A stretch of DNA of 32,000 nucleotides from assembly GCA_024275415.1 (NCBI GenBank), contig JAJRZD010000058.1, positions 1 through 32,000 on the forward strand. The letters run 5' to 3'. The DNA is from an archaeon. Lineage in GTDB: Archaea > Asgardarchaeota > Thorarchaeia > Thorarchaeales > Thorarchaeaceae. Below are positions 1-32,000 of the stretch, one piece after another. The translations under genes and the position numbers were made by a program. How positions within the stretch are numbered: position 1 is the stretch's first letter; the number at the start of each line of letters is the position of its first letter. Below the pieces are notes generated by a model. It had not been told where the DNA came from. It was given only the letters and a program-made list of their open reading frames with translations, and did not search any database.

Positions 1-210
1 CTTTATGAAATCGGGTGTGGAGATGCATCGAAGATACAGACCATAATACCGTAGAGTCACCTCGTGTCGTTCCATAGGAGCACAACACTCTGGTGTCCAA
101 GGTTATACAGATTTCAATGAATGGCTAGTAATTGGTGTGTTGTCAATTGTTCAAATAGTCTACACAGATGAATGCCATTCTTCTATTCAGTCTAGGTATT
201 TGAGTTGACC

Positions 211-855
211 TTATGGATAGGAAAGATCCCAGTCTGGATGGAAGCTGTGGATCATTGCCATTATCTCATTGTAAGCGTCTTCAGAGAAGTGGAGCTCTGG
301 GTTCGGCCATTGTCCGTCTTGGATTACCCCGAAATGGATATGGGCACTATCTCCGACGTGCAGAAAATCGGCAATCTTCTCGCCAATGTCCACCCAGTCG
401 CCTTCCTGAATGGTCAACATGTCTAGTTGAAGATCCCTGTCAGAAGAGTCCTGTGTCCATGGCTCGAAATTGTAATGCACAACAACAGACGCGTTGAACC
501 TGATGACCACTGTGATGTAGAACCGGTTCTCCACGTTCTCACCGTTGTCAGAGGTCTCTATCGACTCGACCAGACCAGGTGCGGCAGCAATGACTGTAGA
601 GCCGTTCCTGAAGAAGAAATCAATCCCATTATGCACGAAGCCCCACGGGCAGTTGTCACTCTCGCTATACCCCGCCTCATATGCTACAATGTCAGTTCTG
701 TTCTCGTAGATGACTCCCATGTAGTCAAGCTTATCTGCATCATAACGACCTCCAGCGTCGAATGTAGAAATGAATGGGATAGAACCATTGAGAGTTACGA
801 CCACACCAATTCCGATGAGAAGTATTAGCAGGAACACCACTACTTTTCGTGTCAT
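211..855 (-). CDS. Membrane-anchored M23-family zinc peptidase domain protein (copy 1)
   Basis: N-terminal hydrophobic anchor; HNGID (HxxxD) and AHIHFG (HxH) zinc motifs; VIAAAPGLV and GDWVDIGEKI match the M23 barrel pattern. Confidence 0.8.
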   Translation of the reverse strand: MTRKVVVFLLILLIGIGVVVTLNGSIPFISTFDAGGRYDADKLDYMGVIYENRTDIVAYEAGYSESDNCPWGFVHNGIDFFFRNGSTVIAAAPGLVESIETSDNGENVENRFYITVVIRFNASVVVHYNFEPWTQDSSDRDLQLDMLTIQEGDWVDIGEKIADFLHVGDSAHIHFGVIQDGQWPNPELHFSEDAYNEIMAMIHSFHPDWDLSYP

Positions 856-948
856 ATAGGGCTAGTGCGGGCGGTTCCTAAAAACATTTGTCCCAGCTAT
901 CTGGCACCACGCTTTCGGATACAGTAGTATATGAAGGTACTCGCTGGC

Positions 949-1689
949 TCATCGGTGTCCATCAAGAGCAGTGGAGGGAGTTGTCTTCACGGAAAGGCGT
1001 ATTCTAAGCCAGGACGGCATGACCCAGCCCATGTAGGTCAGGACATAGGACACTGCGATGAGGATACCCGCGAGGGCATACGAAAGGTTCCCAACGACCG
1101 CAGATGCAGCAAGGAGATCCGGAATAACGACTATGATATAGGACAACACATACACAAACGCAGACATGCCCACGAGCCAAAACTTTATCCTTGTGACACG
1201 GCGACTCGCTAGTGGTGCCATCCGAACGCAGCTGATGAACAACGGGATGTAGACCAAGAAGATCAGAAGGACGAGAATCATATACACTTCAATGGGGGGC
1301 AGGTAATAGCTCTCCGCCTTGGCGGTAAGAATGACACCAGCTCCGCCGATGAAAGATATGAAGGGCAAGTACCACTTGTTGCGGGTCAGGAACAGGCCTG
1401 AATAAAAGTACGCAAAGGGAATGAATGACACAATGAAAGCCAAGGTGAAGACTATGCTAAAGAACTCGCGCAGGGCTATGTCAATGAAGATGCGGGCATA
1501 GATCTCCGAAACCAGACTGCCAATAAGCCCGATTGATTGTAGCAGGAATGCAAAGAAGATGCCACCAGTCAACGGGTCTTTGTCCTGCTTCCACCTCTGT
1601 CCCATTACTACTGAGGTCAAGATGATGGCACCAATGGCGATATAGTTCGCCACAAGATCTGGTGCTAGAAAGGATAGAACGTCCTGCAT
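949..1689 (-). CDS. Integral membrane protein with about 7 predicted TM helices
   Basis: Seven hydrophobic stretches counted by eye; ends in GWVMPSWLR; co-oriented and closely spaced with its neighbours. Confidence 0.75.
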   Translation of the reverse strand: MQDVLSFLAPDLVANYIAIGAIILTSVVMGQRWKQDKDPLTGGIFFAFLLQSIGLIGSLVSEIYARIFIDIALREFFSIVFTLAFIVSFIPFAYFYSGLFLTRNKWYLPFISFIGGAGVILTAKAESYYLPPIEVYMILVLLIFLVYIPLFISCVRMAPLASRRVTRIKFWLVGMSAFVYVLSYIIVVIPDLLAASAVVGNLSYALAGILIAVSYVLTYMGWVMPSWLRIRLSVKTTPSTALDGHR

Positions 1690-1701
1690 TGTAAACCACC
1701 A

Positions 1702-1953
1702 TTAATACCTATCAAAGTACTCAAGCACACGCTTCCTAGAGCTTTCGTCATCGTTGCCCACTTTGTCGGCCAGAGTTTCACCCCGTACATTGAGGTTTTC
1801 ATCGATAAAGACTGTGAGCACATGATCCCCATGATCGAAGGCAACTGATAGGACACCCACCTGCGAGGGTTCGAAGGCGTCAATGTCAACCTCTTCAGTG
1901 TACCACTTGTCGCAACGCTTGCATCGGACACGTATTGTCTTGTTAGAGGTCAT
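1702..1953 (-). CDS. Small putative Zn-binding protein (CxxC ... DHGDH..IDENLNVR), Asgard-type
   Basis: RCKRC plus an HxxH-IDxNxxVR motif; stop lies 13 bp before the 7TM start. Confidence 0.7.
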   Translation of the reverse strand: MTSNKTIRVRCKRCDKWYTEEVDIDAFEPSQVGVLSVAFDHGDHVLTVFIDENLNVRGETLADKVGNDDESSRKRVLEYFDRY

Positions 1954-1979
1954 TCTATCACACTCACATCAATGAACTT

Positions 1980-2546
1980 TCATGAGCCATTTGCTACCAT
2001 AGAGGGGAGCTGCTCGGCAGCAATGACTTGCCGAAGGAGTATCTCAAAGGCATCACGGACTTGGAAACCCATCATCGCACTTGTTTCGATATACCCAGCC
2101 ATACCTGCCTTCTCGGCGAACGCTCGTGCTTCCTCCTCATCGACCTCACGTTTGTTTCCGATGTCATACTTGGCACCGACAAGGAGGATCCTATCAGAAG
2201 ACAGTGATTCCTTCATTAAGTCTAACCATTCAGAAAGATGCATGAATGTATGGAACCGTCCGAGGTCGAAGACAAGAAGAGCACCCTTAGCACCTTTGGT
2301 CCAAATAGGGAGCATGAATCTGAAACGCTCTTCGCCCCCAGCATCCTTGATCGTGATTTTGTGTTCGACACCGTCTACTACCAGTGTACAGACCTCGACG
2401 CCCATCCCCACGGTGATTCTCTGTGGAATATAGGCTCCTTCGGTAAGATGCTTTATCAACGTACTCTTGCCAACACCACCCTCGCCAGCCACGAGAATGA
2501 TCATGAGGCTTGTTTCCGAACTGCCCACAGTGTCCATACGGAGCAC
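1980..2546 (-). CDS. Rab/Ras-like small GTPase
   Basis: G1 GEGGVGKS, G2 ITVG, G3 DAGGEERF, G4 GAKYD, G5 ETSAM; Rab-like ERFR and GAKGALLVFD segments. Confidence 0.92.
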   Translation of the reverse strand: MLRMDTVGSSETSLMIILVAGEGGVGKSTLIKHLTEGAYIPQRITVGMGVEVCTLVVDGVEHKITIKDAGGEERFRFMLPIWTKGAKGALLVFDLGRFHTFMHLSEWLDLMKESLSSDRILLVGAKYDIGNKREVDEEEARAFAEKAGMAGYIETSAMMGFQVRDAFEILLRQVIAAEQLPSMVANGS

Positions 2547-2630
2547 TCTCGCGTTTTATGTTATTTACATTATCTTGTATCAATTCTTCACTAAATAGGA
2601 CGCTGTGCGAAAGGTAAACTGATGATTTCA

Positions 2631-3050
2631 ACGAAATTGTTTCTTCTTCGAAATACTGTGGGATATTGTGTGATTCATCACATATGGCTAATTGTTGAGA
2701 ATCACCGTTTATTGTACGTTGTATAAACTTTGACACCAGAGCGTTGTACTCCCAAAGAACGGCGTTGGGTGGACTCTGGGAGTTCCTACGTGTGTCATGG
2801 ATGACCTCATTGAATATGCCTCGTCGAAACTATACAAGCACCCACAGCAAGAGGTCTAGGATAGTCTAGGTTTTGTACAGCCGTTATCAACCCTTCAGGC
2901 GCATTTGTCCAAGTCTAGAAAATGACTGATCAACGTAGTCCTGCTTGAGATCGAATCCGACCGCATTCCGATCAAGGTCTTGAGCCGCTACAAGAGGTGT
3001 GCCACTTCCGACAAAAGGATCCAGAACCAACTCTCCTTTGTGATTGAACA
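2631..3050 (-). pseudogene. Fragment of a DNA methyltransferase paralogous to 14464..15354, split by an insert of about 180 bp
   Basis: 2631-2706 and about 2886-3050 align at nucleotide level to about 14907-15140 (GDSQQLAICDESHNIPQYFEEETISL; ELVLDPFVGSG). Confidence 0.85.
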
Positions 3051-3119
3051 GAGGGATGGATACCTGATTAATGCAAAAAAGACCTGTTTTCTCGTTGGGG
3101 CCAGACCTGATGACCGAGC

Positions 3120-3776
3120 TTACGGATAGTACAAATCCCAGTCTGGATGGAAGCTGTGGATCATTGCCATTATCTCATTGTAGGCGTTCTCAGAGAAGTA
3201 GGGCTCAGGATTCTGCCATTGTCCGTCTTTGATTACCCCGAAATGGATATGGGCACTACCTCCGACATGCAGAAAATCGGCAATCTTCTCGCCAATGTCC
3301 ACCCAGTCGCCTTCTTGGATTTCTAACATCTCCAGTTGGAGATCCTTGTCAGAAGAGTCCTGTGTCCATGGCTCGAAATTGTAATGCACAACAACAGACG
3401 CGTTGAACCTGATGACCACTGTGATGTAGAACCGGTTCTCCACGTTCTCACCGTTGTCAGAGATATCTATCGACTCGACCAGACCAGGTGCGGCAGCAAT
3501 GACTGTAGAACCGTTCCTGAAGAAATAGTCAATCCCATTATGCACGAAGCCCCACGGGCAGTTGTCACTCTCGCTATATCCCTCGTTGAATGCTACAATG
3601 TCAGTTCTGTTCTCGTAGATGACTCCCATGTAGTCAAGCTCGTCCGCATCATAGCGACCTCCAGCGTCGAATGTAGGAGCCAATGGGGTTGAACCTTCGT
3701 TTGAACCTTTGAGGGCTACGACCACACCAATTCCCATGAGAAGTATTAGCAGGCATACCACTGATTTTCGTGCCAT
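3120..3776 (-). CDS. Membrane-anchored M23-family peptidase (copy 2, close paralog of 211..855)
   Basis: Near-identical protein with the same HNGID/HIH motifs; 4 aa longer near the N-terminus. Confidence 0.8.
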   Translation of the reverse strand: MARKSVVCLLILLMGIGVVVALKGSNEGSTPLAPTFDAGGRYDADELDYMGVIYENRTDIVAFNEGYSESDNCPWGFVHNGIDYFFRNGSTVIAAAPGLVESIDISDNGENVENRFYITVVIRFNASVVVHYNFEPWTQDSSDKDLQLEMLEIQEGDWVDIGEKIADFLHVGGSAHIHFGVIKDGQWQNPEPYFSENAYNEIMAMIHSFHPDWDLYYP

Positions 3777-3869
3777 ATAGAGATAGTGTGGGCAGTTCCT
3801 AAAAACATTTGTTCCAACTGTCTGGCACCATACTTTCGGAAACGGTAGTCTGTGAAGGCACTCGCTGGC

Positions 3870-3972
3870 TTATTGGCGGTTGTCCGGAGCAGTGGAGGTA
3901 GTTGTCTTCACAGAGAGGCGAACTCGGAGCCAAGAAGGCATGACCCAACCCATATAGGTCAGGACATAGGAC
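3870..3972 (-). pseudogene. 3' remnant of a 7TM paralog (SYVLTYMGWVMPSWLRVRLSVKTT...), truncated next to an IS end
   Basis: Aligns to the 3' end of 949..1689; homology stops about 15 bp before the TIR at 3987. Confidence 0.8.
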
Positions 3973-3986
3973 GGAGCCCTGATTAA

Positions 3987-4004
3987 GGAGCTGTGTGAAA
4001 AGTC
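3987..4004 (+). repeat. Orphan terminal inverted repeat GGAGCTGTGTGAAAAGTC of the IS5-like family
   Basis: 16/18 identical to the IS end at 7323; no partner end found nearby. Confidence 0.75.
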
Positions 4005-4190
4005 TGACTGAACGCCATAGAATTGACGGTAGTCCGATTGACTCTGAAATCTTATGACCCAGTTATTGGACTAGAAGTTCTGATGATGATTAATACGTGG
4101 ATGATAGAACCTTTGGACATTACTCAAACTTTTAATATCATCTTTCTGTGGACAGGTTCTTACAAGAGCATTATCCGACGAGGGTGCTAG

Positions 4191-4946
4191 AAAACGGAAG
4201 GCATCGTACTATTAACAGTTAGTGGAATCCTAGGAATAGTTGCAGGTTTCGCATCAGGGCTTTTTGGAATAGGTGGCGGTTCTATCAGAATCCCCTTATT
4301 GAAAATAGCAGGGTTCAGCTTGATATCAGCCTATGGGATCAATATCCTGACGCTTCCTATTACAGCCTCAATCGGTGCGGCTTCACAGAGAAAGAATATT
4401 GACTATCGGCTTGGGCTGTATATGGTTCTAGGTGGGTCCCTGGGAACGGTCATCGGAACCTTCATTGCATTCTCGATAGCGACCTCAGAAATACTCCTCG
4501 CGATTGTCTTCTTCCTCGCATCGATAACAGCGGTTGTCGCGCTGAACCTGAAACGAATCGCTCCAGAAACAACGGACGGTCTTGTGGCTTCGCGGGAAAG
4601 TGTTTCTATTGGTACTTGCACATGTAATGTCTTGACTGGGATAAGGGGAGGAAGCGAAGGCTCACTATTCGTTCCACTCCTTACTGCTCTGAATGTTGAT
4701 ACTCACAGAGCCATCGCAACGTCTCTCTTTGCGGCTGTCTTTACGGCTACGGTCGGCATCTTCATGTATTGGAGCAACGGATACCTTTTGATACCAGAGG
4801 GGCTTGCCGTCGTCATCGGTTCCGTGGTGGGTGCGCGACTAGGGAGTCGTGTGTCACTCAAGACGAGATCCAGGGTCTTGGAGTTAGGTCTCACAGCTGT
4901 CATCCTTGTCTTGGCATTCATAACACTGCTGACCACCTTGGCCTAG
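4191..4946 (+). CDS. TauE/SafE-family (DUF81) membrane protein; start uncertain, possibly frameshifted
   Basis: The frame is open from 4191 and contains GLFGIGGGSIRIP upstream of the called TTG; second repeat GIRGGSEGSLFVP and AIATSL. A GTG at 4184 is out of frame. Confidence 0.8.
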   Translation, partial: KTEGIVLLTVSGILGIVAGFASGLFGIGGGSIRIPLLKIAGFSLISAYGINILTLPITASIGAASQRKNIDYRLGLYMVLGGSLGTVIGTFIAFSIATSEILLAIVFFLASITAVVALNLKRIAPETTDGLVASRESVSIGTCTCNVLTGIRGGSEGSLFVPLLTALNVDTHRAIATSLFAAVFTATVGIFMYWSNGYLLIPEGLAVVIGSVVGARLGSRVSLKTRSRVLELGLTAVILVLAFITLLTTLA

Positions 4947-5149
4947 GCAGAGTGAATCCGAGAAACAGTCATGGCAAATGGACTAGACTCCTATGTGAAG
5001 TCATTTACAAGTTCCTTAAGATGCTTGATTTTTTTCTAGTATATTCATCCACAACTTGCCATTTGAACCAGTAATGTTCAAGTTCACCTTGGTGATATGT
5101 GCTTGTTGGCAACCTCAAAAATGAAGGGCGGGCAATAGGCGGCTTGATA

Positions 5150-5731
5150 GTGGAAAGGATAATGGTTTTCATCGATGGCATGAACTTTCGCAGGGCGTGG
5201 ATATCTGTTTGTACGGAGAGGGGCATGCCAAGACGTACTCGATTCGATGTGGTCAAACTGCGAAACCTATTGTCCGCGCTATCACCAGATCGTGAAGTAG
5301 TAAGAATACACTACTACAGCTCCACAATCCCACCAAAGGACTCGAAATACTACAACAATCTGAATAGCATCGACCCACGAGGCTTCAATGGAATGCTGAA
5401 GAGGAAAGGCTACAAGTGCTTCATTCTGAAAAATCGAGTCAGACATGAAAAATGTCCTCTCTGCGGGGAGAGATTCCCCATTGTCAAGGAGAAGGGTGTT
5501 GATGTTATGATTGCACTTGATATGATGATGAAAGGGATTGAAAATGCATTCGATGTGGCTCTGCTTGTCAGCGGTGATGCTGATTTCATACCAGTTGTGA
5601 ATCTGCTCACCAAGAAAGGGAAGAAAGTGGAGGTCGCACAGTTTAGTAATGCTATCTCATGGTTCTTGAGAAAGTCAGTGAATAGAGTCTATGATCTTGA
5701 CGGACATTTCGATGGTCTTGTTCTAAAATGA
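5150..5731 (+). CDS. NYN domain (LabA/DUF88) PIN-like nuclease with a CPLCG zinc-knuckle insert
   Basis: VFIDGMNF, KEKGVDVMIALDM, LVSGDADFIPVV and GKKVEV motifs; GTG at 5150 is the likely start. Confidence 0.9.
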   Translation: MERIMVFIDGMNFRRAWISVCTERGMPRRTRFDVVKLRNLLSALSPDREVVRIHYYSSTIPPKDSKYYNNLNSIDPRGFNGMLKRKGYKCFILKNRVRHEKCPLCGERFPIVKEKGVDVMIALDMMMKGIENAFDVALLVSGDADFIPVVNLLTKKGKKVEVAQFSNAISWFLRKSVNRVYDLDGHFDGLVLK

Positions 5732-6101
5732 ATGAAAGGCGAGGCAGTCAGTCATTTCGGTAGAGAATTACGACTGCTACGAGACTTAGTCTACTGCCCG
5801 CCGCGTCGTAATGTAGTTCATGATGAATATTAATAAACATAACGGAACTTTGAAACGATTTCAGAGAATCCGCATTATGAAAGGCATTATAGATACGGTC
5901 TGCTGTGTCTTCAATGACGTACCGGATCTGTGCATAGTTGCCCCAAAGATGAAGAATGTCTAGATTTGCCTATGTCTATTGTTGCTTGATGCGCTTTACG
6001 CAGGCATCGTCATCCTCAGCCCGAGTTTCGGTCCAATCGAAAAAAGATGCAACTCCGATTCTGATTCTTAGATCTGTATGGATATCATAACGACAGCTGT
6101 G

Positions 6102-6109
6102 TATAAATA
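6102..6109 (+). promoter_or_regulatory. Archaeal TATA box of the vapBC operon
   Basis: TATAAATA about 26-33 nt upstream of the ATG at 6135. Confidence 0.55.
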
Positions 6110-6134
6110 GGGATGATATGGATATGTATCAGAG

Positions 6135-6359
6135 ATGGGACTAATGTCAAAAAACATCATGATCAGCAATGAGGTCTATTCACGACTTCGAGCTATAAAG
6201 AGAGATGATGAGTCATTCAGCGATTTGATCCGAAGACTCCTGAATTACCAGAGAACAAGTCTACTTGACCTCGCGGGAGAATGGCCATTTTCTGCAAGAG
6301 AAACCAGTGAGAAAGAAAAACAGTTAGAGGAAACCTGGCAGAAAGGGTGGCGTAAATGA
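6135..6359 (+). CDS. vapB: VapB-type antitoxin (archaeal DUF217-like)
   Basis: SKNIMISNEVYSRL...ESFSDLIRRLL; stop overlaps the PIN toxin start. Confidence 0.85.
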   Translation: MGLMSKNIMISNEVYSRLRAIKRDDESFSDLIRRLLNYQRTSLLDLAGEWPFSARETSEKEKQLEETWQKGWRK

Positions 6360-6772
6360 CTCTATTATCATTGGACACATCATTTCTGATAGATTTTCTG
6401 GCAGGTGAGTCATCGGCCGTAGAGAAAATGAAGCAAATAGAAATCGATGGAGATATGACATCTGTATCAAGTGTTGTCGTATACGAGCTACTCGTCCTGT
6501 CAGCAGATGACCGAAAACCAAACCGAGCTCAGAAAGCAATCAATACAGTAGAATCACTCCTCTCCAGGATAGGGGTTATATGGCCATTTAACACCAGTGT
6601 AGCACGACTTGCTGCAGAAATACAGAGAATTCAGATGCTTAAGGGAAAACCTGTTAGTGTTCGTGACTTGTTCATAGCTGCTTCATCTTTAGCAAATGGT
6701 TGCAACACAGTGATTACGAAGAATGTTAGAGATTTTGAAGTTATAGACGGGATCAAAGTTGAATCGTATTGA
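6356..6772 (+). CDS. vapC: VapC PIN-domain toxin
   Basis: LDTSFLIDFL, VYELL, DLFIAA and ITKNVRDF acidic PIN motifs; 138 aa. Confidence 0.92.
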   Translation: MTLLSLDTSFLIDFLAGESSAVEKMKQIEIDGDMTSVSSVVVYELLVLSADDRKPNRAQKAINTVESLLSRIGVIWPFNTSVARLAAEIQRIQMLKGKPVSVRDLFIAASSLANGCNTVITKNVRDFEVIDGIKVESY

Positions 6773-6875
6773 AACAATAATCAGAACGAAATGTGGGGTA
6801 AGACCAAGATGATTAGTATCAAACGTAGTCATGAAAATGACACCGTACTAGCAGAAAGTAAAAAACTTACCAATC

Positions 6876-7133
6876 TTGTCATCAGGCATTGTAGTCAGAA
6901 CCGTAATTATAGCAAGACGTCTTGGGGTGTCACCTTCCACCTTGAGGAGGTGGGAACGCAAAGGGGCATATATACCACGTAATACGACACTAATGCAGTG
7001 CAGGTCCTGCGGACAAGCTGTGGACCGTCACACCAATGCTGCCATGACCTATGCTAACCGAGCCCTGTCCGCATACCAGGGCTCAATCCAGGCTTCTCCT
7101 TGCGGAGGTGACACGTTTGTACAAGTTCAATAG
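6876..7133 (+). mobile_element. Internally deleted IS607-like remnant (TnpA HTH joined to the TnpB C-terminus)
   Basis: IARRLGVSPSTLRRWERKG (MerR-like HTH of IS607 TnpA) followed directly by QCRSCG..DRHTNAA (TnpB Zn finger and final RuvC motif). Confidence 0.7.
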
Positions 7134-7322
7134 TATGCGTATGTCAGTTTTAGGTGACATACAATCATTAAAAACTATGACAATGAGGATGAATAGCAGC
7201 TCGTAAGATTCCCTTTTCAAAATCACATCTATCATTAACCCCAGCATCCCGTTATTCTCTTGCTTTAATGAATTACTTGATACCATCATAACTGACTGTG
7301 ATGCGAACAATGGCACAATTTC

Positions 7323-8060
7323 GGCTCTGTGTGAAAAGTCACCTCCCGTCGCACTCCAAGAAGTCCAGTCGTGCTATGTTGTGAAGAATGACCTTGAACA
7401 ACAACCCTCGACGCTGCTCCTTGTATCTTCTTGGACTCGACCCTCCACCAGACCTCACCTTCACCATCCCAAAAACGGTCTCCACAAGACTCCTCTTTCC
7501 ATAGCTGTGTTTCTTTTTCCACTCCCTTGGATCTCTCCGGTACTCCCTGATCAACTCCTTGTATCCTCGATAACCCCGTGACCAGGCTTCCAACCTCTTC
7601 TTCGATCCTAGAGCTGGATAGGCTCCCAGGTCATGGATGTATTGGACGTCCTTTCGGGAGATGTAGGCCTTGTCCCCGTAGACATACTGGAGGGATCGAT
7701 GAACCACTCGTTTCAGGGACTGTTGAAGGACGGAGTAGGAGGGAGGTCGCTTGAGACCGAGTCGGTCAAGGAGGAGTGGGGTGAAGCCAAGTTGAGCAAC
7801 AAAGATCCGGTAGATGAGTCCAGAGTCGGACTTGAGGCCCAGGAGGACAAAGAGAGCAGGGAGTGGAAAGTCAGGAGGTCTTCCGAAAGGAGAGGTTTTG
7901 AAAGGTATCATATTGCTAAGCTTGATAAGTCCATCGAGTAAGACCTGATAGTGACGAGACCTGGCTGTGTCGTATGATGACTGGTAGGACATGAATTATG
8001 TGATCCAGTGGGTCTGGTCACATATCCTTGTATTACTTCTTCGACTTTTCACACAGAGCC
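7323..8060 (-). mobile_element. IS5-family (IS903-like) element, 738 bp, perfect 18-bp TIRs, internally deleted
   Basis: GGCTCTGTGTGAAAAGTC at 7323-7340 and its exact reverse complement at 8043-8060; the transposase stop codon lies inside a TIR. Confidence 0.85.
7339..7992 (-). pseudogene. Truncated DDE transposase (IS5 family)
   Basis: YGDKAY and YGKRSLVETVFGMVK motifs present; 217 aa with no recognisable first catalytic Asp region. Confidence 0.75.
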
Positions 8061-9033
8061 CAATATCTCCAAAGGTTTTAATTCCTCTTTCTGCACCAAT
8101 TGCATCAGATCTTGTCGTAGTCATGAATAATGATGACAAGGTATCAGCTGCTGTGAAGCAATTCAAGAGGGAATGAAGAACATTAAGATAGTCACCTTTG
8201 GCTCAATAGATTTTATCCTATCCATATCGAGAATCATTGAGAAAACAGTTTGGGTTTCTCATGGATATGAAGATGGAATATTAACGCTTAGCACCAAAGT
8301 CAGCTAGAAGGACTTTAGTGGCTATATCGATAAGACACCTCGAAAAGACATTGTATTAGCCTGTGAATCTAACAATTTGAAGAATTACATTTCACCTCAG
8401 GATGCCATTGTTTCTGATGGATCTGTTGAAGCTCATGTCATGGGATTTACAGTTGCAGCTGTCCTTCTGGCATCATCCAAAGGGCTCGGGAATCCTGAAA
8501 CCCATGCATCTGTGAACAAAGCCTTTGATGCAATCAATGATATAGCTACTGGTGCTTCAGAACCTCTCTTTCTTGGTTTAATTCCCGCATGGTGGTTGCT
8601 TACCAAAATTGCTTTGATCAGTATTCTGACAGCATGGTGTTTTACTACTGCTGAATCACAAGTACCTGCAGCTCTTGCTGAAGCAGTACATCCAATACTC
8701 ATTATTTTCGGAATCGCATTCATCTTCAGTACATTTTCTTCACTGTTGTTGCTTCTGGTTCAAGATGCATTTCCGGGATTCTCGTCTTTCCTATCGATTG
8801 TTTCTGTATTTCTAAACTTATTAGCAGGACTGGCAATTCAAAAAATCATCCAAGGTGCATTGCATGGCGGTGCATACCTGCTTGGCTTAGCAGCTGGAAA
8901 AGCCGCTAGTTTGACTGGTGCAAGTGTTTCGTGGTCTCAACCATGGATTAGAGCAGCTTTTGCAGCATCTGCTGCAATACTCGCTGTTTCCATCATTGAC
9001 TTTATAGTGGTTACAGTCTATACACTGATGTAA
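8061..9033 (+). pseudogene. Disrupted gene: caspase/CHAT-like His-Cys domain followed by hydrophobic Ala/Gly-rich helices
   Basis: The frame from ATG 8173 reads VWVSHGYEDG...VS*KDF...IVLACES with an in-frame TAG at 8305-8307 and runs into ORF 8377..9033. An upstream piece (8061-8176) is in another frame and abuts the IS end. Confidence 0.55.
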
Positions 9034-9107
9034 TCCGGTAAATGGTGGAATCCTTGAGCGATTAAATATCACCACAACAGCAGCAATATCCAATCAAGTT
9101 TCCAAAA

Positions 9108-9791
9108 ATGCAACTATATCTTCGATGGACTGCTATATCCGGACTACTCATTGCTATGTTTTATCTCGTAATTCAAAGAACTGGGATTCCTCCTGATGCA
9201 ACAGGGGTAATCCCTACAATCTCTTTCATCACCTTTGTAAGTCTTGCAGGACTATTGATGTTCTTAGAAATCATGATTCTGGGTGCAACATTGTCTTTAA
9301 GCATTTGGCGTTCAGCTGCAATAACTTGGGTCACATCAAATAGTGAAGAAAAGATTACACCATCGGACATCCAGCTACTACGAAGAGCTGCTGCAATTCC
9401 TTACAGAAACGTACAGATTGGTATCTCACCTTTGGCTCTTGCATTAGTACTTGCTATAGTTTCTCTCCCAATCGGTAAGACTCTCATCACATCTCCCGAA
9501 CTTGAATTAGTCGACTGGATTCTAGTTATGACATGGGTTTCTCTTGGTTTTAATATCCTGATTGAATATAGTCATATGCGACTGGAAACCAAGTATTCCC
9601 AACTACCTGAAGCACAACTGGTTCAGACTCTAACCATAGCAAATCCTGTTCGAGTACCATTTTCCGGTATCATCGATGTGCTAGATTCCCCAGCACCAGA
9701 GAAAAATCCAAGGATATATCTAATGGTGCTTGTCCTGCTTGTTATTTTATGGAGTATGTCTGTGATTATCCTCTCTGGATTGCTTCAATGA
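9108..9791 (+). CDS. Multi-pass membrane protein of unknown function
   Basis: 227-aa ORF with about 5 hydrophobic segments. Confidence 0.7.
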   Translation: MQLYLRWTAISGLLIAMFYLVIQRTGIPPDATGVIPTISFITFVSLAGLLMFLEIMILGATLSLSIWRSAAITWVTSNSEEKITPSDIQLLRRAAAIPYRNVQIGISPLALALVLAIVSLPIGKTLITSPELELVDWILVMTWVSLGFNILIEYSHMRLETKYSQLPEAQLVQTLTIANPVRVPFSGIIDVLDSPAPEKNPRIYLMVLVLLVILWSMSVIILSGLLQ

Positions 9792-10164
9792 TGGACATAT
9801 CGTTTATGGGACTAGGAATTCCTACAAGAAAAGCTAGAAGAAAAATGGCGTCTATTGCTTCAAGAAAAACTCCCAGATCTCCCGAAAAGTTTCAGTCCCG
9901 TATGTATACCCATTATATGGCATAAGGCCAGTCTTTCCTGATGCCCTGTTTTGATGGTGACAGGGTAAGTCTGAAATCTTCACAGGATGGCAATCATGTT
10001 CCAAGTATGCAGCCCAGAGTGTGTTGAACACAGCGTGAGGACTTGTTCCGATTGTGGTGAACCAAGACCCTCTTAGAGAGTCTATCATATTCATGCTTCA
10101 GCAATGGTGGCTACAGCAGATTAGATTAACCCATCTACAAACTTTGCAGTTCCTGATAGCACCA

Positions 10165-11380
10165 TTATTGAGGGTTTGGTTCGGTCATAGAATGTTCGAG
10201 TAGCCTCCTCACCTGACTGAGCAATAATCTACTTATCCGTGATAGAGAAGGTAGTTTTAGCTTTCTAAGTGTGTTTTTAGAAATTGGTCTTTTGAGGTAA
10301 TCAAATCTATGGAATGCCATGAATAGCACTTCTGTCGCAGAACCTCGTCCAGCTTTTCTCTTACCCTGTTTACTAGTCATTCCTCCCAATCCTTTGACCC
10401 AATTCTCATGGATAGTTCTTGCCTTTCCCGATGATAATTTACTTATTCGTAGATAATTCTGATGATGTTGATTCCACAAATTCTTGAATTTACCCTTTGA
10501 GAAGGTAATGACATCTGCTTTGGCTATAATCCCATCTGGATAGACCCAAAAGAAAGCTGACCAGTTTTGGGTCGATTGGGGTGGTTCAAAACGAGCTGGG
10601 AGCAAGATTCCTTGTAATCCTTTCTCCATGTATTCAAGTTGCCTGGTGCTTGATTGTACATATAGACCTGAAAACTCGCTTTCGATCTCCTTGTGAATCT
10701 TCTTTAATTCTTGAGATGTTTGCCTTCTTGTCATTGGACTCGGAGGTGTTTCCACATACACATTGGCAACATCGGTGACAAAGCTCTCAAGATGCCCAGT
10801 AGTATAGAGATCCTCGATTGCAGTCTGAACCGAACCATCATCCAATTCTAGATCGTCCGAATCTCTGTCTATAGCAATGTTATGTTCCCAGGACATTTCT
10901 TCTAAATACAGACCCTGAATGGCATCAACAGTTTCTGCGCTCAAGTGTGCAAGAAACGAATCGCCTCTCATAGCTAATAGACTTCTGATGAAGTTGATAT
11001 ACGATGCAGTAAATGGTTCGCCTTTTGACAGTTCAATGTCACTAACAACAATGGTCACATCCTTCTTCATGTATGGTGTGCGTTTGACTCCTTTCTGTAT
11101 ACTGACAAAATCCGATGCTTGGGCATGGGGTACTTCACCTCTCCTGATAGAAACGGTAGGCGGAGGTGCTAACGATCGAGTGCCAAACATCTCGTCCATC
11201 CTCTTATTAGCCGCATCCATCAGAGGATTCCATTGTTTGGAAAACCGCCATATTTGATATTTCCATTTTCCTCTGAACCATACCCATACGAAGAATGCAG
11301 TAATAGTGAAAGACACAGCCGCATTAATGATTATCTCAAATATCGCTATTTGGATGGCGAACCCCTCCTACGAATATCAT
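10165..11380 (-). pseudogene. Membrane-anchored protein with a C-terminal ASCH/PUA-like region; 1-nt frameshift near the 5' end
   Basis: ATG at 11380 (3 nt after the upstream stop) gives MIFVGG; removing one G from the run at 11362-11365 continues into FAIQIAIFEIIINAAVSF and the long ORF. The C-terminal FWVY..GIIAKADV..LWNQ..RPIS pattern resembles ASCH. Confidence 0.55.
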
Positions 11381-11383
11381 TAG

Positions 11384-11770
11384 CTAATGAGTAATCATGA
11401 ACTCGTGAATCCGCATCAAGTATGTCTTGAAGCAGGACTGCTCTCTACAGATGAAGTCTTTTTCACCCCTTTCCTCCATTATTGACCATAAGTTATCAAA
11501 GGTGATAGTTGTTTCACAGACCGGACATTTGTATTGCCCATCAAGGAACTGTTCCAAGATTCCTTCTTTCTTCAACTTTCTTCTAACTTCTTGAGTGGAG
11601 GCAGGTCGCCAACCGGCTCCTGATCTAGTCATTCTTTTCTGAGCTGTTATGGTACCTAATAATACCCCCATTCCCACGCCCACTAGGATTTCAATCATTC
11701 TCATCACCTCTGGTGATTCTAACACTAAATATTCCCATTGAACTGCGTAAACACTCTCGTTCCTTTTCAA
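11384..11770 (-). CDS. Small membrane-anchored protein with a putative Zn site (CPVC...CREQSC)
   Basis: N-terminal hydrophobic helix IEILVGVGMGVLLG and four cysteines; true start is probably the internal MIEIL. Confidence 0.65.
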   Translation of the reverse strand: MKRNESVYAVQWEYLVLESPEVMRMIEILVGVGMGVLLGTITAQKRMTRSGAGWRPASTQEVRRKLKKEGILEQFLDGQYKCPVCETTITFDNLWSIMEERGEKDFICREQSCFKTYLMRIHEFMITH

Positions 11771-11925
11771 AATATAGTTGTTTCGGATGTGTCATCCCCT
11801 TATAAAATGGTCTTACATACTGTAGTGTGTCCTGAAAGAATTTATTTTTTTACCGACCCTAACTGATGAGTCATCTGTCCTCAGATAGTGTGAAATGCTT
11901 GTCAGCAAGTTCATGGCTTGGTTAG

Positions 11926-12195
11926 CGAACACATACTGGAAGAGCAGAAATATTGAATCCACGCTTTGAACACAATGGAGTTTCACTTGGTGTCGAAGCC
12001 AAGTATTCTGAAGGAAAGATGCGTTTTCCTATCAGAAGTGCATTAGGACAAATACTAGAATACAATCCAATCCATAGCGGATAGAACCTCACTTTAGCAA
12101 TCGATGACCATTCCCTGTCAAGCGATATTGAAGAAAATGTTGAACAATCATTCGATTTTCCACGTGGAGAATCATCACAAGAAACCTTAAGATAG
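11926..12195 (+). pseudogene. Remnant of a PD-(D/E)xK nuclease
   Basis: The frame reads TGRAEILNPRFEHNGVSLGVEAK...ALGQILEY..*NLTLAID; TAG at 12082-12084; no start codon. Confidence 0.5.
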
Positions 12196-12264
12196 GGGAA
12201 ACCTTAATCATGGTCGTGTAGAATCTGTGCACTAATCAGGCGATATATTTCTGGGGGCGGAGAG

Positions 12265-12708
12265 ATGTCAGAAGGAACACGGAACAACCCGCGAAGAGTA
12301 TCAGTGAGATGGTTCAAACCAATTCCGTATTCAGATCTGCGCGACTGGAAGGGTGAGTACTATGAGGTTCTCTATGTGGTTTACAAGGGGTCGGAAATCC
12401 TCTACGTTGGGATGGCATACGACCAATATGTTGACATACGACTTGGAAACCATCACAAGCTCTCTGAGATAGCGAAAATCGAAAATCAGAGAGGACTTGT
12501 TATCTCGTTTGGAGAATTGCGATTGAAACATGGAAGACGACTTAGTAGACGGCTGGTCGAAGAGATTGAGAACCTGCTCATATTTTACTACGAGCCCAAG
12601 TACAACAAACGAGGCATTTATACGTACACGGGACGCGAACTTGTCATCCGTAACAGCGGACCCGGAAATCCGTTTGACCAAACTGTTTCAAGCTTACAAC
12701 TCGACTGA
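12265..12708 (+). CDS. GIY-YIG superfamily nuclease
   Basis: VLYVVY..ILYVGMA, RL..H, EEIENLLI and PKYNKR match the GIY-YIG Y/G/R/E/N pattern. Confidence 0.75.
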   Translation: MSEGTRNNPRRVSVRWFKPIPYSDLRDWKGEYYEVLYVVYKGSEILYVGMAYDQYVDIRLGNHHKLSEIAKIENQRGLVISFGELRLKHGRRLSRRLVEEIENLLIFYYEPKYNKRGIYTYTGRELVIRNSGPGNPFDQTVSSLQLD

Positions 12709-13002
12709 TTCTAATGAAGGATCTACAGGAACGTATACACCATCTTAAAGTTGCTAGCTCCGCAATTTTGAACTTGTATATGATGTGATTTGGGAACGAC
12801 TAAGGTCAGCTCATAGTTGGAGGGCTTAGTCGTTCGTTCGGTGTATAGTCGGCACTACTCACCTGCATGGAAAGTCTGGCTCAGAAACGTTTTTGGAAAT
12901 AAATGACAATGGTATTCTTGCGTGGAAAGGGATTTCCGTTCAGAAGTTAGTTAAGGGCATATGAATGAATAATTAGATTGACTCGAAGTTTCGGGTGAGG
13001 TA

Positions 13003-13567
13003 GTGACAAAACCACATCCATGGCAGTTGACGAACTGGATTGTATTAGTTATTGCAATATTAGTCATGATAGTTCAAGACATCGCTGGACTAGTTGGATT
13101 AACACTTCAAGGAGTGATGTCAATCATTCTAGAATTATTGGTGTCCTCTTCATTGGTGTTTCACTTCTTGGCAAAGGTCAGCCTCCAAACGTTGACCGGT
13201 CGAAAACGCTGGATTCTCATTGACTACAGTAGTAGGTCTGTTCTTTGGGATTAGTATGTTGCTGTTCCCGAAGTTTATCATTGATATCATCGAGATTTCG
13301 TATCTGCATGGGGAAACTGCGAGGGCAAGATGCATAGGAGTGTGGGCACTAGCTGGTGCAGTGTTTGCGTTCTTTGTGAAAGATAAGAGCCACTCAAGCC
13401 TCCGCCAGTCGATATTCATCCTGTACGACATCATCTTTATCCTGATGATCATTGTCGAGCTGCTCGCATACTTTCTCGGACTGGCAGGAGTCATGATCTG
13501 GATCATAATCGTAATCCACTCGCTCTTTGCAATTCTCTACACGTATCTTTTCGTAGAGAACCACTAG
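13003..13567 (+). pseudogene. Membrane protein, apparently one gene split by a frameshift near 13220
   Basis: Two overlapping hydrophobic ORFs (13003..13254, 13220..13567) join into a continuous TM segment WILI/TTVVGLFFG. Confidence 0.5.
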
Positions 13568-13757
13568 ACTCAAACTATGATCTATGGAAACAACGATAGA
13601 AGTCGAGTTTCTCAATCGAATTGTATTTGGATGCTCCGTTCTACTCGAATATGAGAATCGGATATCAAAAACAGTTTTGGGGTTGCTCTTCCAGCAAGCA
13701 GTAACACACGATTTTAATATAAATCGCTGAATCACACGCAACAGGATTGTAGTAGAT

Positions 13758-14474
13758 GTGATGCCTCCCACGAGAGATATTATTGATGAGATTCTAAGGG
13801 ATAATCCTAAGCTTGACGTAAATGCGATTCATGCCCGAACGTGGGATAAAATGAAGGAGTACCGAAGCAGATATTTCAAAGAGCAAGTGGATATCTTTAT
13901 TGATTCGCTAGAGATTTCGGATGAGGCAAAGCGAATCGTCCGAAATGCACTCTTAGAGCCAGTTGTGATAGACGATGTGGAGTACGAGAGTTTCCTTGTT
14001 GGTATCGGAAGAAAGATGAGCCAAAGTATCCAACCAAGAAGTGGAAAATCAGCAGAGTACTGTGGTGAGATTGAATTACAACGACAGGGGCTAGAGCGAG
14101 GCGTACACTTTACTGTAAGAAACAAGCGTTCTGATTTGACGCTTTACCATCCGGATCTCGAATCACCCAAAGCAACTCATCGAGTTGAGGTAAAGAATAT
14201 GAAGATTAGAGAGCGTGGTGTTCGGGGTCTTTCGTTCGATGGAGATTCTCTCTTCGGTTTCTTTGATGAGCCAGGTGAATTCACAGAAGGAGAATTACAG
14301 GTGATAGAAAGGAAGTTGGGGCAAACAGGCGGGTATGTGTATTTGCCAATAGGTACGTTGAAGAGTATAGAAGCAAAAATAGATAAGGATCTCAATCACA
14401 TATTGCGCGAGAATACGAGATTTGGCCCTGATATGGCAAAGTTTGTTCAAACTGGAAGCATCCCTAGGGACTAG
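13758..14474 (+). CDS. Type II restriction endonuclease (PD-(D/E)xK; Ecl18kI/EcoRII-C-like motifs)
   Basis: RSGKSAE, SDLTL, VEVKNMKIRER; convergent with and overlapping a methyltransferase by 11 nt. Confidence 0.75.
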   Translation: MMPPTRDIIDEILRDNPKLDVNAIHARTWDKMKEYRSRYFKEQVDIFIDSLEISDEAKRIVRNALLEPVVIDDVEYESFLVGIGRKMSQSIQPRSGKSAEYCGEIELQRQGLERGVHFTVRNKRSDLTLYHPDLESPKATHRVEVKNMKIRERGVRGLSFDGDSLFGFFDEPGEFTEGELQVIERKLGQTGGYVYLPIGTLKSIEAKIDKDLNHILRENTRFGPDMAKFVQTGSIPRD

Positions 14475-15354
14475 GGGGTTTCCAAAAGTCAAGGATATAC
14501 TCGAAAGTCGTTCCTAGCGTGATATAGTTATTGGGCCACCCGAAAATTCCAGCTTTGTTCACAAGGTTTCTTCGATCCCATATGATTATATTGCGTAACT
14601 CATATCCTACTCGTTCCATGACCTCAACTGTGTAGATGTGAATAGGAATTCGCTTGTTCTCCCACCACAAGTCAGTGATGTTAATGACACAGTGTGCCTT
14701 AGGTCTAAGCAGTGGAAGGATTCCTTTGTAAATTTCGCCCAACGTTTCAGTATACGGATGTGCTTTCATAGTCCCAAGATCACGAGGGTCATCTGAATAT
14801 TGTTGAACAGTATCATAGTGTTCGTTTTTCCGGAGGTCACCTCGTATGCTCTTATTCTTCCTCGGACGATTGAGCATGTTAGAATATGGAGGCGAGGTCA
14901 CACACAACGAGATTGTTTCTTCTTCGAAATACTTTGGGATATTATGTGAATCATCACATATTGCTAATTGTTGAGAATCGCCTTCCAAGCGCGTTTGCCC
15001 AAGTCTAGAAAGTGACAGATCAACATAGTCCTGCTTGAGATCGAACCCAACCGCATTCCGATCAAGATCCTGAGCTGCGACAAGGGTCGTGCCACTTCCG
15101 ACGAAGGGATCCAGAACTAACTCTCCTTTGTGAGTGAACAATTGGATACATTTTGTAGGGAGACCTATTGGAAACACTGCCGGATGGATCTTCTTGTCGC
15201 GGATGTCGCGTTTTTCGTAGAAAAACTCCCATATCGCAACTTGACTCTTCATCCATTCCTTTGCCGTCATGCAATTAATATGATTTGATTTACAATTGCA
15301 TGTTTGTGTATGCCCGATTTTCAAAGGCTGGGTGATTTTTTGCGAGGACTGCAT
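14464..15354 (-). CDS. Amino-methyltransferase (probably N4-cytosine) with permuted motif order
   Basis: HPAVFP and DPFVGSGTT (motifs X/I) precede TSPPY (motif IV). Confidence 0.9.
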   Translation of the reverse strand: MQSSQKITQPLKIGHTQTCNCKSNHINCMTAKEWMKSQVAIWEFFYEKRDIRDKKIHPAVFPIGLPTKCIQLFTHKGELVLDPFVGSGTTLVAAQDLDRNAVGFDLKQDYVDLSLSRLGQTRLEGDSQQLAICDDSHNIPKYFEEETISLCVTSPPYSNMLNRPRKNKSIRGDLRKNEHYDTVQQYSDDPRDLGTMKAHPYTETLGEIYKGILPLLRPKAHCVINITDLWWENKRIPIHIYTVEVMERVGYELRNIIIWDRRNLVNKAGIFGWPNNYITLGTTFEYILDFWKPPSP

Positions 15355-15405
15355 TTTACTCGACCATGAAATCGAATAAAGCTATTAAAGCTCTTCCTAA
15401 AAGAT

Positions 15406-15537
15406 GGCTCTGTGTGAAAAGTCAGCTGGAGGGTTCTGTTTGAAATCAGCATGGATGATTGCGTGTCAAAATTCCAACACCTCACTCCTTACCACCATCG
15501 ATCTTATGATGTCCGGTCGGACTTTTCACACAACTCC
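15406..15537. mobile_element. 132-bp MITE, copy 1
   Basis: Left end is identical to the IS TIR; right end is GACTTTTCACACAACTCC; about 85% identical to 21102..21233 by manual alignment. Confidence 0.85.
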
Positions 15538-15557
15538 CACGATTTCATATTCCTTAT

Positions 15558-16046
15558 ATGAGTCGCTGTGATATTGATAGGACAAAGATGATGTTGCTGG
15601 AATTCTTTGATGAAAAGGCATATCGGTTCTTTGATGCACTACATGTGGGTGTTGTCATCCTCGATTCGAACGATCGAATTGTCCTCTTCAACCAGATGGC
15701 AGGAAAAATGCTCGGGCAAGACCCGTCTAGTCGAATCAATAGTTCGATCTTGAGATGCCATCCCGAACGTGCCGAACCCGGTGTGAAAAAGATGATAGAC
15801 CAGTTGAAGTCTGGTGAGTTGAAGGAGTACTCTGGCTGGGTGAACTTTCAACACCGCATCTATTGGGAACACATCTATCCGATAAGGAACGAAAAAGGAG
15901 ATTACCTTGCTACGGTCATGGAGCTTCACGATGGCTCTGCTAAGGCGCGACTGCTCGAACTTGAAGGAGAATTCGTCAAACCTGAACTGCACGGGGTCGG
16001 CGAAAGTTCTCCCCGAAGCCCTGTTCCCGAGTCCGAACTAAGATAG
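15558..16046 (+). CDS. Stand-alone PAS-domain protein
   Basis: FDALHVGVVILDSNDRIVLFNQMA..MLG, CHP, and PIRNEKGDYLATV are PAS signatures. Confidence 0.85.
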   Translation: MSRCDIDRTKMMLLEFFDEKAYRFFDALHVGVVILDSNDRIVLFNQMAGKMLGQDPSSRINSSILRCHPERAEPGVKKMIDQLKSGELKEYSGWVNFQHRIYWEHIYPIRNEKGDYLATVMELHDGSAKARLLELEGEFVKPELHGVGESSPRSPVPESELR

Positions 16047-16370
16047 TCCCTTTGCTCATATGGTCGCAGGGTAAAAGCCCGGCTCTATCGTTTCATCACA
16101 TTTCGGAAATGTTGTATCCATCTGCGATATCCTCCAACTCAGAATCAGAACTGCAAAAAAATGGTTCAATCTATTGTCGTTCGTGCAACATGGATCCAAT
16201 TCCTTACGTTGGTCGTACTAACAGCAGAACTTTGCCACTCTGAGTTTAACATGGATTGGTATCTAATCATTCAAACGAAAATACTTGTGTGTGCATTCTA
16301 ATAAAATTCAGCAAGTCGTCAGGTTCCAAAATCAATGGATTCCAGACATGTGATACCTAATTAAATAAGA

Positions 16371-16377
16371 TATATAA
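16371..16377 (+). promoter_or_regulatory. TATA box of the CARF-HTH gene
   Basis: TATATAA 26-32 nt upstream of the ATG at 16403. Confidence 0.55.
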
Positions 16378-16402
16378 TGGAACACTATGACTGAATATCG
16401 AA

Positions 16403-17107
16403 ATGACTGCAAAGAAACGTATTGTGTATATTGCGACTGTTGGGAGTAGTATTGAACCAGTTCAAAAGGGAATTCTCTATGCATCGCCTGATATCGCATA
16501 TCTTCTATTTGGGGCAAGTCCAAAGCTTAAAGAGAGAAATCCAGAGCTTGTCGCACGGAAGGTTAAGGAGAACATAAAACCATTGGGGCTAACAAAATGT
16601 CATCTCCGAGAGATTGATGCTTTCTCCTTAGAGAGTGTTATGACCGAGGTTATCAAAATCTGGCAGAAACACATGAAGGACAGAATCATCGCCAATATGA
16701 CAGGGGGAACTAACATTATGGCTTCTGCCTGTCTTCTTGCAGGTTTCACTGCATCCGCAGATGTGATCTATGTGAAGGAAGTGCAGGAAGGAGAAGATAT
16801 TCCACTTCGTGAGCAAGTCATCGTTCTTCCAACTCCGAGAATCCCTCTCACTAGCTTGACTGACGAACAACAGGAGATACTCCGACTACTCCTGAATGAA
16901 ACTGAGGCTGGCACAACTCTTCTCGCAAGGGCAAATAGCAGAATTGCAGACCATATGAAAGTAACGCCTCAGACAATTTCGCACCACCTTAAACGCATGG
17001 AACAGAAGGCATTGATACGCCGGGAGAAGGAAGGTAGGCACCTGAATGTAGAACTAACCCCATCAGGGCTTCTATTTGCAAGAATGCTTGAAAAAACAAA
17101 AGAGTGA
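16403..17107 (+). CDS. csa3: Csa3-like CARF-winged-HTH transcriptional regulator
   Basis: N-terminal CARF (YIATVGSSIEP, IIANMTGGTNIMA, DVIYV) and C-terminal wHTH (IADHMKVTPQTISHHLKRME..LI...GR...ELTPSG). Confidence 0.8.
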   Translation: MTAKKRIVYIATVGSSIEPVQKGILYASPDIAYLLFGASPKLKERNPELVARKVKENIKPLGLTKCHLREIDAFSLESVMTEVIKIWQKHMKDRIIANMTGGTNIMASACLLAGFTASADVIYVKEVQEGEDIPLREQVIVLPTPRIPLTSLTDEQQEILRLLLNETEAGTTLLARANSRIADHMKVTPQTISHHLKRMEQKALIRREKEGRHLNVELTPSGLLFARMLEKTKE

Positions 17108-17119
17108 AATGATGCATAT

Positions 17120-17140
17120 ATTTCGATTGTGTATCGAAAT
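17120..17140. promoter_or_regulatory. Perfect palindrome ATTTCGAT-N5-ATCGAAAT, candidate operator
   Basis: 8-5-8 inverted repeat between the regulator gene and the viperin remnant. Confidence 0.5.
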
Positions 17141-17183
17141 GTAAGAGAAATTATTTTAGTATATTGTACCCCTACTTTAAACT

Positions 17184-17400
17184 ATGATTCCCAGAACCAA
17201 GTGGATAGATGATACGCCCTCCCAGAACTCGGATCTTTCAGTTAGAAGTGTTAACTGGCACGTTTGGCCACACTGCAACTATTCTTGTAAATTCTGCTTT
17301 GTATCGACCACCTCGCATACAAATGCCTTGAAATACGGATGTGGAGAAATTGTAGGAAGGCTGTCAAGATGGTAACCGAACGCATTCAACTTCGGTCGGG
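17184..17400 (+). pseudogene. Viperin-like radical SAM remnant
   Basis: SVNWHVWPHCNYSCKFCF matches the viperin SVNxH..CNYxCxFCF signature; 17368-17396 reads DG/TERI/NFG across two 1-nt shifts. Confidence 0.65.
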
Positions 17401-17784
17401 TCAGTCGCATCTCGCGCTATCAATCACTCAGCCTCAGTATTCATCCTTTATGCCTTGTGTCATTTCATCTTGAGAGTCAGATCATCTACATCCACAACAT
17501 CATTGTAGGTGTAATCGTTGGTGACATTTCCGGATGAAAATCACAGTAATATACAGTTAGGTGAACTTGATCATCTTCACAGACAGTACTCGAGGATCAA
17601 ATTTATCCAGCTTTGTAGAATAATTCGTATGTTACAAAGAAATACAGCAGGATCCGAACTCGGTCATGTCACTTTGCAGACAGTTCGAAAGGGAATGACT
17701 CACGATTCTAATCAAACAATTGTGGACTAGTAGACTTTTTCTACAGGGTTAATTTAGCCGGATGATTAATAAGTTCGATAATAC

Positions 17785-18759
17785 ATGGTATCGCGGGGGT
17801 ATGAATTGAGAGCGTTTTCGTCTTCGGGCTTCAAACCATTGGAAATTGTAAGTGATGGCGACCTTGATGGAATTTTTGCGGTAGGCATTCTGTTAAGGTA
17901 TTTTGATAGCGTTGGTATTTCGATACCATCTCGATTTCCCGCACCTAGAGAGCTACACAATCTCACTGTGGAAGATTCGATTCTTGTCGAGCTCGGTCCA
18001 ACAAAGGGACTACGGTTCAGAGGACATAATATGTTGATTGACCATCATGAGGGTTTCTCTGGGATTTACATGTTCAATGGCCCCGATATGGAAAGTCCAA
18101 TAGCAGAATTCGATGGTATAATGTCGGTGGTAGAAATCGTAGTGGCATATCTGAACAACGAAATCTTGATCGACTCTAGTATGCAAGAGTTAATCGACAT
18201 TGTGGGTGAGATTGACAATGGTGTATACAATCATCCAAAGGCTCGTGCTCTGCACCATGCATACATGCTAAACGTGACATCGAAAGAGATGAGGCAGAAA
18301 CTCCCAGAATGGGTACGAACTAATCAAGTGGACGTAATCTGGAAGTGGGTTGAGGTCGAATCGAAACGATGGGAACAAGTCCAGACGGTATCAGCAGCAT
18401 TGATTGATTCTGTATCAGAGGTGTCCTCAGATATCGGATTCATTTTAGTCGATTTAGATGATAATATCCAACAGATGGCTGCACGCGAGGCTATGCTTCA
18501 ACTAGAGGAACAATATAGAATCGTAATAACACTACTAGGAACCCATAACAAAGAATGGATGATCTCCCGAGGCGGCATCGGTTCAAAGAGTCATTCCGTT
18601 GACTTCACATCATTATATGACCTTCTCAGAGAGAAAGGACTGACCGCGGGTGGACGACCAACAATTGGAGGGTTTCAGTTTCTAGAGCCATATCCACTGG
18701 CCAATGTTCTCGTTCTGCTACGTAATGTTCTTGCGAGGGTTAGTGATGACAGAAAATAA
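17785..18759 (+). CDS. DHH/DHHA1-family phosphoesterase
   Basis: SDGDLDG (DxDG), LVELG, LIDHH, GEID and C-terminal AGGRPTIGG (variant of GGH..A.G). Confidence 0.85.
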   Translation: MVSRGYELRAFSSSGFKPLEIVSDGDLDGIFAVGILLRYFDSVGISIPSRFPAPRELHNLTVEDSILVELGPTKGLRFRGHNMLIDHHEGFSGIYMFNGPDMESPIAEFDGIMSVVEIVVAYLNNEILIDSSMQELIDIVGEIDNGVYNHPKARALHHAYMLNVTSKEMRQKLPEWVRTNQVDVIWKWVEVESKRWEQVQTVSAALIDSVSEVSSDIGFILVDLDDNIQQMAAREAMLQLEEQYRIVITLLGTHNKEWMISRGGIGSKSHSVDFTSLYDLLREKGLTAGGRPTIGGFQFLEPYPLANVLVLLRNVLARVSDDRK

Positions 18760-19873
18760 CAAATTAAAAGTGCATAGAGAAAAATCGTTCAAATTAGCGA
18801 ATCTTGATATTGCAGCATCGATGTACGAGTATATAGAAATCGACGAAGTGGAGTTAGAATGGGTAGACAAGTTTCTTACTATGAGGGCTTATGAGGACAA
18901 GCCGTCCAAGAAAACAAAAGCAGATTTTGATAAACACTGGATCGTAGGGAAACTTCTAATTAAGATGCCTTACTCGTTGACTTGTAGAAGTTCTGATGAT
19001 GTGCAGATGAAAAAAAATGAAGATAGTAACTCATTAGATTTAGAAATACGTTTGAGAGATGTGATTCCGGAGGTTAATCTACTTCTAAACCAAATAATTG
19101 CGATTGTCTATGATGGTTCTCGTGACAAAATTCTACGCGAGATTCAAAGCAGTGTGAATATAGCTATTGAAGAGATGCTGTCAACAATGAAAACAGGGCA
19201 AATAAGTCCCTTTCTGTGCTCACTAAGTCTGTTCAAGTCAAAAATAGATTGGCTAAGAAGGACGGATGCAAAGGATTTCAAACCTCAGCACTCGGTATCA
19301 AATGATTGCAAGCAGCTTCGTGTTAGTTTAAGTTCACAAGATTCCGTTAGTCAATTGCTGGGATATTTCGATAACACAGCTAAATACAATTTGTATGTCT
19401 TTACTGTTGGAACGTTTGATCCTATTCTGTTAGAAAGATACAGTAAATTCCTGGATGGGTTAATTTCTGATGGAACAAAGTACATGTTGTTTGTTGGCAC
19501 TGAGTATTCAGGGAAGGAACTGGATAAGATATCTAACAACATTAGAAACCAAGAAATTAAAATAAAAAAAATCACAATCTATTCTTCAAAGGATAAAGCA
19601 TCACCTAACGGAACTGACCGGATATCTAAGGAAATTGAGGGAATGGACAGAATTGATAAAGCGGCAGTCATAATCTCTGCATTTCCAAAGAAACTCATAA
19701 AACCTTTACTTCAGGACTGCAAGCAATTGCTCAAATGTGGGGTAGGATCGGTGGATATCGTATCCACCGCTACAATACCGCTCCCAGCTCCAATTGAAGA
19801 TGATGATGGTTCTCCAACTAGAAAGCCTCGCATAATAGGATTCATTATGGGGCAAATCGAGGATTTCGTATAA
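18746..19873 (+). CDS. Uncharacterised protein with a putative divergent C-terminal CARF-like domain
   Basis: The ATG at 18746 overlaps the DHH stop region; the C-terminal 160 aa show a beta-alpha pattern YVFTVGTFDP..YMLFVGTE..AVIISAFPKKL..VDIV. Confidence 0.6.
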   Translation: MTENNKLKVHREKSFKLANLDIAASMYEYIEIDEVELEWVDKFLTMRAYEDKPSKKTKADFDKHWIVGKLLIKMPYSLTCRSSDDVQMKKNEDSNSLDLEIRLRDVIPEVNLLLNQIIAIVYDGSRDKILREIQSSVNIAIEEMLSTMKTGQISPFLCSLSLFKSKIDWLRRTDAKDFKPQHSVSNDCKQLRVSLSSQDSVSQLLGYFDNTAKYNLYVFTVGTFDPILLERYSKFLDGLISDGTKYMLFVGTEYSGKELDKISNNIRNQEIKIKKITIYSSKDKASPNGTDRISKEIEGMDRIDKAAVIISAFPKKLIKPLLQDCKQLLKCGVGSVDIVSTATIPLPAPIEDDDGSPTRKPRIIGFIMGQIEDFV

Positions 19874-19893
19874 GATGAATAGGAGGATAACAA

Positions 19894-21090
19894 ATGGAGA
19901 TAGGATATTTTGTAAAACTTGATGACAATTCCAGAAAGTATTTCTACAAATACCTCGATGCTCTAAGCTTTTTCTCTCTCTCTGTCGACGAGTCCGCTTT
20001 GAGGAATGTTAGTCTTATCGGAATCACATCTTCTCTAGACAATTGTAGATGTCACAGAAATCTTACTTTCTATTTATCTAAAGGCCACACCAGCAAACAA
20101 ATGAAATCTCTAAGGTTACTTTTAGAAGGGCTGAAATATGCTTCTGCCAATCCATTGATTCCATTTGACGCCGATTGCACATTGGTAACTTCAGATAACG
20201 CCGTAAATCCCCAACTAGAACGGTTCCATAATGTGTACTCGGCCCATATGAAGGCACCAAAAGCTAACTGTTGTAATGTGCTCTCCATTCTACCATGGTT
20301 ACTACATCATGATCGCACAGGGCATTGGCTTAGGAAAAAAATCGCTCAGGATTTACTCAAACTCCACCAATTGAGTCTTGCGAATTATTTTGGAGCACCA
20401 TGCACTAGTATGACTGATGTCATGTCAGGGATAGAGTCGGTCATGTTCGGAGCATACGAGCGCAAGCTACGACCACCATCATCACAGGGGCATACAACAG
20501 GATTCGACAAATTCATTGAGAAGCACAAAATCCAAGATATAAGAGAGTTTATCGAGAAGCTTGAAGAAATCGATTTGGGAAAATGCAAAAATCTCTTTGA
20601 AAAAATATGCAATATTGATGAGTCCATTCTAACAACAACTTTTGGAAGACTTGCAAGACAAGGCCAGGATGAGATGCTGAACTATTCGGATTATAAAAGT
20701 CACGGTCTTGATGAAATAGAAAGAACAGATAATGATTGCATCCTTTTTATGACTGAACAGACAGGCCTTTTTGATGTCTTACTTGCGATGAAGAAATATG
20801 GGAAGCTATACATAATGTACTCGCCTCTAGTCATAGTGCATAGATTTCTTACTGAAGCGATTCGTTCAACAATTTCAGGGTCTAGCTCGATGGGGTGTGA
20901 AGTGAGTCATCATTTCTATCCTGCATATACACCACAAGTGGTTGAAGCCTTGATAAAAAACATTCGAAAATGCAAAAACAATCAGCTTGATATTATCGTC
21001 GGAGGATCTGAGGGTGTATACCTTGTATTAATGAAAATGAAGAATCAACAACCTGAAAGAATCAAGTTGATGACATCGATTAAAGAGTAA
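19894..21090 (+). CDS. Uncharacterised protein with a putative divergent C-terminal CARF-like domain
   Basis: AGGAGG ribosome-binding site at 19881; C-terminus ILFMTEQ..KLYIMYS..YTPQVVEALIKNI..LDIIVGGSEGVYLVL. Confidence 0.6.
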   Translation: MEIGYFVKLDDNSRKYFYKYLDALSFFSLSVDESALRNVSLIGITSSLDNCRCHRNLTFYLSKGHTSKQMKSLRLLLEGLKYASANPLIPFDADCTLVTSDNAVNPQLERFHNVYSAHMKAPKANCCNVLSILPWLLHHDRTGHWLRKKIAQDLLKLHQLSLANYFGAPCTSMTDVMSGIESVMFGAYERKLRPPSSQGHTTGFDKFIEKHKIQDIREFIEKLEEIDLGKCKNLFEKICNIDESILTTTFGRLARQGQDEMLNYSDYKSHGLDEIERTDNDCILFMTEQTGLFDVLLAMKKYGKLYIMYSPLVIVHRFLTEAIRSTISGSSSMGCEVSHHFYPAYTPQVVEALIKNIRKCKNNQLDIIVGGSEGVYLVLMKMKNQQPERIKLMTSIKE

Positions 21091-21101
21091 TGCCCAGCAT
21101 T

Positions 21102-21233
21102 GGAGCTGTGTGAAAAGACAGCTGGAGGTTTCTGTTTGAAATTAGCATGAATGATTGCGTGTCAGAGTTCCAACACCTCGATCCTTATCACCATTGATTT
21201 TATGACGGCCGATGGGACTTTTCACACAGAACC
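21102..21233. mobile_element. 132-bp MITE, copy 2, with a perfect 9-bp target-site duplication
   Basis: CCCAGCATT at 21093-21101 and 21234-21242; 18-bp imperfect TIRs. Confidence 0.9.
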
Positions 21234-21828
21234 CCCAGCATTCATGTAATTTTACAAAGGACGTACCCGACGAACTGGATATACTTCAGAATCAATCATG
21301 GAAATCCACTTCTGGAAATTTTTCTGTCCCTTGATTGGACTAGTCCTTTGAATATGCACAATGCAGGCCAGATACCTGATAAAGAGTCGTTGGTTCCAAG
21401 ACCGGTCAGACTGCGGCTCTGGAATAATCCGAATGATATGGAAGAAAGTTGCAAGTTTTGAACATGGTCTTGTCACTTTTCGGACAACCAAAATGAGAAC
21501 GGCGAGTCATTCTCATCAAACATTATGGACTGGAGGGACTTTTTCCATTGAGCCTCAGACTGGAAAATCAATAAAAAAAAGAATGTGGTCGCTCAGGTCG
21601 TTTCCAACATCACACTCCAGCCCTATATGATGAATTCTGTTTTGGATTACTGGAGGTATTCAGAAAATTTCTCTGCTGTGGTAGTTCTCACGGCACTGTA
21701 GAATGATGCGCTAGTTCATAGAAGCAATATCAACGATTAATGGATTCGTTTCTAATGCTGAAGGTTTGGTTCTCACTCAATGCCTAAGACTGTGATTTAG
21801 TCTACAGGGTCAGTTCTCACGGCAGAAA

Positions 21829-21834
21829 TATATA
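21829..21834 (+). promoter_or_regulatory. TATA box of the cas operon
   Basis: TATATA with purine-rich GCAGAAA upstream, about 27-33 nt before the GTG at 21862. Confidence 0.55.
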
Positions 21835-21861
21835 GGACAGTGTACAACGGTCAATTCATTA

Positions 21862-23301
21862 GTGGGGGTGTGGATTATCCCATTTCTGGTTGCAATAAAA
21901 GCATTAAAGATTCAAGATTTGATTCATAGTTCTTCAAGACTGAAAGAAGTCGCAGGTGGAAGCCACCTTTTGGGCATGTATTGTGAAGTGGTTTCAGAAA
22001 GAATCGCAAAACACATCACCCAAGGGGATAGAAACAAGTATGATTTCAAGCGTAACAAGGGGGGTGTCGTAATTGCCACCTTTGACGATGAAGAGCATGC
22101 CAACGAGTTTATTCGTTTTATGAGAGAATGTTATCGGAGGTTATTTGGTCGTCGAGTCATAAGTTCAACTGCGCCGATCGAAATCAACAGCGACACATCT
22201 AGAGATCTAGAGGAATTGGAAAATGATATCATTCGTTCACGATATGCAGGATTTCCGCCTAGCTCGCACATTCAAAATCCTTATGTCAAAATCTGCTGGT
22301 CGTGTGGTGAAAGACCCGCGGAAATAGAAGATCCTGACTCTTTATCCTCCAACATGACATCAACACATCGTCACGTTTGTGCCCCATGTGGATTGCGATT
22401 TCGGATTTTTAAGGATTACAAGGAGATTATGGAACGCAAACTAAGCGGGCCGTTCAACAAAATTCCTTCTGGAGTTGATGATATTGCAAAACATGGCCCG
22501 AATGGCTATGTTGCATACATGCTGAGTGACGGGAATAGCTTTGGATCCTTTGTACGTGAAATAAAGGATATGAATAGTTACACGGCATTCAACAATGCCC
22601 TTCCGAAAACAGTTTCAGATAGTCTATTCTCGGTTCTTGACGAATTTGATTCAACCAATACTGACATCACTGCTCCCATGCTTCCCCTTATGACAGGGGG
22701 CGATGATTTGCTAATTCTTCTTCCCGCAAAATGGGGGATAAGCATGGCATTTGACTTTGTTAGTAGATTCGAAGAAAAAGCCAAGAAACTTATAGACTGC
22801 TCTAACAGTAAACAAATGCTTACTATGTCAGCAGGCGTCGTCATATGCAAGCAAACCCTCTCACATAAAATCGTTTATACAGTCGGAGAGAGTGTCATAA
22901 AAAGGGCAAAGCAGACCTCGAAGGAGCACGGAGTCTGTTCTTCCGTGGCATTTCAAATTCTCGCGGGTTCTAAACGAGGTTCCGAAACATCTTACAATAG
23001 ATTGATGCCTGGAGGTGTCTGTGGTGGTTTCAAAAAAACAGAACTAGAGAACGTCCTTGCATATCGCAAGCGGTTAGAGAAATTGCCTTCTGGATTGAGA
23101 AGAAGATTGAAACATCACCTCTTTTCGGATTCCGCACATGCGGAAACTGAGAGAGAGAGGATATTAGAACTTATTTCTGAACGAGATGATTCTATGGCTG
23201 AAGAGGTCAAAAAACTGCTGAAGGACGAAAAGCAAATCCTTTTTGCAATGCTTGAAGGGTGGGATTACTTGGAGAGTCATAAGGGGGCGATCATAAAATG
23301 A
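21862..23301 (+). CDS. cas10: Cas10, type III-D, lacking the HD domain; intact Palm2 GGDD
   Basis: KIQDLI..RLKEVAGGSHLL (Palm1), CWSC...CAPC zinc finger, SDGNSFG, MTGGDDL, MSAGVVI; 479 aa. Confidence 0.93.
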   Translation: MGVWIIPFLVAIKALKIQDLIHSSSRLKEVAGGSHLLGMYCEVVSERIAKHITQGDRNKYDFKRNKGGVVIATFDDEEHANEFIRFMRECYRRLFGRRVISSTAPIEINSDTSRDLEELENDIIRSRYAGFPPSSHIQNPYVKICWSCGERPAEIEDPDSLSSNMTSTHRHVCAPCGLRFRIFKDYKEIMERKLSGPFNKIPSGVDDIAKHGPNGYVAYMLSDGNSFGSFVREIKDMNSYTAFNNALPKTVSDSLFSVLDEFDSTNTDITAPMLPLMTGGDDLLILLPAKWGISMAFDFVSRFEEKAKKLIDCSNSKQMLTMSAGVVICKQTLSHKIVYTVGESVIKRAKQTSKEHGVCSSVAFQILAGSKRGSETSYNRLMPGGVCGGFKKTELENVLAYRKRLEKLPSGLRRRLKHHLFSDSAHAETERERILELISERDDSMAEEVKKLLKDEKQILFAMLEGWDYLESHKGAIIK

Positions 23302-25415
23302 AATTGCATTTCACTCTCAGGTTCTTATCGGACTTTCATCTTGGTTCTGGGAAAGGGTCGTCAGAGGTAGATGGATTGCTTGTGCGTGAATCTGATGATG
23401 CAGATGCACAGTTAACAATCAAAGGAACAACTATTGTGGGTGTGTTGCGGCAGTCACTCTATGATTTGATACAATTGAATCCTTTTAGCAACGAAAGAAA
23501 ATGCAAGCGTTCAGGGAAAAGTAACGGGAGTGAATTTTGTACAGGATCTAAAGAAGAACAGTGTCCTATATGTCGTATTCTTGGGACACCAAAACAAGTA
23601 AAGCCATGGTTCTTTTCTTCTGGACGACTGTCAGACGATGTGTCAACACAGACAATCACTCGTTCGTCAATAGATAGAGAAACCAGGACAAGTAAAGAAG
23701 GAAAATTATTCACATATGAGGTGGGTTCGAAAGAAACAAGTTTCCAGTTCGTTGTGGAACATGATGTTTCTTCATCAGATGTTTTGTGGGATGCTGCATA
23801 TATTGTTGCAGGCTTTCGATTCATAAGGTCATTGGGATCTAGTAGGAGAAGAGGAAAAGGTAGATGCATCATCAACCTAACTAAGGTACAACCCGACATA
23901 GAGGGAGAGAATCCTCAATCATTCTTCTTGGAATTGTTTAATCAAGTATATACTGGTGGCAATAATGTTGAAAAGCCTGAAGAGCTTGATAAAGCAAAAA
24001 TAGCAGCCAATGCAGCTGAGTATATAGTAGAAGTTCGGACAGAAGAACCAGTCCTCATAACTCAGAATAGAGGTTCTGGCAATCTGTATTCAGGACTTGA
24101 CTTCATTCCAGGATCTACTCTCAGAGGAGCATTGGCATGGAAGGCGATTCGTGGAGGCATTCTTGCCTCTGAAGAAGGAGAAGAGATTTTCAAAACCATG
24201 TTCACCGAAGGGAAACTTCGAGTCGGAAATTGTTATCCAGCAGGACATGATGACAAAGCAGCAATACCCACCCCGATGAATCTTCGATTCTGCGAGTTCT
24301 ATCCAAACCAACACGATATTTCAAGAAACATGAAACACCCAATGAAATGTGAATCGTGCAGAAAAGAGAATCGAGAGGCAAAAATGGACAAGAGCAAACA
24401 CTTTCTCGATTCAAACATGATGCTCGTCAGGAATAACTCAACCCACGACATGCATATCGAAATTGATCCTGAGGAAGGTACTGTAAGAGAAGGTGTATTA
24501 TATGGATATGAAGGTATCTCGATGAAATCTAGATTTCTCGGAGCCATCAATGTAGAACCCGAGATTCTCTCCAAATTCTTAGGATATTTCTATGATGATG
24601 TTAAACAAGAATCAGAGAAGATAGCAATACAATTGCAGATTGGAAAGGCAACTAGGAGAGGCTATGGAAAATCAATTGTTACTCTAACACCGAAATCGAA
24701 TGTGTTGTATGTGTATACATGGGACTCGATTGAGAATAGAGTAAATACGATTAACAAAACATTCACGCTGACATTCATATCTGACGCGATACTGATAGAC
24801 AAATATGGCCGCTATCTTAATCAAATCAATAAAGATTATTTGTATGGGCTTTTGGGATATGAAACCGAAATTGTTGGGCAAGTTATTAGAACCAAGTACG
24901 TCGAGCAATTTGATATGCGAAGCGGACTCCCCCGGTGGCGCAACAGTGCAATCATTGCAGGTTCCGTAGTAGAATTCAGGCTTAAAAATACAACTGATGT
25001 CGACGTGAAGGGGCTTCAAGATAAACTTAAGGAAATCGAGTCCAACGGAGTAGGCATAAAAACAGTGGAAGGATTTGGAGTCGTCTGCTTTAATCATCCT
25101 GCTCAAATCCTAGTCTGTTTACAAAATCGTCAAGCAACACAGGATGCGGAAAGACAAAAAGAAAAGGAACTTGAAACTGTTAGGGATGTTAGAGAACCTG
25201 ATAAGAAAAGCAAGGAAAAACTTGTAGCCATTGCTAGATTATTATACACAGGGGAGGGAGAAGTGGACAAGCTGGAGAAGATACAGAAATCGCTTAAACA
25301 GGATGATGAATTAAGAATTCACCTCAGAAGAATCATCAATGAAATCAAGAAATACAAGCAGGAGGGCAAAAAGATTAGCGATATCGCGGAACGAATCTAT
25401 GAGGGAGGGATCTAG
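23298..25415 (+). CDS. csx10: Cas7-Cas5 (Csx10) fusion with a C-terminal helical, putative Cas11 region
   Basis: FHLGSG..VDG, IKGTTIVGVLR, LGSSRRRGKG (Cas7); FIPGSTLRGAL, GKATRRGYG, GIKTVEGFG (Cas5/Csx10); charged helical last 100 aa or so. Confidence 0.85.
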   Translation: MKLHFTLRFLSDFHLGSGKGSSEVDGLLVRESDDADAQLTIKGTTIVGVLRQSLYDLIQLNPFSNERKCKRSGKSNGSEFCTGSKEEQCPICRILGTPKQVKPWFFSSGRLSDDVSTQTITRSSIDRETRTSKEGKLFTYEVGSKETSFQFVVEHDVSSSDVLWDAAYIVAGFRFIRSLGSSRRRGKGRCIINLTKVQPDIEGENPQSFFLELFNQVYTGGNNVEKPEELDKAKIAANAAEYIVEVRTEEPVLITQNRGSGNLYSGLDFIPGSTLRGALAWKAIRGGILASEEGEEIFKTMFTEGKLRVGNCYPAGHDDKAAIPTPMNLRFCEFYPNQHDISRNMKHPMKCESCRKENREAKMDKSKHFLDSNMMLVRNNSTHDMHIEIDPEEGTVREGVLYGYEGISMKSRFLGAINVEPEILSKFLGYFYDDVKQESEKIAIQLQIGKATRRGYGKSIVTLTPKSNVLYVYTWDSIENRVNTINKTFTLTFISDAILIDKYGRYLNQINKDYLYGLLGYETEIVGQVIRTKYVEQFDMRSGLPRWRNSAIIAGSVVEFRLKNTTDVDVKGLQDKLKEIESNGVGIKTVEGFGVVCFNHPAQILVCLQNRQATQDAERQKEKELETVRDVREPDKKSKEKLVAIARLLYTGEGEVDKLEKIQKSLKQDDELRIHLRRIINEIKKYKQEGKKISDIAERIYEGGI

Positions 25416-25418
25416 ACC

Positions 25419-27089
25419 ATGATAGGATTGGTAATTCGAGGGAAACTGAAACTTTTGACAAATCTGCACATCGGTTCCGGCATTTCGAATGACTACACCG
25501 ATTTACCTGTTATTCGCGATTCCGAAGGTATGGTCTTCATCCCAGGTACGTCGATTGCTGGAGCATTGCGAAGTGGTCTAGAAAAACTGCAGGAAATGAT
25601 AGATATTGACCACATTGAAGAACCACTTTGCGACTGTCCGGCTTGCACCCTCTTTGGGTCATTTCCATCTACCGAGTATGAAAGGGATTTGTCGCCAACT
25701 CTGACCGCATCAAAGATTTGGGTGTATGACTCGTACGTTTCCTCAGCTGCAAGTAAGGACAGATCGATTTCATCTATTCGCGATCATGTCGGTATAAGCA
25801 GAGTTAATTCAACGGCAGCCTATCACGCCAAGTATAATGAGGAGTCCGTGGTTGCAGGAACTGAGTTTGATTTCTGTATCGCGATAGAATCTGATGCGGA
25901 ACACCTTCACATGCTTGCGGCAGTCCTGAATGAATGGAAGTCAGGACGGGGCGCTCTAGGAGGTGGCCGGTCAAAAGGCTTTGGGAGAGTCAAGCTTGAT
26001 AACATCAAGGTTTTCAAAATCAATCTTTCATCCATTGATAAAGTTATAGCCTATTTACAATGCGATGATATACTGACAGCGGTGAGTTCTTTGTTTCTCT
26101 CTGAGGAGCCTAATTGGCTGCAGGATGAACTAGATAGAAGTAAGGATTGCTTTGCCACAGACAAATCAAGGAGAGTGTATACCGAAATCGACCTAAAATT
26201 GACTGTCGATGGAGGAGTGGTTGTGAGTGACATCGTTTCAGAGGTTATTGAAGATACGGATATCGCACCTATCAAACAATGTGACAAGTATATTATTCCC
26301 GGATCTTCATTGCGAGGCGCTTTCCGAGCCCAAGCTGAACGGGTTGCTAGAACAGTTGTGACGATGGATACAACAGACCGTGGTGATTACTTGAAGAAGT
26401 GTCCCGCATGCCATCCCTTCAATCTTCCCAGTTCGAAAAAGGGCAGTTGTGAATCGGGTTACAGGGTCAAGATAGAGGAAGGACAAATAGTTGACATAAA
26501 AAGTGAGGTATGTCTTGCTTGCCGCTTCTTTGGGATGACTCATCTTGGTAGTAGGATATCCATCTCAGATGGGATTGTAGAAAAACATCTGGAGCCAGAC
26601 CGATTCAATTTTGTAGCAATCGACCGATTTACCGGTGGAAGCCTAGATAAAGCGCTGTTTAATGCAAAAGTTCTAATGTATCCAAAATTCAAAACGAAAA
26701 TAATCATAGAAAATCCAGCAGATTGGGAGTTGGGATGGCTCTATCTTGTCATTCGTGACATTCAAGATGGGTTTGTGTCCATTGGTTGGGGAAAGAGCAA
26801 ATGGTTTGGTCGACTAGGTTTAGAGAGTATTAACGTAAGAGAACTTTGGACAATTGAAAAGTCAGTACAAGAGAAAACGGATGTAGAAGGTGTATTTGTT
26901 ATAAAGAACAGGTTTTCTTCATTCGATAATCTGTGGAAAGAAGCAGCTAAATCGTATTGCAGTGAATTTCTAAAAACATTGAGTGCTCATGAATGGGGAC
27001 TGCAAAATGGTGAGGACTCGTACTTCAAGGAAGTAAATGATACATTATCACTTTCGGATATCTATCCTAGGGAGGGATTACAAAAATGA
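25419..27089 (+). CDS. cas7: Cas7-Cas7 tandem RAMP (Csm3-like x2)
   Basis: Two RAMP repeats: LHIGSG..TD..IPGTSIAGALR..LGGGRSKGFG and IPGSSLRGAFR..IDRFTGG..IGWGKSKWFG. Confidence 0.9.
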   Translation: MIGLVIRGKLKLLTNLHIGSGISNDYTDLPVIRDSEGMVFIPGTSIAGALRSGLEKLQEMIDIDHIEEPLCDCPACTLFGSFPSTEYERDLSPTLTASKIWVYDSYVSSAASKDRSISSIRDHVGISRVNSTAAYHAKYNEESVVAGTEFDFCIAIESDAEHLHMLAAVLNEWKSGRGALGGGRSKGFGRVKLDNIKVFKINLSSIDKVIAYLQCDDILTAVSSLFLSEEPNWLQDELDRSKDCFATDKSRRVYTEIDLKLTVDGGVVVSDIVSEVIEDTDIAPIKQCDKYIIPGSSLRGAFRAQAERVARTVVTMDTTDRGDYLKKCPACHPFNLPSSKKGSCESGYRVKIEEGQIVDIKSEVCLACRFFGMTHLGSRISISDGIVEKHLEPDRFNFVAIDRFTGGSLDKALFNAKVLMYPKFKTKIIIENPADWELGWLYLVIRDIQDGFVSIGWGKSKWFGRLGLESINVRELWTIEKSVQEKTDVEGVFVIKNRFSSFDNLWKEAAKSYCSEFLKTLSAHEWGLQNGEDSYFKEVNDTLSLSDIYPREGLQK

Positions 27090-27631
27090 ATGACGAAGTG
27101 GCAGACATTATCGATGAGTTGCTGGCTGATTCTCAGGTCAGTGAGGATATTGTAGTATACCATGGAGTGACACAAGAGCCAAAAGATATCATCAAAGAAT
27201 TCTTTCCCAGTAACAGTGGACTCTGTATCTGCGAGGGGCTCAATGGTATCCGTTTCGAAAAACAACAGGATTTTTCGTCGGATGACATGATGATCAGATT
27301 GAAGGTGTTCGATGAAGATGGAGACCTTGAAATCTGGCGGATAGATGAGAATTTTGGTTGGAGATTTATTGGTAAACCGAAAGGCAATCAAAAACACGAA
27401 CAACTCGAGTTGGATAAAGACCATTGGTTCGTAAGAGAGATAAAGGTCAATCTCTGGGGGTCTGAATCCCGTGATGGTCAGAGGTTCGAGTCCAGAATGG
27501 CAGCTGCAAATCTAAGATATCCCATTGATGATACATCAAAACCGGTGAATCTAAGGATACGAGAATACTCAAGAAAGGGTACACTTCAATTCGTAAGATA
27601 TGTCAGTCTAGAAACGGAGGGGGATAAATGA
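27086..27631 (+). CDS. csx19: Csx19
   Basis: RLKVFDEDGDLEIWR, LWG, LRYP, IREY..FVRY pattern; canonical position between the Cas7 genes. Confidence 0.85.
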   Translation: MNDEVADIIDELLADSQVSEDIVVYHGVTQEPKDIIKEFFPSNSGLCICEGLNGIRFEKQQDFSSDDMMIRLKVFDEDGDLEIWRIDENFGWRFIGKPKGNQKHEQLELDKDHWFVREIKVNLWGSESRDGQRFESRMAAANLRYPIDDTSKPVNLRIREYSRKGTLQFVRYVSLETEGDK

Positions 27632-29622
27632 ATTCCATTTTCAAATTTTATAATCCATACAATTTTGTTAGACCTATTAGAAAGAGGGATTCATCATCTA
27701 TCGATAAGGATTCGATTCTGATGGATAGATGCCCACCACCGCCCCATGATCGGTACATCAGCTATACAGGTCGAATTCAGTGCAGGCTTGAAGTGAAAAC
27801 ACCATTACTTATTGGTATGTATAAGGATTCTGACATGCCAAATAATAGTGCAAGAAGAATCGAATTCTTCAAGATGAAGAGATCAGATGGCAAGCTCACA
27901 CCGACAATTCCTTCCTCATCTCTCCGAGGAGTGATCAGGTCAGTATTCGAGGCAGCTACGAACTCATGCTTTGCCATCTTCGATGACTCAAGACTATTCA
28001 AGAGGATGAAGCCGGAAAAAAGCTTGGAGTTCATCCCAGCTAGACTAGAAAGGAACGGAAATAGTTGGATTGCCAGATTGTTCAGGGGGCCCAGAACAAA
28101 AACTGACGATGATCACCTTCAATATGCAGCGTGGATTAAAGCGTACAAAGATGAGGCGACACACCAAAGAGCTGATAGATATCAAAAAAGGCCAAAAATA
28201 AGAGAACTAAAAGATTTCAAGCATGGCGAAAAATGTTATGCGATAATAGAGAATAAAGAATACTCTCGAGGACGATTTTGTTTTCATAACGTGATATCTT
28301 TGCACAATACTCAACCCGAAAAGGTTGATAATGATCAGTATTGTGTAGAAGGGTATGTTTACAATAAAGGCAAGAATATTAGACGTAAGCATGACGAACG
28401 ATTCTTTTTCCCTGCAGATAGTAAGGAAATATGTGAAATATCTGAAGGAGTAATTGCAGACTACAAGAAGCTTCTTGATGAACGTGAGAACAAAGAAAAG
28501 CTGTTTAATGGTAGCTTGGTATGGGTGAAACCGAGCGAGAATGAAAAAGAAGTAGATGCAATTATCCCCGTTGCAATATCCAAGATTCGTTATCACAAGT
28601 CCAGAGGTGACCTTCTTGCGCAGTATGACCTTTTGAATTGCACAGACATCTCTAAACTATGTCCAGCTTGTCGGGTTTTCGGATGGGTACCTGTAACAGA
28701 TCAACAAACAGATTTGCGAGATTCTGGATTCAAGGGGAGAGTTGGTTTCAATCATGCATTTCTAAAAGATCAGAAGCATTTGAAGAAAGAGGAATTGATA
28801 CTTACCTTAGCGAGTCCTAAGCCTACAGCGAAGTCGTTCTATTTGTTAGATGATGAAACACCTTCAGGTCAAGTGGATTACGATTCACATAGTGCATCAA
28901 TTCGTGGTAGGAAATTCTTCCTTCATCACAAGAGATTCACATTCCCGCAAGGAAAAAGTAAACCTAACGAAAAAACCGATACAATCATCACGGAATTCGT
29001 TGGCTACAAAGCTGATTTTGATTTCGTAGTTGAGTTCGAAAATCTAGCTGCTGTTGAACTCGGTGCTTTGGTTTGGGCGCTCACACTTGAAGAGGGAATG
29101 TATCACCGACTTGGTATGGCGAAAGCTTATGGATTTGGTAGTGTAAGGATATCCATCAAGGAGGATGGTCTTATACTATATGACATGCGGAGTAGATACA
29201 CTAGCTCCAAAAAAGTGCTGAACCAACCTGCCGATTCGAGATCATTCATTCAGTCGTTCAAGAAGGCTATGAAGAAACTATATGGTGAATTTGATGAGCT
29301 GGGTAATATCAAGGATTTGAAATCTATCCTATCAGGTCCAGATGATGATATTCCCATTCATTATCCGAGATGTAAGAGGGAATACTCGGATGACAATAAG
29401 GGCTATGAATGGTTTATGGCTGCAAAGAAACACAAGGGAGTATTATCAAAAGCAGTCCCTTTGAAACCGCTTGATTCTAAACCGTGTCGAGAAGAACAGA
29501 ATAAAAAATCACAAAATAAAACAAAGAGAGGGGCACGAACACGTGGACATAAATCCAAAGACAAGCAAAAGGGTGGAACTAGAAAAAAGAAGGGCCGACA
29601 TTCATGGCAGACTCGGAGATAG
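27628..29622 (+). CDS. cas7: Cas7 with a large insertion (terminal type III-D RAMP)
   Basis: FYNPYNFV, IPSSSLRGVIRS, LCPACRVFG, LASPKPT, RGRKFF, LGMAKAYGFG. Confidence 0.9.
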   Translation: MNSIFKFYNPYNFVRPIRKRDSSSIDKDSILMDRCPPPPHDRYISYTGRIQCRLEVKTPLLIGMYKDSDMPNNSARRIEFFKMKRSDGKLTPTIPSSSLRGVIRSVFEAATNSCFAIFDDSRLFKRMKPEKSLEFIPARLERNGNSWIARLFRGPRTKTDDDHLQYAAWIKAYKDEATHQRADRYQKRPKIRELKDFKHGEKCYAIIENKEYSRGRFCFHNVISLHNTQPEKVDNDQYCVEGYVYNKGKNIRRKHDERFFFPADSKEICEISEGVIADYKKLLDERENKEKLFNGSLVWVKPSENEKEVDAIIPVAISKIRYHKSRGDLLAQYDLLNCTDISKLCPACRVFGWVPVTDQQTDLRDSGFKGRVGFNHAFLKDQKHLKKEELILTLASPKPTAKSFYLLDDETPSGQVDYDSHSASIRGRKFFLHHKRFTFPQGKSKPNEKTDTIITEFVGYKADFDFVVEFENLAAVELGALVWALTLEEGMYHRLGMAKAYGFGSVRISIKEDGLILYDMRSRYTSSKKVLNQPADSRSFIQSFKKAMKKLYGEFDELGNIKDLKSILSGPDDDIPIHYPRCKREYSDDNKGYEWFMAAKKHKGVLSKAVPLKPLDSKPCREEQNKKSQNKTKRGARTRGHKSKDKQKGGTRKKKGRHSWQTRR

Positions 29623-29981
29623 ATATTCTCTCATGTTCGTTTCTTGTGTAGAGGTGGTTTAGGAATAGAGATGAATCATCCTGCAAAAAGAAAGCAATTC
29701 ATTCAAGAAATGAGATGAATTCTGTAAGTAGGGAAATTGCCATCTCGGTGAATGTTGATGCTGTTATCATCGAGAATAAGTCAATCCTGATGTGTGTGAG
29801 GCAATATGGCTTCTTGCACCTGTGATAAGGTTCCCTATAAGACTGACCACTCGGCTGTTGGAGTCTGATGTGGCGTGTCCTTCCAATCGATATTCATCTA
29901 GAGTCGGTCATGGTAATCGATCTCTCGAACTCCATAATGGTTCCCTCTTTAGATTGCTATAATACTACATAGAAGGAATCC

Positions 29982-29997
29982 TTGACATTTTTGTCAA
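29982..29997. promoter_or_regulatory. Palindrome TTGACA-N4-TGTCAA upstream of an orphan ORF
   Basis: Perfect 6-4-6 inverted repeat; TATATA at 30061-30066. Confidence 0.4.
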
Positions 29998-30087
29998 CCA
30001 ATTAGGTGCCTTTTTTAAAATGCAAATTTGTCCATGTAAATCTTAAAAGATTTCACACCATATATAGGTTGGAGGGAATTCAACGCA

Positions 30088-30399
30088 GTGACTAGAAGGT
30101 TTTTATTTAATTTACCCAATGGCAGAACGATGGGCATGGTTCTTCAGTGGAAATATGTGCCATATTATGAAGAATTGCGGGATTGGTTCTTGAACAACTG
30201 GGATGAACAGCAGGAAGAGGAATATAGAAAACGCCAACGTGCGAGGGGTTTGGAGGAGGATATGATTGGAATAAGCAAAGAGGCGATACGTAGATTCTAC
30301 GAGGCTGCAGACCGACTGGTAGAGGCTGGAACAAAACCAAAACACCCTATTGGCTGGGCACTGGACAAGGTACAAGAATTTCTGGACGAAGAAGACTAG
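30088..30399 (+). CDS. Small acidic hypothetical protein
   Basis: 103-aa ORF with a TATA box about 27 nt upstream and protein-like composition. Confidence 0.55.
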   Translation: MTRRFLFNLPNGRTMGMVLQWKYVPYYEELRDWFLNNWDEQQEEEYRKRQRARGLEEDMIGISKEAIRRFYEAADRLVEAGTKPKHPIGWALDKVQEFLDEED

Positions 30400-30455
30400 T
30401 ACTCCTATAACGGGGCTTCGAATGAAGCCCACTGTTCTTTTTTTGATCAATTCTT

Positions 30456-30839
30456 CTAAATATGAAGGGCAAAGCATTCCTGTACGGCGTACCTGCATTG
30501 TACTAGATGTTTGTGGGGTCGTGTCAGTCCCTCAATTCTATCATAGATATAGTCAGTAGAGATGATCGTATGGTCGGGATCGTCCTCACTGAGTGAAATT
30601 TCGGCATAGATCGCATCAAAGATTGACCCCAGTTGACAGTTACCAAGGAGGGGCAATGCTGCTAACTGACGCTCAATGGTGGAGGGAGTCATCAATATAT
30701 TGGGGAATGCAATGAGATGGCTTATCACATATCGAACTGGCTTCACACCAGGGAGGGGTTAGAGAACAGACGAGTCGCAGGAGTTTTCAGAAGTCCTCTT
30801 ATAGAATGTTAGGAACATGTCATTCTCAATTAGAATCAT
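30456..30839 (-). pseudogene. vapC: VapC PIN toxin pseudogene
   Basis: MILIEND... (ATG 30839), in-frame TAA at 30759-30761, then the same frame continues to IFDAIYA..IISTDYIYDRIEGL. Confidence 0.7.
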
Positions 30840-31068
30840 GGTCTTTCCTCGTCCACCTCTCAGACACGTTTCTAGCAGTCCCGACTTCTGCTTGTGCAGG
30901 AAGACCAGATATGGATTCGTCGATATACAGTTCTGGTTTCTTGGACGACACTGGAAAGAGAATGTGATATGACCCAAGAGATAGGATAAGGAAAGTGTCA
31001 CCTTCCACTCCAGACTTCTTTGGTATCCTAATGCGCCGTTGGCCGTCCAAACGAACTCGAACCATCAA
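30826..31068 (-). CDS. vapB: AbrB/MazE-like antitoxin
   Basis: VRLDGQRRIRIPKK swapped-hairpin motif; overlaps the PIN gene start. Confidence 0.65.
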   Translation of the reverse strand: MMVRVRLDGQRRIRIPKKSGVEGDTFLILSLGSYHILFPVSSKKPELYIDESISGLPAQAEVGTARNVSERWTRKDHDSN

Positions 31069-31518
31069 GATGCATACCTCGGATACATAATATGGCAGAC
31101 ATGGTTTAAGGCTCTGGACGAATTACGTGAAAAATGGATTAGATATCTGTGTTCTGTCCAATTAATAGAATTCTGTCCAATTTTGTCCGAGTTCTTGCGA
31201 ATATCAAGAGCCCGCTCATTGGTATATTCAAAATCGCGAGGTCACACTAGATAGCCTTCTAGAGAACATAGGCGTGTTTTGCCGGTCAGATTTGAAAGGT
31301 ATCGGAACATCATAACGTCAATGTCAGCTCAAGCCTGTGTTCAAAGCGAGTCAATCATGTAAGGGGTTTATTTGTGAAGTCTGAACCACGGTTTCTCATG
31401 AACCCAACTTTACTGAATTGAAAACAACAAACTTAATCTACAAGTAATGAGAATCAAGTAAGATGTAGGAAACGCTGTGTCCCTGAAAGGTTTGTTGATG
31501 AATCTTTAACTGAATGAC

Positions 31519-31980
31519 ATGGCAGATGGTGGGGATACCATGCAGAAAACTAGGTTGGTCTTAGACACATCAGTGTTCATGTTGGGAGGGTCGAATTTCA
31601 CATTCCGCCAGATAGAATCCAAGCTTGCAGAGAACACTCATGTCTTCGTATTTCTTACATGTGTGCGAAAGGAGTTGACGAAAAAAGCTGATGAGGGGTC
31701 TTCTGATGCCGTTGCGGGTCTGAAGCGTCTTGAAAGAATAACAAGACTATATACAGGTGCTACCGAAGTGCTCTACGTCCAGCAGACCTATGCGGACGAC
31801 CCGATATATGGATATCTTGCAAGGTGTACTGAAGCTACAGAATTCATAAGCAGAGATAGAGAACTCAAGCAGCGAGTCTATGACCTTAGAAATCCGCATG
31901 TCAGAGTATTCGACATTACTAGAAACGGGAAAATCCTCGAATTCGACCCTGATTGGAGACCTTATAGTAGATTCACGTAG
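31519..31980 (+). CDS. PIN-domain protein (Fcf1/Utp23/VapC9-like)
   Basis: LVLDTSVF, CVRKEL, ADDPI, FISRDRELKQRV. Confidence 0.8.
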   Translation: MADGGDTMQKTRLVLDTSVFMLGGSNFTFRQIESKLAENTHVFVFLTCVRKELTKKADEGSSDAVAGLKRLERITRLYTGATEVLYVQQTYADDPIYGYLARCTEATEFISRDRELKQRVYDLRNPHVRVFDITRNGKILEFDPDWRPYSRFT

Positions 31981-32000
31981 TTGTTCCCGTTCCGGCATAA

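Follow-up and report, generated by a model that had tools for sequence, protein, structure and literature searches.

The window analysed here is a 32,000-nt stretch from a Thorarchaeota genome. Between positions 7323 and 15537 it contains an 8.2-kb segment bounded on the left by an insertion sequence (IS) and on the right by a MITE of the same family (MITE1). The features of the segment and its borders are listed in Table 1. As the first-pass annotation had it, the cargo includes restriction-modification (R-M), GIY-YIG and membrane genes: a type II methylase, an EcoRII-C-like nuclease candidate, a GIY-YIG-like gene and the membrane genes were all found, together with gene debris. The GC content of the cargo (41-43%) is not distinct from that of its flanks; the whole region from 5 to 32 kb is low in GC relative to the genome-wide 47%. 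No Rfam family matched within the window.

Table 1. Features of the 8.2-kb segment and of its immediate borders.
Feature	Position	Strand	Remarks
Left flank, 82 bp	7241-7322	.	Ends in the 9-bp left duplication copy; second copy on contig C9
Left target-duplication copy	7314-7322	.	Reads CACAATTTC
Non-autonomous IS, IS5 family, IS903 group, 738 bp	7323-8060	-	Perfect 18-bp inverted ends
Membrane-protein gene remnant	8061-9033	+	Cut by the IS at ~codon 17; frameshift near 8150
Second membrane protein, 227 aa	9108-9791	+	Orthologue of the gene after the first membrane gene in G003 and G006
80-aa stub	9852-10094	-	Probably a gene fragment; match to CARF-PIN profiles limited to their first ~30 residues
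383-aa protein	10165-11316	-	No family match; rare
128-aa ORF	11384-11770	-	No family match; CxxC and C-x-x-x-C pairs, zinc-ribbon look by eye
GIY-YIG / Eco29kI-like nuclease candidate, 147 aa	12265-12708	+	Look-alike evidence only
Restriction endonuclease candidate, 238 aa	13758-14474	+	EcoRII-C look-alike; tail-to-tail with the methylase
Type II N4/N6 DNA methyltransferase, 296 aa	14464-15354	-	PF01555 at 1e-27
MITE1 inner flank	15383-15405	-	9-mer CTAAAAGAT plus TATA-like box; canonical family target, top 0.1% of background
MITE1, 132 bp	15406-15537	.	Belongs to the family of the IS; its right end bounds the unit on the right
Right target-duplication copy	15538-15546	.	Reads CACGATTTC
TTATAT box	15553-15558	+	Modal target geometry of the family, top 0.02% of background

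The methylase is matched over its full length by the PADLOC model MTase_II (418 bits). Its partner, the 238-aa protein, had no match in Pfam, NCBIfam, PADLOC or PDB; it resembles EcoRII-C as a look-alike at 0.94, and the methylase/238-aa pair is kept on a contig of another genome (G018:C38). Homologues of the 383-aa protein occur in 6/399 other Asgard genomes with 21-28% identity and in none of the same genus, and their loci show neither a similar neighbourhood nor ends of the IS family. Intact 339-aa orthologues of the membrane-gene remnant are present in two congeners (G006 L011:4628-5647 and G003 L012:1716-2735). The missing 5′ end of this gene was found neither in the left flank of the IS nor anywhere else in the assembly, from which its upstream paralogue is also absent. 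Therefore, the sequence now left of the IS is not its original flank.

By descent the IS belongs to the IS903 group, but it is non-autonomous. Its inverted ends (7323-7340 and 8043-8060, GGCTCTGTGTGAAAAGTC) enclose an ORF of 217 aa (7339-7992) in which an in-frame deletion of 87 codons, lying between two LKRV repeats, has taken out the DSTGF and DTDT motifs, i.e. the first two Asp of the DDE triad. The complete catalytic triad is absent from this copy. The product matches the DDE_Tnp_1 / IS5-type transposase profile (PF01609) at 2e-7 and NF033579 at 3e-21, the latter under its cut-off because of the 87-codon deletion. These matches rule out the IS6 family, which the end sequence had suggested. 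In tblastn searches the transposase matched IS903B and ISPpa3 with 25-28% identity over 82-98% of its length. Moreover, full-length copies of the family measure 997-1000 bp, which fits the ~1.0-1.06 kb of the IS903 group, and the group's ~18-bp inverted ends starting GGCT and 9-bp duplication are both present. The end of IS903B, GGCTTTGTTGAATAAATC (read from a plasmid record), agrees with the two end types of the family at 12/18 and 15/18 positions. The window IS is single-copy in the assembly, where no intact transposase was found, only one deleted and one degenerate copy; an intact 304-aa transposase copy with a 9/9 duplication is present in a congener (G006, L015:517-1431).

The MITEs of the family are gene-less, multi-copy elements of 125-141 bp with the family inverted ends and 9-bp duplications, found in this genome and in other Thorarchaeota. 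A second copy in the window, MITE2 (21102-21233), is 88% identical to MITE1 and has a 9/9 duplication, CCCAGCATT. The GGAG end variant carried by the right end of MITE1 has been mobilised elsewhere. As had been proposed, both bounding elements are non-autonomous, the IS through the loss of the 87 codons that include two Asp of the triad and the MITE through its lack of a gene. Both bear one common 18-bp terminal repeat, and the outer ends of the unit are in inverted orientation (IS left end at 7323, plus strand; MITE1 right end at 15537, minus strand).

A duplication of 9 bp is a rule of the family: ~35 independent verified IS and MITE copies, drawn from this genome and other Thorarchaeota MAGs, carry duplications matching at 8-9/9, in line with the length given in the first-pass annotation. 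The 9 bp outside the unit, CACAATTTC on the left and CACGATTTC on the right, match at 8/9 in the correct geometry. The match observed at the outset is therefore confirmed, as an imperfect duplication of 8/9 rather than 9/9. A duplication of the family length is thus present across the whole unit, unlike at the arms' own flanks. The first-pass annotation had found neither element to have a duplication of its own; this holds for MITE1, whose flanks match at only 2/9, but the flanks of the IS (CACAATTTC and CAATATCTC) match at 6/9, higher than had been implied and a level that arises by chance ~1-3% of the time. Across 528 end pairs in this genome, at least 8/9 was reached by three true duplications and by the IS-left/MITE1-right pair, which is the sole non-self pair to do so.

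Target preference was examined in the 35 verified insertions. In 21/35, against a background of 4.4%, one side has a TATA-like box 8 nt past the duplication, and in 12/35 TATA stands exactly at +17. The preference is positional, beside the TATA-like box, and the 9-mers themselves hold little information. The consensus of both duplication copies, CACRATTTC, does not recur as a target of the family; such recurrence, according to the first-pass annotation, would have spoken against joint movement. A target-site matrix trained on the verified insertion sites was then scored on the flanks of the unit. The left flank of the IS scored at background level (-6.5), and the right flank of the IS (6.1), the left flank of MITE1 (5.7) and the right flank of MITE1 (7.8) all fell in the top 0.02-0.1% of background. 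On the inner side of MITE1 the minus strand carries the box TTTAATA, which precedes the methylase ATG by 35 nt; on the outer side the TTATAT box begins 6 nt after the right duplication and 36 nt before the likely start of a PAS-domain gene at 15589. With boxes on both of its sides, the flanks of MITE1 look like the products of two separate insertion events, which is what movement of the segment as a composite requires.

The cargo, moreover, is not native to the flanks of the window, since the membrane pair lies elsewhere in congeners. In G003 and G006 it adjoins the orthologue of a gene found on another contig of the present assembly (C48:17244-18678), and in G006 only it is also beside orthologues of genes on contig C73. 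This is not the synteny of cargo and flanks that, according to the first-pass annotation, would speak against joint movement. In the present assembly the C48 gene directly abuts an enolase gene, with no membrane genes between. This junction was considered as the donor site and rejected; it is empty only for a 2.8-kb cassette, which 90-bp repeats flank in G003.

The two checks suggested at first, an empty site in related genomes and the same cargo at another locus, yielded nothing. The predicted empty site is a single CACRATTTC between ...AACAATGG and ATATTCC... Searches of 60 relatives, 400 Asgard genomes and metagenome contigs revealed neither an empty site nor the unit at a second locus; the relatives are only ~70% identical in DNA, which makes this absence uninformative. 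When positions 4000-19000 were searched against the 60 relatives, no syntenic empty site appeared and the only matches were to the IS, the membrane pair, the methylase, VapBC, the PAS gene and a Csa3-like gene, all in different contexts. The PAS-gene neighbourhoods in three genomes (G016, G035 and G015) revealed no shared neighbours. Metagenome contigs gave 0 matches to the pattern of left flank, 9 N and right flank, and 0 to the right flank alone; the species is therefore not represented in those contigs. For the Csa3-like protein and VapC there was no exact protein on record, and a query of public sequencing runs with 6700-16500 and with 15538-16400 listed none.

The left flank of the unit has a second copy on contig C9 (74782-74863, 87% identity over the 82 bp), and this copy abuts a family-B terminal repeat at the same nucleotide. 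The shared junction is only partly explained: either paralogous targets would have been hit twice, independently, at one position, or the junction would be older and common to both places. A weak 44-nt match between this 82-bp stretch and a subtilase-like gene in G006 was discarded, as it was not significant at the protein level.

Taken together, these data point to 7323-15537 being a composite (compound) transposon that probably moved as one unit. As the relatives are too diverged and no empty site was found, we infer the joint move, the sequence in which the steps took place and where the transposase came from. Counting against this reading, besides the missing empty site, are the imperfect 8/9 duplication, the 6/9 match at the flanks of the IS, the C9 copy of the left flank, the undistinctive GC content of the cargo and the absence of an intact transposase from the assembly. 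In this reading, an IS903-group IS would have inserted into the 5′ end of the membrane-protein gene; at a distance of 7.3 kb, a 132-bp MITE from the same family would have inserted upstream of the promoter of the methylase. The outer IS end may then have been paired with the outer MITE end by a transposase of the family, supplied by the window IS before its deletion or by another copy in trans. The new target of the whole segment would have been the CACRATTTC that precedes the TATA-like box of the PAS-domain gene by 6 nt, in a low-GC defence island adjoining a type III CRISPR-Cas locus. The 9-mer would have been doubled at insertion, with a single transition later altering one copy. The IS would have lost its 87 codons, leaving the unit immobile now unless a transposase is supplied.

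The strongest competitor, although unlikely, is that resident DNA received the IS and MITE1 in two separate insertions, that adjacent deletion mediated by the IS, or recombination with other copies, removed the duplication of each, and that the 8/9 match is coincidental, aided by a taste for A/T-rich targets. About one fifth of the family copies in relatives have neither a duplication nor a partner end within 20 kb, and no partner end was found within that distance for five duplication-less IS copies. A missing duplication alone is therefore weak evidence. The 6/9 match between the flanks of the IS itself also fits separate insertion. Coincidences at 8/9 do occur: ~4 were counted among ~11,700 unrelated end pairs, and some chance cases are to be expected when many windows are screened. 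However, this rate (~3-4 in 10,000 per pair, or ~3-5 in 10,000 as an overall estimate) places the observed match well above chance, and, as 6-10 pairs in the window have a valid geometry, the probability of such a match at window level is only ~0.2-0.5%. Furthermore, the match sits on the one pair with the correct orientation, and on two elements that both lack a duplication of their own. Separate insertion also accounts poorly for the canonical boxes on both sides of MITE1, an arrangement seen in only 2/35 single insertions, and for the location of the membrane genes elsewhere in congeners.

Less probable again is a recombinational capture, in which MITE1 alone was resident and made the CACRATTTC duplication, and the IS with its cargo (7323-15405), perhaps as a circle, recombined across the direct repeat formed by the left ends of the IS and MITE1, resembling a translocatable unit that lands by a resident copy. 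The 19-bp direct repeats required (7323-7341 and 15406-15424) are identical, the end product predicted is the same as that observed, flank motifs included, and head-to-tail family ends 9 bp apart in two other genomes (G017:C18 and G031:C65) hint at abutted-end junctions. However, capture calls for two rare recombinations across just 19 bp, against one ordinary transposition for a composite, and neither the circle nor a solo-MITE allele was seen. No targeted conservative integration of the IS26 type is known among IS5-family elements, which also counts against capture. An IS26-type translocatable unit proper was rejected, as the transposase is of the IS5 and not the IS6 family and only the geometry of the 19-bp direct repeats (at 7323 and 15406) is similar. 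Finally, a chimeric contig joined at the repeated ends is very improbable: the genome is a 127-contig MAG with repeats, but the k-mers usual in assembly are longer than the common repeat of 18-19 bp, the assembly has just one copy of the IS, identity between MITE1 and MITE2 is only 88%, and a chimera would not produce the matching 9-mer.

A composite transposon is a textbook type of element; what is unusual is the host, an Asgard archaeon of the Thorarchaeota. Mobile R-M systems flanked by IS or MITE-like repeats were reportedly described by Furuta, Abe and Kobayashi in 2010. As in those, a putative type II R-M pair lies inside a transposon-like unit that would have landed in a variable defence region; unlike them, the present unit also holds unrelated gene fragments, and its nuclease is assigned by look-alike evidence only. 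The IS903 group is known to build composites such as Tn903 and pirAB-Tn903, in which two IS903 copies surround the cargo (PMC5294582). The Thorarchaeota unit shares with this type the IS group, the ~1.0-kb element, a single DDE transposase (~305 aa where intact), the 18-bp inverted ends, the 9-bp duplication and the proposed mobilisation of cargo by two outer ends. It differs in that a 132-bp MITE replaces the second IS as one of the arms and the remaining IS is catalytically dead, in its Asgard host and a transposase only ~25% identical to that of IS903B, and in a cargo of defence genes and gene debris rather than antibiotic resistance. MITE-bounded composites are known in bacteria as TIME-COMPs and integron mobilization units, with Tn3-family ends and 5-bp duplications (PMC13367494). 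Those have non-autonomous miniature arms and cargo moved by a transposase in trans, much as proposed for the present unit, whereas here the ends are of IS5/IS903 type, the duplication is 9 bp and the arms are unlike (an IS derivative and a MITE). In Tn5 (PMC10969869), IS50L is defective and IS50R active, which gives a composite with one defective bounding IS and paired outer ends, as proposed here; Tn5 retains one active transposase gene, whereas the Thorarchaeota unit now has none.

At sequence level, the locus exemplifies how defence islands of Asgard archaea can grow: two relics from a single IS family, neither of them autonomous, would have carried in a putative R-M pair together with accessory genes. 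The analysis further delimits an IS/MITE family of the IS903 group that is widespread in Thorarchaeota, makes 9-bp duplications and sharply prefers targets adjacent to TATA-like boxes. This preference is testable, could help promoter annotation, and is relevant to the coexistence of mobile elements with a eukaryote-like transcription machinery. A speculative and less likely reading is that the family picks its targets by reading archaeal promoters. Guided by the sequence itself or by a TBP/TFB-induced bend in the DNA, it would insert at a fixed distance, such that 8 nt separate the end of the 9-bp target from the TATA box downstream, and the IS-MITE composite may thereby place defence genes in gene-safe, promoter-adjacent slots of the defence island. 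If so, such targeting would parallel, in archaea, the promoter-tethered integration known from eukaryotic transposons.

The region 7323-15537 is probably a composite transposon, running from an IS to a MITE of the same family (MITE1). Its outer 9-mers, CACAATTTC (7314-7322) and CACGATTTC (15538-15546), match at 8/9, as the first-pass annotation had stated. The duplication length of 9 bp claimed for the family was borne out by MITE2 and by ~35 independent insertions in this genome and other Thorarchaeota MAGs (full-length IS copies of 997-1000 bp, MITEs of 125-141 bp), with duplications of exactly 9 bp matching at 8-9/9. The annotation also held that neither element has a duplication of its own. 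This stands for MITE1, whose two flanks match at 2/9; those of the IS match at 6/9, above what had been implied. The 33 family ends of the genome were compared all-against-all (528 pairs); apart from IS-left with MITE1-right, 8/9 or better was reached only by three true duplications. Across all loci, ~4 of ~11,700 unrelated pairs from 154 distinct ends reached 8/9, leaving out duplicate rows and insertions whose two ends fall on different contigs of the same MAG. This is an empirical chance rate of ~3-4 in 10,000 per pair, and the column frequencies of verified duplications give a similar rate (5 in 10,000, by our own arithmetic). Given 6-10 geometrically valid pairs, the window-level chance of the outer match is ~0.2-0.5%.

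Features of the putative composite transposon, the separate MITE2, and target-matrix scores of the IS and MITE1 flanks
Feature	Position	Description
IS	7323-8060	perfect 18-bp inverted ends
Truncated membrane gene and second membrane gene		cargo
CARF N-terminal stub	9852-10094	80-aa ORF; match to CARF-PIN profiles limited to their first ~30 residues
383-aa protein of no assigned family		cargo; rare
Small Cys-rich ORF		cargo
GIY-YIG/Eco29kI-like nuclease candidate		cargo; look-alike evidence
EcoRII-C-like nuclease candidate		cargo; look-alike evidence; tail-to-tail with methylase
Type II methylase		cargo; well supported
MITE1	15406-15537	
MITE2	21102-21233	perfect 9-bp duplication
IS-left flank		score -6.5, background level
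IS-right flank		score 6.1, top 0.07% of background
MITE1-left flank	box within 15383-15396	score 5.7, top 0.1% of background; box 35 nt before methylase ATG
MITE1-right flank	box within 15547-15558	score 7.8, top 0.02% of background; box 36 nt before PAS-gene ATG at 15589

The IS ORF (217 aa) has matches to DDE_Tnp_1 and to the IS5 model of NCBIfam. Relative to an intact 304-aa transposase from a same-genus copy (G006, locus L015, 9/9 duplication), it has lost 87 codons in frame (261 bp) between two LKRV repeats, and with them the DSTGF and DTDT motifs, which hold the first two Asp of the triad; the IS is thus non-autonomous, as proposed. The only other IS copy in the genome, on contig C48, is frameshifted and truncated. 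The intact transposase is 25-28% identical over most of its length to IS903B and other IS5-family transposases, and the IS903B end, taken from a plasmid record, matches the two end variants of the family (A and B) at 12/18 and 15/18. These matches, the 9-bp duplication and the 1-kb size together assign the family to the IS903 group of IS5. The window also holds a family-B MITE (21415-21554) with ends of type GGCTCTGTGGAATAAGTC (15/18 match to IS903B) and a duplication, TCAGACTG(C/G), that matches at 8/9; MITE2 is 180 bp away, and cas10 follows directly downstream. Upstream of a TauE-like gene there is a solo family end (GGAGCTGTGTGAAAAGTC, 3987-4010) whose MITE-like interior measures only ~25 bp; no partner end was found for it. 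In two other relatives, family ends are arranged head-to-tail with a spacing of exactly 9 bp (L026/L116, G017:C18:8568-8708; L032/L115, G031:C65:47-57), and on G017:C18 a MITE with a 9/9 duplication has an IS right end on one side and a further left end on the other. Such arrangements may represent tandem or dimer-like junctions.

The IS left flank is not its original flank. Homology of the cut membrane gene, which is frameshifted near 8150, to a 339-aa membrane protein of the congeners G003 and G006 begins right at the IS right end (~codon 17), and neither the IS left flank nor any other part of the assembly contains its first codons or the gene upstream of it. In both congeners the membrane genes adjoin the orthologue of C48:17244-18678. 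The cargo thus shares no synteny with the window flanks in these relatives; such synteny, in relatives lacking the IS, is what the first-pass annotation had named as telling against a mobile unit. In our genome the C48:17244-18678 gene directly abuts an enolase gene, and in G003 a 2.8-kb cassette of three membrane genes lies between the two. On either side of this cassette stands a direct repeat of 90 nt, 86% identical, that comprises the 5′ end of enolase and the region upstream of it (locus L012, G003:C336, 730-819 and 3571-3660), so the cassette is itself variable. With the orthologous site (C48:18678-18754) empty in our genome, it appears to be an insertion of its own that has a long target repeat.

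An 82-bp stretch adjoining the IS on its left (7241-7322) recurs at C9:74782-74863 with 87% identity and one open frame kept in both copies. Each copy runs up to the same nucleotide and there meets a family terminal repeat, that of the family-A IS at 7323 and, on C9, that of a truncated 55-bp family-B MITE stub (flank CACAACTTC). Upstream of each copy is a toxin gene: VapC in the window and, on C9, an ORF judged MazF-like from its C-terminal residues alone. Two independent insertions in paralogous targets are plausible, because targeting by the family is position-precise.

Verified insertion sites (~35, from loci L015-L103 and this genome) carry a one-sided TATA-like box starting 7-8 nt past the duplication. 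Counted from the first duplicated base, 12/35 sites have TATA at precisely +17, and 21/35 have a loose box between +16 and +21, compared with 4.4% of random positions; positions +11 and +12 are A-rich and BRE-like. By a rough check, most box-bearing sites inspected have an ORF start within ~120 nt downstream, directed away from the element. The 9-mers themselves carry little information; CACRATTTC is therefore not a recurrent target. Such recurrence was the other finding that the first-pass annotation had named as telling against a mobile unit. The four window flanks were scored with a matrix trained on 19 one-sided sites. Boxes on both sides occur in only 2/35 single insertions. The scores are what three insertion events (IS alone, MITE1 alone, composite), each with one box-bearing side, would leave. 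Cross-genus homology of the PAS gene starts at its ATG.

The cargo had been described as RM, GIY-YIG and membrane genes; the methylase and membrane genes stood, and the GIY-YIG and nuclease genes are candidates by resemblance. The EcoRII-C-like candidate and methylase are kept as a pair in another relative (G018:C38), and the central 9.8-13.7 kb had no DNA-level match among 60 relatives. A few kb separate the CARF stub of the cargo from a type III CRISPR-Cas locus. The MAG (3.5 Mb, 127 contigs; Candidatus Thorarchaeota is the title of related contigs matched by the ends of the element) has 47% GC, as does the window over bases 1-5000 (47-49%). From ~5 kb to the window end GC is 41-43%, and this part is a defence island with an NYN-domain gene, VapBC, the unit, the PAS gene, a Csa3-like regulator and a type III CRISPR-Cas operon. 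A 236-bp methylase relic (2629-2706 and 2892-3050, split by a 185-bp insert) lies 4.3 kb to the left of the unit, where GC is 47-49%. It matches cargo methylase segment 14905-15140 in the same orientation at 87-92% DNA identity and could be what is left of an earlier copy. A ~300-bp repeat with conserved, structured-looking blocks (6842-7141; at least 8 genomic copies, 78-94% identity) had no match in Rfam.

No empty site, polymorphism or second copy of the unit was found in 60 relatives (~70% identical in DNA), 400 Asgard genomes and two metagenome scans. The left ends of the IS and MITE1 share one 19-bp sequence in direct repeat, and therefore recombination with a resident MITE1 would give the same product as composite transposition. 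A composite transposon, the reading we favour, is an element of a known kind: in how it works, the unit resembles composites of the Tn903 type (PMC5294582) and those bounded by MITEs, such as TIME-COMPs (PMC13367494). Its own two arms are a dead IS and a MITE. In the literature searched, neither composite transposons of Asgard archaea nor TATA-proximal IS targeting in archaea were found described, which is not proof of absence in either case. The more unusual by-product is the promoter-proximal target choice of this IS/MITE family.

Follow-up and report, generated by a model that had tools for sequence, protein, structure and literature searches.

A divergent DHH/DHHA1 phosphoesterase in a CARF-linked three-gene module beside type III CRISPR loci of Asgard archaea

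A stretch of Asgard archaeal DNA of 32,000 nt, here called the window, encodes a very divergent DHH phosphoesterase (P0001, the feature under study) that is apparently active, judging by its motifs and predicted fold. Together with the CARF-fold protein P0002 and a third protein, P0003, it belongs to a strictly co-occurring three-gene set, which recurs beside type III CRISPR loci and in which the first two genes are in places fused. The literature that was searched held no description of this DHH-P0002-P0003 module, which probably takes part in CRISPR second-messenger signalling in a way not yet described. Type III CRISPR immunity needs a nucleotide alarm signal to be made and then removed, and the known removers are the CARF-type ring nucleases, Crn2, Crn3 and, for SAM-AMP, NrN, DEDD enzymes and lyases. 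The best guess for the DHH enzyme is a putative role as such an eraser. If so, a DHH/DHHA1 enzyme joined to a CARF protein by operon or fusion would represent a new off-switch design. The module is rare, is known from a small set of loci from Asgard archaea, accompanies several type III subtypes, and constitutes a compact three-protein system that is testable in E. coli.

Fold, motifs and family of the DHH protein

The open reading frame of P0001 is real and intact, running unbroken from its ATG at 17785 to its stop at 18759 and encoding 324 aa. Motif I reads SDGDLDG (residues 23–29, with D26-x-D28), motif II has E69 in place of D and so keeps the carboxylate, motif III is D86-H87-H88, motif IV is D144, and the DHHA1 motif is A288-G-G-R291, followed by G295-G296. 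Among 53 family sequences, D28 and D86 are conserved in 53/53, while D26, E69, H87, H88 and the D144 position (D or E) are each conserved in 52/53. The last position of GG[R/H/K] is R in 39 sequences, H in 6 and K in 5. The glutamate of motif II and the GGR are therefore traits of the family and not signs of decay.

The predicted structure confirms a DHH/DHHA1 fold (AF2 model, pLDDT 89.2, pTM 0.82). All top Foldseek matches are DHH/DHHA1 enzymes (E of 6e-9 and weaker, probability 1.00), the best being the small-substrate enzymes PggH, PAP phosphatase and TM1595. VIA-align covered residues 8–324 (246–301 aligned residues) at Z 16.4–12.3, with matches to RecJ-like proteins, PAP phosphatase, PggH, TM1595, NrnA and GdpP. 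Its top scores went to the archaeal RecJ-like exonucleases PF0399 (Z 16.4), RecJ-Cdc45 (16.1) and MjaRecJ2 (15.9), but values from 16.4 to 14.8 are effectively tied, and small-substrate phosphodiesterases and RecJ-like exonucleases are not separated by these scores. The model also contains an extra helical insert. With regard to membrane association, the soluble two-domain fold fills residues 8–324, and the first 20 residues are not hydrophobic.

Curated models do not recognise P0001. No DHH match was obtained in Pfam, NCBIfam or PADLOC even at E<=10, and neither of the Pfam models PF01368 and PF02272 matched at that threshold. Eight relatives were detected weakly by Pfam, with DHHA1 found in 7/8 and DHH in 5/8 (best E about 5e-5). 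The only significant sequence match of the family profile to a solved protein in the PDB is PAP phosphatase 8a8k (E 2.5e-6), whose AGGK aligns with the AGGR of P0001. P0001 therefore represents a divergent DHH branch that is recognised by fold and motifs. The sequence-only reading, which had assigned the gene to the DHH/DHHA1 phosphoesterases with intact motifs, is borne out by the motif positions, the AF2 fold, the Foldseek and VIA-align comparisons and the 53 relatives; the two variants that it pointed out, the motif II glutamate and the GGR of DHHA1, are present and belong to the whole family.

The family is small, as a profile search of 1.84 billion representatives yielded about 83 relatives of P0001. 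Matches to the family profile occur in 0/6 other genomes of the same genus and in 7/85 genomes of the same family. The host genome carries three canonical Pfam DHH genes, none of which is found by the P0001 family profile. The clustering with housekeeping NrnA or RecJ that had been considered in the sequence-only reading was not seen in the P0001 clade, whose profile misses these three canonical paralogues and which is absent from 6/6 same-genus genomes. In this lineage, the P0001 gene does not have a housekeeping role.

Elsewhere in the family the picture is more varied. Some DHH relatives without CARF partners have neighbours of a housekeeping-like kind (UppP, sugar kinase, DNA ligase), which indicates that the DHH family is not intrinsically one of signalling enzymes. 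Other solo members adjoin a Cas6-like gene (L004, L053) or are located within or beside cmr clusters (L074/L075 and L079), and the small ORFs next to the solo cas-linked genes of L074 and L079 showed no kinship to each other or to P0002. In a quick family tree, members with the module fall into at least two clusters and are mixed with solo forms, the deep nodes being unresolved. The family thus forms a distinct, Pfam-invisible DHH branch in which housekeeping-like and CRISPR-linked lineages are both present. No relative was found in a scan of viral contigs, so nothing supports a viral anti-CRISPR version.

The three-gene module and its type III neighbourhood

The start of P0002 overlaps the stop of the DHH gene by 14 nt (Table 1). 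The same gene order, with ends overlapping or near-abutting, is found in the window, L048, G318 (L001 plus L081), G313 (L036) and G323 (L040), and further in G001 (L038), G296 (L039), L050 and L058. P0003 follows P0002 in every homologous locus. DHH and P0002 are fused in four proteins, namely P0019 (E 2e-11), P0013/L038 (704 aa), L050 (~720 aa) and L058. Across 400 Asgard genomes, strong matches to P0002 and P0003 are confined to the six genomes with a high-scoring DHH gene, and the genes are always adjacent.

Table 1. Positions of the module, its CRISPR neighbours and the repeat in the window
Feature	Position	Strand	Basis
Csa3-like CARF(HFX_2341_N)-wHTH regulator	16403..17107	+	Pfam HFX_2341_N 1.7e-11, DUF6293_C, MarR; NCBIfam Csa3 3.7e-13
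P0001, divergent DHH/DHHA1 phosphoesterase, gene 1 of module	17785..18759	+	ORF, fold, motifs
P0002, 375 aa, N-terminal domain and predicted C-terminal CARF (~213-373)	18746..19873	+	AF2, VIA-align, fusions
P0003, 398 aa, gene 3 of module, no recognisable family	19894..21090	+	Synteny with P0002
128-nt repeat copy (family D4, 87% identity; other copy 15405-15532)	21101..21228	.	Repeat search
Cas10, HD-less, GGDD kept, 479 aa	21862..23301	+	Pfam Cas10 palm2 6e-11; PADLOC Cas10 2.4e-46
III-Dv-like effector operon after cas10	23298..29622	+	NCBIfam and Pfam matches
Csx10-like RAMP fusion	23298-25415	+	NCBIfam/Pfam
Double Csx7	25419-27089	+	NCBIfam/Pfam
Csx19	27086-27631	+	NCBIfam/Pfam
TIGR03986 RAMP	27628-29622	+	NCBIfam/Pfam

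The C-terminal domain of P0002 has a CARF fold according to its AF2 model (pLDDT 74.7). Residues 213–373 superpose on Can2 with Z 11.4 and an rmsd of 3.0 over 130 aa in VIA-align. When the CARF region is ranked against 48,161 chains, the first 22 places all go to CARF proteins, and other Rossmann folds reach Z <=7.0. The leading 22–35 VIA-align matches are all CARF proteins, including Can2 (11.4), Card1 (11.2), Csm6, Cam1, Crn1 and Csa3. The CARF signature comprises a G-[ST] loop behind strand 1 and a conserved K/R behind strand 4; here the G is invariant, a T stands next to it in 4/6 sequences, and a K or R occurs in the PFPK segment in 6/6. P0002 and P0003 each have their own N-domain of about 200 aa. 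In that of P0002, D33 and E50 are invariant and both lie on predicted strands, and the K of the D...ExK signature is lost in the fused clade. This motif and the predicted strands are the basis for the suggestion that the domain is possibly a putative PD-(D/E)xK-like nuclease. Sequence searches with P0002 gave nothing significant in the PDB profile search (weak matches to designed Rossmann proteins), no usable match in the ESM Atlas, and only itself in the word-index homologue search. P0003 had no Pfam, NCBIfam, PDB-profile or ESM Atlas match. Comparison of P0002 with P0003 by hhalign, both at full length and between the P0002 CARF region and the P0003 C-terminus, detected no relationship.

The module lies beside type III loci in 6/7 contexts with enough sequence, and these include III-Dv, III-B and Csm1-like Cas10 loci. 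The neighbourhood is III-Dv in the window, L048 and G318, and the III-Dv-like effector operon of the window also lies downstream of the module in the other two. In G001, cmr1-6 is directly upstream of the module; in G313 the module is flanked by Cmr1, Cas10 and Cmr3; in L050 it stands beside Cas10 plus RAMPs. G323 carries the full module and no cas gene in its 17.5-kb contig. The nearest solved chain to the window Cas10 is 8s9t (Synechocystis III-Dv Cas10, E 2e-6). A Csa3-like CARF regulator is located upstream of the window module, and the same family occurs beside the module in L036 (two loci). The recurrence of one gene set beside several type III subtypes links the DHH protein to type III CRISPR, as had been claimed from the sequence alone. 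The context of the ring-nuclease class, a type III locus with a cOA sensor, is present here in the 6/7 type III contexts and the predicted CARF fold of P0002. The stated absence of CorA from the window also holds, since the window ORFs and the scanned neighbours in homologous loci include none, and the two Pfam CorA genes of the host genome are on other contigs (C21 and C100). The 128-nt repeat copy sits in an unusually long P0003-cas10 spacer; the corresponding spacer in L048 is <100 bp.

Possible roles of the DHH enzyme

The CARF partner, the Csa3-like regulator, the absence of CorA and the cOA-making nearest Cas10 together point to cOA rather than SAM-AMP as the messenger. cOA is usually sensed by CARF domains (PMC12669027), and the Synechocystis III-Dv complex makes cOA, which activates Csx1 (PMC11026444). 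In the scheme that we tentatively favour, we infer what the DHH enzyme cleaves, which way control runs, that P0002 and P0003 pair, and that a nuclease may be involved; the HD-less GGDD Cas10 would bind target RNA and make cyclic oligoadenylate (cOA). In P0002, which probably pairs with P0003, the CARF domain would bind cOA and switch on the N-terminal domains of the two proteins, that of P0002 being a possible nuclease with a D...ExK signature. The DHH/DHHA1 enzyme is proposed as a soluble, metal-dependent phosphodiesterase of this type III accessory module; its translation is coupled to that of P0002, and some lineages have the two fused. It would hydrolyse the messenger in its free form, or the linear oligo-A derived from it, to AMP, and the response would thereby be self-limiting. 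That the enzyme hydrolyses the messenger as a self-limiting off-switch within a type III signalling module is quite possible and is the account that we would put first.

It is also possible, though rather unlikely, that the DHH protein is the output of the module and that cOA-bound CARF partners activate its exonuclease function against RNA, ssDNA or a small nucleotide that the cell cannot do without, leading to dormancy or invader clearance. The visible parts of four module-carrying type III loci contain no recognised cOA-dependent effector, so the module itself may be the effector, in which DHH would provide the catalysis. The domain order of the fusions, DHH-DHHA1-Ndomain-CARF, is similar to that of enzyme-sensor effectors, the best structural scores are those to archaeal RecJ-like exonucleases (Z 16.4, 16.1 and 15.9), and solo relatives stand beside cmr without CARF partners (L074/L075 and L079). 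However, at just 324 aa P0001 has no OB or other nucleic-acid-binding domain, Foldseek favours the small-substrate enzymes PggH, PAP phosphatase and TM1595 while the Z gaps fall within the range of ties, and the N-domains of P0002 and P0003 could themselves be the effectors. If DHH is the output, it would represent a new class of cOA-controlled enzyme. A nuclease of another kind, which trims crRNAs at the 3' end after Cas6 cleavage for use in type III complexes, is very unlikely. Archaeal RecJ-like DHH enzymes include 3'-5' exoribonucleases, we know of no archaeal crRNA trimming nuclease, and the solo members next to a Cas6-like gene (L004, L053) or inside cmr clusters (L079, L074/L075) would fit such a task; but crRNA trimming in the systems studied is done by host nucleases, P0001 has no RNA-binding domain, and such a role would not explain why the gene is obligately coupled, and in places fused, to that of a CARF protein. 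That P0001 is a nanoRNase or pAp phosphatase with a common housekeeping task, near CRISPR loci only incidentally, is highly improbable. Among solved proteins, the only one with a significant sequence match is indeed a PAP phosphatase (8a8k), and several solo relatives lie in conserved metabolic neighbourhoods, yet the distribution is patchy (0/6 same-genus and 7/85 same-family genomes), three canonical Pfam DHH genes are already present in the genome, and the strict three-gene synteny, the fusions with a CARF protein and the recurrence next to type III loci of different subtypes argue against it.

The sequence-only reading had leaned towards an enzyme that erases a non-cOA messenger. That it does so, as NrN does, with a messenger such as SAM-AMP or SAM-AMP2 now appears very unlikely. 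Both of these are produced by a related type III-D2 complex (PMC13294483), and PggH and GdpP, the closest structures to NrN, are also among the matches of P0001 (PMC10600005). Inspection of the Cas10 pocket, which had been suggested, placed K13 of the window Cas10 opposite E8 of III-D2 in a low-confidence alignment anchored on GGS only (score ~0), and this may indicate an unusual pocket. The cOA-making III-Dv Cas10 is also acidic at the E8-equivalent position, so this comparison does not discriminate between SAM and ATP as acceptor. A basic residue there would be expected to accommodate the triphosphate of an acceptor more readily than the methionine moiety of SAM with its positive charge. The homologous loci examined, like the window, have no CorA; the sole described SAM-AMP sensor is the CorA N-domain (PMC10600005, PMC12669027), while the partner here is a CARF protein; a Csa3-like regulator is nearby; the module also occurs with ordinary III-B Cmr loci; and the nearest solved Cas10 is from the cOA-making III-Dv complex (PMC11026444). 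Membership in the NrN family is not supported either, as neither adjacency nor fusion to CorA was found in the window or the homologous loci scanned, and the partner is the predicted CARF-fold P0002. An equally improbable variant is that the unusual Cas10 pocket makes a messenger that is neither standard cOA nor SAM-AMP, sensed by the CARF-type partners and removed by DHH as its dedicated eraser; if true, this would be a new triad of signal, sensor and eraser in Asgard archaea.

Relation to known signalling and housekeeping enzymes

NrN, a DHH enzyme of the Bacteroides fragilis type III-B system, removes SAM-AMP and in some cases forms a fusion with CorA (PMC10600005). NrN and P0001 are both small soluble DHH/DHHA1 enzymes encoded in type III loci, with the DHH motif at residues 85–87 and 86–88, respectively. 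P0001 also has PggH and GdpP among its nearest structures, has family members fused to a signal-sensing partner, and is proposed as an off-switch. In contrast to NrN, its partner is a CARF protein and not CorA, its motif II carries E and its DHHA1 motif reads GGR, it is missed by the Pfam DHH and DHHA1 models, and its likely messenger would be cOA, on which NrN is inactive. That DHH enzymes can act on type III messengers has a precedent in MAD of Sulfolobus islandicus, an archaeal DHH-DHHA1 nuclease that degrades cA4 according to papers citing Zhao et al. 2020 (PMC8284326, PMC7854544). As portrayed in those papers, MAD is membrane-associated and non-specific, whereas P0001 is without a membrane segment and is tied to a CARF protein in type III loci.

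In the 'fuse to defuse' fusion Csx1-Crn2 (10.1101/2020.03.11.987685), as in other sensor-eraser fusions, a CARF sensor or effector is joined to an enzyme that destroys its activator. There the eraser is Crn2 (DUF1874) and the effector is HEPN, whereas the enzyme here is DHH/DHHA1. The module would therefore be similar to the Csx1-Crn2 and NrN-CorA fusions in logic while being built from different parts.

The best matches to the P0002 CARF domain are Can1, Can2 and Card1 (PDB 8q3y, 6wxw, 6sce; Z 11.4–9.4), which combine CARF with PD-(D/E)xK, and P0002 shares with them a possible D...ExK motif. If P0003 too bears a CARF domain, the two dissimilar chains could reproduce the arrangement of Can1 with its two CARF domains. 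The domain order of P0002 is reversed, with CARF at the C-terminus, and the module has two separate genes. To our knowledge, no DHH partner accompanies the Can1, Can2 or Card1 families.

Among the housekeeping enzymes, PAP phosphatase of Methanothermococcus thermolithotrophicus (8a8k), PggH (7d62), NrnA and TM1595 share their two-domain fold and size with P0001, and 8a8k has an AGGK motif in place of GGGH. These enzymes serve sulfur or nucleotide metabolism and are only 12–17% identical to P0001, whose clade, in contrast, is patchy, CRISPR-linked and CARF-coupled.

Fold and family of the DHH protein

The DHH gene is one open frame of 324 codons, and its product carries all of the motifs named by the sequence-only reading, at the positions listed in the table. 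Since the window protein has no DHH match in Pfam, NCBIfam or PADLOC, even at E<=10, the DHH assignment was tested by other routes. A profile of eight homologues matched the DHH-family PAP phosphatase 8a8k (E 2.5e-6), and seven of the eight homologues weakly matched Pfam DHHA1 and five Pfam DHH (best E about 5e-5). For the alignment-based AlphaFold model (pLDDT 89.2), the top Foldseek matches are exclusively DHH/DHHA1 enzymes (PggH, PAP phosphatase, TM1595, NrnA, GdpP, and RecJ), with VIA-align Z-scores of 16.4-12.3 over residues 8-324. The metal and phosphate residues hardly vary across 53 family sequences; E69 of motif II is kept in 52, and GG(R/H/K) ends in R 39 times, in H 6 times, and in K 5 times. 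The variants noticed earlier, E in motif II and GGR in DHHA1, are real and represent conserved family features, not decay. By fold and motifs, the protein belongs to the DHH/DHHA1 superfamily, on a branch missed by curated models. Between the two domains, the model predicts several extra helices, in which H157, Y160, S166, M169, R170, W188, and W196 are invariant across eight homologues. They look like a family-specific insert and could form a partner- or substrate-binding surface.

The family is small: a search of 1.84 billion clustered proteins at E<=1e-3 yields 83 representatives; a word-indexed search returned nine relatives, two of which are named Candidatus Thorarchaeota by their source. 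It is also mixed, including solo members linked to cas genes and solo members in other neighbourhoods, and a quick tree did not resolve the relations among the groups. Solo members adjoin Cas6 in loci L004 and L053, where the Cas6-like gene is convergent and immediately beside DHH, and lie inside cmr clusters in L079 and L074/L075. A 20-kb view of L004 showed no type III effector genes. Other solo members occur in conserved UppP/sugar-nucleotidyltransferase/TrmB neighbourhoods, in sugar-kinase neighbourhoods, or beside DNA ligase. The L070 layout is repeated in L062, L064, L065, L066, L071, and L073, with solo DHH proteins 29-32% identical, suggesting a housekeeping branch of the family in metagenome lineages.

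The three-gene module and its type III CRISPR contexts

In the window, two ORFs lacking a family match, P0002 and P0003, separate the DHH gene from the cas10 of a downstream III-Dv-like effector operon, and no CRISPR array was found. The DHH gene and P0002 share 14 nt, from the P0002 start to the DHH stop. In genome and metagenome scans, the order DHH, P0002, P0003 recurred in L048 (DHH 54% identical to that of the window), G318 (60%; L001, continuing on L081), G313 (L036), G323 (L040), G296 (L039), G001 (L038), L050, and L058. DHH and P0002 form a single polypeptide in the last three, and the protein P0019 is a fourth such fusion (P0002 part, E 2e-11). Across 400 genomes of the phylum, P0002 and P0003 gave strong matches in just the six that have a high-scoring DHH, and these matches always adjoin it.

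A type III neighbourhood is present in six of the seven module contexts with enough sequence. The III-Dv operon of the window recurs in L048 and G318 immediately downstream of the module (Cas10 57-61% identical). In G001, the module comes immediately after cmr1-cmr6 and shares their strand. In G313, a Cmr1 gene stands on one side of it and a Cmr1/Cas10/Cmr3 cluster on the other, and a further Csa3-like regulator is close by. Upstream of the module in L050, and divergent from it, are an 886-aa Cas10 and several RAMPs. The sole context among the seven with no cas gene is the 17.5-kb contig of G323. Type III systems of three or more kinds are represented in these contexts, and the module is therefore a portable accessory. 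We class it among type III accessory signalling modules, a known kind.

The AlphaFold model of P0002 (pLDDT 74.7) has a CARF fold at the C-terminus. The region 213-373 can be superposed on Can2 (Z 11.4, rmsd 3.0, 130 residues) and also on Card1, Csm6, Cam1, Crn1, and Csa3; among 48,161 representative chains, CARF proteins fill the first 22 places, and other Rossmann folds appear from Z 7.0 down. The CARF signature is kept (G-T loop after strand 1, K/R after strand 4). Residues 1-200 are predicted to fold as strand-strand-strand-helix-strand, with D33 and E50 invariant on predicted consecutive strands and an ExK arrangement in 6 of 10 homologues. As a lead, this domain may be a PD-(D/E)xK nuclease, in which case P0002 would be the effector of the module. 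For P0003, sequence comparisons gave evidence neither for nor against a CARF-like C-terminus.

Features of the window and of related loci
Sequence	Position	Feature	Remark
Window	8043-8069	27-nt piece of the direct repeat	
Window	15405-15532	direct repeat, copy 1	128 nt, 87% identity
Window	16403-17107	Csa3-like CARF-wHTH regulator	upstream of DHH
Window	17785-18759 (+)	DHH	
DHH	residues 23-29	motif I, SDGDLDG	D26-x-D28
DHH	E69	motif II	usual residue D
DHH	D86-H87-H88	motif III	
DHH	D144	motif IV	
DHH	A288-G-G-R291	DHHA1 motif	then G295-G296
Window	18235-18408	predicted helical insert of DHH	residues about 151-208
Window	18746-19873	P0002	
Window	18746-19345	P0002 residues 1-200	
Window	19894-21090	P0003	
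Window	21101-21228	direct repeat, copy 2	
Window	21361-21630	89-codon ORF	
Window	21862-23301	HD-less Cas10 with GGDD	III-Dv-like operon
Window		Csx10-like RAMP fusion	III-Dv-like operon
Window		double Csx7	III-Dv-like operon
Window		Csx19	III-Dv-like operon
Window		TIGR03986 RAMP	III-Dv-like operon
Window	31519-31980	ORF, weak PIN_9 match	E 1.6e-4
L001 (G318 contig C52)	655-9044	DUF499, DUF1156 methyltransferase-like, SNF2 helicase	anti-phage set
L004	10877-11695	Cas6-like gene	Thermoproteota genome
L039 (G296 contig C52)	4826-7283	module copy	DHH intact
L053	1176-1703	Cas6-like gene	metagenome contig
L070	3442-13041	~1800-aa protein gene, UppP, DHH, sugar-1-phosphate nucleotidyltransferase, TrmB-like regulator	

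Messenger and role of the DHH protein

The DHH protein may be likened in concept to NrN, MAD, or a ring nuclease. NrN degrades SAM-AMP, not cyclic oligoadenylate (cOA), and is tied to CorA (PMC10600005), a context absent for the window DHH; nor was the membrane association that defines MAD found for it. No mention of a DHH-CARF module was found in PMC11229360, PMC12669027, PMC12409355, PMC6546367, or PMC8284326.

The sequence-only reading was right that the window lacks CorA; the two Pfam CorA genes of the genome, like its three canonical Pfam DHH genes, sit on other contigs. Its lean towards a non-cOA messenger is not upheld, given the missing CorA, the CARF-type domains in both P0002 and the nearby Csa3-like regulator, the nearest solved Cas10, and the occurrence of the module in ordinary III-B loci. 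CARF-type domains are the usual cOA sensors (PMC12669027), and the nearest solved chain to the window Cas10, Synechocystis III-Dv subunit 8s9t, belongs to a system that makes cOA, which activates Csx1 (PMC11026444). The related III-D2 complex also relies on CorA, and its products are SAM-AMP and SAM-AMP2 (PMC13294483). Cas10 residues do not tell the two messengers apart, as the window Cas10 aligns too weakly to the III-D2 SAM contacts and the position itself is not diagnostic. The cOA type is well ahead of SAM-AMP, though not proven, and an eraser of a SAM-AMP-type messenger is improbable.

We tentatively favour, at somewhat below even chances, a role in which the DHH protein degrades the signal and is partnered with a CARF sensor-effector pair. 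The DHH protein would hydrolyse cOA or its linear products, and its coupling or fusion to the CARF partner would make the response self-limiting. Precedents for an eraser are the DHH-DHHA1 enzyme MAD, which breaks down cA4 (PMC8284326, PMC7854544), the NrN-CorA fusions (PMC10600005), and Csx1-Crn2 (10.1101/2020.03.11.987685). Alternatively, DHH may itself be the cOA-activated catalytic output of the module: four loci show no other recognised effector, and the highest VIA-align scores belong to archaeal RecJ-like exonucleases, though tied with small-substrate enzymes. This is rather unlikely, yet the nearest competitor to signal degradation. A nuclease trimming crRNA 3' ends has a slim chance, and a housekeeping bystander is the least probable of all.

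Other features of the loci

The G296 copy of the module looks decayed: its P0002 homologue is interrupted by in-frame stops, and its P0003 homologue is split into two ORFs. In L001, the anti-phage set lies directly upstream of the module, placing the module and III-Dv locus there in a defence island. The direct repeat copies in the window bracket a PAS gene, the Csa3-like regulator, DHH, P0002, and P0003. The P0003-cas10 spacer, holding a repeat copy and the 89-codon ORF, is 771 bp versus <100 bp in L048, which looks like insertion of a miniature mobile element between the two genes. The ORF with the PIN_9 match follows the type III operon; III-D2 loci are accompanied by VapC-like PIN toxins (PMC13294483).

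Follow-up and report, generated by a model that had tools for sequence, protein, structure and literature searches.

Second messengers of type III CRISPR are read mainly by CARF proteins, and with each new CARF output domain another way to stop infection has come to light. The window analysed here, a 32,000-nucleotide stretch of DNA from a Thorarchaeia archaeon, contains a gene whose product, protein B, had been read in a first-pass annotation of the bare sequence as CARF-like, with a Cys/His-rich N-terminus that might form a second Rossmann lobe. This raises the questions of whether B belongs to the CARF superfamily, with which partners it would act, and what kind of messenger it might read.

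Gene B is conserved and rare

The open reading frame (ORF) at 19894-21090 is a real, conserved gene. Its setting in the window is as follows:

16403-17107, + strand: Csa3-like regulator combining CARF and winged-helix domains (PADLOC CARF3, 1e-36; NCBIfam Csa3; Pfam HFX_2341_N)
17785-18759, + strand: DHH-like phosphoesterase gene, first in the cassette, with conserved SDGDxDG, DHH and GGR motifs
18746-19873, + strand: protein A gene, the upstream partner of B, identified by alignment and by HMM matches in all four cassettes
19881-19887, + strand: AGGAGGA, a ribosome-binding-like (Shine-Dalgarno-like) sequence 7 nt 5' of the B ATG and 8 nt past the protein A stop
19894-21090, + strand: protein B gene, 398 aa, with a family-specific N-terminal part and a C-terminal domain predicted to have a CARF fold (ORF, orthologue and AlphaFold2)
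21862-29622, + strand: III-Dv-like effector operon with cas10d, a Cas7-Csx10 fusion, a double Cas7, csx19 and a Cas7 with an insertion

A HMMER search of all 1.84 billion representative proteins gave 7 hits, one of which, a 1419-aa protein (P0005), was rejected as spurious because it is a repetitive surface protein. In all, about seven relatives of B were recovered, without exception from Asgard archaea or metagenomes. The nearest, from a Thorarchaeota MAG, is 43% identical. Word-index protein searches with B alignments recovered the known members again, together with one 441-aa protein. A 218-aa fragment (P0009) shares at least 90% identity with the Thorarchaeota orthologue and carries an Altiarchaeales MAG label, which suggests either misbinning or recent transfer.

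At the genome level, the B gene was found in 4 of the 87 genomes of the class Thorarchaeia. Matches occurred in 8 of 400 genomes of the phylum, half of these eight being weaker matches from other Asgard families. The alignment spans the helical and C-terminal parts of the protein in three of the weaker matches (G377, G087 and G166); in G382, the remaining one, a separate ORF upstream carries the helical part. The B-like gene of G382 (L020 4823-6156, - strand) is made up of two overlapping ORFs, 5635-6156 and 4823-5644, which may reflect a frameshift or a true split of the gene. Upstream of it are a DHH-like gene (7284-8258) and a 264-aa partner gene that is related to the partner in G377.

Protein B matched no family in Pfam, NCBIfam or PADLOC, and thus no curated CARF sequence model at a significant level; in the same searches, the Csa3-like neighbour does match CARF sequence models. 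Pfam searches with all seven family members at E-values up to 10 gave nothing consistent and no CARF family, and a PDB profile search with the family alignment gave a single chance match with an E-value of 2.5. Neither whole protein B nor residues 1-272 retrieved a usable match from the ESM Atlas.

B belongs to a three-gene cassette found at type III loci

The DHH-like gene, A and B occur in the same order in all four Thorarchaeia genomes that carry B (4 of 87 in the class). The profile of the DHH-like protein matched the DHH-family PAP phosphatase 8a8k with an E-value of 0.0023. All four genomes show tight coupling between A and B, and in two of them the A stop overlaps the B start by 4 nt. 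In the wider family, too, a partner gene always precedes the B-type gene in tight coupling, and in three loci (L006, L007 and L019) the two overlap by 4 nt.

The four cassettes differ in their surroundings. In the window and in one further genome (G008), the cassette lies directly upstream of a III-Dv-like cas10d operon; the Cas10d of the window retains GGDD and has no HD domain. In G003, the cassette is located inside a III-B locus, between cmr1 and a Csa3-like gene with a Cmr2-Cmr3-Cmr4 operon. The cassette therefore occurs at both III-Dv and III-B loci and is independent of any single subtype. In G013, its neighbours are genes for ABC transporters and surface proteins; the contig, 17 kb long, bears no cas gene, but two cas10 genes are present elsewhere in that genome. 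All four cassette-bearing Thorarchaeia genomes have cas10.

Full-length but distant B-like genes adjoin Cas10 operons in G377 and G087, which belong to two further Asgard families, and in both an upstream partner gene overlaps the B-like gene. The B-like gene of G382 lies with a partner and a DHH-like gene (hhalign probability 100) beside kinase-like defence genes on a short contig without a cas gene. In total, five of seven contexts place a B-family gene no more than a few kb from cas10, so that the family shows the association with cas10-bearing type III loci that is expected of the CARF superfamily. A pattern scan of the genome contigs and two scans of metagenome contigs found nothing.

The partners in the distant Asgard loci have no detectable likeness to A. 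Comparison of the A and B profiles by hhalign detected no homology, and a paralogous origin of the two proteins was rejected at an hhalign probability of 0.1.

Several other features of these loci were recorded. Two direct copies of a 128-nt repeat, 87% identical to each other, lie at 15405-15532 and 21101-21228 and bracket the block that runs from a PAS gene through the Csa3-like gene, the DHH-like gene, A and B; the second copy begins 11 nt past the B stop codon. Between the Csa3-like and DHH-like genes, at 17184-17375, there is a 63-aa ORF with the sequence CNYSCKFCF (CxxxCxxC, radical-SAM type) and no Pfam match, which may be a remnant of a longer gene. An N6/N4 DNA methylase gene (Pfam 1e-27; 14464-15354, - strand) is located upstream of the module, and a weakly PIN_9-like ORF (31519-31980, + strand) downstream of the effector operon. 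In G087 (L019 1826-4736, - strand), a gene for a HerA-like ATPase (489 aa) is preceded by an overlapping 483-aa gene of unknown type, and the distance from these two genes to the B-like pair and the Cas10 operon is about 5 kb. A 549-aa protein of unknown type is encoded at L007 11066-12715 (- strand) in the III-B locus of G003, where its gene separates the cassette from the Csa3-like gene; it weakly matches a winged helix of the CasR/Csa3 type (E about 1e-5).

The C-terminal domain is predicted to adopt a CARF fold

The structure of B was predicted with AlphaFold2 from the seven-sequence alignment (mean pLDDT 79.4, pTM 0.84). The model divides into three parts, residues 1-130, 131-272 and 279-398, which together with the two motif regions map to the DNA as follows:

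19894-20283, + strand: residues 1-130, alpha/beta lobe with the element order b-a-b-b-a-b (DSSP on the models)
20284-20709, + strand: residues 131-272, helical bundle (models and conservation)
20728-21087, + strand: residues 279-398, predicted CARF-fold domain (AlphaFold2 and structure searches)
20749-20763, + strand: residues 286-290 (MTEQT), the loop after strand 1 and the place of CARF motif I, with E288 and Q289 invariant
20986-21030, + strand: residues 365-379, LDIIVGGSEGVYLVL, at the place of CARF motif II, running from strand 4 through the GG loop into the first part of helix 4

In the model, the C-terminal domain consists of b1 (281-285), a1 (292-301), b2 (304-309), a2 (311-327), b3 (336-341), a3 (347-359), b4 (365-368), a4 (373-385) and b5 (390-393). 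When the model was compared with 48,161 PDB chains by VIA-align, the top 13 rows for residues 272-398 were all CARF proteins, with Z scores from 11.5 to 8.6, rmsd values of 2.6-3.3 A and 109-118 residues aligned. Among them were Csm6 8jbc (11.5), Can2 7bdv (11.4), Cdn1 8z4i (11.0), Card1 6wxw (10.8), Can2 8bao (10.5), Csm6' 8pcw (10.4), Can1 6sce (9.1), Cam1 8t64 (9.0) and the ring nuclease Sso2081 (8.7). Generic Rossmann-type folds first appeared at Z 8.7, and the resulting lead of about 3 Z units, obtained with a model that has only seven sequences behind it, is not decisive. Independently, Foldseek matched the B model to Cam1, Cdn1 and Csm6, each at probability 1.00. Foldseek matches to eIF2B-like proteins were discarded, since at TM scores of 0.22-0.25 and rmsd values of 12-15 A they reflect nothing beyond the shared order of a helical part followed by a Rossmann part.

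Residues 279-398 are thus predicted to adopt a CARF fold, with a Rossmann-like core that is, in the predicted structure, closest to known CARF domains. The first-pass annotation had staked its CARF call on a CARF-like fold in at least one half of the protein, and structure prediction places one in this half.

The pattern of conservation was examined next to the fold. The CARF part is the best conserved region of the B family, with a mean pairwise identity of 31%, compared with 22% and 26% in the other two parts. Its invariant residues are E288, Q289, D294, Y309, P311, L312, R317, L319, P347, G371 and L377, and most of them lie at or just past the C-terminal ends of strands 1-4. In Rossmann-like folds, the C-terminal strand ends form the ligand face. 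CARF motifs consist of small or polar residues after strand 1 and a Gly-rich stretch after strand 4, usually followed by Thr/Ser and Lys/Arg. In B, strand 4 is followed by G370-G371-(S/G/N), where G371 is invariant and G370 is present in six of the seven members, and the motif contains no Lys or Arg. A GG motif that echoes the CARF motif without its usual Lys had been proposed from about nt 20737. The motif is present, is more than a chance likeness given its conservation, and occupies the place of CARF motif II, in the loop between strand 4 and helix 4, with no basic residue; its position is nt 20986-21030. Because nt 20737 corresponds to residue 282 in strand 1 of the C-terminal domain, that coordinate marks the start of the domain rather than the motif.

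We also considered that the C-terminal domain could be a generic Rossmann-like nucleotide-binding fold with no relation to CRISPR signalling, and the DHH-A-B cassette a separate nucleotide-metabolism or defence module residing in defence islands. Domains of SDRs, NADPH oxidase and malonyl-CoA reductase match the same residues at Z 7.3-8.7, B has no sequence match to CARF models, and two of the cassette contexts have no cas gene nearby. However, all 13 of the best structural matches are CARF proteins and outscore every generic fold, the loop past strand 1 carries TEQ rather than a Gly-rich dinucleotide-binding sequence, and the proximity to cas10 in five of seven contexts argues against a separate module. 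We regard this explanation as highly improbable. Membership of B in the CARF superfamily is supported by the predicted fold, the position of the motifs and the genomic context, and by no sequence model.

The N-terminal 270 residues are predicted to form a lobe and a helical bundle that match no solved fold

The N-terminal lobe is built, in the model, from E2-8, H11-25, E39-48, E53-61, H67-85 and E94-99. The strings from which a second lobe and metal-binding clusters had been proposed (LIGITSS, LTFYLS, CTLVTS, CRCH at residues 51-54, CC at 126-127 and HHD at 138-140) are all present in the ORF. The lobe is indeed predicted to be alpha/beta, but its b-a-b-b-a-b order, and the lack of any match to a CARF or Rossmann fold, lend no support to a second Rossmann or CARF lobe of the kind found in Can1. 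When the N-terminal part (residues 1-275) was modelled separately (pLDDT 78.6), Foldseek found no match in the PDB at an E-value of 0.001 or better and none in BFVD, and VIA searches gave no CARF or Rossmann row.

Cys and His make up 2.8% and 3.5% of B, mildly above the neighbouring genes, and few of these residues are shared with the 43%-identical orthologue. Across the seven family members, none of the 11 Cys and 14 His residues (25 positions) is conserved. Metal binding by CRCH, CC or HHD is therefore unsupported, and the clusters are a feature of one sequence alone.

Conservation in the lobe is limited to an invariant N86, P87 in six of the seven members and a basic residue at position 55 in all of them. 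The VIA search gave weak matches of the lobe to nuclease domains, namely EcoT38I (Z 5.2), Card1 6xl1 residues 272-373 (Z 4.4), EndoMS (Z 3.9), VC1899 (Z 3.6) and Cap4 (Z 3.5), and gelsolin scored about as high. A PD-(D/E)xK nuclease core has the order a-b-b-b-a-b with a conserved Asp and a conserved (Asp/Glu)-x-Lys. A check of residues 1-130 of B for this family yielded weak fold matches (Z 3.5-5.2), and no acidic residue is conserved there across the seven members.

These matches bear on the possibility of a receptor that is a heterodimer of A and B and the split equivalent of Can1. In it, two unlike CARF domains would build one ligand pocket, with A as the active nuclease-like subunit and the B lobe as a catalytically dead nuclease-like regulator or scaffold. 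In favour of it, residues 1-124 weakly resemble nuclease domains (Z 3.5-5.2) yet have no conserved Asp or Glu, and the genes for A and B invariably stand side by side with coupled translation. Against this, all matches of the lobe are in the noise range (Z < 5.3) with gelsolin scoring equally, the A and B profiles share no homology, and the upstream partner in the distant Asgard loci is not detectably A-like. We therefore consider a split receptor of this kind unlikely.

The helical bundle is the second part of the N-terminal module. P134, R141, G143, Q152, L157, T201 and F250-G251-R252 are invariant in it, and residues 256-271 form a low-confidence, disordered linker in the model. Its best VIA match reached Z 6.8, and the top rows were all generic helical bundles. 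Small respiratory-complex subunits were among the matches; a membrane-protein reading was dismissed because the helices of the window's protein are charged.

Over the N-terminal 270 residues as a whole, the conserved polar positions are N86, the basic position 55, R141, Q152, T201 and R252. Since the invariant polar and basic residues are concentrated in the helical part, we asked whether B could be a self-contained effector, in which a ligand-bound homodimer switches on a new catalytic or nucleic-acid site in the bundle (R141, Q152, T201 and R252), for example that of a metal-independent HEPN-like RNase. CARF-HEPN is the commonest design of CARF effectors, as in Csm6 and Csx1, and the HEPN toxin 8xdj aligned with residues 140-251 at Z 5.4. 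HEPN domains are four-helix bundles with a conserved catalytic Rx4-6H motif. No conserved His follows R141 or R252 in B, however, and His144 is shared with the closest orthologue alone. In addition, 8xdj ranked 19th among generic helical bundles, and the domain order of B is opposite to that of Csm6 and Csx1. A self-contained effector of this type is, in our judgement, quite unlikely. Fold searches with the predicted front part of B gave no clear match to a solved structure and no clue to its function.

Discussion

Our results suggest that B serves as the CARF-type sensor in an ancillary module of type III CRISPR that is confined to Asgard archaea, a reading to which we give a probability of roughly 0.55. 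B is probably a divergent CARF effector or sensor and, as such, a new variant of CRISPR helper protein. Its membership in the Can1-like tandem CARF, HEPN or PD-(D/E)xK families is not established.

B shares features with several known systems and differs from each of them. Can2 and Card1 (7bdv, 6wxw, 8bao, 8q3y, 1xmx) match the B CARF domain at Z 11.4-8.7 over 110-115 residues and are likewise type III ancillary genes, and the nuclease domains of Card1 and VC1899 weakly resemble the N-terminal lobe (Z 4.4 and 3.6). Whereas Can2 and Card1 consist of a CARF domain followed by PD-(D/E)xK, B reverses this order, with the CARF domain at the C-terminus and a 140-residue helical bundle inserted; its lobe is without conserved catalytic acids, and there is no sequence similarity. 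The best CARF match to B was found in the Csm6/Csx1 group (8jbc, 5fsh, 8pcw, 6tug; Z 11.5), whose members, like B, combine a CARF domain with a helical domain. The CARF domain of Csm6 is N-terminal and that of B is C-terminal, B does not have Rx4-6H, and the likeness to HEPN is at noise level (Z 5.4).

Cam1 (8t64-8t66) shares the C-terminal position of the CARF domain, and its Foldseek matches to B had target-normalised TM scores of 0.44-0.53. Cam1 has transmembrane helices, in contrast to the N-terminal part of B, which is predicted to be a soluble alpha/beta-plus-helical module with charged helices and no membrane pore. Can1 (6sce), with a CARF match at Z 9.1, carries tandem CARF domains together with nuclease-like and nuclease domains in one chain, whereas B has one detectable CARF domain (279-398). 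The principle of Can1, in which two unlike CARF units act as one receptor, could nevertheless apply to A and B.

How might a sensor subunit of this kind work? CARF domains build their pocket for cyclic oligoadenylate as homodimers or pseudo-dimers. The C-terminal 120 residues of B would most likely dimerise and bind the nucleotide messenger that Cas10 would make once the CRISPR complex meets its target RNA. Binding of the ligand would then be relayed to the family-specific N-terminal 270 residues, that is, to the lobe without catalytic acids and to the bundle with the invariant Arg141, Gln152, Thr201 and Phe-Gly-Arg252, and B would act jointly with the translationally coupled protein A. The DHH-like phosphoesterase would probably remove the messenger or its breakdown products. 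For B, then, we infer ligand binding, dimerisation, an output activity and a partnership with A.

To our knowledge, all characterised CARF domains bind cyclic oligoadenylates (cOA), and we know of no CARF domain that binds SAM-AMP. By analogy, the ligand of B would be cOA; it could also be a SAM-AMP-type messenger. SAM-AMP and SAM-AMP2 have recently been shown to be products of III-D2 complexes, and the known SAM-AMP erasers are NrN enzymes of the DHH type (PMC13294483). The CorA/NrN SAM-AMP modules of III-B and III-D2 systems encode a DHH-family phosphoesterase beside the sensor/effector and have a III-D-type effector with fused Cas7 subunits, both as in the window (PMC13294483). Unlike these modules, the window has no CorA, and its putative sensors are proteins with a predicted CARF fold. 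The Cas10d of the window (21862-23301) seemingly has Lys13 at the position that the Palm1 Asp (ID..IQxFI) occupies in Cas10 of G377 and G087, an observation that is tentative given a weak alignment and that bears on which messenger is made.

A bolder version of the two-subunit idea would join these points: A and B would form an Asgard-specific heterodimeric CARF receptor, analogous to a split Can1, that detects an unconventional product of Cas10, such as a linear messenger or one of the SAM-AMP type, with the DHH-like enzyme as its eraser. We think this very unlikely. If it were true, A and B would set two precedents, a heteromeric CARF receptor and a CARF protein that senses something other than a cyclic oligoadenylate.

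Returning to B as a CARF-type sensor subunit, the family is tiny and its function putative, and the finding is therefore a lead rather than a discovery. The B family would add to the CARF proteins a CARF-fold sensor that every sequence model has missed, with a reversed domain order and a structurally unmatched N-terminal module. Its genes are a constant part of a three-gene cassette that also encodes a DHH-like phosphoesterase, and this cassette moves from III-Dv to III-B loci and back among Asgard archaea. The question of what III-Dv systems use as a messenger has become sharper since SAM-AMP and SAM-AMP2 were found in III-D2 (PMC13294483), and B may offer a testable entry to what the compact archaeal III-Dv systems signal with.

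Follow-up and report, generated by a model that had tools for sequence, protein, structure and literature searches.

The five consecutive genes described here encode what we consider, with a probability of about 0.82, to be a type III-Dv CRISPR-Cas effector module that is functional and belongs to an Asgard archaeon of the Thor type. The operon is a divergent, slimmed-down new example of the described III-Dv design and not a new kind of system. The analysis establishes its gene content, order and intactness, motif conservation, the Cas7-Cas5 fold, and host and distribution. In the window (the whole stretch of 32,000 nucleotides that was analyzed), the genes run in the order cas10, cas7-cas5-(short cas11), cas7-2x, csx19 and cas7-insertion (Table 1), and are joined by an ATGA overlap at three of the four junctions and by a 3-nt gap at the other. 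A first-pass annotation had proposed five intact, overlapping or adjacent reading frames, all of which we recovered on the forward strand, and its gene calls are borne out by PADLOC, Pfam and NCBIfam profile searches that gave family matches for all five. A TATA-box-like stretch, AAATATATA, some 30 nt upstream of the first cas10 codon, is a candidate archaeal promoter of the operon as read from the sequence.

Table 1. Features of the III-Dv effector operon and its upstream region (positions in the window).
Feature	Position	Strand	Details
CARF + winged-helix (Csa3-like) regulator	16403..17107	+	PADLOC CARF3, 2.1e-36
Accessory gene A, DHH/DHHA1-like phosphoesterase	17785..18759	+	Motifs DGDLDG, DHH, GGRPTIGG
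Accessory gene B, orphan family	18746..19873	+	Family of 8
Accessory gene C, orphan family	19894..21090	+	Directly upstream of cas10
Intergenic region	21091..21861	.	Three MITE-like repeat copies (~21105-21230, 21410-21555, 21692-21808)
Candidate archaeal promoter, TATA-box-like	21826..21834	+	Read from sequence
Five-gene effector operon	21862-29622	+	ORFs overlapping or abutting, all intact
cas10	21862..23301	+	479 aa; Palm1, zinc finger, Palm2, helical C-terminal domain; no HD
Cas10 four-Cys zinc-finger motif	22294..22389	+	CWSC...CAPC
Cas10 Palm2 cyclase motif	22696..22707	+	GGDD, aa 279-282; intact
cas7-cas5-(short cas11) fusion	23298-25415	+	705 aa
Cas7.1 domain of fusion	23298..23990	+	~aa 1-230; RAMP aa 6-190
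D25 of fusion	23370-23372	+	EVDG, aa 23-26
Cas5/Csx10 domain of fusion	24015..25106	+	~aa 240-603; ends in invariant GFGxxxFNHP motif
Shortened Cas11-like helical tail of fusion	25107..25415	+	aa 604-705; low-confidence linker helix and four short helices
cas7-2x	25419..27089	+	556 aa; two Cas7 domains; PADLOC Cas7_IIId, 3.1e-80
D28 of Cas7-2x	25500-25502	+	YTDL, aa 26-29
D281 of Cas7-2x	26259-26261	+	DTDI, aa 279-282
csx19	27086..27631	+	181 aa; between cas7-2x and cas7-insertion; PADLOC Csx19, 6.2e-20
cas7-insertion	27628..29622	+	664 aa; TIGR03986; Lys/Arg-rich C-terminal tail from 29479

Four of the five proteins have a chain of the III-Dv structure 8s9t as their best or second-best match among PDB sequences. 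Cas10 matches the PADLOC Cas10 profile (2.4e-46) and Pfam Cas10-Cmr2_palm2 (6e-11), with the III-Dv Cas10 (8s9t_C) as its best PDB match (2e-06). Because its stop-to-stop frame spans only 501 codons and the protein begins in Palm1, there is no room for an HD domain, as the first-pass annotation had proposed. The CxxC pairs of the zinc finger are kept in the three closest Cas10s, and the cyclase motif is the one usual in the family (GGDD in 48 of 52 members, AGDD in three, GGDE in one); the N-terminal Palm1 is unaligned by sequence, which places the acceptor-site residues outside this comparison.

The fusion protein matches PADLOC Cas5_IIId (7.5e-39, aa 245-622), contains two RAMP stretches (Cas7 and Csx10/Cas5), and has an 8s9t chain as its best PDB sequence match. 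Its structural model superposes on 8s9v_A over residues 2-607 only (VIA Z 25.7; Foldseek E 2e-28), and the Cas5 domain (residues 242-599) gives Z scores of 18-19 against Cmr3 chains. D25 aligns with D26 of 8s9t_A, the residue known to be catalytic in the Synechocystis Cas7-Cas5-Cas11 protein (PMC11026444). The C-terminal tail falls outside the superposed region. At ~104 aa, it is about 50 aa shorter than in the rest of the III-Dv family (150-165 aa) and lacks the first Trp-rich helix of the family's Cas11 domain, being otherwise helical and colinear, with modeled helices at residues 636-651, 656-665, 671-685, and 690-701 (pLDDT 64-78). A tail profile found 8s9t_A residues 581-773 as its top PDB match (E 0.0095), and comparison with an HMM built from 61 long tails gave 12.4 bits, a score reached by one in 1000 shuffles. 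These comparisons modestly support homology with the Cas11 domain; the Cas11 part suggested earlier is a shortened tail only.

Cas7-2x carries two RAMP stretches (3.1e-41) and matches Csx7 (3e-58); its first PDB sequence match is the III-D2 Cas7x3 chain 9wxh_D (9.5e-21), followed by 8s9t_D (8.1e-18). The three candidate catalytic aspartate motifs picked out in the first-pass annotation, EVDG, YTDL, and DTDI, are indeed present; D25 is assigned by the alignment above, D28 by an alignment offset that pairs it with D33 of Cas7-2x.1, and D281 by motif only. Csx19 scores 27.4 bits against NCBIfam TIGR03984 (2.2e-06), under the cut-off of 35, and has no match among PDB sequences; its orthologues in loci L009, L010, and L094 carry Pfam PF27799 (Csx19). 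Cas7-insertion exceeds the TIGR03986 cut-off of 161 bits by a wide distance (372 bits, 6.7e-111), and its best PDB sequence match is 8s9t_E (6.8e-55), with residue 6 aligned to chain residue 113. Because the alignment starts at that residue, we take the N-terminal domain that makes up the first 112 aa in Synechocystis to be absent here.

In gene order and domain content, the fused architecture from cas10 to cas7-insertion is that of the Synechocystis sp. PCC 6803 III-Dv operon (PDB 8s9t-8s9x; PMC11026444), as had been recognized at first pass for the cyanobacterial complex: gene order is identical, and the two share an HD-less Cas10 with GGDD, the Cas7-Cas5 fold, and the three catalytic Asp positions of the Cas7 domains (D281 by motif only). 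In contrast, identity is only ~20%, Cas10 is 479 rather than 575 aa, the Cas11 tail ~104 rather than ~190 aa, and Cas7-insertion lacks its N-terminal domain; the host is archaeal, no cas6, adaptation genes or array are adjacent, and an uncharacterized DHH-B-C cassette stands where Synechocystis has Csm6/Csx1. The III-D2 system of Gammaproteobacteria bacterium HyVt-522 (PDB 9wxh; PMC13294483) also has a Cas7-Cas5 fusion, an HD-less Cas10, and an insertion-bearing Cas7, along with a phosphodiesterase theme nearby, and the second domain of Cas7-2x matches its Cas7x3 (9.5e-21). [quoted passage not shown] The presence of csx19 and the lack of both a Cas7x3 fusion and CorA place the operon in III-Dv and not in III-D2. 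Of the earlier label "III-Dv/III-D2-like," the first half stands and the second does not, given separate cas7-2x and cas7-insertion genes, csx19 and no CorA. Cas7-insertion and Cas7-2x also match the gRAMP model NF041225 of III-E Cas7-11 (1.1e-57 and 2.5e-24), at 85-195 bits against a cut-off of 700. Type III-E effectors are one multi-Cas7 polypeptide without Cas10, Cas5, or Csx19 and work with the Csx29 protease, whereas here there are five separate genes, including a Cas5 domain and a Cas10 that appears active.

The same five-gene order was found in approximately 70 species genomes, mostly Chloroflexota and including Jord- and Freyarchaeia, making the design an ordinary and widespread one, also among other Asgard archaea. 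The III-Dv-type loci of Ca. Freyarchaeota SRVP19 (CP147778) and Ca. Jordarchaeum madagascariense share this order at 32-34% identity to the present operon, but have full-length tails of ~155 aa and no A-B-C cassette; an array whose 37-nt repeat ends in ATTGAAAG adjoins the Freyarchaeota locus. An Asgard host is shared, too, with the type III-D locus of Ca. Odinarchaeum LCB_4 (PMC9246712). Three orthologous operons of the Thor clade, at 48-62% identity, are free of frameshifts, and divergence to this degree in three lineages without disruption suggests purifying selection.

In the Synechocystis complex every subunit is present once on a crRNA of 37 nt; the complex cuts its target at three sites 6 nt apart and synthesizes cyclic oligoadenylate (cOA) (PMC11026444). 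By analogy, we infer an assembly with one copy each of the five proteins on one crRNA, amounting to ~294 kDa of protein. The crRNA would be supplied in trans, and a AUUGAAAG tag is expected on the crRNAs. No CRISPR array, cas6, or cas1 was found on the 34-kb contig, with tandem repeat (TRF) and repeat searches of the window and of the contig's last 2 kb returning no array, but four arrays, one of them on contig C113, occur elsewhere in the genome, their 36-37-nt repeats ending in ATTGAAAG, and other contigs carry cas1 and two cas6 genes, the latter on C83 and C26. The repeats of these compatible arrays end as does that of the array next to the Freyarchaeota operon. The arrays' main user could be another type III system, located on contig C83. 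D25 of Cas7.1 and D28 and D281 of Cas7-2x would cleave the bound target RNA at three positions spaced by 6 nt, and binding of a non-self target would lead the GGDD Palm of the HD-less Cas10 to make a nucleotide second messenger, for which cyclic oligoadenylate is the likeliest candidate. Probable receivers of this messenger are the CARF regulator and the A-B-C cassette upstream.

This conserved three-gene cassette is a more unusual item than the effector operon itself. Gene A has a feature similarity of 0.94 to DHHA1 clusters, a PDB match to the PAP phosphatase 8a8k (E 0.05), and an orthologue that matches RecJ TIGR00644 at 0.0019, and it matched no PADLOC model; it is co-inherited with the operon. 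Gene B is fused to gene A in one lineage (L104) and matched nothing in Pfam, NCBIfam, PADLOC, or the PDB, and gene C has nine relatives among 1.84 billion representatives, adjoining type III genes in most lineages. Profiles of B and C gave nothing significant against PDB sequences, and an AF2 model of C from a three-sequence alignment was unusable (pLDDT 40). Two nuclease assignments were considered and set aside: PD-(D/E)xK for gene B, where D33...E50-x-K52 is a motif-level resemblance only, and HD for gene C, whose HDRxGH motif is unconserved in the wider family. The CARF regulator matches Pfam HFX_2341_N and DUF6293_C and is unconserved in L094. The MITE-like repeats stand between the accessory genes and cas10, and the orthologous gap measures only 111-165 nt in L009 and L094.

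Gene A raises the question of the messenger, as NrN, a DHH phosphodiesterase, and CorA are a known ancillary pair of SAM-AMP type III systems (PMC10600005), and the related III-D2 complex cuts its target once and makes SAM-AMP and SAM-AMP2 (PMC13294483). The same five-protein complex might then produce SAM-AMP or another conjugate, with the DHH-like enzyme as an NrN-like degrader. The parallel extends to a DHH-family enzyme co-inherited with a non-Cas partner near cas10 and to the A-B fusion, which recalls NrN-CorA fusions. Nevertheless, we think this unlikely, as B and C are soluble orphans and not CorA channels, no CorA or other membrane effector occurs at the locus, a CARF-wHTH regulator lies nearby, and Cas10 carries the GGDD of the cOA-producing enzyme from Synechocystis, where III-D2 has GGDE. 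A broader proposal, which we hold only tentatively, is that the Thor-clade III-Dv system is a reduced one (the family's shortest Cas10, a truncated tail, and no Cas7-insertion N-terminal domain) whose Cas10 output would be read by an undescribed A-B-C cassette restricted to an Asgard family and also serving type III-B loci, the messenger possibly not being cOA.

The operon might instead be what remains, orphaned and decaying, of an island gained by horizontal transfer, and no longer provide CRISPR immunity. Such a history would accord with the absence of array, cas6, and cas1 in cis, with a GC content of 41-43% against a genome median of 47.1% (3 SD under it), with the three MITE-like repeats just upstream of cas10, and with carriage by only two of the 25 family genomes searched. 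We nonetheless regard it as improbable, since none of the five frames is broken and their start and stop codons are coupled, the GGDD and the three Asp motifs are all retained, the Thor-clade orthologues are undisrupted, and the rest of the genome offers compatible arrays, cas6, and cas1. The low GC also raised the possibility that the contig was mis-binned from a bacterium or another archaeon, given a tetranucleotide correlation third lowest of the 76 contigs and the bacterial majority of III-Dv family members. That we rejected as exceedingly unlikely on shared repeats: those of window positions 1-7200 and 21091-21861 are found again on many of this genome's contigs (the MITE-like copies with matches of 73-88% identity on >15 other contigs by blastn), the former being matched in 13 of 15 same-family genomes and in none of 10 outside the family. 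Moreover, contig C60 overlaps the start of the present contig at 100% identity, and the operons nearest to this one belong to a genome of the same family (EF-2 86% identical, with its own actin) and to a Candidatus Thorarchaeota record. With an archaeal 16S fragment, a full-length actin (443-bit match) and three ESCRT-II/EAP30 matches in the genome, an Asgard host is supported, as the first-pass annotation had supposed; its Thor label comes from the NCBI name of an orthologue's record. Comparison of EF-2 with named Asgard and Halobacteria genomes was non-discriminating (39-41% identity), and a Pfam search for profilin was blank throughout, controls included. Points against a functional III-Dv module are the missing cis array, cas6, and cas1, the short tail with its modestly supported homology, the weak Csx19 score and lack of a PDB match, the low GC and atypical tetranucleotide profile, the MITE-like repeats, and the second type III system on C83; a search for sequencing runs containing the operon listed none.

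The III-Dv design is thought to be intermediate between multi-subunit type III complexes and single-protein III-E effectors. The operon extends this structurally solved design to Thor-type Asgard archaea and indicates that Cas10 and the Cas11 tail can be much shorter within it, which is of use for annotation and minimal-complex engineering and leaves knowledge of type III-D unchanged. The potential new lead is the co-inherited DHH-B-C cassette, which surveys restricted to complete genomes and to Cas10 proteins of at least 500 aa (PMC11229360) would overlook.

The five forward-strand reading frames proposed in the first-pass annotation were all recovered at exactly the coordinates it had assigned, and their junctions, with an ATGA start/stop overlap at three and a 3-nt gap at one, are the hallmark of translational coupling within an operon. 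A TATA-like element, AAATATATA, lies about 30 nt ahead of the cas10 start and is a candidate promoter judging by its sequence. Cas10 was recognized by Pfam Cas10-Cmr2_palm2 (6e-11) and PADLOC Cas10 (2.4e-46), and in the fusion protein an N-terminal Cas7 (RAMP) domain (residues 6-190) is followed by a Csx10-type Cas5 at residues ~245-620 (PADLOC Cas5_IIId, 7.5e-39; TIGR02674, 7.5e-23). The third gene encodes two Cas7 domains (PADLOC Cas7_IIId, 3.1e-80; Csx7, 3e-58), the fourth is Csx19 by PADLOC (6.2e-20; 27.4 bits with NCBIfam, under the cut-off of 35), and the fifth, an insertion-bearing Cas7, matches TIGR03986 with 372 bits where the cut-off is 161.

Positions of the operon and of associated features (window coordinates unless a contig, C, or compared locus, L, is named; C37 is the contig of the window)
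Feature	Position	Strand
cas10 ORF	21862-23301	+
cas7-cas5 fusion ORF (second gene)	23298-25415	+
cas7-2x ORF (third gene)	25419-27089	+
csx19 ORF (fourth gene)	27086-27631	+
cas7-insertion ORF (fifth gene)	27628-29622	+
Lys/Arg-rich tail of Cas7-insertion	29479-29619	+
Accessory genes A, B and C	17785-21090	+
Csa3-like CARF + winged-helix regulator	16403-17107	
PIN_9-like ORF	31519-31980	
SMC/Rad50-like ABC ATPase fragment	C37 33110-34061 (= L002 3611-4561), outside the window	-
Further MITE-like repeats	53-127, 2704-2893, 6848-7140	
24-nt direct repeat	21672-21695 and 21801-21824	
CRISPR parts of the genome (arrays, second Cas10, cas6, cas1)	C6, C29, C98, C113, C63 (two), C83, C26	

Sequence comparison with the solved III-Dv complex of Synechocystis sp. 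PCC 6803 matched the fusion to 8s9t chain A (6.6e-13 alone, 8.9e-49 with a family profile), Cas10 to chain C (2e-06) and Cas7-insertion to chain E (6.8e-55); for Cas7-2x, chain D ranked second (8.1e-18) behind a III-D2 Cas7x3 (9.5e-21). The AlphaFold model of the fusion (mean pLDDT 71.8) found 8s9v_A with a Foldseek E of 2e-28 and superposed on it with a Z of 25.7, model residues 2-607 over chain residues 3-596. The operon had been described as III-Dv/III-D2-like, of which only the III-Dv half stands. Subtype III-D2 is defined by a Cas7x3 fusion, without Csx19 and without Cas11 on Cas7-5, and is further marked by a GGDE motif, a CorA effector and a toxin-antitoxin module (PMC13294483). In contrast, the window has cas7-2x and cas7-insertion as separate genes together with csx19, its motif is GGDD and CorA is not encoded, and the system is therefore III-Dv, not III-D2.

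The catalytic features are largely those of the Synechocystis complex. As had been proposed, Cas10 has no HD domain, which is excluded because the protein begins straight in Palm1 and its stop-to-stop frame spans just 501 codons. It keeps the zinc finger CWSC...CAPC and a GGDD at residues 279-282, a motif present exactly or as a close variant in all 52 family Cas10s that could be extracted; the Synechocystis Cas10, which carries GGDD, produces cOA that activates Csx1 (PMC11026444). Candidate aspartates had also been suggested in three Cas7 domains: D25 of the fusion aligns to D26, for which catalysis was shown experimentally in the Synechocystis protein (PMC11026444); D28 of Cas7-2x corresponds to D33 of the Synechocystis chain by alignment offset; and D281, the putative counterpart of D246, is assigned by motif, from the matching TD(I/L) within the second domain.

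Several components are reduced. Cas10 is 479 aa long, within the 456-487 aa of the window clade, and most of the family falls at 505-583 aa. Cas7-insertion begins to align at its residue 6, opposite residue 113 in the Synechocystis protein, so that it is without the 112-aa N-terminal domain of that protein, a domain unresolved in the structure (PMC11026444). At its C-terminus, after a conserved PLDSKPC motif, Cas7-insertion bears a Lys/Arg-rich tail of ~45 aa, and the two closest orthologues (L009 and L094) have basic tails similar in character. A Cas11 at the C-terminus of the fusion had been suggested tentatively, and the tail found there is short. After the invariant GFGxxxFNHP that ends Cas5, the tail measures 104-106 aa in the window and its nearest relative against 150-165 aa in ~60 family members. 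By alignment, two elements are missing from the tails of the window clade, a central loop and the Trp-rich helix that comes first, and these tails keep an 'A(V/I)ARLL' helix and the final 'LA(D/E)xI' helix; in the model, a low-confidence linker helix is followed by four short helices (pLDDT 64-78). The top PDB match of a tail-only profile was 8s9t_A residues 581-773, at just E 0.0095 and with a score that came partly from the FNHP motif. Without that motif the window tail, run against an HMM built from 61 long tails, scored 12.4 bits, a value equalled by 1 of 1000 composition-matched shuffles, as for the closest orthologue (20 of 1000 for the third). This modest evidence points to a homologue of the Cas11 domain that has been shortened. 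The Synechocystis Cas10 has a C-terminus that also serves the complex as a small-subunit-like element (PMC11026444), which may be why a reduced tail is tolerated.

Contig C37 has no CRISPR array, cas6 or cas1. CRISPR loci are plentiful in this Asgard genome. Six arrays fall into two repeat families, four of them with 36-37-nt repeats ending AGATTGAAAG; one of these four adjoins the cas1 on C113, a further cas1 lies on C26, and the two cas6 genes are on C83 and C26. Arrays adjoining other III-Dv operons likewise have 37-nt repeats, ending ATTGA(A/G)A(C/G), and that of the Freyarchaeota III-Dv locus ends GATTGAAAG. We infer that arrays elsewhere in the genome likely serve the operon in trans, and a second Cas10, which adjoins the cas6 on C83, may use the same arrays.

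Upstream of cas10, three genes without family matches (A, B and C), defined as a cassette by iterative searches, are co-inherited with the operon in all three Thor-clade lineages. Gene A is DHH/DHHA1-like, and motifs and predicted secondary structure suggest Rossmann-like C-terminal halves in the orphans B and C. The cassette also stands ahead of cas10 in L102, a fourth III-Dv locus, and at two loci of type III-B, L098 and L101, its neighbours are cas6, CARF and cmr genes; in L099 it has no cas genes within 8 kb, and L104 has A and B as a fusion. With 301 genomes sampled across the phylum, strong matches to C came from the GTDB family of the window (4 of its 77 genomes) and from no other, and actin is encoded in every genome that could be tested. 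The arrangement resembles the pairing of NrN with CorA in SAM-AMP systems, and the messenger could be something other than cOA. Farther upstream lies a Csa3-like CARF and winged-helix regulator, not conserved in the Thorarchaeota locus L094. Two other possible members of the defence island are a PIN_9-like ORF and, where the contig ends, a fragment of an SMC/Rad50-like ABC ATPase.

When one genome per species was scanned by pattern, relatives of the fusion turned up at 71 loci, nearly all with the same five-gene order where the contig is long enough. The majority are from Chloroflexota, with other bacterial loci in Acidobacteriota, Bacillota, KSB1, Thermodesulfobacteriota, Poribacteria and Planctomycetota; archaeal loci include those of Ca. 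Jordarchaeum madagascariense, Ca. Freyarchaeota SRVP19, a Halobacteria MAG and two further archaeal MAGs, to which a protein search added an Altiarchaeales homologue. A quick maximum-likelihood tree unites the window, the two Thor-clade orthologues and the sequence P0008 in one clade (SH-aLRT 100) on a long stem, whose sister (SH-aLRT 99) mixes the Jordarchaeum, Freyarchaeota, Halobacteria and Altiarchaeales sequences with three bacterial ones; 8 of the 9 sequences labelled archaeal, the label of P0008 being assumed, thus sit in one 11-member clade. The architecture itself is ordinary, and a type III-D locus has already been published from an Asgard genome, Ca. Odinarchaeum (PMC9246712).

The host, previously called a probable Asgard archaeon, is of Thor type. 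The Asgard assignment is supported by three features of its 3.5-Mb genome (92.9% complete): a fragment of archaeal SSU rRNA, an actin of eukaryote type and full length (443.6 bits, Pfam positions 5-407), and three EAP30/ESCRT-II matches over the cut-off, against none in 14 control genomes. The composition of C37 deviates (GC 43% against a median of 47.1%, SD 1.3; tetranucleotide correlation third lowest among 76 contigs), most strongly in the operon region, the first 8 kb being normal. Repeats at 1-7200 have copies on many other contigs; of the genomes compared, 13 of the 15 from the same family contain them and none of the 10 from outside it does. The contig shares its start with C60 in an overlap of 100% identity, and the 772 nt that separate gene C from cas10 (21091-21861) hold three MITE-like repeats common to more than 15 other contigs. 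Together these short interspersed (MITE-like) repeats make up several families, with copies on many contigs of the genome, and a 24-nt direct repeat marks the two ends of one MITE-like copy. The closest operon (52-62% identity) belongs to a genome of the same GTDB family with an 86% identical EF-2 and its own actin, and that of L094 to a Candidatus Thorarchaeota archaeon (NCBI record). G044, the same-family genome containing locus L011, carries a second EF-2 paralogue (35% identical; contig C1, 120329-122536 and 163910-165934). The contig is thus tied to its genome by shared repeats, the C60 overlap, the MITE-like copies and the nearest operons. Just 2 of 25 family genomes searched carry the operon, and the picture is of a horizontally acquired defence island, resident long enough to gather host repeats, whose effector locus is a divergent, reduced new example of the known III-Dv design.
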